DNA from: Abditibacteriaceae bacterium
GTDB lineage: Bacteria > Armatimonadota > Abditibacteriia > Abditibacteriales > Abditibacteriaceae
Reading direction: 5' to 3'
DNA length: 25,650 nt
Assembly (NCBI GenBank): GCA_031425655.1
Contig: JANPJS010000211.1
Coordinates: 1-25,650 of the forward strand
The position numbers were made by a program, and so were the translations under genes. Below the pieces are notes generated by a model that made no database searches, was not told the DNA's origin, and was given only the letters and a program-made list of their open reading frames with translations. How positions within the stretch are numbered: position 1 is the first letter of the stretch; every line of letters starts with the position of its first letter. Positions 1 through 25,650 of this stretch are shown one piece after another.

Positions 1-108
1 GGCGGGAAGGCGGGAAGGCGGGAAGGAAATTAAAGTTGAAAACGCTAACAGCATTATCTCTCGCATCTCAAAATTACTTCCCGTCTTCCCGCCCTTCCCA
101 ACTTCCCG
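1..108. repeat. Intergenic inverted array of short tandem repeats (GGCGGGAA)n ... (CTTCCC..)n, truncated by window edge
   Basis: Three GGCGGGAA units at 1-24 and four CTTCCC cores at about 78-108 in inverted orientation, downstream of the DUF1800 stop. Confidence 0.75.
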
Positions 109-126
109 TTAAATTCGCAGCGAAAC

Positions 127-1587
127 CTAACGCCATTGAAATTCCGGCGAGCAAAGAAGCAAGGCCGCGACTTGTCGCGTGGCACGCGTGGCATCGCGTT
201 CGGTTGCGGCGTGCGCGGCTAATTTCGCGTGCAGCGCCGGCATTTCCTGTGCGCGACGGCCTAATATAATTTCCGGCAGCGCCTCGGACGCAGTGCGCTT
301 TCCGATTAGCGCCGGCACATTGATCGAAGTGTTGTCAATCATGCTATGCGACAGCGCGATGGCGAAATTCCAGCGGGCGAGCAGCGAGCCTGTCCACGCC
401 TGTGTGCGATCAGGATAACCGTCGGGCATCGGCCACAAATGCAGCGGCTGGCCCATGCGCGATAGATGCTCTTGCAACAGCTGCCCGCCGTCGGTGTCGG
501 CGCTTAAAGCGCGCAGCGACGAGACGAGAAAATCGAAAGGCCGCTTGATAACCGGCGCCGAGCGGCGCAAATCGTCGGAGATTAGCAGCGGGCGCAGCAT
601 GGCTTTGATGTCGCCGTCGGTTTTCAGATAAATCGCGGCCATTTTTTCGGGCCAGTCGCCGACGGTTTCGCCGAGAAAATAATGGCACAGCTTGGTGGAA
701 ATATACTTCGCGGTTTGCGGATGCTTCGACAGAATATCAAGCACCAAGTCGGCGTCTTTTTCACCGCCTCGCGCGGGAATTTTATAGCCCAGCACCGTTT
801 TTGCGCCGTTGTCGTGGCGCGATTCATCGAAGCGAAAGCTGCCTTTACGACGCAAAAAGCGGTCTTCGACAGTCCAGCCGGTGAAGCAGCGCGCGACTTC
901 CTGCACGTCTTTTTGCGAGTAGCCGCCATGCACGCCTAAAGTGTGCAGTTCCATCAATTCGCGGCCATAGTTTTCGTTAGCGCGGCCTTTCTGATTGACG
1001 TTATTATCGAGATACGCCAGCATCGCCGGAGAGTGCGCCGTGGCTTTCAGCAAATCGGGGAATTTGCCCAGCGCGTGCGGACGAATGACCTTCAGTTGGT
1101 CAGTCGGCAGAAAGTAAGTGCCGTCGCCTTTGCGCGCGTAGATATTGAAGTGATTCGTCCAAAAATCAACCATGCGCTCGCGCAGTTGATGGCGCGAATA
1201 GACCGCGCGCAGAATCGCCGCTTTTTGCAAACCACGCAGCATCGGCTCGACGTGCATATCGCGCATTTCAGTGGCGCCCGTCCCGAAAACTTCCACGCCG
1301 CGCAAGCGCGCCAGCAAAATCACCTCGTCGCTGTCGTCCGGGCTGAGTTGCTCGTCCACATATTTTTCAACGCCGAGTTTGGCCACGCGCGCGACATCGC
1401 CGGGCATTGCGCCGAACGAAACGCGATTTAAAACGCGATAAATCGGGTCGCTGTGCGCGGGCGGCGCAGACGGCGCTTCGATGCGCGGCGCCGTCGCGCG
1501 CTGCACGATGCGCGAGCAACCGCCCAGCAGCAATACGCCGCCCGAAACGCCGCCTAATTTCAGCCAATCGCGCCGGGAGATTCGCAT
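127..1587 (-). CDS. DUF1800 family protein, probable Tat-exported lipoprotein
   Basis: 486 aa; family motifs QLRERMVDFWTNHFN, SPAMLAYLDN, NENYGRELMELHTLG, DVQEVARCFTGW, C-terminal SPEFQWR; N-terminal SRRDWLK and LLLGGC. Confidence 0.9.
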   Translation of the reverse strand: MRISRRDWLKLGGVSGGVLLLGGCSRIVQRATAPRIEAPSAPPAHSDPIYRVLNRVSFGAMPGDVARVAKLGVEKYVDEQLSPDDSDEVILLARLRGVEVFGTGATEMRDMHVEPMLRGLQKAAILRAVYSRHQLRERMVDFWTNHFNIYARKGDGTYFLPTDQLKVIRPHALGKFPDLLKATAHSPAMLAYLDNNVNQKGRANENYGRELMELHTLGVHGGYSQKDVQEVARCFTGWTVEDRFLRRKGSFRFDESRHDNGAKTVLGYKIPARGGEKDADLVLDILSKHPQTAKYISTKLCHYFLGETVGDWPEKMAAIYLKTDGDIKAMLRPLLISDDLRRSAPVIKRPFDFLVSSLRALSADTDGGQLLQEHLSRMGQPLHLWPMPDGYPDRTQAWTGSLLARWNFAIALSHSMIDNTSINVPALIGKRTASEALPEIILGRRAQEMPALHAKLAAHAATERDATRATRQVAALLLCSPEFQWR

Positions 1588-2111
1588 ATTTCGTCACCTG
1601 CCAGAACAATCGGTGTCGGTAGGAGCGGCTTTTTCACGCGTGGCTTGCGCAAGACTTTCGCGCCGGCGCCCAAACCCATAATCACGCTGACCGGCGCCAC
1701 TAAAAACCAGCCGAGAACCGGAAAAAGCCACGCCAAAGCCATCATGCCGGCGCCGCGCGACAGTGATGTCAGCGGCGATAAATTCACATCTTGCGCACTT
1801 GTGCGTTCGCCCAAAAGCAAAGCCAGTCCCGCGCCGCCGAGCAGGCTTGTCGCCAGCAAAGCCAGCAGCAAAAGCCAACCCAGCAGTTTAAAACCGCCCG
1901 GCGCGTTGAGCAGGGCAATCGCGCCGAATCCGAGCGTTGCCAGCAACAAAACGCCGATGCCCAACGCGCCGCGCGTTTGCGTTTCCCACACGCGCCGCGC
2001 CGCATGCGCTTTGGTTTCAAACAACAGCGCCGCACCGATCAGCATCACCCACAACGACAGGCAAATGCCTGCAATTATGCCCACCACCGCCATCACGTCG
2101 CCGATTGTCAT
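1560..2111 (-). CDS. Hypothetical integral membrane protein
   Basis: 183 aa with 4-5 hydrophobic segments; overlaps the DUF1800 start, so probably co-transcribed. Confidence 0.75.
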   Translation of the reverse strand: MTIGDVMAVVGIIAGICLSLWVMLIGAALLFETKAHAARRVWETQTRGALGIGVLLLATLGFGAIALLNAPGGFKLLGWLLLLALLATSLLGGAGLALLLGERTSAQDVNLSPLTSLSRGAGMMALAWLFPVLGWFLVAPVSVIMGLGAGAKVLRKPRVKKPLLPTPIVLAGDEICESPGAIG

Positions 2112-2166
2112 GGTTGTTCCTCGCTTGGCCTTATCGCAATTTTAACCGAATTACAGATTGGAAACT

Positions 2167-2211
2167 TTGACACAACATTCGCTTCGTCGTATATTGTGAA
2201 ATAATTCACAA
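2167..2211 (+). promoter_or_regulatory. Sigma70 promoter (TTGACA-N17-TATATT) overlapped by a Rex-type operator TTGTGAA-ATAA-TTCACAA (2194-2211)
   Basis: Consensus -35 at 2167-2172, -10 at 2190-2195; exact match to the Rex consensus TTGTGAAN4TTCACAA. Confidence 0.8.
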
Positions 2212-2233
2212 AGTCGAAAAAGGGAGAAAAACC

Positions 2234-3730
2234 ATGCGAGTGCTATTGATTAACCCGCCTTACGTGACGCTGACATCGCGCTTTGGCGTGGGGCACCAGA
2301 TGCCTCTGGGTTTACTGATGGTTGGCGGCGCACTGAAGGGCGACGGCCACGAAGTGCGCCTGCTGGACGCAGAATGCCGGCACCTTTCGCAGGCCGAAAT
2401 CGGGCGCGAAGTGCAATCGTTCGCGCCGGACGCGGTTCTCACCGGCCACGCCGGTTCGACGCCGGCACATCCGGTTTGCATGACGATGCTGCGCGAAATT
2501 AAAGCGATGTTTCCCGACGTGACGACGGTTTACGGCGGCGTTTTCCCGACGTATCACGCGCCGCAGATTTTCGCGGAGCAAAGCGCAGTTGACATTATCG
2601 TGCGCGGCGAAGGCGAAGCGACGGCGCGCGATTTATTGGCGGCGTTGCGCGACGGGCGCGACTTATGCGAAGTCGCAGGCATCAGTTTTCGACGCAATGG
2701 TGAAGCTTTTCACAACCCCGACCGCGCAAAGCTTGTCAATCTCGATGAATTTCGCACCGGCTGGGAATTGATCGAAAATTGGGACGCTTACGGCTGCTTC
2801 GGTTTGGGCCGCGCGGCGATTGTGCAGTTTTCGCGCGGCTGCCCGCACCGCTGCACTTATTGCGGGCAGCACGGCTTTTGGGTGAGTTGGCGGCACCGCG
2901 ATCCGGTGAAATTAGCCGACGAAATCGAGTGGCTGCACCGCGAACACGGCGTGAAATTTATCACCTTAGCCGACGAAAATCCGACGACGTTGCAACCGAT
3001 TTGGAAAGCGTTTTTGGAGGAAATCGCGGCGCGAAAACTCGACGTGCATTTCTTCGCCACTATTCGCGCCACCGACATTGTGCGCGATGCGGAATTGTTG
3101 CCGCTTTACAAGCGCGCAGGCCTGCTTTACGTGTTGATGGGCATCGAATCAACCGATGCGCGCGTGTTGAAAGCGGTGCATAAAGGCTCAACGCCTCGCT
3201 ACGATTTGAAAGCGTGCCATCTGCTGCGCGAGCATGGCATTTTCTCGATTATGGGTCACATTGTTGGGCTGGGCGACGAATCGTGGGCCGGTTTTCGCGC
3301 AACGCGGCGGCATTTGCAGGAATACGACGGCGATTATCTGAACGCGATGTATGTCACGCCGCATTCATGGACGCAGTTTGCAAAGGACGTGAAAGACCGC
3401 CGCGTGGTGCAAAGCGATCAGCGCAAATGGGATTATCGCCATCAGGTTTTGGAAGAGCGATTTTTGCAGCCGTGGCAACTGTTTTTCGGCGTGAAATGGC
3501 TGGAATTTTGTTTCCATCTGCATCCGCGCAAACTCCGCAATCTGTTGCGCGAGCGCGATGCATTTCGGCGGCGGCAGCAGTGGTGGACGTTGTGGCACAC
3601 CAGTCACGTCTGGCTGGGCGAAATCGCAGATTTCGTTTTCGCCACCAAATTCGCAGCGCAATCGGAAACGCAAAAAGTCACGGCACACGAATCAAAAGCG
3701 GGGCTTGCGTCGAAGACAAACGCTCTCTGA
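2234..3730 (+). CDS. Cobalamin-dependent radical SAM enzyme, BchE/P-methylase-like
   Basis: N-terminal B12-binding domain (PLGL, YGGVFPT, VRGEGE), SRGCPHRCTYC CxxxCxxC motif, ADENP, MGIES; purine-rich RBS upstream. Confidence 0.88.
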   Translation: MRVLLINPPYVTLTSRFGVGHQMPLGLLMVGGALKGDGHEVRLLDAECRHLSQAEIGREVQSFAPDAVLTGHAGSTPAHPVCMTMLREIKAMFPDVTTVYGGVFPTYHAPQIFAEQSAVDIIVRGEGEATARDLLAALRDGRDLCEVAGISFRRNGEAFHNPDRAKLVNLDEFRTGWELIENWDAYGCFGLGRAAIVQFSRGCPHRCTYCGQHGFWVSWRHRDPVKLADEIEWLHREHGVKFITLADENPTTLQPIWKAFLEEIAARKLDVHFFATIRATDIVRDAELLPLYKRAGLLYVLMGIESTDARVLKAVHKGSTPRYDLKACHLLREHGIFSIMGHIVGLGDESWAGFRATRRHLQEYDGDYLNAMYVTPHSWTQFAKDVKDRRVVQSDQRKWDYRHQVLEERFLQPWQLFFGVKWLEFCFHLHPRKLRNLLRERDAFRRRQQWWTLWHTSHVWLGEIADFVFATKFAAQSETQKVTAHESKAGLASKTNAL

Positions 3731-3732
3731 AA

Positions 3733-3870
3733 GGGGTTTTGGGTATTGGGTTTTGGGTATTGGGAACACGGCGCAATTGAGCAACGAGCTAAGCGCAATA
3801 GAGTAGCAAGCCGGATTGTCAATACCCGAAACCCAACACCCAACACCCAAAACCCAAAACCCAAAAACCC
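3733..3870. repeat. Inverted arrays of heptamer repeats (GGGTWTT / AAHACCC) between convergent genes
   Basis: GGGTTTT-GGGTATT units at 3733-3764 and complementary AATACCC/AACACCC/AAAACCC units at 3821-3870. Confidence 0.8.
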
Positions 3871-3893
3871 AGTTAACTTCTGAGATTTTTACC

Positions 3894-4730
3894 TTACGAC
3901 GCGGCGCCGTTTAGCGGTTGCGCGAGCAAGCGAATACGGCGCACGAAATCCTCGTCGTAAGCGCCTAATTCGAGCATTTCTACGTCCACGCTGATTACCG
4001 GCTCTTGCTGGTTTCGCGCATAGGCGTAGCGCAGCAGCGTGCGATACGATGGGTTTTCCGGCCTCAGTTCCACAGCGCGCTCAAAGTGCGAAACGGCTTC
4101 GTCGGGCTGTTCGGCGCGCAGTAATGCGGCGCCTAAACGAAGATGATAATAATCGTCGCGCGGCGCTAAAGTGACGACTTCGCGCAATTGTTCGATGGCA
4201 TCGTCTTCGCGGCGCATCAAGAGATAAACGTCGGCCAATTGAAAGCGATAAAAGCTGTCGTCGGGTGCTAATTCGAGAGCGGTTTCGAGCTGCGCGGCGG
4301 ATTTGTCGTAAAGTCCCATCGCGGCCAAAGCGACCGCGAGTTTCCAGCGATAAAATGGCTTCTTCGGGCGCGAACGCACGGCTCGTTCGTAAGAGCGCAC
4401 GGCGGCGGCGCTGCGTGCGAAGGTGCGGCATAAATCGCCCAGACCAACGTGCGCTTCGGTTAAATCGGCGGTGCTGCCGCCCGCGTCTTCCTGAGCCTGC
4501 AAGGCTCTTTGATAAAGGCCGATGGCTTTCAGCGGCATATCGGCGGCGGCGTAGCCCTCGGCTAATTTGGCCAGATGCGCCGGGTTTTCAGGATTCAGGC
4601 GCGCCGCTTTATTGTATTCGCGCAAAGCCCCGACGAAATCGCCGTCGTCGCCATGTAAATCGCCTTGTGTCGAATGCCATTCGCTTTGCGCATCCGCCGG
4701 TTTTTTATCGAAATCAGGTTCCATCTTCAA
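3894..4730 (-). CDS. Tetratricopeptide repeat protein
   Basis: Several TPR-pattern helices (e.g. AVSHFERAVELRPENP); start TTG 4730 or ATG 4724. Confidence 0.85.
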   Translation of the reverse strand: MKMEPDFDKKPADAQSEWHSTQGDLHGDDGDFVGALREYNKAARLNPENPAHLAKLAEGYAAADMPLKAIGLYQRALQAQEDAGGSTADLTEAHVGLGDLCRTFARSAAAVRSYERAVRSRPKKPFYRWKLAVALAAMGLYDKSAAQLETALELAPDDSFYRFQLADVYLLMRREDDAIEQLREVVTLAPRDDYYHLRLGAALLRAEQPDEAVSHFERAVELRPENPSYRTLLRYAYARNQQEPVISVDVEMLELGAYDEDFVRRIRLLAQPLNGAAS

Positions 4731-4757
4731 CTTCCCAACGGAAACAACGCGAAGCGT

Positions 4758-5195
4758 TTAAGTTTCCAAAATCATCGTCACCGGCCCATCATTTTCGACC
4801 GAAACGCGCATTGCTGCGGCAAACGTGCCGGTCTCAACCGGCACGTTTTGCTCGCGCAGAAGTTTAACAAACGCCTCGTAGAGCGCGTTTGCTTCGCCCG
4901 GCGGCGCGGCCTGCATGAAATTAGGCCGCGTGCCTTTCGATGAATCGCCGCAGAGCGTAAAGTTCGAGATTACAAGCGCGCCGCCGCCAATATCCAAAAC
5001 CGAGAGGTTGAATTTCCCGTTTTCGTCGTTAAAAATGCGTAATCCCGCGATTTTGCGCGCCAATTTGGCGGCTTTCGCGTCGTCGTCGCCGCGCGCAACG
5101 CCTAAAAAGATGACAAAGCCGGCGCCGATGCGGCCCACGACCTCGCCGTCTACTTCAACTTGCGCGCTTCGACATCGCTGCACCACGGCTTTCAT
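4758..5195 (-). CDS. dtd: D-aminoacyl-tRNA deacylase
   Basis: MKAVVQR start, LRIF, SNFTL, NDGPVT motifs; follows rel as is usual; ATG 5195 preferred to the longer repeat-derived ORF. Confidence 0.95.
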   Translation of the reverse strand: MKAVVQRCRSAQVEVDGEVVGRIGAGFVIFLGVARGDDDAKAAKLARKIAGLRIFNDENGKFNLSVLDIGGGALVISNFTLCGDSSKGTRPNFMQAAPPGEANALYEAFVKLLREQNVPVETGTFAAAMRVSVENDGPVTMILET

Positions 5196-5196
5196 A

Positions 5197-5258
5197 AGTG
5201 ACGAGTGACAAGTGACGAATGACGAGTATTCTGCACTCGTCATTCGTCACTCGTCACT
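5197..5258. repeat. Heptamer (ARTGACR)n hairpin filling the rel-dtd spacer
   Basis: AGTGACG AGTGACA AGTGACG AATGACG AGT at 5197-5227 and inverted copy at 5235-5258. Confidence 0.85.
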
Positions 5259-7683
5259 AAACCCGATGCACCTCCACGGCGCCCGGCACCGTGCGCAGAG
5301 CTTCCATCAAATCGGTGAGTTTCGCGGAATCGGTAATCGTGAGAGCAATGTTGAGCCGCGCGCGATTGTTTTTCAAGGGATAAGTGTTCACGCCGCAGAT
5401 ATTGACCTGGCGCCCGGAAATGACGCCCGTCACATCGTAAAGCAGGCCGGCGCGGTCTTCGCATTCCATTGCGACCAAAGCCTGAAACGGCTTCTCATTG
5501 GTTTCCATCCAACGCGCCGAAACCAAGCGATCCGGCTCTTTTTCTTCATATTGGCCGAGATTCGTGCAATCGGCGCGATGAACGGAAATGCCGCGCCCGC
5601 GCGTAACGTAACCGAGAATCTCGTCACCGGGAATCGGCGCGCAGCAACGCGCAAGCGTGTAAAGTAGGTTGCCTTTCATGCTTTTCGCGGTGTCGCCATC
5701 GGCTGGAATGGCAAATTCCAAAGTGCCGGCCAAATCAGGGTCGTCGCCCTTCATATTGACGCGGCGCTGAATCAGGCTCGTAGCCGGGCCGGACAGCGTT
5801 TCGTCATCTGAGCCGACAAGTCGCGCACGCTGATCGGTTTTCGCGTCTTTGAGAATCGCGCGCACACGATTGAGAATGGATTCGGCGGATTCATCGCCGT
5901 AGCCGACGGCGGCGATGAGTTCTTCGGTATTTTTATATTTCTGCTTGAGCGCGATTTCGCGCAGCGTTTCGTTGCCGGGAATGGCGCCTAACTTCAAGCG
6001 ATCCGATTGGGCGGCTTTTTCCAAACGCGCCAGGCCTTCGCGGTAATTTTCGTCGAAGTTTTGGCGCTTGAGAAAGCTGCGAATGCGGTTTTTGGCGTGT
6101 GGCGTGACCACGAATTCCAGCCAGTCGCGCTTGGGGCCGGCGCTCGCACGCGAAGTCATAACGTCGCAAATATCGCCGTTGTGCAGCTTGTAGCTCAGCG
6201 GCACGATGCGCCCGTTGACACGCGCTCCGTTGCAGTGAAACCCGACATCCGAGTGAATGCGATACGCGAAATCAACCGGCGTGGAATCCTGCGGCAGATA
6301 AATCACGTCGCCCTTTGGCGTGAAGGCGAAAATCTGCTCGATGGACAAATCGAGCTTGACCGAATCGAGAAATTCATGAGCGTTGGCCGAATCGGTTTCC
6401 AGTTCTAAAACAAGGCGCAGCCAGCGCAGCTTATCGCCCCAATTTTGCTGCGGTTTATCGCCTTGCTTATAACGCCAGTGCGCCGCGATGCCGAATTCCG
6501 ATTCGCGGTGCATTTCTTTGGTGCGAATCTGCACTTCAATCACTTCGCCGCCCGGCACCAAAACTTTGGTGTGCAGCGATTGATAATTATTCGGCTTGGG
6601 TTTGGAAACGTAATCGAAGAACATTTCCGGCACCTGCATCCACAGCGAATGCACCACGCCCAGCGCGTGATAACAATCGGAATTGGTGTTGCAAATGATG
6701 CGAAGCGCGATGAGATCGTGAATCGCGTCGAATTTCAAGCCCTGCTTGATCATCTTCTGGTAAATCGAAAAAAAGTGCTTGGGCCGGCCCGTCACTTCGG
6801 CTGCGATGCCTTCGGCGGCCAGTCGCTCCTGTAATAGCGCGATACATTGATCCACAAGCGCGCTGCGCTCGGAGCGTGTGCGTTTGACCTTTTCGTAAAT
6901 CTGGCGGTATTCGCTGGCGTTGGTGTATTTGAAAGCGCGATCTTCGAGTTCCCACTTGATGCGCCAGATGCCCAGACGATGCGCGATAGGCGCGAAAATC
7001 GCCAGCGTTTCCTGCGCGATTTCCGTGCGGCGCGGCTCAGGAATGCCTTCCAGCGTCCGCATATTATGCAAGCGGTCGGCGAGTTTGACGATAATCACGC
7101 GCACGTCGCCCGCCATTGCCAGAAAGAGTTTGCGCAAGTTTTCCGCCTGCTTTTCCTGCTTATCGGTGAAATCTATGCGGCGCAATTTGGTCACGCCATC
7201 CACCAGTTGCGCGACTTCAGCGCCGAAGCGTTGCAGCATTTCTTCAAAGCTGACGCCGCAGTCTTCGGGAACGTCGTGCAGCAATCCGGCGGCTAAAGTC
7301 GGGTCGTCCATGCCCAACTCGGCCAAAATGCCGGCGACGGCAATGGGGTGCTCAATATACGGCTCGCCGGTGCGCCGAAATTGCCCGGCGTGCTTTTCGT
7401 GCGCGAAGGCGTAGGCTTGATTCAATAGTTCGATGTCGGTCGTGGGCCGCGCGGCTTTGGTGTTTTCGATGAGCAACGCAATTTTCTGGCGCGCCGCGTC
7501 TTCGGTGCTGGCGCCGGGAACGGATTCGCTGCGTAAAATCTCGCGCGCGACTTCCACCGACTGGCCCATAACCGGGTCGGCCCCATTGTCGAAATTGTTG
7601 CCTTCAGAAAGAGAAACGACCTTGTCGGGCAAAGCCGCAAGGCCGTTGGATGTTGATTCTGCTACCGTCTTCATGTTTGCCAC
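5257..7683 (-). CDS. relA: Bifunctional (p)ppGpp synthetase/hydrolase (long RSH)
   Basis: HD hydrolase (LLHDVPED, KLADRLHNMRTL), synthetase (GRPKH, YQSLHT, EVQIRT), TGS (FTPKG..TPVDFAY), CCAPIPGD and ACT domains. Confidence 0.96.
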   Translation of the reverse strand: MANMKTVAESTSNGLAALPDKVVSLSEGNNFDNGADPVMGQSVEVAREILRSESVPGASTEDAARQKIALLIENTKAARPTTDIELLNQAYAFAHEKHAGQFRRTGEPYIEHPIAVAGILAELGMDDPTLAAGLLHDVPEDCGVSFEEMLQRFGAEVAQLVDGVTKLRRIDFTDKQEKQAENLRKLFLAMAGDVRVIIVKLADRLHNMRTLEGIPEPRRTEIAQETLAIFAPIAHRLGIWRIKWELEDRAFKYTNASEYRQIYEKVKRTRSERSALVDQCIALLQERLAAEGIAAEVTGRPKHFFSIYQKMIKQGLKFDAIHDLIALRIICNTNSDCYHALGVVHSLWMQVPEMFFDYVSKPKPNNYQSLHTKVLVPGGEVIEVQIRTKEMHRESEFGIAAHWRYKQGDKPQQNWGDKLRWLRLVLELETDSANAHEFLDSVKLDLSIEQIFAFTPKGDVIYLPQDSTPVDFAYRIHSDVGFHCNGARVNGRIVPLSYKLHNGDICDVMTSRASAGPKRDWLEFVVTPHAKNRIRSFLKRQNFDENYREGLARLEKAAQSDRLKLGAIPGNETLREIALKQKYKNTEELIAAVGYGDESAESILNRVRAILKDAKTDQRARLVGSDDETLSGPATSLIQRRVNMKGDDPDLAGTLEFAIPADGDTAKSMKGNLLYTLARCCAPIPGDEILGYVTRGRGISVHRADCTNLGQYEEKEPDRLVSARWMETNEKPFQALVAMECEDRAGLLYDVTGVISGRQVNICGVNTYPLKNNRARLNIALTITDSAKLTDLMEALRTVPGAVEVHRV

Positions 7684-7754
7684 CGCTAAAAAGATTATAG
7701 CAAGCGACGAGTGATTTTTGGCGCGGGTTCAACGATTTGCGCTTAAAAAGCGTT

Positions 7755-8835
7755 TCAAATCACTTCGAGATAATCTCTGTCCGGCAGCGCGGGAAACGGC
7801 GCGGTCGGCAAAGTTTGATACCAGAACGCGACGCTGGAAATATCGTCCTGCTGCGGCAAATAGCGCCCGCCGCTGCGCCATCCGAGCGCTTGAATCGTGA
7901 CGCGCAAATCGTCCTGAAAGCGAATTGGGTCCATGATGTGCCAGCGATAAAGCCCAAAGCGCGTTTGCGATTGATAAACGCCGTCGGGCCGAATCACCTG
8001 CGGCAAACCGGCGTAAGGCGTCGTGAATTCCTGATATTGCCTGGTCGCCTGATTTTCAAAGTTGTAACTGCCACAGAAATAATCTTCGGTTCCCGTTCCG
8101 CAAATGGTCGGGAATTCGCCGTCGCCGTCCAAGAAAAACTTGATTTCGCCTTCGCCCCACCAACCCGTATTGTTCACCTGCCACGCCATGTAAGTGCCGA
8201 CGAAAGTGCCCTGCCCGCGCACGCCGTCCAGAATCGTATAAACCTCTTTATAAGGTAGAGGGTTGACACGCCGAAACTGCGCGTGAAAATAAGCGGCATC
8301 GTCGGGCACGTCGGTCAGCGTGTAGTTGATCTGATAATACAGCGTCATCGCCTCGTCGGCGCGGTTTTCCACGGTCACGCGACAGCGCTCGCGAAACGGC
8401 ATTTCCCAGTAGCAATTGAAAGCGCTGCCTGGATTGACACAAACCGCAAGCGAGGAAACCTGCGCGTATTTGTTCCAACCGCAGGCGAAAAAATCACCGA
8501 TGGGACACTCGACAGACGGCTGCTCTTGATCGTCCCAATAAAAGCGCAAAATCGCGCTGCGCCACGGGCCGGAGGGCGTCATCCAGATTTGCTGAAGCGC
8601 GCCCGGCCCGTCAATAGCGGCGATTTCGCGCACTTCGCCGGGCTGAATGCGAATAGACGGCGAGATTTTCCAACCGCGTCCCAAATCGCGGGCGCAAGCG
8701 GCCCCCGGTGCCTTCACTGGCCATGCCGCCCTGCCCTTTGGCGCCATTGAAATTCTCCGGCGAAATCGAGCGCGTCTGCGCCTTCGATAAGCGCGACAAA
8801 TTTCCCAGATGCAAACCTAAACCGTTGAATGACAT
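7755..8835 (-). pseudogene. Glycoside hydrolase family 172 (DUF2961) gene with a one-base frameshift
   Basis: RBS GGAGG plus ATG 8835 gives MSFNGLGLHLGNLSRLS..TRSISPEN..EGTG; continuation AACARDLG..WWGEGE..GTGTEDYF..DDISSVAFWYQ is in another frame; shift at the G5 run 8702-8706; span 1081 nt = 3n+1. Could be a sequencing error. Confidence 0.8.
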
Positions 8836-9055
8836 TCCGCCTCCTGAATTTGGCCAGACGGCCCCAGACAAGTCAAATACTACAAAATGAAGCGAAAAAG
8901 CAACAGGCTGCACCAACGTCTTGATCTGAGACAGGCCCAAAAAAATCGAGGATTTTCACGAGAAGCCTATTCGAGAAACGATTCTCGAATGCAACGGCGA
9001 TTTAGCGAGAAGCCGACCCTCGGCAATCTCAAACAGAAAGAACTGCGCGCAAGCA

Positions 9056-9168
9056 CCCCAACGACCAAGCTCAGCCACCACCGGAAGCCAAAGCGAGGAA
9101 TAAAGGAGCGAAGCGCAGGGCGGGGCACCCTCTGGGTCGAGGCGGTCGAGTGCAGCGCCTTGTTCTGC
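9056..9168 (-). repeat. attC site (distal, divergent, 113 bp)
   Basis: Minus strand GCAGAAC-AAGGCGCTGCACTCGACCGCC...GGTGGTGGCTGAGCTTGGTC-GTTGGGG. Confidence 0.85.
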
Positions 9169-9183
9169 CGGTATTGGTCGCTT

Positions 9184-9447
9184 TCACGCAGCGGCCAGTT
9201 GCTCACGGATTAGTTGGGTAGCTAAATCGCTCGTTGTTACGCCTTGCTGACGTGCTTTATCACGCAACGCTTGAGCCACACTCATATCAATCTCGACCTC
9301 GTAATACCGATTGCGACGTTCGGCATTCACTTCAACGGTCTGAAATGCATCAGGATAATCCATCGTATCGTGTGCATCCCAAAACTCGCCAGCTTCTTCC
9401 AAACTGTTGAAAGTGTCAGGGAGGGGGTCAATGTGCTTTTCGTTCAT
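9184..9447 (-). CDS. Antitoxin, CopG/BrnA-like (ribbon-helix-helix C terminus)
   Basis: 87 aa; F.SLEEAGEFWDAHD..DY motif and C-terminal ALRDKARQQGVTTSDL; AGGAG RBS; downstream of BrnT-like gene. Confidence 0.85.
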   Translation of the reverse strand: MNEKHIDPLPDTFNSLEEAGEFWDAHDTMDYPDAFQTVEVNAERRNRYYEVEIDMSVAQALRDKARQQGVTTSDLATQLIREQLAAA

Positions 9448-9721
9448 TGTAATATCTCCTTTCAGCTTAGGTCATGTCTCGTGCTGAAATGGGCAAGGCC
9501 GCAGACCCGTGTTTGCGGATGAAGAAAACAATCAAGTATCTACCGCCATCAATTTGGCCGTAAGCCGCGTAAACGTCTTCGCCTTCAACTTGGCCGTGCT
9601 CGACACGCCGGAAGTGCGATCTACTAAACAGAACTTCTTCAACTTCCTCAACCGAGACGCCATGCTTGACCGCAAGTTTCTCCACGAATTTTTCCTTCCA
9701 GATAACATCGTAGACTTCCAA
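9428..9721 (-). pseudogene. BrnT-family (DUF497-like) toxin with premature TAA at 9467-9469
   Basis: AAGGAG plus TTG 9721; KHGVSVEEVEEV, G....GRYLIVFF, PISARDMT then TAA then AERRYYNERKAH-TGA(9428) in the same frame. Confidence 0.8.
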
Positions 9722-9800
9722 AACTGTCTCCTTGCGGTTCTGATCATAGCAAGAAGTATACAATTTAAACGTAATAATTACAGCAACGCCGCGCGCTGCG

Positions 9801-9894
9801 CCCTAACGACCAAGCTCACCCGCCGCCGAAAGCGCAGCTACCGAGGAACGAGGGAGCGAAGCTGTAGGCGGTCGGGTGCAGCGCCTTGTTATCC
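9801..9894 (-). repeat. attC site (94 bp)
   Basis: GGATAAC-AAGGCGCTGCACCCGACCGCC...GGCGGCGGGTGAGCTTGGTC-GTTAGGG. Confidence 0.92.
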
Positions 9895-9900
9895 CGCTTG

Positions 9901-10473
9901 TTAATGCGTAATAATGTCTTCCTGTGGGAATTTACAATAACCTACCAATCGCCAAACCTGCATGGAGAACAGTAGAGCCTTGTATCGCTGAATGTGTATA
10001 TCGTGCAATAAATTGCGAAAATGTGCCAACTCTTTTTCTGAAAGCTGGCTGGCGTCCAACTCTAACCATTCAACTTCATCGTAGAATATGGTGCCGTGAG
10101 CAGGAAAAATGAAATAAGTATCGCAAACACCCTTCGCAAGATTCGGCTGCCAAGATGTTACGTTAGAACTTTCAATAAATTTGATACGAAATTGTATTGG
10201 AAGATGACGCAGTAATGAAATTCCCTTCTTCCATTGCTCGTCACTCGTTACTCGCAGCGCCTCACTTTTGTGAAGAATGACCGTCACTTCCTGCAAATAA
10301 CGGTGTTCCATCGCTGCTTCAAATTCAGCTTGTTCGCGCTCTGTTCGTTGCGGAATAGGAAGTATTTCATTGATCTTTTTCAAAAACTCACGGGATTCTT
10401 CCTGTTTCTGCCTCGATGAACTTGGATATATCATCCAAATTAGTTTGACCAAGAAGTGAGAGAGAGAAATCAT
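9901..10473 (-). CDS. Cassette-encoded hypothetical protein
   Basis: 190 aa ORF filling the cassette; stop 6 nt before attC. Confidence 0.75.
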   Translation of the reverse strand: MISLSHFLVKLIWMIYPSSSRQKQEESREFLKKINEILPIPQRTEREQAEFEAAMEHRYLQEVTVILHKSEALRVTSDEQWKKGISLLRHLPIQFRIKFIESSNVTSWQPNLAKGVCDTYFIFPAHGTIFYDEVEWLELDASQLSEKELAHFRNLLHDIHIQRYKALLFSMQVWRLVGYCKFPQEDIITH

Positions 10474-10522
10474 ACAAATAGTATGATAAAAGTTTGGCGG
10501 GCAATCAAGTTTCGCGCGAGCG

Positions 10523-10613
10523 GGCTAACGACCAAGCTCACCCGCCGCCGGAAGCGTAGCGAGGAGGAACGACGAGCGGACTGTAGGCGGTCGGGTGCAG
10601 CGCCTTGTTGTGC
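10523..10613 (-). repeat. attC site (91 bp)
   Basis: GCACAAC...GTTAGCC with the conserved arms. Confidence 0.92.
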
Positions 10614-10667
10614 CATTGTTAATGCCTACAAATTGTGTTTTGCAGGCAATTGACGAGAGCGAAGTTC

Positions 10668-10967
10668 TTATTTTGAGACAAACAAAAACATAACTTGATT
10701 CAGGTTGATCCACCCCTCCTCGAAGCCGCCCCAATCCTTGTCGGGAAATGTCACCTGCACCCATGCACCACGAACACCGCCATCTTTATGGCGCTCTATT
10801 TTGAAACTGGGCTTATCGGTGGTGTCTCCAGGGTGTGCAACCCCTGTGATGTAATAGACGGTATATTCCACGCCTTTTTCTAGTGGTGGAAGCAAAGATT
10901 CTGCCGACTCACTGCCACCTGGCGCGTTTACAACTTCGACCTTGATAGGTTCTGCAATTTGAATCAT
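10668..10967 (-). CDS. Cassette-encoded hypothetical protein (beta-rich C terminus)
   Basis: 99 aa; AAGGAG RBS; second gene of a two-gene cassette. Confidence 0.75.
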   Translation of the reverse strand: MIQIAEPIKVEVVNAPGGSESAESLLPPLEKGVEYTVYYITGVAHPGDTTDKPSFKIERHKDGGVRGAWVQVTFPDKDWGGFEEGWINLNQVMFLFVSK

Positions 10968-10987
10968 GGTGTGATTCTCCTTTTAGA

Positions 10988-11024
10988 ATCGAGCAGAGGT
11001 CTATGCGAGCAGCCTCTGCTCGAT
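10988..11024. other. Perfect 12-bp stem-loop between the two genes of the cassette
   Basis: ATCGAGCAGAGG (10988-10999) / CCTCTGCTCGAT (11013-11024). Confidence 0.75.
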
Positions 11025-11038
11025 CATCCGTTCTGTGT

Positions 11039-11158
11039 TCAACAGTCCCTGTTACTACAGGCATGAGCAACATCTGATGTTCCTGTTGAACTGGCAACAA
11101 AGTGAACGCCTGCGGCGACGGCCAACGCCATAACCGCGATGACAAACAGCTTTTTCAT
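11039..11158 (-). CDS. 39-aa secreted peptide precursor MKKLFVIAVMALAVAAGVHFVASSTGTSDVAHACSNRDC
   Basis: Read by hand (below ORF-track cutoff); AAGGAGG RBS, promoter upstream, signal-peptide pattern. Confidence 0.8.
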   Translation of the reverse strand: MKKLFVIAVMALAVAAGVHFVASSTGTSDVAHACSNRDC

Positions 11159-11186
11159 ATTCCCCTCCTTGTTCTAAATTGTTTCG

Positions 11187-11215
11187 ATTATAGCACTCAA
11201 AAAAGCTGCGCGCAA
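11187..11215 (-). promoter_or_regulatory. Cassette-internal sigma70 promoter TTGCGC-N17-TATAAT with extended -10 TG
   Basis: -35 at 11215-11210, -10 at 11192-11187 preceded by TGC. Confidence 0.75.
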
Positions 11216-11217
11216 TG

Positions 11218-11321
11218 GCACAACGACCAAGCTCACCCGCCGCCGGAAGCGCAGAGACCGAAGCGAGGAACGAGCGAAGGGAACGAAGCTGTAGGCGGTC
11301 GGGTGCAGCGCCTTGTTGGGC
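11218..11321 (-). repeat. attC site (104 bp)
   Basis: GCCCAAC...GTTGTGC. Confidence 0.93.
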
Positions 11322-11357
11322 TGCTGTTGGTGACGAGCGTTGATAACTGCATGTGGA

Positions 11358-11594
11358 TTATTCACCCTCTTCTTGCTTCCACTTTTTGTAATTGTATGTT
11401 GCTTGGGCTACGCCGACAACAACCGTGAAGAAGAATATCCACAAATAGGATATGAAGCTGTGAGCTGTAGGTATTTGATGAAGTAAAAGAAGAAGAGGCG
11501 AGAACGCCAAGACCCATAATGTGCGAATAAACTTACGTCTGTAAGATAACGCGTAATAGGCAACACAGAAGCCTTTGTCAACTCCATTTTTCAT
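11358..11594 (-). CDS. Cassette-encoded small membrane protein (2 TM, LSYRRKFIRTLW motif)
   Basis: 78 aa from ATG 11594 with AAGGAGAAGGGG upstream; two hydrophobic segments. Confidence 0.8.
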   Translation of the reverse strand: MKNGVDKGFCVAYYALSYRRKFIRTLWVLAFSPLLLLLHQIPTAHSFISYLWIFFFTVVVGVAQATYNYKKWKQEEGE

Positions 11595-11642
11595 AATTCC
11601 CCTTCTCCTTGAGTATCGCACACCACAACGCCGCGCGCAGCG

Positions 11643-11746
11643 GCCCAACGACTAAGCTCACCCGCCGCCGGAAGCGCAGAGACCGAAGCGAGGCACGAGC
11701 GCAGGGAACGAAGCTGTAGGCGGTCGGGTGCAGCGCCTTGTTAGGC
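11643..11746 (-). repeat. attC site (104 bp)
   Basis: GCCTAAC...GTTGGGC; nearly identical to 11218-11321. Confidence 0.93.
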
Positions 11747-11768
11747 CATTGTTGAGGAGTGATGTTCG

Positions 11769-12572
11769 TCACTTCCCGGACGGGGCATTAAATGCGCCCT
11801 TCCAAGTGTTGGTGTAGTCACCACTACAATCGGAAATATACTGCTTTAGATCGTCGTTGCCGAAGGTGTTGTGGAGAAGGATAAGAACCTCAATTGCCAG
11901 AAAATGAGATGTGGCAAGAGATTCTTTAACTTTTTCTTCGCTGAATCCCTGTGCGTTACCGAAAACGAGCCTTTGGCCGTTCTCCGCTTTGGATTGCGAG
12001 AAGACGTGTATCATCGAAGGGTGCGCGATCTCAAGAGGTCTATAATAGGCCGAAACCAGGTATTTGCCCATATTGACATCTTTGGCTCTTTCTACAAAGT
12101 TGGTATCTGTCCAATCGTGCTTAGGCGCCGCAATTTTGCCGTCAGCGCCCCTATATGGATTTAGCGCATCTTCTATCGCTTGCTTTTGCGTTGCGTCTAA
12201 AGTTTTGCCGTTCAAGTTTTCTATTTGCCCCTGAACCTTTTTGATAAACAGAAGCATATATCTCTTAAAGTCTGCAGCCTTTTCGGGATGAGCCTGAATA
12301 TAACTTGCATTTACTAATCCCTCAAACATTGCCCTTACAAGTGGCATGGAACCGTCGCCGCGACCTTGCGAACAGAGTATGACAATATCGTGAAATCTAT
12401 CCACGCAAAGTTTGGCCAATACAAGCACATAATGGTCTGATTCGCTCGTGACTTTTGGCACGTCAAAAGCTTTAGAATATGCCTCCATTAACTTTGGTAG
12501 GCATTCTGAAAAACTGGCATATTGATTGTTGAACTGCTCAAGATTCTGCGACAGATAATCTAAATCATTCAT
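11769..12572 (-). CDS. Cassette-encoded DUF5677-like helical protein
   Basis: 267 aa from ATG 12572; LVRAMFEGLVNASYI and YYRPLEIAHPS resemble the R..FE...Y and Y......H motifs of DUF5677 (recalled, not searched). Confidence 0.65.
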   Translation of the reverse strand: MNDLDYLSQNLEQFNNQYASFSECLPKLMEAYSKAFDVPKVTSESDHYVLVLAKLCVDRFHDIVILCSQGRGDGSMPLVRAMFEGLVNASYIQAHPEKAADFKRYMLLFIKKVQGQIENLNGKTLDATQKQAIEDALNPYRGADGKIAAPKHDWTDTNFVERAKDVNMGKYLVSAYYRPLEIAHPSMIHVFSQSKAENGQRLVFGNAQGFSEEKVKESLATSHFLAIEVLILLHNTFGNDDLKQYISDCSGDYTNTWKGAFNAPSGK

Positions 12573-12643
12573 AATTGTCCACTCTTGGTTCTTCAATAAT
12601 ATAGCAGATTCTTGCTGCGGCAACCATGTAGCTGGGCGCGATG

Positions 12644-12729
12644 GCCTAACGACCAAGCTCACCCGCCGCCGAAAGCGAAGTGAGGAACGAACGAAGCTAT
12701 AGGCGGTCGGGTGCAGCGCCTTGTTCTGC
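12644..12729 (-). repeat. attC site (86 bp)
   Basis: GCAGAAC...GTTAGGC. Confidence 0.92.
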
Positions 12730-12751
12730 CGGTGTTGGTGGGCCTTGCTCG

Positions 12752-13783
12752 TCACCATTTCGTCTTGGCCTTCTCAACACGGAACCATTGGACGTGTCCG
12801 CAGTTATCGCAGACAAGCATACGCCAGTCAGAACTAGTGAGGGCTTTGAATCCAACGAAATAGTAAAAGTCTTCATGGCTCGTTTTATTGATGTTATCTC
12901 CTGCCTTAACAGTCAATTGATAACTCCCTTGCCCACAATATAGACAAGGCTGGGGGACTTTAGAGCCAACCATATTATATTGACCCTTTAATAACTCGGC
13001 CATAGCTTTGAACGCGGTTAGAACCTCTTTCGCGTCCTGAAAACGCTTTTCGGGTTCCCGAACTACCATCCGGTCAAGGAGAAGATTTACACGCTCAAAT
13101 CTTCCATTCTTGTGTAGCCCTACCAAGTCAAAATGAGGCTGTCTAAAATCCTCGCGGCTCAAAACCTTTCCCCCACTCAACAAATAATAGAGCAGCTTCC
13201 CTAACGAATAAACATCAGCAGAAGGGAATATGTCATGAACTCCGCCATGCTCCAGTTCAGGAGCCATAAAAATGCGAGGCCCTACAATCTCACTTGTCTG
13301 GGTGAGACGGGCATCTTCCGATGAATACGCGATGCCAAAATCAGCTACGACTGCTGGCCCGCGCGCTTCTTTCAAAAGAATGTTTTGTGGCTTTATATCC
13401 CGATGAACGAAACCTTTAAAATGTGCTGCGGCAAGACCTACGCAAACATCTTCAAAGATTTGCAGAGCAAAGTTTAAATCTGAACTCCACACTTCTTTTT
13501 GTTTATCCAAGTTACCGCCAACGCATAGTTCGTAAACAACAAATGGAGGATTTGCATTTACATCATGCTCGACGGGACGGATAACGTTAGGATGTGCGAG
13601 CGTTTCGGAAATTTCAATTTCACGTCGAAAACGTTCGATAGCCTGCTCATCGCTTCGATTCGTAGTTTTGAGAGCATAATGTTGCGGATTGCCGTTGGCA
13701 CAAACGACTTCATATGCAGTTCCTTGACCGCCACCACCTAGTCGTCCTACTTCTTCCCAACGTCCGTTTCCAAATTTCATCAT
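12752..13783 (-). CDS. Cassette-encoded Hanks-type Ser/Thr kinase with C-terminal zinc ribbon
   Basis: GGGGQG loop, ALK, HRDIKPQN, DFG, APE, DVYSLG; CLYC...CDNC at C terminus; no TM segment. Confidence 0.93.
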   Translation of the reverse strand: MMKFGNGRWEEVGRLGGGGQGTAYEVVCANGNPQHYALKTTNRSDEQAIERFRREIEISETLAHPNVIRPVEHDVNANPPFVVYELCVGGNLDKQKEVWSSDLNFALQIFEDVCVGLAAAHFKGFVHRDIKPQNILLKEARGPAVVADFGIAYSSEDARLTQTSEIVGPRIFMAPELEHGGVHDIFPSADVYSLGKLLYYLLSGGKVLSREDFRQPHFDLVGLHKNGRFERVNLLLDRMVVREPEKRFQDAKEVLTAFKAMAELLKGQYNMVGSKVPQPCLYCGQGSYQLTVKAGDNINKTSHEDFYYFVGFKALTSSDWRMLVCDNCGHVQWFRVEKAKTKW

Positions 13784-13855
13784 AGAGTTACCAGTGTTGC
13801 CGCGTTCTGTAATAGATTACAAAAATCAGGCTTTGTATTCAAGCTGCGCGCACCG

Positions 13856-13951
13856 GCAGAACGATAAAGCTCACCCGCACCCCGGCGGGGAAGCTAATTA
13901 CTCTGATTTTAGCCGGGCGCCGGGGTGTCGGGGTGCAGCGCCTTGTTGGGC
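13856..13951 (-). repeat. attC site (96 bp, different internal stem)
   Basis: GCCCAAC-AAGGCGCTGCACCCC...GGGTGAGCTTTATC-GTTCTGC. Confidence 0.9.
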
Positions 13952-13958
13952 AGCATTG

Positions 13959-14054
13959 TTAGCGGTGTGTAACGTCGAACACCCATCTGCCCAGAACAAC
14001 GCCGATTCCGGCAAACAAAATAGCTTTTGTGAGTTCAGTCAGAATGTATTCCAT
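13959..14054 (-). CDS. 31-aa single-TM microprotein MEYILTELTKAILFAGIGVVLGRWVFDVTHR
   Basis: Read by hand; AGGAG RBS; fills the 132-bp space between two attC sites. Confidence 0.75.
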   Translation of the reverse strand: MEYILTELTKAILFAGIGVVLGRWVFDVTHR

Positions 14055-14083
14055 TTGTCTCCTGCCACATTATTCGCAATGCG

Positions 14084-14175
14084 GCCCAACGACCAAGCTC
14101 ACCCGCCCGCGTAAGCGTAGCGAGGAGGCACGACGAGCGAAGCTGTAGCGGGTCGGGTGCAGCGTTTTGTTGTGT
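14084..14175 (-). repeat. attC site (92 bp)
   Basis: ACACAAC...GTTGGGC. Confidence 0.92.
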
Positions 14176-14815
14176 TGCAATGAGACAACATTTCGCGCCC
14201 GATGTATTCCGTAAACGCTGGCGGAACAGCTTGACTAAGCTCGTCTGGACTCATCCAATTTATCCCCATTGCCGCCGCGCCCGCCGCGCCTGATTTGCCG
14301 ACGTGCGAACACCAGCCCGACTCACTCGGTTTAGCGCGGTCATTCAGCATACGCCCTGAGCCGATAACGTGTTCATGTTTTTGGTGTTGCGGAACCATAA
14401 CCAAAAAATTGGCTTCAAAAAGCCGGTGTCGGTAAACCCGTAACCCAAACTGAGCACCACACAAACGAAATGCGCCGCTCATATCCTGCCACGCATCCTC
14501 TACGTTTTCAATCACGAACGGTAGGCCGGTTGCCTGCAATGCCGCCCGCGTCGGGCCGATGAGTAGAGGATAAATTTTGCCTTTGAGCCACGGTAGGTGG
14601 CGCATACGGCTATAACCCTGGCAAGGCGGCGAAGCGTGAATAGCATCAAATTCATGCCCGTGTTTCGCAACGTATTCAAGCGCATCGCCCTGAACAAACT
14701 GGAACGGATAGCGCGGCTGCTGAACACAATCAACGCCGACAATTTCATCGAAGCCGGCGCGATGGTAGCCCATCGCGCTACCTCCGGCACCAGAAAATAA
14801 GTCTAAGAGTTTCAT
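14099..14815 (-). CDS. Cassette-encoded DNA (cytosine-5) methyltransferase, short phage-like type
   Basis: Motif I LDLFSGAGG, IV ASPPCQ, VI IENV, VIII RHRLF, X SQAVPP; ORF reads into the attC. Confidence 0.9.
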   Translation of the reverse strand: MKLLDLFSGAGGSAMGYHRAGFDEIVGVDCVQQPRYPFQFVQGDALEYVAKHGHEFDAIHASPPCQGYSRMRHLPWLKGKIYPLLIGPTRAALQATGLPFVIENVEDAWQDMSGAFRLCGAQFGLRVYRHRLFEANFLVMVPQHQKHEHVIGSGRMLNDRAKPSESGWCSHVGKSGAAGAAAMGINWMSPDELSQAVPPAFTEYIGREMLSHCNTTKRCTRPATASLVVPPRYAYAGG

Positions 14816-14831
14816 TTCAGTAAGGTTTGCA

Positions 14832-14933
14832 ACACAACGACTAAACTCAACCGCCCAAAACAGCGCAATTTAGTGACAGTTTACAGCCAAATTAGCGAGG
14901 CTGTTTTGGGTCGGTTGCAGTGCCTTGTTGGGG
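14832..14933 (-). repeat. attC site (102 bp, divergent with compensatory changes)
   Basis: CCCCAAC-AAGGCACTGCAACCGACCCAAAACAGC...GCTGTTTTGGGCGGTTGAGTTTAGTC-GTTGTGT. Confidence 0.9.
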
Positions 14934-15134
14934 CGCTTGTTTAGAACCTGTCGGCACGATTTCTTCAATTCCGCGCCGCTTTGCCAGTGCATTCAAATAA
15001 AATTCCACTTCGCCAAACCGAGGTTCGGGAATGCCAAGCGCCTCGTGGTTGTTCGACAGGAACGTAACCGCTTCGGCTTTAGCAAACATGATTTTGTTGT
15101 GGTGTTCAATGATTTTTTGCAAAAGTTCTTCCAT
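14892..15134 (-). CDS. Cassette-encoded hypothetical protein
   Basis: 80 aa from ATG 15134 with AGGAGG RBS; stop lies inside the attC loop. Confidence 0.7.
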   Translation of the reverse strand: MEELLQKIIEHHNKIMFAKAEAVTFLSNNHEALGIPEPRFGEVEFYLNALAKRRGIEEIVPTGSKQAPQQGTATDPKQPR

Positions 15135-15169
15135 GAAACCTCCTGCCGCCGCAACGTAACGCGCGAGCG

Positions 15170-15269
15170 GCCCAACGACTAAGCTCACCCGCCGCCGGAA
15201 GCCGGAGCGGAGCCGAGGAACGAGGCGAAGCGCAGGCTGTAGGCGGTCGGGTGCAGCGCCTTGTTCGGC
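15170..15269 (-). repeat. attC site (100 bp, first cassette)
   Basis: GCCGAAC...GTTGGGC. Confidence 0.92.
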
Positions 15270-15284
15270 TGGCGTTAGTGAGTT

Positions 15285-15899
15285 CTATAACAGTTTCTCT
15301 AACTTTCGTGTGATCCAAGCATTGAAGCCAACCAGTTCTGATGCCAGATTAATAACGTGTGCGCTCAAAACGCAAAATCTGTCTTGAGCAAAGGCAAAAA
15401 CCAAAGGACTGCTTTTCCAGTTAACGAAATCTTTTCGTTTGTCTTTGTCCAAGTGCATAATGTCGCCATAAATAAATCTTTCGAGAAAATCCAAAACGCT
15501 TGGTTCCTGACCATTAATTTTTAGCGGCTCAATTCGCATACTGGTGTAAGCGTTTGCTGGGCCACTGAGAATTTTCTCGACATCTTCTCGATGACTTTCC
15601 AAAGTTTTTAAGGAAGTCTCATCAATGGGTAACTGGGCGTAAACAAGGTGCATTTGCCGAAAAGAGATTCGGTCGTTCCGTGATATGAGAAGGCGGATGC
15701 TCGGTGCCCAAGCGCGAATTGATTCGTCGCTTGGGCCGCGACGTTTGACCATCCCTTGTTTTGTGTCGAACTCAAAAGAGATGTCAATTCCGCTATTATC
15801 AAAAACAGACTTCGCAAAGCTCGATTCGCTCAGTTCGGTGAACTTCTCATCGAACAACGCCAGTAGTTCGATTGTTTCCTCAATTTGCTGCTTATCCAT
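15285..15899 (-). CDS. Hypothetical protein of first cassette
   Basis: 204 aa ORF filling the cassette; no family recognised with confidence. Confidence 0.8.
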   Translation of the reverse strand: MDKQQIEETIELLALFDEKFTELSESSFAKSVFDNSGIDISFEFDTKQGMVKRRGPSDESIRAWAPSIRLLISRNDRISFRQMHLVYAQLPIDETSLKTLESHREDVEKILSGPANAYTSMRIEPLKINGQEPSVLDFLERFIYGDIMHLDKDKRKDFVNWKSSPLVFAFAQDRFCVLSAHVINLASELVGFNAWITRKLEKLL

Positions 15900-15952
15900 G
15901 CTTTATATTCTGGTATGAAAGTGTGGCAGATGCAACCAAGCTGCGCGCGCCA

Positions 15953-16000
15953 GCCGAACTCTGAATTATGCCGCAAATCCACCAGTATTTGCGGCATAAT
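15953..16000 (-). other. attI-like recombination site with overlapping 14-bp inverted repeat
   Basis: Minus strand GCATAAT-TCAGA-GTTCGGC (L box, 5 bp, R box); ATTATGCCGCAAAT (15965-15978) / ATTTGCGGCATAAT (15987-16000). Confidence 0.65.
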
Positions 16001-16093
16001 CATGCTTTAATCCGAAGAAACCGCAACGCGAGAATATTTAACGTCTTCTCTGTGTTACAGCGCGCGATGCATTCAGGCGACACCGTATGAGCT

Positions 16094-16122
16094 ATCTTAC
16101 CCAGCAAACTCATTTAGCACAA
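16094..16122 (-). promoter_or_regulatory. Candidate Pc-like promoter TTGTGC-N17-TAAGAT facing the array
   Basis: -35 at 16122-16117, -10 at 16099-16094. Confidence 0.4.
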
Positions 16123-16182
16123 AGGCCATAGCTTTCGTATGAAGCTTGCATTCGCGCCGTAGCATTAGGTTGCAAAAGCCCA

Positions 16183-18465
16183 TTAATTGTCGGGCACGCG
16201 CACGATAAACGTGTCGCCATCTTCAAAAACAACTGGCAGTTTCGCCCGCAGCTTTGCTAACGCCGCCGCTTTGTATTGGCGCCGCTCCCATTCGCCGACG
16301 AATATGTAATGCACGTTCAAAGCACGCAACGCATCCAGCGCCTCGACATCGCTGGGCCAGGCGTAAATGAGGCGCACCATATCCCAGCGTTCTTGCACGC
16401 CGCTCATGTCGTTGCCCCACATCCAGACGTGTTGCGGCCATCCCAGCGGCGCAGGCTGGCCGCTAAGCGCCGAAACTCGGCCAACCATCGTGAAATCGCC
16501 GCCCATTTTGCCTTTGTCGTCTTCTCCGACAGCTTCGAGAACGACCTCGCCGGGCACCGCGTTGCTTTGCAGCCAATCGAGCGCTTTTCGGTCGGAAGTC
16601 GGCAAAAACCGCGCTCCGTCTAAGGACAGCCGGAACTGACCGGCTTCATCGCGCGGCGCATCGCGCACCACGCGCGTCCAGATTATGCACCAACCGCATA
16701 GCGCGGGCACGATGCACAGCACCGCGCCCGCCACGCCCAACACGCGGCGCGGCAATTTCGGCAGCGTGACCCAAGCACGCAGAGCCAAACTCGATGCTGC
16801 GAGGCCCAACAGCAGCCAGCCTTGCAAGCCAAATTTAAAAACTGTGTCCTGATGCCGCAAGCCTCCTCCGAAAAAGCCTTGCATATAGAAAAACTGCGGC
16901 ACCGCCATGCCCAAAAGCCCGCACAGGCCGAGCAGAAGGCCTAAATTTAGTCTCGATTCGTTTTCGCGCCGCGCTGTCCACAACTCGGCGCCGGTGCAAG
17001 CTATCGTGCCGACGGTGACAACTAAGGCACTGGCCGGCCACCATCGCACCAAAAGCAGCATGAAAATCAGCACGAGCGCCGCATCGCGTCGCTCTGCGCT
17101 CGTTTTCGCCAACGCCAGCAGCCATAGCATCAGCCAACTGCCCCAGAACACCAAAAACGGCACCGACGCAGGCGGCCAAAGCTCAAAAACCACGCCGCTC
17201 ACCTGCGCCTTGAAACGCCATAAATACGGCAGCGCCACCACGATGACCAGAAGCATTGCAACGGCGAGTTCGGCCCACTTTTCCGATTTGCGGCCCCGCG
17301 CCGTCAGAATCGCCGAGCCGATTACAAGCAGCGCATAAAGCGGCACGTCCCACGTATTGGTCATCACAAAAACGCCGAGCAAAATGCCAAGCAACGCCAG
17401 CACAGCGCGGCGGTGCCGCACGCTTTTGTGTGCGAAAAGCGCGAAGCACAGCGAAAACAAAAGCGCGGCTAAGGCCAGCGCGTAAAAATGCGCGTGCGCA
17501 TCGCCGATAGCCATTGTAAAAATGGGATATTCGCTGATGGCGAACCACGGATAATCGGTGTTGGTCGTCCACGGCGCGCGGGGCAGATTCGCCCACGCCG
17601 CGGCATATTGGGCCGGAGCGATGATCGGCCTTGCTGGTGCGTCAAGGTTCGGCGTGCCGTCGGGCCTGCGTTCGGGCAACCCGCTGAGTTGCTCGGTCGT
17701 ATCGGGAAAAACGCGCGAGGTGCTCCACCAATCGAGGCGCGCGAAATAATTATCCGAATTCGGCAGAGGATTAATCCACTGTCGCACCGGCTCGAAATGA
17801 CCAAAAAGCGCGACGAGCAACACCACAATCACGCCGCGTTTTAGCGAACCCGAAAGCGCCGCGCCGATAGCCCACAGCGTGGAAACGAACAAAGCGCAAA
17901 AAAGCGGCTGCACCAGGTTATAAGCGAAGGGCACCGACAATCCGAACGAGCGCGCCGGCAGCGCGCCCATCAGCGGGCCAAAGTGATAATAGCTGGTCAA
18001 AGGCGTGCCGCTCAGCCACGGATTATTGAGCGGCAGCCCGTCGGCGCGCATCAAACCGCCGAGTAGCGCCGCGTCCATCAATTTTTCCAAGTCGTTGAGT
18101 TCGGGATGGCGCAAGCGCACCCATAAAAAGAAGCCGAAAGCCGCGCCGAAAACCAAATCGGAGGCCAGCAAAGCGCGGCGATTTTCACCGCGCCACACCC
18201 GAAAACCGTCGTGCCGCGCGAAGCGACGGCAAAGCAGCGGCAGTCCGAAAATCCACAGAGGCGTCAAAGCCAACGGGACGACGCGCAGCATCGCGCCCCA
18301 ATAAACGAAAAGCGCGACGAGCGTTAGAAACAGCACGCGCCCGGCGGCCAATCCGCCGTCCGGCAAATTCGGAAAAACGCGCCGCGCCAGAGGCAGCACG
18401 GCGCGTCCCAAAAACCAAAAATATCCGAACCAGACCGCGATGAGGAGAAAGGAAGCGAGATTCAC
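16183..18465 (-). CDS. DUF2298 (Chlor_Arch_YYY-like) polytopic membrane protein, putative GT-C type glycosyltransferase
   Basis: EKLMD, NPWLSG..SYYHFG, ISEYP..IGDAHAH, NTWD, DTVFKF, GWPQH motifs; many TM helices. Confidence 0.85.
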   Translation of the reverse strand: MNLASFLLIAVWFGYFWFLGRAVLPLARRVFPNLPDGGLAAGRVLFLTLVALFVYWGAMLRVVPLALTPLWIFGLPLLCRRFARHDGFRVWRGENRRALLASDLVFGAAFGFFLWVRLRHPELNDLEKLMDAALLGGLMRADGLPLNNPWLSGTPLTSYYHFGPLMGALPARSFGLSVPFAYNLVQPLFCALFVSTLWAIGAALSGSLKRGVIVVLLVALFGHFEPVRQWINPLPNSDNYFARLDWWSTSRVFPDTTEQLSGLPERRPDGTPNLDAPARPIIAPAQYAAAWANLPRAPWTTNTDYPWFAISEYPIFTMAIGDAHAHFYALALAALLFSLCFALFAHKSVRHRRAVLALLGILLGVFVMTNTWDVPLYALLVIGSAILTARGRKSEKWAELAVAMLLVIVVALPYLWRFKAQVSGVVFELWPPASVPFLVFWGSWLMLWLLALAKTSAERRDAALVLIFMLLLVRWWPASALVVTVGTIACTGAELWTARRENESRLNLGLLLGLCGLLGMAVPQFFYMQGFFGGGLRHQDTVFKFGLQGWLLLGLAASSLALRAWVTLPKLPRRVLGVAGAVLCIVPALCGWCIIWTRVVRDAPRDEAGQFRLSLDGARFLPTSDRKALDWLQSNAVPGEVVLEAVGEDDKGKMGGDFTMVGRVSALSGQPAPLGWPQHVWMWGNDMSGVQERWDMVRLIYAWPSDVEALDALRALNVHYIFVGEWERRQYKAAALAKLRAKLPVVFEDGDTFIVRVPDN

Positions 18466-18471
18466 AAAGAG

Positions 18472-19026
18472 TCAGCTTTCGGAGGAGCCATGCCATTCCC
18501 CGGCCAGCATCCCGTAAATCGTGTGATCCACGAAATGGTCATAAAGCCATTCCGCATCACGGATAACGCCTTCACATCGAAAACCGAGGCGTTTGGGCAC
18601 GGCGCAACTCTTGAGGTTTCCGGTTGCGCAGCGAATCTCCATGCGATTCACGCCCATTTCGGAGAAAGTATGGCTGACCAGCGCGCGACACGAACGCGTC
18701 ATAATGCCGCGCCCCTGAAATTTCGCACTGAGCCAATAGCCTAAATAAGCCGCACGATTTTCCCAGTCCACTCTATTGTGCCCTACCACACCACATATTT
18801 CGTCGCGCCACCAGATGCCGGCAACGAAGCCATTCCCGACGGCGAATTGTTGGCGTGTTCGCTCGCAAAAAGCAGCGACCGTTTCTACACTGCGCGTGCT
18901 ATCCAGCCACGGCATCCATTGCCGCAGATAATCACGGTTGTCATCTACTATGGCGAACAGCAACGGCGCGTGATTTGTTTCTAAGAGACACAATGAGATG
19001 TCATCGTCCACACGAAAAATGAACAT
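18472..19026 (-). CDS. RimJ/RimL-family GNAT N-acetyltransferase
   Basis: LGYWL...QGRGIMT, N.KS.AVPKRLGF..EG motifs. Confidence 0.92.
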   Translation of the reverse strand: MFIFRVDDDISLCLLETNHAPLLFAIVDDNRDYLRQWMPWLDSTRSVETVAAFCERTRQQFAVGNGFVAGIWWRDEICGVVGHNRVDWENRAAYLGYWLSAKFQGRGIMTRSCRALVSHTFSEMGVNRMEIRCATGNLKSCAVPKRLGFRCEGVIRDAEWLYDHFVDHTIYGMLAGEWHGSSES

Positions 19027-19043
19027 ATCTGCTCCAAAACGGC

Positions 19044-19071
19044 AACAGGGACGGATTGCTCCATCCCTGTT
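19044..19071 (-). terminator. Probable terminator after htrA
   Basis: AACAGGGATGGA-GCAA-TCCGTCCCTGTT hairpin followed by GCCGTTTT. Confidence 0.55.
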
Positions 19072-19097
19072 ACAAGGCTATTGGCAGTCAGCACACT

Positions 19098-20681
19098 TCA
19101 GCCCGCCACGCTGGCTACGGTTTTCGGCGCTCTCGCCGCCGGCACGACTAACAACTTATAAATGCCGATGTCCTCGCGGTCTTTAAGCTGTAATAAAACG
19201 CGAACACCCGGCGCCAGAGTTTTTTCCAGCCGCTCATAAGAGGCTTTTGTCGTTACGTCCTGCCATTCGCCGCCCGACACGCGCAGACGCACTACGCGCA
19301 ATCCGCGATTGACTTGCGCGTCATCGCCGGGCGATCCCGGCACCACGTCCACCACGTAAACGCCCTTCGCGCCGACCATTGCGCCAAACGCTTCCTTGTC
19401 GAAAACGGTGAGTTTATCGCCGTTATCCACTTCGAGGCCCAGTCGCACGTCGTCCGCCAGTTGCGACAAGACGGGCATTTCGAGCGGCGCGTTGGTGCCC
19501 GCCGCCCAATCGCCTAAGGTCACCACGTAGTCGTGCGATTCGGGTTTGGCTTCAAAGGGCCGCGTCACGCTCAGCGTCACTTTGGCGCCGGGCGCGCGGC
19601 CCATCACCAGACGGCGAAATTCGTCGCTGCCCGCCACCGCCTTGCCGTCCACTGCCGTGATGATGTCGTCTACCTGCAAGCCGGCCTGTCCCGCCGGCGA
19701 GGCGCCTTTGACTAAAGCGCCGATTTGCATTCCGCCCGGCACGCCGAATTCGCGCGCCAGCTCGCTTTCCAAAGGCACATATTGAATCCCCAAAAAGCCG
19801 CGCATCACGCGCTTGCCTTCCAACAACGCGGGCAAAAGCGCGCTAATCGTATTCGAGGGCAACGAAAATCCGATGCCCACACTAAAGCGCGACGGCGACA
19901 AAATCGCCGTGTTGATACCGATCACTTTGCCGTCGAGATTGACTAATGGCCCACCGGAATTGCCGGGGTTGATCGAAGCGTCGGTTTGAATGTAATCGGG
20001 TAAAGAAGGCTTGCCAGGATCGTCGAGATGGCGCCCTTTGGCACTAACGATGCCCGCCGTTACCGTCTGCGCCTGCTCGAACGGCGAGCCGACGGCAATG
20101 GCCCATTCGCCGATGCGCACTTGCTCCGAATCGGCGAATTCCACGATGGGCAAATTCGTGCGCTCCACTTTGACGACCGCTAAATCAGTTTCCGGGTCAA
20201 CGCCGATAACCCGCGCGTTGGCCCGGTCGGGACGCGCGCTGTCGGCGTTGAACGACACGCGCACAAACGACGCGCCTTTGACGACGTGAAAATTCGTCAG
20301 GATATAACCGTCGGGCCGGATCACCATGCCGGTTCCCAAACTGGTGCGGCGATCATTCGGATTGAGAGGATTCACCGGCAGATCAAACGGGTCGAGATTG
20401 GGCGATTTTTCGCGCCTTGCACCCGGCTTGTTCGGCGTGGTTTTATCGTCGGGTTTGACGCCCGGTCTGGTCAAAAGCGATTGAGGAGTGCGCTCAACGT
20501 AAATCGTCACCACGCTGGGACGCACGCGCTCTGCCACCTGCACGAAGGCTTCCTGCAAAGCCCTCATCGTAGCGATAGGATCGCTTTTGGGAGCGGGCGC
20601 CTCGGCGGCGCGCAGACTACCGACAGGTGCCACTAACAGCGTGGCAAGCGCATAAAAATGAATCAAACGAACAGTTTTCAT
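19098..20681 (-). CDS. HtrA/DegP-family serine protease with PDZ domains
   Basis: TNFHVV, DLAV, QTDASINPGNSGGPL, PDZ region; signal peptide from ATG 20681 (longer ORF runs through non-coding repeats). Confidence 0.93.
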   Translation of the reverse strand: MKTVRLIHFYALATLLVAPVGSLRAAEAPAPKSDPIATMRALQEAFVQVAERVRPSVVTIYVERTPQSLLTRPGVKPDDKTTPNKPGARREKSPNLDPFDLPVNPLNPNDRRTSLGTGMVIRPDGYILTNFHVVKGASFVRVSFNADSARPDRANARVIGVDPETDLAVVKVERTNLPIVEFADSEQVRIGEWAIAVGSPFEQAQTVTAGIVSAKGRHLDDPGKPSLPDYIQTDASINPGNSGGPLVNLDGKVIGINTAILSPSRFSVGIGFSLPSNTISALLPALLEGKRVMRGFLGIQYVPLESELAREFGVPGGMQIGALVKGASPAGQAGLQVDDIITAVDGKAVAGSDEFRRLVMGRAPGAKVTLSVTRPFEAKPESHDYVVTLGDWAAGTNAPLEMPVLSQLADDVRLGLEVDNGDKLTVFDKEAFGAMVGAKGVYVVDVVPGSPGDDAQVNRGLRVVRLRVSGGEWQDVTTKASYERLEKTLAPGVRVLLQLKDREDIGIYKLLVVPAARAPKTVASVAG

Positions 20682-20762
20682 GTTGCGACTTCCTTCAAAC
20701 ATAACGAATGAAGTATAAGACACGCGGCGACTCAGAATTTGGCGGCGTTTTAACACAAAAAA

Positions 20763-20915
20763 GATTGCCCGGCGATTGAAATCGCGGCTCCGGGCCGTTG
20801 GCCGCGTGTCCGCCTGCGCGGACACCACGTTTAGCACTTCCGTCGGCGCAGGCTGGGCGCCCTCTGGGCAGATCGGCGGAACGCCCTGAGCCGCGATTTC
20901 AATCGCCGGGCAATC
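20763..20915. repeat. 153-bp REP-doublet/MITE-like element with perfect 28-bp terminal inverted repeats
   Basis: GATTGCCCGGCGATTGAAATCGCGGCTC (20763-20790) and exact reverse complement (20888-20915). Confidence 0.85.
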
Positions 20916-20945
20916 ACCGTCAATGACTCTGCCGTGCTGACACAA

Positions 20946-20974
20946 AAAAGCCCCGCCAATTTGGCGGGGCTTTT
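20946..20974. terminator. Rho-independent terminator (bidirectional form) after the glycosyltransferase
   Basis: AAAAGCCCCGCCAA-T-TTGGCGGGGCTTTT. Confidence 0.85.
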
Positions 20975-20982
20975 GGATTCGT

Positions 20983-21828
20983 TTACGAACGATGGTTACT
21001 GAAGCGTTCGCGCATTTGCAACGCTTGTTCGCGGCGCTGGGACGAAGCGGAGTTACGAACTGTGTCCACGGCAATATAGGCGGCGATTTCGCCATACATA
21101 TTCATACGCACGCGGAAACCTCGCCAGATACCGATTTTTTCCTCTTTGACCGGATGTGTCACGTTATGCAGCCACGCCACAGCGACTTTCAGCTTCCAAA
21201 CGTGTTTCACATAACGAGTAATCGCCGTTTCAACGCCGAAACGCGAATTCGTCAGGCCCGGCACTGCGAGAAAAACATCGCGGCGAATGGCGCGTTGGCC
21301 AGTCAGCATCGCTATGTGGCGATGACAAAAGCCCAGCCACCAACCGAAAATTCCGCCGCGCACCGCGCCAAATAATCCCAACGTCATATCGGCGCGCTGG
21401 TTTGGCTCATCGCTTAGCATCGGCGTCAAAAGGTCGTCTACGTGCGAAGATTTGAGACCGATCAGGTCGGCATCCAAGAAAACCAGCACTTCGGCTTCGG
21501 TGCGAAGCGCGCCATAAGTCAGGGCGCCACCTTTGCCAATGTTGTGTTTCAGTTCAAAAATCCGCAGTTCGCGGCAGCCTTCGCCGCGCTCGGTGTTTTC
21601 CGCGAACGCGGCTTTCAATTTGGCGGCGCACTGGCGCACTTCTGCCGCGGTGCTGTCGGAGCATCCGTCGGTTACAACGATAATTTCATCCACCAAACGC
21701 GCGGCGGCAATGACTTCGAGAACAGCGGTGATGCGTCCGGCTTCGTTGTAGGCCGGCACGACGGCGGCGGTGCGGGGTTGGCTGTCGCGCGGGGCGTGCG
21801 ACGGGCTGGCATTGGAAAGTGGGTTCAA
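20983..21828 (-). CDS. Glycosyltransferase family 2
   Basis: VVPAYNE, DGCSDST, N.GKGGA, FLDADL, TGQRA, FGVE. Confidence 0.92.
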   Translation of the reverse strand: MNPLSNASPSHAPRDSQPRTAAVVPAYNEAGRITAVLEVIAAARLVDEIIVVTDGCSDSTAAEVRQCAAKLKAAFAENTERGEGCRELRIFELKHNIGKGGALTYGALRTEAEVLVFLDADLIGLKSSHVDDLLTPMLSDEPNQRADMTLGLFGAVRGGIFGWWLGFCHRHIAMLTGQRAIRRDVFLAVPGLTNSRFGVETAITRYVKHVWKLKVAVAWLHNVTHPVKEEKIGIWRGFRVRMNMYGEIAAYIAVDTVRNSASSQRREQALQMRERFSNHRS

Positions 21829-22154
21829 GAGCCGAGCACCTCGTTGGCGTAAGTTATCAATTCGCGGCGATTAGTGTAACCGACGATTTGCGACACGACT
21901 TCACCGTTTTTGAAAAACGTCAAATTCGGAATTTTACTGACGCCATAACGCAAACTTAGCGCTTCGTATTGATCTACGTCGCACTTGACGACTTTCAAAC
22001 GTCCATCAAATTCGACGGCTAAGGCATCTACGAGCGGCGCCACCATGCGGCACGGGCCACACCAAATCGCATAAAAATCAACTAAAACAGGATGGGACGA
22101 CTGCAAAACTTCGCTTTCGAAGTTGGCATCGCCAACGGCAACAACATTCGACAT
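21825..22154 (-). CDS. trxA: Thioredoxin (WCGPC)
   Basis: 109 aa from ATG 22154; VLVDFYAIWCGPC, cis-Pro loop IPNL. Confidence 0.9.
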   Translation of the reverse strand: MSNVVAVGDANFESEVLQSSHPVLVDFYAIWCGPCRMVAPLVDALAVEFDGRLKVVKCDVDQYEALSLRYGVSKIPNLTFFKNGEVVSQIVGYTNRRELITYANEVLGS

Positions 22155-22165
22155 AGGCGTGATTG

Positions 22166-22236
22166 AAAAATAAAACAAAACGGCGGGACGCGCTCGGAAA
22201 TTCGCGCCGGGCGCAAATTTCCGGGCACGACCCGCC
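22166..22236 (-). terminator. Long imperfect hairpin plus U-tract between the two thioredoxins
   Basis: GGCGGGTCGTGCCCGGAAATTTGCGCC / GGCGCGAATTTCCGAGCGCGTCCCGCC followed by TTTTGTTTTATTTTT. Confidence 0.65.
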
Positions 22237-22244
22237 TGTTGAGG

Positions 22245-22574
22245 TTAGCCGTTGATGATTTCGTCAACCACCGACGCTAATTGCTGCTCGTTTTTGTAAC
22301 CGACGACCTGATTGACAATTTGCCCATCCTTGAAAAAAATCAAGTTCGGGATCGAAACCACGCCGTATTGGGTGGCGAGATCAGGATTTTCGTCCACATT
22401 GCACTTCACGACCTTAAGCTGGCCGGAATACTTGCCGGCCACGCTATCGAGCACCGGCGACAGCATTTTGCAAGGCTGGCACCATTCGGCCCAAAAGTCC
22501 ACCACAACTGGGTTGCTGGACTGCACAACTTCCGCGTCGAAATTTCCGGCTCCGACCGAAGCAACATTTGACAT
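22245..22574 (-). CDS. trxA: Thioredoxin (WCQPC)
   Basis: 109 aa from ATG 22574 with GGAGGA RBS; VVVDFWAEWCQPC. Confidence 0.93.
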   Translation of the reverse strand: MSNVASVGAGNFDAEVVQSSNPVVVDFWAEWCQPCKMLSPVLDSVAGKYSGQLKVVKCNVDENPDLATQYGVVSIPNLIFFKDGQIVNQVVGYKNEQQLASVVDEIING

Positions 22575-22693
22575 GATATTTCCTCCTGGAATTTCCACAG
22601 CGCCTTGAACAGCATCCCGCGATGCCGCCGAAATCGCCGATTCACGACTTGCAAACCTCAGTTCCACTCGACGCCTTGCGAACGATTTTCGTC

Positions 22694-23854
22694 CTATCCA
22701 GCACGGTTACGCGACGTTTTGTGCACTTCCCGCTGCGCGGAAATGAGATTTAAAAACAACACATCTAACGCCAGATTAGTGCTGGCGTTGCGTAAGATAT
22801 AGTGACGGGTTCGCCGCACTTGGTCAAGCCCATCGGCCCACGCCAGAGTGTCCGGCCCGGTTCCGCCACTCGCCAGACTCGCCGACCAACGCGCTCTGTA
22901 AACCGTCGCCAGCTCGTCCAAAAAGCGCGCCGCCGCCGAGCGTAATTCTTTGCCTTCGAGCTTTTTCGCAGCGCCCGGAGCCTTGTTTTTGAGAACCGCC
23001 TGATCTTCGCTCCACCATTGCCGCGCAAGGCGCAAAGCCGCTTCGGTGAGGCCCAGCGCGCCGACGGATTGGCTGCGCGCGATGCGTTCGACAACCGCTT
23101 CGGTTTCCACAAAACGCGAATGATGCTCGGTTGGCGTGCCATCGTCGTCCTCATCTTGCGCCAATAAGCGGCGCGCTTCGCGCCACGCTTTGCCTGGACG
23201 CCCCGCCGCCACGCGCGTCGCTTCGCTGAGCAACTCCGGCGAGGCTTCGGCAAATTGCGCCTGCAGCCACGTCACGATTTCGGCATCGGGCGCCAAACCC
23301 AGCGGCAAATGCCAGCAGCGCGAACGCACGGTCGGGCGAAGGTGGCTGAGGTTTTCCGATAAGAGCAGCAAAGTCAGGCCGCGAGATGGCTCTTCCAGTG
23401 TTTTTAACAGCGCATTCTGAGCAGCTTCCGTCAGTCTCTCAGCCTGCGCGATGATAATAACCCGCCGTGCCCCCGACATGGGACGGCGCATTGATTCATC
23501 AATTAAATTCCGCGCCATATTGATGGGAATCACGCTGCTTTCCAAAACATCGGGGGCTGTTTCCCACTTGCGTTCATCGTCAACGGCAGCCACCACCGGA
23601 CGATAAACGCGATAATCAGGAAAAGTTTCAATTTCAACCTGATGACACACGCGGCAGTGACCACACGGCGCCGGCAGGCCGTCGGAATCCAACGACACAG
23701 CGGGGCACAGCAGCAATTGCGCGTAACGTCGCGCCAGCGTTTCCTTGCCGGTTTGCGGCGGCCCGCTGATGAGCAGCGTTTGCGGCACGCAGTCTTTGGC
23801 AAACGCCCGCGCTAAAGCCGCCCATCGCTTCTGATGGCCCACGATGAGTGACAA
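22694..23854 (-). CDS. holB: DNA polymerase III subunit delta prime
   Basis: GPPQTGK, Zn cysteines CGHCRVC, AAQNALLKTLEEP, TVRSRC; downstream of tmk. Confidence 0.92.
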   Translation of the reverse strand: MSLIVGHQKRWAALARAFAKDCVPQTLLISGPPQTGKETLARRYAQLLLCPAVSLDSDGLPAPCGHCRVCHQVEIETFPDYRVYRPVVAAVDDERKWETAPDVLESSVIPINMARNLIDESMRRPMSGARRVIIIAQAERLTEAAQNALLKTLEEPSRGLTLLLLSENLSHLRPTVRSRCWHLPLGLAPDAEIVTWLQAQFAEASPELLSEATRVAAGRPGKAWREARRLLAQDEDDDGTPTEHHSRFVETEAVVERIARSQSVGALGLTEAALRLARQWWSEDQAVLKNKAPGAAKKLEGKELRSAAARFLDELATVYRARWSASLASGGTGPDTLAWADGLDQVRRTRHYILRNASTNLALDVLFLNLISAQREVHKTSRNRAG

Positions 23855-23870
23855 ATGACGAGTGACGAAT
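23847..23870. repeat. Single arm of (ARTGACR)n heptamer repeat at the tmk-holB junction
   Basis: AGTGACA AATGACG AGTGACG AAT; same unit as 5197-5258. Confidence 0.7.
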
Positions 23871-24490
23871 CAGGCATCGGCGGGGAGTAAATGGCGTTCG
23901 CGTAGAATCTCGATGATATTGCGATGAATTATGTCGGGTGAAGGCGCGGCGTCTATGACAACGACTCGTTTTGGCTCGTCGCGCGCGATAGCTAAAAAAC
24001 CTGCGCGCACTTTCGATTGAAACTCCAAGCCGCGCGCCTCAATGCGGTCGTTTCGCTCTGCCGCGCGGCGCGTCTGGGCAATGGCAGGTTCAACATCGAA
24101 AATCAGCGTCAAATTCGGCTCGGCACTCGCTGTGGCAAAAGCGTTCATTTGCTTGATGAACGAATCGGGCAAACCCAGTCCGGCGCCTTGATAAGCAAGG
24201 CTCGAATCCGCAAAACGGTCGCAAAGCACGTCCGCGCGACGTTGCAACGCCGGACGAATGACTTCGGCAACGTGCTGTGCGCGAGCCGCTCCGAAAAGCA
24301 AAAGCTCGGCGCGAGCATCCAACGCCTGCGCGGAATGCAGCAAATAATGGCGAATCGCTTCGGCGAGCGCGGTGCCGCCCGGTTCGCGCGTAGTCACGAC
24401 TTCACGCTGCGCCGCGCGCAGAAACTCGGCTAAGAGATTCAACTGCGTGGTCTTGCCACAGCCGTCAATGCCTTCAAAAGTGAGAAACAT
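23870..24490 (-). CDS. tmk: Thymidylate kinase
   Basis: FEGIDGCGKTT, TREPGGT, LCDRF.DSSLAYQG. Confidence 0.97.
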   Translation of the reverse strand: MFLTFEGIDGCGKTTQLNLLAEFLRAAQREVVTTREPGGTALAEAIRHYLLHSAQALDARAELLLFGAARAQHVAEVIRPALQRRADVLCDRFADSSLAYQGAGLGLPDSFIKQMNAFATASAEPNLTLIFDVEPAIAQTRRAAERNDRIEARGLEFQSKVRAGFLAIARDEPKRVVVIDAAPSPDIIHRNIIEILRERHLLPADA

Positions 24491-24618
24491 TAAAGTGAAA
24501 AGTGATGAGTGAAAAGTGATGAGTGAAAAGTGATGAGTGAAAAGTGAAAAGTAACGGCTTCCTGCGCCCTACTTTTCACTTTTCACTCATCACTTTTCAC
24601 TTTAATGTTTCTCACTTT
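24477..24618. repeat. Heptamer (AGTGAAA/AGTGATG)n hairpin with 43-bp perfect outer stem
   Basis: 24477-24519 is the exact reverse complement of 24576-24618. Confidence 0.9.
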
Positions 24619-25398
24619 CTATTTCAGCTTGTCAATTGCGTCTTGAATCAGCTTGGCCGATTGCTCGGTGCCGGGCTTGGCTTTGGCGAGTTTCACGGCT
24701 TGCTGCCATTTTTTGCGCGCATCGGCTGTTTTGCCGGCCTTTTTCGCGGCGGCGCCTTCGTCCCACAGCTTTTTCAGTTGCGCTTTGACTTTGGGATCGC
24801 CCGATGTCGCTACCGGAGCTTTGCCTGTCGGCGCAACAATCGCCGGCTTGGTTGCGCCCGGCTGAGTTGCGGGCGGGGAAGAAGCACGCGGGGCCGGGCG
24901 TGTCGTCGAAGGCAGCGTGACATCGCCTTCTTCAACATCGGTGCCCTGCTGCGAAATCCAGAAATAGGCGCCGCCACCCAATACAAGCAGCAGTCCGAGC
25001 AAAGGCAAAATCTTTTTGAGGCCGCCTTTTGCTTTTGCCGGCGGAAGAGAAGACGTAGTATCGAAAGGCGTCGAATCTTCGGCGCCAAACGCTTCGGACG
25101 GCGCGAAATCGCCAGACGGCGTGTCGGCCATGTCAAACGAGGTCGCCGCTGCTTTGGCGGGCCGCTTCGCAGGCTGCTCCAAGTTGGCGAACATAGAAAA
25201 ATCGGAGTCGGGCACGGCTTCTTGAGTCGCCGTTTGCGCGGCGGATTCCTCGTCGAAGGCTTCCTCGAACCATGATTCGTCAAATCCCTCCGTCCCGGCG
25301 CTTTTGTGCGCGCCGCTTCCCGGCACGGCTTCTGGTGCCGAAGCGGATTCCGTGTCGTCGCTTTCACCCTTTTTTCCACGCCCGAAAGAGAGCGCCAT
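24619..25398 (-). CDS. Hypothetical single-pass membrane protein (acidic N terminus, Pro/Ala linker, basic helical C terminus)
   Basis: 259 aa from ATG 25398 with AGGAGG RBS; TM ILPLLGLLLVLGGGAYFWI. Confidence 0.75.
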   Translation of the reverse strand: MALSFGRGKKGESDDTESASAPEAVPGSGAHKSAGTEGFDESWFEEAFDEESAAQTATQEAVPDSDFSMFANLEQPAKRPAKAAATSFDMADTPSGDFAPSEAFGAEDSTPFDTTSSLPPAKAKGGLKKILPLLGLLLVLGGGAYFWISQQGTDVEEGDVTLPSTTRPAPRASSPPATQPGATKPAIVAPTGKAPVATSGDPKVKAQLKKLWDEGAAAKKAGKTADARKKWQQAVKLAKAKPGTEQSAKLIQDAIDKLK

Positions 25399-25546
25399 TT
25401 TGCCTCCTGATACTACCCGATGAATTTTGCCCGGTTGAGCTTGAAATCGCACAGAGTCTATAAGAAATCGCCTGCGACTGGCGATGTGCGGCGGCAAAAA
25501 ATGCCGCTTCCCATAGGCATCAACTTAAGAACTTCGCCTGTGTTCA

Positions 25547-25650
25547 CCCCATTAAAATGGGGCGCTATGCTTACAAAGTCCGCCTTCGCGGACTAAATTT
25601 CGAGTCCGCGCAGGCGGACTTCGTAGCGGTAGCCCCCGATTTCAATCGGG
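25547..25650. repeat. REP-doublet-like inverted element, truncated by window edge
   Basis: AGTCCGCCTTCGCGGACT / AGTCCGCGCAGGCGGACT plus GTAG-CCCCCGATTTCAATCGGG; related to 20763-20915. Confidence 0.75.

Follow-up and report, generated by a model that had tools for sequence, protein, structure and literature searches.

Models of integrons treat cassettes as promoterless and read from a platform promoter, so that position sets expression; the origin of cassettes is an open question. According to passages of one source (PMC2727003), the attC sites of class 1 integrons and Vibrio fold into an R''-L''...L'-R' bottom-strand hairpin with two bulged bases and an AAC/GTT crossover, self-pairing over 9 to 11 nt is stated for most cassettes (Bouvier 2009), and the arms of tyrosine recombinases span 9 to 13 bp. 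Folding analyses use a 7-bp box (methods of PMC5371416). Expression from within the array is also described. Vibrio superintegrons have cassette-borne promoters and Pc-independent expression, and in Vibrio DAT722 one sigma-70-type promoter spanning an attC junction has been demonstrated (parts of Michael and Labbate 2010, PMC2945992; Blanco et al. 2024, PMC11014356). Cassettes inserted at attG sites are expressed when near a resident promoter, as stated in part of a preprint (Loot et al., bioRxiv 10.1101/2022.09.11.507474).

Here, we analyzed a 25,650-nucleotide stretch of DNA from an Abditibacteriaceae bacterium (contig JANPJS010000211.1 of assembly GCA_031425655.1), referred to below as the window. 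Its attC sites share the hairpin, the two bulged bases, and the crossover of the class 1 and Vibrio sites, and like them self-pair beyond the 7-nt box, over 12 nt as measured here and 9 to 11 nt as published. End complementarity is thus already known for integrons; the unusual part is a fixed GCGCGC(A/G)GCTT flank, likely a built-in promoter.

Results

The window contains an integron array of ten cassettes, with attC sites, an attI-like head, and a remnant of the 5' end of intI. The remnant (plus strand, 16048..16116; tblastn, E=0.013; blastn, 70% over 133 nt, E=2e-12) corresponds to residues 10 to 32 of an intact IntI on contig C103, to which it is 70% identical, and the remainder of the gene is absent. 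The intact IntI scores 428 bits against TIGR02249 (cutoff, 265) and is without stops. The array head (minus strand, 15957..16026; crossover G|TT at 15959) is homologous to the attI adjoining intI on C103, and it is assigned as attI by that homology. Given its attI-like head and intI remnant, we consider the array a platform that has decayed; the remnant rules out an origin by attG insertion. A search for excised circles, confined to contigs of the likely source run, returned only repeat-type joints.

All arms and attC sites lie on the minus strand, and the sites fold on the bottom strand with an L box, an unpaired spacer, and bulged bases. The start arm of cassette 1 (15948..15959) matches its end arm (15263-15274) at 12/12 positions. 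The attC sites that follow, each with its start arm compared with the end arm of the same cassette, are at 15174..15265 (from 15176 versus 14927, 10/11), 14836..14929 (14838 versus 14169, 12/12), 14088..14171 (14090 versus 13945, 13/14, a 146-bp cassette), 13860..13947 (13862 versus 12723, 12/12), 12648..12725 (12650 versus 11740, 11/12), 11647..11742 (11649 versus 11315, 11/12), 11222..11317 (11224 versus 10607, 12/12), and 10527..10609 (10529 versus 9888, 11/13). In the L stem of the site at 11222..11317, two bases, T and C, are bulged on the bottom strand at a distance of 6 bp from each other. The cassette starting at 14838, with a C5 DNA methylase-like gene from 14815, is without the leader motif. 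An earlier note on this DNA had listed these nine end pairs, and our alignment of the window reproduced their coordinates and match counts. It omitted the tenth cassette (attC at 9805..9890), in which the start arm (from 9807) and the end arm (at 9162) are mismatched, agreeing at only 3/9 positions, and which holds genes for a BrnT-family toxin and a CopG-type antitoxin (minus strand, 9184..9763). The last attC (9060..9164) is 105 nt long. At 9030..9062, also on the minus strand, a cassette start with the leader motif but without a detectable downstream attC marks a truncated terminal cassette.

Nine of the ten window cassettes have the AAC/GTT crossover and cassette-specific R''/R' complementarity, with ends complementary over 11 to 14 nt. 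Matches at positions 4 to 12 numbered 77/90 versus a permutation mean of 47.5 (maximum of 75 in 200,000), and those at positions 8 to 12 numbered 42/50 versus 24.0 by permutation (p=1e-5). We found 110/135 matches, with 74.5 expected, for 27 cassettes on other contigs of the same genome and 190/225, with 123.1 expected, for 45 metagenome cassettes. Pairing well beyond 13 bp was not found in the cassette ends. The proposal that each cassette carries its own end code stood in part, as the codes are nearly but not fully unique (38 distinct codes among 40 starts in the genome); across the family, there are 111 distinct codes among 136 starts.

The same 12-nt stem is present in Vibrio, Xanthomonas, class 1 integrons, and 31 other loci. 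Stem matches were 216/310 in Vibrio, a count diluted by two loci with mis-set half-sites, and 179/255 in Xanthomonas, and class 1 cassettes were alike; repeat-based attC detection yielded usable cassettes from 5 of 13 Vibrio and 4 of 7 Xanthomonas stretches. In every group measured, the match drops to background at position 13 or 14. The 12 nt of complementarity between cassette ends represent the R stem found in attC sites generally and are ordinary for integrons. The extension had been taken as special to this attC family, and it is instead shared by all groups measured, an outcome that the earlier note had itself named as refuting its claim. The other part of that claim, a paired site longer than 7 bp that forms well only in the circle, agrees with the predicted pairing of the AAC/GTT triplet, which is 0.27 in the array versus 0.90 in the circle (46 matched cassettes of 69). 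A single integrase monomer likely binds the 12-nt stem as its double-stranded arm, a reading of the stem length that uses the general tyrosine recombinase range. Since tyrosine recombinases bind arms of 9 to 13 bp, selection would maintain 11 to 12 paired bp outside the G|TT crossover; excision into a circle would complete the stem, which would be interrupted while the cassette sits in the array. With the drop at position 13 shared by attC families that are unrelated, the R arm can be defined by measurement, and it then exceeds the 7-bp box in length.

The flank GCGCGC(A/G)GCTT is confined to Abditibacteriaceae, where we found it in 9 of 11 genomes, and 169 of all 281 leaders carry it; consensus lines for Vibrio and Xanthomonas are without fixed family flanks. 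Described previously as a fixed GCGCGC, it is exact in just 5 of the 10 window starts as read from the alignment. After clustering of the 281 leaders to 249, a strict -10 box was present in 66/154 leaders with the motif versus 19.0 in shuffled sequences (maximum of 30) and in 11/95 leaders without it versus 9.4. This was replicated in a metagenome set whose sites were picked regardless of leader (26/74 with the motif versus 9.3; 10/70 without it versus 7.2). At positions 29 to 56, strict -10 boxes occurred in 45/130 family leaders versus 14.6 shuffled, and there was no enrichment at these positions in Vibrio (13/65 versus 13.7), Xanthomonas (1/51 versus 2.4), or others (2/143 versus 4.7). The offsets of the -10 box from the motif peaked at 21 nt (23/169) and 23 nt (21/169), where shuffles gave 5 (maximum of 12). 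A TTGCGC -35 box was enriched at 17-nt spacing, and TT preceded GCGCGC in 12/23 leaders with this spacing versus 22/146 (p=2e-4; p=0.01 in each data set). An extended -10 TG at -15/-14 was found in 50/211 leaders versus 7.4%, and TTG at spacer 17 was found in 27/211 versus 3 to 14 at other spacers, an enrichment at the level of the class and not in every leader. The -10 box lay 6 to 8 nt before the ATG in 45/164 leaders (13.1 expected; host genes, 5.2%); only 1/44 Shine-Dalgarno leaders also had one at that distance. TTGCGC-17-TA(T/A)A(A/T)T occurs in 2/66 host tRNA upstream regions. This signal points to promoters for the cassette genes, which would go against the promoterless rule.

Several observations tell against a promoter. 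A strict -10 box is present in just 43% of motif leaders, and a loose one is present in 79% versus 55% of shuffles. The reverse strand is somewhat -10-rich in the metagenome set (19/74 versus 26/74 forward) and by matrix score (19/93 versus 32/93 forward), but not in the genome set (15/130). The offset-23 class is without TT (0/21), so its -35 box is uncertain. The conservation of GCGCGC(A/G)GC exceeds the needs of a promoter spacer, a generic scan of the array gave 10 promoter-like sites versus 7.3 expected, and the host -35 signal is weak in the model (TTG at spacer 17 in 20/342).

All promoters predicted in the window are on the minus strand. The best candidate (11187..11215) has TTGCGC (11215-11210), 17 nt, and an extended -10, tgcTATAAT (11192-11187), and its -35 box overlaps start arm positions 10 to 12. 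Similarly, in a candidate at 11612..11640 (CTGCGC, 17 nt, tgcGATACT), the -35 box reaches into the start arm at its outer end. The leader of cassette 1 (15907..15948) has the GCGCGC motif, TTGCAT (15935-15930), 17 nt, and CAGAAT (15912-15907), followed after 7 nt by an ATG at 15899, and is predicted to be a leaderless promoter. So is the sequence at 10480..10508, with TTGATT, 17 nt, CATACT, 6 nt, and an ATG at 10473. The leader of a protein-kinase cassette (gene, 13783-12752), at 13814..13851, has the motif, TTGAAT, 17 nt, and TAATCT, and a putative promoter before a DUF5677 gene (12596..12623) has TTGCCG, 16 nt, and TATTAT.

The second GTT that the earlier note placed outside R'' was found at 8 of 10 ends. 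It is a signature of the family at the 3' end, and we found no function for it. Folding was unaffected by its proposed role as a decoy that pairs with the spacer (70 of 199 sites, p=0.2 to 0.7), and covariation was weak (p=0.085). A stop-codon site did not fit either, as stops are scattered from 9 to >50 nt upstream, and an antisense promoter at the 3' end was rejected (11/270 versus 18.0 shuffled).

Discussion

We think it probable, from the sequence signals above, that two functions meet at these cassette ends. The 12-nt complementarity would be the general attC R stem, likely a one-monomer arm. The GCGCGC flank likely forms the upstream half of a sigma-70 promoter carried on the cassette, from which the gene would be expressed independently of a platform promoter. 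The 5' leader, about 35 to 50 nt, would supply a -10 box and, in a register that varies among leaders, a -35 box, either (T/C)TGCGC overlapping stem positions 10 to 12 or TTG further inward. With the -10 box often 6 to 8 nt before the ATG, the mRNAs may be leaderless. Promoters of their own would suit a genome with cassettes spread over many integrase-less arrays. Only tentatively do we suggest that Abditibacteriaceae cassettes are built with a standard 5' module, an integrase-binding arm fused to a working promoter whose -35 box overlaps the recombination stem, which would make them self-expressing anywhere.

The leader could instead serve as an operator that binds a protein, or be left over from the cassette-making template; the -10 boxes would then belong to promoters that the captured genes brought with them, cut back to similar lengths. 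Conservation of the motif exceeds that of the -10 region, the motif is partly palindromic and common to arrays with differing attC sequences (G024), and the -10 boxes occur at several offsets (21, 23, 29-32, and 36-37). However, the fixed peaks at 21 and 23 tie the motif to the -10 box, TT is coupled to 17-nt spacing in a further count (11/22 versus 22/132, p=0.0012), and leaders without the motif show no -10 enrichment. We judge this explanation unlikely.

We give still less weight to the reading of the earlier note, a longer-than-standard recombination site with fixed flanks as recombination signals biasing integration over excision. The circle does fold better than the array, and the match frequency at position 12, 0.75, is above those of Vibrio (0.48) and Xanthomonas (0.43). 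Nevertheless, the stem and its boundary are alike in all families tested, and the flanks do not behave as part of the stem: they show no covariation in 33 register-matched cassettes (110 versus 106.1, p=0.25), the pairing probability is 0.07 at position 14, and shuffling either flank left predicted folding unchanged. Nor does the leader compete with the L stem, as no change resulted when the leader was shuffled (45 of 69 cassettes). It is very improbable that earlier recombination left the leader behind as a ghost L'-spacer-G, a half-site of attI or attC that has since decayed: GCGCGCGGCTTGGTCG is similar to the L'-spacer arm of attC and attI-like heads also have (T/C)ATAAT, but after the hexamer the listed leaders have ATG and not GTT, and no competing fold was found in the cassettes tested.

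If the leaders are promoters as we propose, a stereotyped promoter on most cassettes of the family would decouple expression from position and would explain the usefulness of arrays scattered far from the integrase. It would also constrain cassette origin. Promoter DNA lies upstream of the transcript, and therefore cassettes would not be simple reverse-transcribed mRNAs; the module would then have to be added from a template. Abditibacteriaceae would thus offer a direct handle on cassette making.

Compared with the attC sites of class 1 integrons and Vibrio, the first bulged base here is C where G is usual. Position 12 is matched more strictly than in Vibrio and Xanthomonas, and, unlike in those groups, fixed family flanks are present on both cassette ends. 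The Vibrio superintegron promoters described in parts of PMC2945992 and PMC11014356 form a diverse set or are found in cassettes that have no gene or encode a toxin-antitoxin pair. In the cassettes studied here, by contrast, a single stereotyped leader stands ahead of most coding cassettes (169/281 leaders), always equally far from the crossover; it shares bases with the R arm, and the mRNA predicted from it is often leaderless. Many small arrays lie away from the integrase gene, as in the CALINs, SALINs, and attG insertions treated in passages of Loot et al.; unlike the attG-inserted cassettes described there, those of Abditibacteriaceae would bring their own promoter.

The array as a decayed platform copy

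The window is one entire contig (C211) from the draft genome (G000; 6.0 Mb) of a member of the family Abditibacteriaceae. It carries ten attC sites (9060-15265) whose bottom strand is the plus strand and whose cassettes read on the minus strand; in all ten, C replaces the usual G as the first bulged base (bottom strand). The head of the array, at 15959, is an attI-like site with homology to the one next to the genome's sole intact integron integrase, on contig C103. A 23-codon remnant of the intI 5' end at 16048-16116 marks the array as a decayed copy of the integron platform. The same attC family occurs on more than 20 further contigs of the genome.

Within the array head (15957-16116), the attI-like site contains an inverted repeat. 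Many array heads of the genome (contigs C100, C131, C193, C314, C24, C54, C243, C16, and others) have GCGG-N2-TAAT-N4/5-GTT in common, and a hexamer in these heads resembles a -10 box 5 nt ahead of the crossover, so attI might overlap the platform promoter. An insertion element breaks attC sites at an identical spacer base adjoining R'' (C143:130, C54:39134, and C283); loose ends at 9160, seen in contigs of the likely source run, were grouped with these interruptions. The 146-bp cassette at 13945-14090 has only a 32-codon frame.

Cassette ends pair over a stem common to integrons

All nine end-match pairs listed by the earlier note were correct on rechecking. At positions 8-12, 42 of 50 bases were matched in the window versus 24.0 with starts and ends permuted. 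The BrnT-type toxin-antitoxin cassette (9162-9807), the tenth, has unmatched ends (3/9); it is spanned without differences by a contig of the likely source run. This cassette is predicted to have no recombinogenic fold even as a circle and may be locked in place. The end-match signal recurs in 27 cassettes elsewhere in the genome (110/135 versus 74.5 permuted), in 68 cassettes from seven family genomes including this one (257/340 versus 187.1), and in 45 metagenome cassettes (190/225 versus 123.1). There are two stem registers, with G at 12 or 13, and both ends share the register in 36/42 cassettes.

The same positions were matched in 62 Vibrio cassettes (216/310 versus 97.4 permuted), 51 Xanthomonas cassettes (179/255 versus 90.5), 53 cassettes at 12 loci from other phyla (133/265 versus 100.5), and 76 cassettes at 19 IMG/VR loci (232/380 versus 163.2); among class 1 cassettes, six distinct end pairs agreed at 9-12 of 12 positions. 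At least 11 of 12 positions were matched in 37/62 Vibrio cassettes, 23/51 from Xanthomonas, and 38/68 from the family. Matching was at background over positions 13-17 in Vibrio, Xanthomonas, and both mixed sets, and in Abditibacteriaceae a small excess persists at position 13, from the 13-nt register. PMC2727003 (Bouvier 2009) reports 9-11 nt of self-pairing for most cassettes, crediting the stem to Rowe-Magnus 2003, and gives tyrosine recombinase binding arms as 9-13 bp, from which we infer that the stem is a single integrase footprint. Thus, the extended, cassette-specific complementarity that the earlier note had described is real but not novel; it is general to integrons and already known.

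Predicted folding agreed with the proposal that the stem pairs in the circle rather than the array. For the 46 matched cassettes of 69, the pairing probability of the AAC/GTT triplet was 0.27 in the array, rising to 0.90 in the circle; over all 69 the values were 0.22 and 0.68. The stem would aid folding of the circle, and the asymmetry is expected for any cassette with matched ends.

Fixed flanks are family-specific

In the family, 94 of 136 cassette starts are followed by GCGCGC (at least 5/6) and 110 of 136 ends by the second GTT; exact GCGCGC followed just 1/129 starts in other lineages. The exact leader pattern was present in 9/11 Abditibacteriaceae genomes; of 110 genomes sampled elsewhere in the phylum, three had a single match each. 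The pattern is kept in a genus whose attC sequence differs. The flanks are family-specific and lie outside the stem: we found no covariation or pairing between flanks, and shuffling them left predicted folding unchanged. Stop-codon, antisense-promoter, and folding analyses found no function for the second GTT.

Conserved sequence outside the stem also occurs in other attC families (loci L083, L143, L158, L163, and L197); at L083 (Planctomycetota), starts and ends are mostly unmatched. One cassette start, in which a AGTACTCTGGCCGCTG block is conserved, recurs at loci L297, L305, L369, and L381; it possibly marks a family of gene-less or RNA cassettes.

The leader resembles a promoter

TATAAT, TTG, and Shine-Dalgarno words are consensus sequences. 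Aligned leaders carry TATAAT-like hexamers downstream of the GCGCGC(A/G)GCTT motif. Of 130 family leaders, 45 had a strict -10 box within positions 29-56, versus 14.6 shuffled (maximum, 26) and 15 on the reverse strand. No such excess was present in Vibrio (13/65), Xanthomonas (1/51), or other cassettes (2/143). Among metagenome sites chosen by attC arm alone, the box was found in 26/74 with the motif (9.3 shuffled) and 10/70 without it (7.2); after related cassettes were clustered, the counts were 66/154 (19.0) and 11/95 (9.4).

The boxes in 169 motif leaders peak at offsets 21 and 23 from the motif. At offset 21 the spacer is 17 nt and the -35 box falls on (T/C)TGCGC, the very place where TT is enriched (12/23 versus 22/146); TTG peaks at spacer 17, and the extended -10 TG is at three times background. 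TTGCGC with the 17-nt spacing also occurs in the upstream regions of two host tRNAs. In 45/164 cassettes (13.1 shuffled) the box is 6-8 nt ahead of the first long-frame ATG, the layout of a leaderless mRNA; this was seen in 3/23, 0/13, and 2/44 of the comparison sets and in 5.2% of host genes. Scored against host upstream regions, five of the ten window cassettes reach the top quartile and one more falls just short of it; the leader signal is absent in three. The Abditibacteriaceae 5' flank is thus likely a built-in promoter common to the family.

Other results weigh against this reading. The reverse strand was partly enriched for -10-like signal in two tests, TT occurs in 0/21 of the offset-23 class, and a generic promoter scan across the array did not exceed chance (10 sites versus 7.3 expected). 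The motif is conserved beyond what a promoter spacer needs, so the leader may be an operator or a template relic.

Literature listings and the papers named here gave no account of integrons in Abditibacteriaceae or of a promoter leader of stereotyped form. PMC2945992, PMC11014356, and PMC8618304 describe cassette-borne promoters as diverse or occasional, and PMC11551772 and PMC5371416 describe cassettes as generally promoterless. Beside these systems, the fixed 5' flank is a new, testable variant, likely a promoter built in across a bacterial family.

Follow-up and report, generated by a model that had tools for sequence, protein, structure and literature searches.

The window, a 25,650-nucleotide stretch of an Abditibacteriaceae genome, contains a genuine integron attC array which, judged by its sequence, is the remains of a former complete integron, a paralogue of the one resident on contig C103 of the same genome, that has lost its integrase gene (intI). 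We regard the locus as a sedentary chromosomal integron that kept its docking site and on which the C103 integrase (IntI) is probably still acting in trans (Table 1). A first-pass annotation had described an integrase-free array; the locus instead carries an intI stub and is one of many attI-headed loci in the genome, and we infer its use of a remote integrase.

Table 1. Features of the integron locus and its flanks, in window coordinates, from the proximal to the distal side.
Feature	Position	Strand	Evidence or remark
Proximal flank, DUF2298 / Chlor_Arch_YYY membrane protein gene	16183..18465	-	end 226 nt before crossover
Decayed 5' intI remnant, leader and codons to about 32	16000..16116 (about)	+	tblastn, blastn, nhmmer
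attI platform	15957..16026	-	homologous to intI-linked attI on C103
attI third box	16021-16025
attI inverted box	15989-16000
attI L box	15965-15977
attI crossover, G/TT	between 15959 and 15958		5-bp spacer 15960-15964
Cassette 1 ORF, 204 aa	15285..15899	-	no family found
attC 1	15174..15265	-	profile search, fold
Cassette 2 ORF, 80 aa, runs into own attC	14892..15134	-	no family
attC 2, divergent, compensatory changes in L boxes	14836..14929	-	fold, layout
Cassette 3, phage-type C5 cytosine methyltransferase-like ORF, 238 aa	14099..14815	-	PF00145 E 3e-8; phrog_363 E 3e-33
attC 3	14088..14171	-	profile search
Cassette 4, 31-aa hydrophobic mini-ORF after ribosome-binding-like AGGAG	13959..14054	-	no Pfam match
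attC 4, divergent	13860..13947	-	fold, layout
Cassette 5, Ser/Thr kinase, 343 aa	12752..13783	-	PF00069 E 3e-32
attC 5	12648..12725	-	profile search; 98.7% identical to attC on C186
Cassette 6, DUF5677 protein, 267 aa	11769..12572	-	PF18928 E 7e-17
attC 6	11647..11742	-	profile search; 96.9% identical to attC of C103 integron
Cassette 7, hydrophobic ORF, 78 aa	11358..11594	-	no family
attC 7	11222..11317	-	profile search; 96.9% identical to C103 attC
Cassette 8, 39-aa signal-peptide-like ORF (11039-11158) and 99-aa ORF (10668-10967)	10668..11158	-	no families
attC 8	10527..10609	-	profile search; 97.6% identical to attCs on C314 and C243
Cassette 9 ORF, 190 aa	9901..10473	-	weak lead DUF6678, Atlas 0.84 (below the 0.9 line); no HMM match
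attC 9	9805..9890	-	profile search
Cassette 10, type II toxin-antitoxin pair of a BrnT toxin with a CopG/BrnA-type antitoxin	9184..9763	-	PF04365 E 2e-10; PF12441 E 1e-9
attC 10, most degraded, one unpaired L position, poor fold	9060..9164	-	fold, layout
Probable truncated eleventh cassette	8836..9059	-	cassette-type head, then no ORF or attC, into DUF2961 leader; truncation putative
Distal flank, DUF2961 gene, frameshifted in G run 8702-8706	7755..8835	-	orthologues single frame here

Ten mutually homologous attC sites lie between positions 9060 and 15265, each 78-105 bp from AAC to GTT, or 86-113 bp with four flanking bases per side, in agreement with the number and lengths first annotated. 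A profile search returned exactly ten matches in the window (E 5e-13 to 1e-20). A further model, R1, was built from these same sites, so that its own matches to them are circular. attC sites consist of R'' (AAC) and R' (GTT), paired L'' and L' boxes with an extrahelical base, and unpaired spacers of 5 and 6 nt. The AAC, the GTT and the 5/6-nt spacers are present in 10/10 sites, and the L boxes pair at 6/6 positions in nine sites and at 5/6 in one. The top strand of the sites is the minus strand of the window, to which every assigned cargo ORF also belongs, and the unpaired bases occur on the bottom strand as extrahelical C (10/10) and T (9/10), both points as the first-pass annotation had them; the first extrahelical base here is C, G being the commoner one. 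The hairpins are not unusually stable (z < -2 in only 3/10), the minimum-energy fold of the distal site at 9060 is without the attC shape, and an Rfam scan gave no match at the gathering threshold. Over 180 core bases the ten sites show one uncompensated lesion, a count that is biased downwards, since their core motifs served to find the sites, and attC score shows no steady fall with distance from attI.

Cassette heads pair with their own tails at 70/80 bases versus 38/80 with those of neighbours (0/100,000 permutations), which argues for separate insertions of cassettes as units; the pairing is 7-8/8 in nine of the ten cassettes and only 3/8 in cassette 10. Cassette GC is 0.41-0.54 against 0.567 for the genome. 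Searches with the cargo of cassettes 1, 2, 4, 7, and 8 gave no family, the cassette 1 ORF being without a match in Pfam, NCBIfam, PADLOC, and PHROGs and having six other homologues (57-93%; best Atlas score 0.77). The top defence-library match of the cassette 5 kinase is PD-T4-6 (PADLOC E 4e-46), a lead only, as the kinase domain is generic. At the DNA level, comparison of the window cassettes with the rest of the genome found no duplicate. By analogy with toxin-antitoxin cassettes that act as array stabilisers, the distal pair may stabilise this array.

The head of the array is a true attI with the usual layout, as its boxes and their spacing indicate. It had first been called attI-like, a description borne out by homology to the attI beside the C103 intI; it is homologous also to the intI-linked attI sites of relatives. 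Five loci have the boxes at identical offsets of -44 and -69, with exact spacing and an identity of 78-88% in the boxes versus 27-45% in the gaps. The same conservation is also expected if each copy kept its own intI until recently, and the boxes may have been kept for promoter function, not recombination. A -10-like hexamer in the L box is a candidate Pc, and a PintI -10 may lie in the inverted box; a sigma-70 consensus scan listed no match at the attI, and 10 sites versus 7.3 expected over the region.

Adjoining the attI is a decayed stub, the 5' part of an intI paralogous to that on C103, so the locus was not integrase-free by origin. The stub is detected by tblastn (residues 10-32, 69.6%), blastn (70% over 133 nt, E 4.9e-7), and nhmmer (E 7.2e-8), and its alignment score of 121.5 exceeds the highest value among 200 shuffles, 75.5. 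It has lost the start codon and carries small deletions and an in-frame stop before residue 10. The C103 IntI matches it at 16/23 residues, versus 9/23 for the next best among 73 IntIs, and the C103 gene alone detected it, a family-wide intI nucleotide profile having missed it. The same 73 sequences (12 from relatives and 61 of 80 fetched IntIs) are the rows of a quick version of an IntI tree, in which the family clade has a support of 93, below the starred level. Where a complete integron has an intact intI adjoining attI, the window has a decayed stub of about 30 codons. The earlier statement that the window lacks recombinases and insertion sequences stands for intact genes, with no intact tyrosine recombinase or transposase in the 26 ORFs scanned (picked from 169 listed), and fails for this stub, which it had missed.

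At nine conserved codons (about 21 non-synonymous sites) the stub has four amino-acid changes, three of its residues are unseen in the 73 intact IntIs, and it has 12 synonymous differences from the C103 gene in about 15 sites, a comparison over 23 codons only and with a paralogue rather than the true ancestor. Since this decay greatly exceeds that of the attC sites, the cassettes are either younger than the decay or maintained by selection. The stub would also be left by an integron that was filled while its own intI was present, then lost the gene and has been static since, with attI retained as a promoter only or not yet decayed and the other satellites likewise relics. The intI fragments beside arrays in five relatives (G011, G008, G003, G017, G022) agree with such a history, as does G011 in particular, which has many headed arrays and no intact intI match, meaning that such arrays outlive their integrase. 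Many satellite attC ends are truncated, no turnover was seen in the contigs of sequencing run X1 or in the same-species search, and intI loss is one of the CALIN origins listed in PMC4889954. We nonetheless consider a static relic unlikely, because stub decay is far above that of both attC and attI, attC sites are 97-99% identical across loci, and the cell also encodes an intact, same-lineage IntI.

That enzyme, the C103 IntI, is the one TIGR02249 match over the cut-off (428 versus 265 bits) in a genome 97% complete with 0.45% contamination, and its 321-aa frame is open, with no stops. The search for intI and further arrays thus yielded this intact gene along with many more headed arrays. The window and C103 arrays share the same attC family, with identity up to 96.9%, and 25 of the 26 other genomes of the family match the attC model; the first-pass proposal of a resident attC family with a remote integrase accordingly holds for the family and for the existence of the enzyme, whose service in trans we judge likely. 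Both lexA and recA were found in the genome; inspected by eye, the regions upstream of lexA, recA, and intI showed no box in common. On our favored explanation, integron platforms would have been copied or re-acquired at many chromosomal places, mostly just past the stop codon of a gene, and intI would have been deleted afterwards, the deletion tending to halt at the first attI box. The remaining IntI would excise cassettes here (attC x attC) and insert them at the window attI (attC x attI), serving at least a dozen docking and expression sites in the genome, and transcription of the first cassettes would start from the -10-like element in the L box.

About a dozen further integrase-less docking sites suggest that one enzyme may serve many. 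When 183,435 GTT sites were ranked with a foreign attI profile, which rests on two sites from two other genomes (seven of the nine intended have other spacer lengths and are unmatched), the top six and 12 of the 17 best-scoring sites head cassettes. Four intI-less sites retain the three boxes at exact spacing, and five satellites (C24, C54, C321, C63, C244) retain the L box alone. The distal attC is truncated or weakest in 5/6 other contig-internal headed arrays (C16, C314, C186, C193, C317; not C326), and no intI remnant scored above shuffles beside nine other heads of this genome. In relatives within the Abditibacteriaceae, too, the host's own attI type occurs in copies without intI: two in G005 that share about 145 bp with its own attI and have a sharp left edge, one in G013, and one in G009, on the contig of its intI at a distance of 1.06 Mb. 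These copies retain the host's own spacer sequence and length. Among 20 picked loci in relatives, attC adjoins 17 and an intI remnant two, one of them a 5' stub like that of the window.

Several junctions invite a different account, in which IntI joins an attC to a secondary site upstream of attI and the resulting circle of attI and cassettes re-inserts by its attC at GWT, the window stub being a carried-along piece of intI and a complete intI never having been here. At C326 the last attC meets native sequence exactly at G/TT next to a stop codon; in G003 the two genes on either side adjoin each other, without an intervening attI, and G002 has an unrelated 6.9-kb insert there, with no attC. 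Platforms often begin 1-35 nt past a stop codon, at the first box, and the sharp left edge of the G005 copies fits as well. In the window, by contrast, stub similarity extends about 9 nt beyond the only GTT candidate junction, and the distal end consists of a cassette head instead of native sequence. GWT occurs close to the upstream stop codon in 15/26 cases versus a 40% background (p 0.05), a post hoc and marginal excess, and among the seven satellites whose flanks were searched for an empty site (C326, C24, C193, C16, C314, C317, C244) only C326 gave a usable one. We therefore hold this account to be improbable for the window. The broader idea that the Abditibacteriaceae integron is distributed, with IntI copying its own platform (as an attI-bearing circle or a whole integron shedding intI) and loading at least a dozen satellite attI slots, is possible, and we advance it tentatively.

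The L box resembles an extended -10 motif upstream of host genes (18 matches). Cassettes could thus have entered a native L-box-like promoter by the attG route, with no descent from attI, an insertion type documented in 10.1101/2022.09.11.507474, and the five sites with only an L box would suit it. The window locus contradicts such an origin by its intI stub and its three exactly spaced boxes, most heads follow the end and not the start of a gene, and the copies in relatives keep their host's own spacer. An attG origin is accordingly very improbable here; the window has attI and stub on the left and a cassette head on the right, and the right side looks as an attG (SALIN) origin predicts at C326 only. 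It may apply to some minimal L-box sites. As a general model, heads as native promoters that trap cassettes at +1 were rejected for most loci because heads follow gene ends.

An assembly or binning artefact, with the array misjoined at its repeats or contigs from more than one organism thrown together, must be weighed in a genome of 327 contigs, several of which end in arrays. Contigs of run X1, which may be the source sample, are identical to the window over 8167-9831, 12700-15199, and 15240-17000, the last interval covering flank, stub, attI, and cassette 1 without differences. Among the X1 pieces listed, five of the ten attC junctions are unbridged (attC 1, 5, 6, 7, and 9) and attC 8 is not spanned with its flanks, so the internal order of the array is only partly checked; X1 joints between attC ends, whose middles are unknown, were left out. 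The low contamination, the X1 matches, the >5 kb of contig upstream of 16/17 intI-less heads, and the G009 copy and intI on a single contig together make an artefact scarcely credible. The X1 contig across attI showed no alternative first cassette, at low depth and in contigs, which drop rare variants. The sequencing-run search found one holder of the locus, possibly the source sample, and no RNA holder among those listed; no same-species genome or contig was found, and a metagenome scan gave one distant match. Nothing pointed directly to current activity, neither turnover nor a duplicate cassette nor an alternative first cassette. The flanks, first annotated as core genes on both sides, proved less core than that, the DUF2961 gene being frameshifted and the two flanks lying on different contigs in three same-genus genomes. 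In relatives, neither attC nor intI was found next to DUF2298, relA, or DUF2961, and, the window flanks lacking synteny there, an empty site is not definable.

Published work already covers CALINs, intI loss, and one attI-headed CALIN; our literature search found neither an integron study of this family nor the many-site, family-wide attI-headed pattern (bioRxiv supplements lay outside the search). A CALIN is a set of clustered attC sites with no integron-integrase, and half have an IntI encoded elsewhere (PMC4889954). The window locus resembles them in having no fewer than two attC sites, in lacking an intact intI close by (the sole intact one is on C103), and in its mostly uncharacterised cargo. 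With ten sites it is large for a CALIN, 83% of which have <6 attC and 6.6% >10 (PMC4889954); it differs also in its identified attI and in adjoining no IS. The attI was not searchable for most integrons in Cury et al. 2016, and a C-terminal search for intI pseudogenes was positive for 15/279 CALINs, with none recognised in 95% (PMC4889954); because the window remnant is 5', that search would miss it. This locus keeps evidence of its origin in the 5' stub and full attI.

As in Shewanella prophage M16-3, the same attI heads a complete integron and an integrase-less array, there at one extra site in a cryptic prophage and here at at least a dozen chromosomal sites, family-wide (PMC9892861). Xanthomonas likewise shows intI loss by deletion or frameshift, extra CALINs elsewhere, and proposed mobilisation in trans; its intI stays at one locus, ilvD, whereas here same-genus genomes do not share platform positions, and an attI of their own heads the extra arrays (10.1101/2025.06.18.660453). 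Cassettes are scattered on the chromosome as in SALINs, and C326 ends at a native G/TT; the attG consensus is just GWT, whereas heads here have an L box of 11-13 bp and, in many cases, attI-derived boxes upstream (10.1101/2022.09.11.507474). A Pc inside the attI region would outlast intI loss, as in class 2 and Vibrio cholerae integrons, although here the candidate -10 coincides in part with the L box, at 6 nt from the crossover (PMC8876359).

With attI and attC now defined for Abditibacteriaceae, this genome presents a graded series of at least a dozen sites, ranging from platforms with three boxes to an L box alone, with one integrase. If the satellites are live, more cassettes could be expressed than one Pc allows, at the cost of one integrase, and CALIN surveys should include lineage-specific attI copies. 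If the distributed reading is true, many CALINs of other phyla would, by comparison, be live satellites with unrecognised attI and short 5' stubs.

The host genome (5.98 Mb in 327 contigs, 97% completeness, 0.45% contamination) contributes its full contig C211 as the window. On the minus strand each of the ten attC repeats runs from AAC to GTT: a 7-nt L'' box follows AAC after a 5-nt spacer, a 6-nt L' box is set off from GTT by a 6-nt spacer, and a variable stem lies between the two boxes, which is the layout of an attC site. The L''/L' pairing is 6/6 at nine sites and 5/6 at the last, the bottom strand carries an extrahelical C in 10/10 and T in 9/10, and folding supports the attC shape at nine sites with modest stability (z < -2 in 3/10). 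The cassettes (228-1212 bp) are richer in AT than the genome. The 8 bases past a cassette's opening GTT are complementary to the 8 before its own closing AAC at 70/80 positions, versus 38/80 for the array neighbour, and 0/100,000 permutations reach 70. Thus, the array, which bears out the one proposed by the first-pass annotation, was assembled from separate circular cassettes; cassette 10 deviates (3/8). A second AAC about 8 nt ahead of R'' in the tails, and a GCGCG motif 5-9 nt past GTT in the heads, occur in all window cassettes and are conserved family-wide.

One integron integrase above the family cut-off is present in the genome, on contig C103 (428 bits), together with six weaker tyrosine-recombinase matches. 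The C103 attI, divergent from intI, comprises an L box, a 5-bp spacer and G/TT, followed by cassettes of the window's attC type. The window head differs from it once within a 19-base core and shares two upstream boxes at offsets -44 and -69, and the attI-like head of the first-pass annotation is accordingly a real attI. Directly behind it, in the place and strand expected of intI, lies a stub resembling the leader and first codons of C103 intI (70% over 133 nt, E 5e-7; nhmmer E 7e-8; alignment score 121.5 versus <=75.5 among 200 shuffles). The translated stub is identical to C103 IntI at 16/23 positions and to the other 72 rows at <=9/23, and the stub therefore stems from the same integron lineage. 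Its start codon is absent, it has small deletions and an in-frame stop ahead of residue 10, and it is altered at the well-conserved positions Y31 (99% conserved), E28 (94%) and R26 (79%); it is a dead gene remnant. The remainder of intI is absent, and the DUF2298 gene ends 66 nt beyond the stub. Given a decayed stub behind an attI, the locus would most simply have once been a complete integron. The earlier statement that it holds no integrase is right for an intact intI, but overlooked this 5' remnant.

Features of the window and of related loci
Feature	Location	Strand	Remarks
Ten attC repeats	window 9060-15265		
attI head	window 15957-16026		
intI stub	window 16000-16116	+	
C5 methyltransferase-like gene			window cassette cargo
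Ser/Thr kinase			window cassette cargo; best PADLOC match PD-T4-6, a generic kinase match
DUF5677			window cassette cargo
BrnT-type toxin-antitoxin pair			distal end of window array
31-aa hydrophobic peptide mini-ORF	window 13959-14054	-	sole ORF of cassette 4; good ribosome-binding-like site
39-aa signal-peptide-like mini-ORF	window 11039-11158	-	cassette 8; good ribosome-binding-like site; two C-terminal cysteines; long inverted repeat after ORF
DUF2961 gene	window 7755-8835	-	true start ~8835; frameshift in five-G run 8702-8706
Short 7- and 14-base tandem repeats	window 5190-5240, 23847-23874, 24494-24549		between convergent or adjacent genes
Two tandem thioredoxin genes	window 21825-22667	-	flanked by holB and glycosyltransferase; tandem in G003 (same genus) too
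Restriction-modification cassettes	L066:5281-7727, L072:4019-5798		satellites; BsobI-like + methylase (reverse orientation), EcoRI-like + methylase
Hybrid site (L065)	G000:C193:52634	-	cassette tail + attI-type 5-bp spacer + GTT, without hairpin
IS110-family transposase	L061:4939-5961 (G000:C54)		at attC without R'' end
attI-type head	G000:C317:12137	-	L box and spacer match G011 heads (L082)
attI-type head	L084:12538 (G011)		midway in longer attC run
Satellite cassette	G000:C326:24154-24589		91% identity to G002:C220:4956-5388

Four of the ten cassettes have an assigned family, one gives a weak lead to DUF6678, and family searches gave no assignment for five. In the flank, the DUF2961 orthologues of the three same-genus genomes (G001-G003) run in one frame through the frameshifted part, and a contig from sequencing run X1, possibly the source sample, carries identical letters at the frameshift.

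A search for intI and further arrays, suggested by the first-pass annotation, yielded this single intI and many attC loci of the same type. A profile of the ten window sites gave 63 matches on 31 contigs (77 on 37 in a second round), and a covariance model search 59. At many loci the first element is an attI-type L box, followed after 5 bases by GTT and a cassette head. To check this independently, the intI-linked attI sites of two other genomes were used to build a small profile; of all 183,435 GTT sites that it ranked, the first 6 and 12 of the first 17 head cassettes. Hand-picked intI-less heads rank in its top 50 in 14/17 cases (3/17 outside), but they were picked with a similar motif, which leaves the top-rank figure as the one value without circularity. 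At C211, C100, C193 and C326, four loci without intI, all three boxes are present at exact spacing, with identities of 78-88% in boxes and 27-45% in gaps. No intI remnant was found at nine other heads of this genome. Window attC sites reach 97-99% identity to other loci and 96.9% to the C103 array, to which the window array is paralogous. Cargo of the satellites, as we call these intI-less loci, includes restriction-modification pairs, toxin-antitoxin genes, HNH and GGDEF proteins (67/135 listed ORF references scanned, two from C103).

The C193 hybrid resembles the attI1* hybrids of Tn1331. The C54 IS110 junction sequence recurs ahead of the attC matches with which C143 and C283 begin, and this points to an IS that targets attC at three places. 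The C317 head is of an attI type unlike C103, hinting at more than one platform source in this genome.

The pattern extends to the family, in which intI was detected in 10/24 genomes and attC model matches in 25/26; the IntIs cluster in a quick tree (support 93). Copies of the host's own attI type, lacking intI, occur in family genomes; those with a 5-bp spacer number two in G005 (~145 bp common with its own attI) and one in G013. A 6-bp-spacer pattern gave 67 matches versus 16 in a reversed control, some being attC ends or chance; among 20 such loci picked by look, 17 adjoin an attC match and two an intI remnant. The G017 remnant, like that of the window, is a 5' stub and spans 39 residues; in G009 copy and intI lie on one contig, 1.06 Mb apart. 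The copies often start with the first box, <=35 nt from the stop codon of a gene, and intI fragments adjoin arrays in G011, G008 and G003. G011, a genome in one contig, lacks an intact intI match but shows 25 attC matches at some nine places, and arrays can thus outlive the enzyme; its mid-run head puts two headed arrays in tandem. In the relatives examined, DUF2298, relA and DUF2961 have no array next to them, and the position of the window array is not conserved.

We infer that the platform was copied or re-acquired at a chromosomal site, and that intI was then deleted while attI was retained. A bolder route would have IntI carry attI along on a circle; this fits a single locus, C326, where the last attC is joined to native sequence at G/TT and the same site is empty in G003; the window does not clearly fit it. 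The G002 counterpart of the C326 cassette, at another place with no attC match nearby, is possibly domesticated.

Following copying and intI loss, the C103 integrase on balance probably acts in trans on the window array. The stub has 4 changes at ~21 non-synonymous sites of nine conserved codons (3 without H22R, a residue in 12% of intact IntIs), versus 1 lesion/180 bases in the attC core (Fisher p <=0.004), and this faster decay argues for present activity, although the way in which the sites were found biases the lesion count, and the short stub is set against a paralogue. Near-identical attC across loci, and distal sites truncated in 5/6 other contig-internal arrays, argue likewise. Against activity, a static array could retain attI boxes as promoters, no window cassette is duplicated in the genome, and X1 contigs show no alternative first cassette at the window attI.

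CALINs (attC clusters without intI), a derivation of them through loss of intI, and their mobilisation in trans are proposed in PMC4889954, PMC9668308 and 10.1101/2025.06.18.660453; attG insertion (10.1101/2022.09.11.507474), Pc within attI (PMC8876359) and a single attI-headed CALIN next to a complete integron (PMC9892861) are also on record. Neither a many-site, family-wide attI pattern nor integrons of Abditibacteriaceae were found in the open-access literature searched. The array is a large and genuine CALIN that keeps a true attI and evidence of how its intI was lost. By itself it fits neatly into a known kind; seen as one of at least a dozen attI-headed sites around a single integrase, recurring across the family, it belongs to a variant that deserves direct test.

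Follow-up and report, generated by a model that had tools for sequence, protein, structure and literature searches.

Do two small open reading frames (ORFs) that share a short stretch of bacterial DNA, one resembling the precursor of a secreted peptide and the other an orphan, form a working pair, or are they the two halves of a gene that came apart? This question is raised by ORFs of 39 and 99 residues in the window, by which we mean the whole 25,650-nucleotide stretch of Abditibacteriaceae DNA analysed here. A first-pass annotation of the locus saw in them a possible disulfide-cyclised hexapeptide, acting as signal or toxin, with a partner protein. We favor the other answer at a probability of about 0.5: the locus would be a fissioned single-pass envelope protein, with its membrane anchor in one ORF and its barrel in the other.

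The elements that the first-pass annotation listed, namely AAGGAGG, a 39-residue ORF ending in AHA-CSNRDC and a stop, a perfect 12-bp stem, AAGGAG and a 99-residue ORF, are all present in the sequence, and this anatomy is beyond chance. Both ORFs, the stem, the Shine-Dalgarno sequences and a promoter candidate lie on the minus strand, as follows.

11187–11215, minus strand: promoter candidate of the sigma70 type, borne by the cassette (from the sequence; its spacing is shared with 20 of 62 leader-bearing cassettes)
11164–11170, minus strand: Shine-Dalgarno sequence AAGGAGG of the 39-residue ORF (from the sequence)
11039–11158, minus strand: 39-residue ORF with an MKK n-region, hydrophobic residues 4–22, a polar linker, AHA and C-x4-C, its N-terminal part being either a signal for export or an anchor in the membrane (from shuffles, codon score and a match to the membrane segment of the protein L033/P0015)
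10988–11024, minus strand: perfect 12-bp inverted repeat with arms at 11024–11013 and 10999–10988, −24.5 kcal/mol, no U-tract
10961–10982, minus strand: Shine-Dalgarno sequence AAGGAG (10982–10977) and a weak 6-bp stem on the start codon of the 99-residue ORF (stem z −1.6, not significant)
10668–10967, minus strand: 99-residue ORF with a linker-like start of about 25 residues, then a predicted five-stranded SH3/Sm-like small β-barrel, no signal peptide (from model and sequence)
10621–10650, minus strand: 10-bp stem between the stop of the 99-residue ORF and the attC site (z −1.7, no U-tract)

Judged from their sequence, both ORFs look translated. Dinucleotide shuffling of the cassette, repeated 5000 times, never produced an ORF of 25–70 residues that is signal-like and led by a Shine-Dalgarno sequence. 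The codon score in frame is 0.145 for the 99-residue ORF and 0.063 for residues 1–33 of the peptide, beside an in-frame mean of 0.066 for cassette genes. The 12-bp stem has a z of −4.2, and shuffling the spacer 2000 times never gave 12 bp; a further hairpin, on the CSNRDC codons, falls short of significance (z −1.6). Some details of the first description need amending. The shorter ORF had been reported as missing from the ORF track, while it is a called protein in the protein collection (P0005), and the motif WVQV...GWINLNQV is found in the longer ORF but is followed by seven more residues instead of ending it. An assembly error at 10585–11248 is unlikely, since a Logan contig repeats this segment with 0 differences, although the contig's run could be the very one from which this DNA was assembled.

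What kind of unit carries the two ORFs? It is one integron gene cassette of the mobile kind, bounded by attC sites. The earlier wording 'two-gene cassette' had two ORFs in one unit right and overlooked this nature. The sites that define it are given below.

11218–11321, minus strand: attC of the preceding cassette, whose core site GTTGTGC (11224–11218) is the 5′ junction of the two-ORF cassette
10523–10613, minus strand: own attC of the two-ORF cassette, with the inverse core GCACAAC (10613–10607)
15936–16080, minus strand: attI-like site at the head of the array, resembling the site beside the integrase on contig C103

The attC sites at both ends have cores of the GTTRRRY type, and the 5′ core and the 3′ inverse core with its flank are complementary across 12 bases, which is a sign of an intact cassette. 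The array holds ten attC repeats between 9057 and 15269, and the two-ORF cassette is the eighth of ten counting from attI. There is no integron integrase on the window's contig; the only one of the genome is encoded on contig C103 (TIGR02249, 428 bits). On the contigs compared, joints that might have pointed to excision or reordering are accounted for by other cassettes with shared attC. The unit resembles the CALINs described in PMC4889954 in several ways: attC sites bound it, its core and inverse core complement each other, it belongs to an array of ten attC sites, IntI is encoded elsewhere in the genome, and its content is orphan. It differs from them in that the array retains an attI-like site and in that this cassette combines two ORFs with a promoter candidate, which the paper describes as rare.

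The genome as a whole has 66 attC matches on 32 contigs and at least six attI-like sites (15936–16080 of the window and others on contigs C103, C193, C100, C314 and C63) against one integron integrase. Several arrays have attI but lack intI, and these may be served in trans. Among the neighbours in the array are a toxin-antitoxin pair, a Ser/Thr kinase and a DNA methylase. The pair fills the last cassette (9184–9763, minus strand) and consists of a BrnT-family toxin, whose ORF stops directly after an ISARDMT motif and may be shortened, and a CopG antitoxin. The kinase (12752–13783, minus strand) has a C-terminal CxxC...CxxC element and finds its best PADLOC matches in the PD-T4-6 and MADS kinase models, which makes it a possible defence cassette. 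The methylase (14099–14815, minus strand) is a short C5 cytosine methylase whose ORF runs into its own attC, with a Pfam match limited to the N-terminal 107 residues. A 132-bp cassette at 13952–14083 (minus strand) encodes a hydrophobic ORF of 31 residues with a good Shine-Dalgarno sequence.

The promoter has to be read against this background. Its description as near-consensus holds for the −10, a perfect TATAAT (11192–11187) preceded by TG and therefore extended (TG-n-TATAAT), but not for the −35, TTGCGC at 11215–11210, which matches the consensus at 3 of 6 positions, stands at a 17-nt spacer and lies within a conserved cassette leader. A consensus promoter scan did not include this TTGCGC/TATAAT pair in its list. 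The leader, about 20 nt long and following the core site (GTT-N5-GCTGCGCGCRGCTT-like), is present as a strict box in 62 of 147 cassettes of G000 and its relatives (L272–L348). A −10-like hexamer stands 17–19 nt downstream of the leader's xxGCGC in 20 of these 62, whereas no other spacing has more than 5; the cassettes are not independent of each other. Because the leader puts a −10 at the same spacing in so many of them, the promoter is no distinguishing mark of this cassette; cassettes of this lineage may commonly bear a promoter of their own.

In the collections searched, neither ORF has a close relative. The 99-residue protein retrieved only itself (2 candidates) among 5.8 billion proteins, and itself plus three long repeat proteins, judged chance, in a single-sequence search of 1.84 billion representatives. 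In 400 genomes of the phylum it gave five weak matches, none credible, of which three were translated and proved unrelated, and it had no match in viral contigs, plasmids, phages, PDB sequences or the Atlas. An alignment search kept just its own 3 members out of 53 candidates, and a profile retrieved mainly SH3b-like half-domains of larger proteins. Among the matches to GW[IV]NLNQV, inspection recognised none of the 5 viral ones and 1 of the 34 from metagenomes as a barrel look-alike. The 39-residue peptide likewise found only itself, with no second example in 401 genomes of the phylum, the protein collection, plasmids or phages. Its motif matched twice in viral and nine times in genome scans, all by chance. 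Among the at least 120 matching stretches listed in the viral scan, one was an open frame, and it was not hydrophobic; of 35 matches in Pseudomonadota, 30 were examined and none was a signal peptide with a stop; and the 8 non-self matches in the host's order included no similar peptide. A family of similar peptides, which we take to occur in Alphaproteobacteria, was not found there in a thin sample, and a candidate on C181 was rejected as it overlaps the start of a long gene. The 207 attC-linked segments listed from relatives (119 of them bounded on both sides) held no similar peptide or barrel. No homologue with a conserved AxA or Cys pair was seen in these searches, which leaves both genes orphans, and the two-ORF cassette matched nothing in Pfam, NCBIfam, PHROGs, PADLOC or Rfam. 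The genome is itself isolated: when ten window proteins were looked up, nine proved to be singletons at 90% and the tenth was absent from the collection.

A modelled structure offers a further view on the longer ORF, which is probably a small SH3/Sm-like β-barrel, the model being of low confidence. With two look-alikes, L033 and L062, in a three-row alignment, AlphaFold2 predicts five strands and a 3-10 turn (pLDDT 56), a low-confidence, linker-like stretch at the start and no C-terminal helices; a model from the single sequence (pLDDT 48) had no meaningful fold match. Searches of three fold libraries returned mostly small β-barrels in their top rows (MscS middle domain, RimP, Hfq, WYL, NdhS, SH3), the best match reaching Z 5.8 and rmsd 2.3 over 59 aligned residues, with scores that are low and tied. 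MazF and ToxN folds are not among the best 50 rows. Foldseek gave one match at E 7.5e-4. The structure prediction and Foldseek search that had been proposed for the partner suggest a fold class, the small barrels, and point to no function. The protein has no export signal (maximal 19-residue hydropathy 0.55).

Where else do such barrels occur? L033 (P0015) is a protein of 170 residues with a membrane segment, a helical stalk and a barrel, and was one of four matches to a degenerate motif, as against three in the control; L350 and L351 are relatives of it that were found later. Together (as L033/L349, L350 and L351) they form an unnamed family from planctomycete-phylum genomes that combines a membrane segment, a coiled stalk and a small barrel; in the two proteins scanned, no Pfam family scored above cut-off for the barrel. 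L062, the one look-alike among the 34 matches to the C-terminal motif, belongs to an ECF sigma factor in which a similar barrel follows a hydrophobic segment and makes up the C-terminal domain; the part of PMC7826278 consulted contains no description of a domain of this type. In all four look-alikes (L033, L062, L350, L351) a hydrophobic segment precedes the barrel. They share with the 99-residue protein the P-x-x-x-G-V start of the barrel and its W-x-x-V and W-I-N/D-x-x-Q-V strands, and L033 also has a G-V-x-F-V-A at the end of the membrane segment. This similarity is of borderline significance. When the four were combined in a profile that left out the window sequence, the 99-residue protein came out on top among 136,474 genome ORFs (E 0.045), a rank inflated by the choice of L033 and L062 through the protein's own motifs; profiles from L350 and L351 alone place the peptide at rank 35 and the barrel at rank 421 of 6002.

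Are the two ORFs, then, what is left of such a protein? Their similarities are collinear with the two ends of L033. Residues 4–24 of the peptide match its membrane segment with a BLAST E of 2e-4, at a local score of 49, where 882 hydrophobic N termini average 22.6 (sd 5); the sole control at 49 is L033 itself, and the best of the 881 others reaches 41. Read through with X at the breaks, the two ORFs score 64 against L033 (0 of 3000 shuffles), compared with 36 for the 99-residue protein alone (134 of 3000). Since L033 was picked by the barrel motif alone, the match of the membrane segment, noticed by eye, is independent evidence. It is not repeated in the relatives, L350 being equalled by 120 and L351 by 278 of 882 controls, and the support that these comparisons lend to a split gene appears independent but modest. 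L033-type proteins are moreover one polypeptide with a long helical stalk, whereas here two ORFs are separated by a frameshift and two stops, which a fusion would have to remove.

The DNA between the ORFs bears on the age of such a split. It looks intergenic. The rate of an internal Shine-Dalgarno sequence with ATG is about 1% for every 30 codons; a perfect 12-bp repeat was present in 47 of the 652 intergenic windows screened and in 1 of the 338 coding ones; and a two-Cys tail followed 229 of 200,000 simulated frameshifts. Each of the three is rare in decaying coding DNA, and they count against a recent decay. The codon score of the gap is neutral (likelihood ratio 0.8–1.2), and the middle of L033 is matched equally by another frame (26 and 26). 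The two stops in the frame of the 99-residue ORF flank the 3′ arm of the 12-bp stem, so that a single inverted duplication could have yielded the stops and the stem together.

If the cassette is a fissioned gene, its ancestor would have begun with a membrane anchor or a signal, continued through a short stalk and a Pro-rich linker, and ended in a small β-barrel displayed beyond the inner membrane, the architecture of the planctomycete look-alikes. The cassette promoter would now give one short transcript. From it, the 39-residue stub would enter the Sec pathway with its tail outside, to be cleaved or degraded, and its two-Cys tail could be closed by a VKOR-type system of the host. The barrel would be translated from its own Shine-Dalgarno sequence, partly occluded by the weak stem, and would stay in the cytoplasm for want of an export signal, severed from an ancestral binding role in the periplasm. 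The pair may be a dead relic or may have been domesticated. The attI and attC sites shared with contig C103 suggest that the IntI encoded there could move the cassette in trans.

How close does the pair come to known peptide systems? Precursors of Rap/Phr and arbitrium AimP (RRNPP) have about 40 residues, a signal-like N terminus and a short C-terminal peptide, and the 39-residue ORF is alike in all three. It is set apart by a diderm host, recognised as such by its Omp85 gene, by the Cys pair, by the mobile cassette and by a cassette without receptor. The last point agrees with the first-pass annotation: the cassette holds two ORFs only, and RNPP_C (PF18768), the one family used in the genome-wide RRNPP search, was not found in the 97% complete genome, in keeping with the statement that this is no standard Rap/Phr or arbitrium pair. 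The CxxxxC/bufferin precursors of MNIO (DUF692) enzymes, set beside our ORF by their description in PMC12452194, also combine a Sec signal with C-x4-C; here, however, the partner is a small barrel and not DUF2063, and no MNIO gene adjoins. The MNIO family (PF05114) had no match in the genome, while the positive control, Caulobacter, was matched. With neither RNPP_C nor MNIO found in a genome of this completeness, the two nearest known systems are removed.

A possible though clearly less probable account keeps the first-pass idea of a genuine module of secreted disulfide peptide and barrel partner. Signal peptidase I would free CSNRDC or, by cutting further upstream in the chain, a peptide of 16 residues; oxidation in the periplasm would close the disulfide ring; and the product would act as a signal, a metal-binding or an antagonistic peptide. 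The stem would hold the partner at a lower level, and the barrel would bind the precursor or the re-imported peptide. The separate Shine-Dalgarno sequence of each gene, the intergenic type of the stem and the rare two-Cys tail speak for it, as do the export-like N terminus, the Sec-signal precursors with CxxxxC motifs beside MNIO enzymes, a VKOR homologue with a possible role in disulfide formation in the periplasm, and family-5 solute-binding proteins (PF00496) in the genome, which may or may not serve the re-import of oligopeptides. The peptide also has an ESM Atlas recognition value of 2467, and unnamed 38-residue clusters at 0.86 and 0.83 are leads only. The AHA triplet is the commonest AxA in signal-like N termini of the host (about 11-fold enriched), but it lies 19 residues past the best h-window, against 2–14 in 53 host cases. 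It ends at residue 33, an extreme position among the host's cases (1 of 53), which makes release of CSNRDC uncertain; a cleavage after residue 23, or none, would be equally plausible. A-H-A-C is no canonical lipobox. Neither DsbB nor a DsbA-like Thioredoxin_4 was found in the genome, which also shows neither MNIO nor RNPP_C, and the genomes, protein collection, plasmids, phages, motif scans and attC-linked segments searched gave no second example. The partner, without an export signal, would end up in another compartment than the peptide. Of the proposed hexapeptide with partner there remain ORFs that look translated, the export-like N terminus, the AHA enrichment and VKOR, while its release and the meeting of the two products are in doubt. 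This account and the favored fission overlap if an old fission was domesticated. Unlikely is the fullest version, in which a mobile, integron-borne unit encodes a Sec-exported disulfide hexapeptide signal or effector and its barrel binder, perhaps born by fission, with no modifying enzyme or RRNPP receptor; a literature search confined to articles without their supplements found no such module.

The ORFs could also be unrelated passengers of one cassette, the first encoding a small microprotein that is secreted or sits in the membrane, the second a cytoplasmic binding protein of the Sm/SH3-like type; their products would not interact, and the stem would be an element of RNA stability or pausing. 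Multi-gene and tiny-ORF cassettes in the genome, including the 31-residue hydrophobic ORF of the same array, the Hfq, RimP and WYL barrels among the top fold rows, and the higher share of signal peptides in cassette proteins (16.1% versus 6.8% in PMC10661359) all fit. The collinear match to L033 is left unexplained, however, and the fold matches score poorly, none above Z 5.8, and are tied; we hold this to be distinctly unlikely. Highly improbable is a cassette of the toxin-antitoxin kind, in which either a small hydrophobic product would be a type I toxin or the barrel a toxin of the MazF/ToxN type, checked by upstream RNA. Its own promoter, the hairpin and the small hydrophobic ORF recall such systems, which are frequent in these arrays, and MazF-type toxins have an SH3-like barrel. 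Yet the model of the 99-residue protein lacks C-terminal helices, and many of the cassettes compared have the same promoter layout. Within the cassette, the promoter scan listed nothing in antisense orientation, there is no repeat array, and the family databases named above, Rfam included, gave no match.

What would follow for the biology of these cassettes? Were the peptide module real, it would represent peptide communication or defence in a diderm, moving by integron recombination without RRNPP receptor or tailoring enzyme. If the favored fission is true, the pair would be an ordinary product of cassette turnover, and a warning that a split gene can look like 'signal peptide and short tail, then orphan'.
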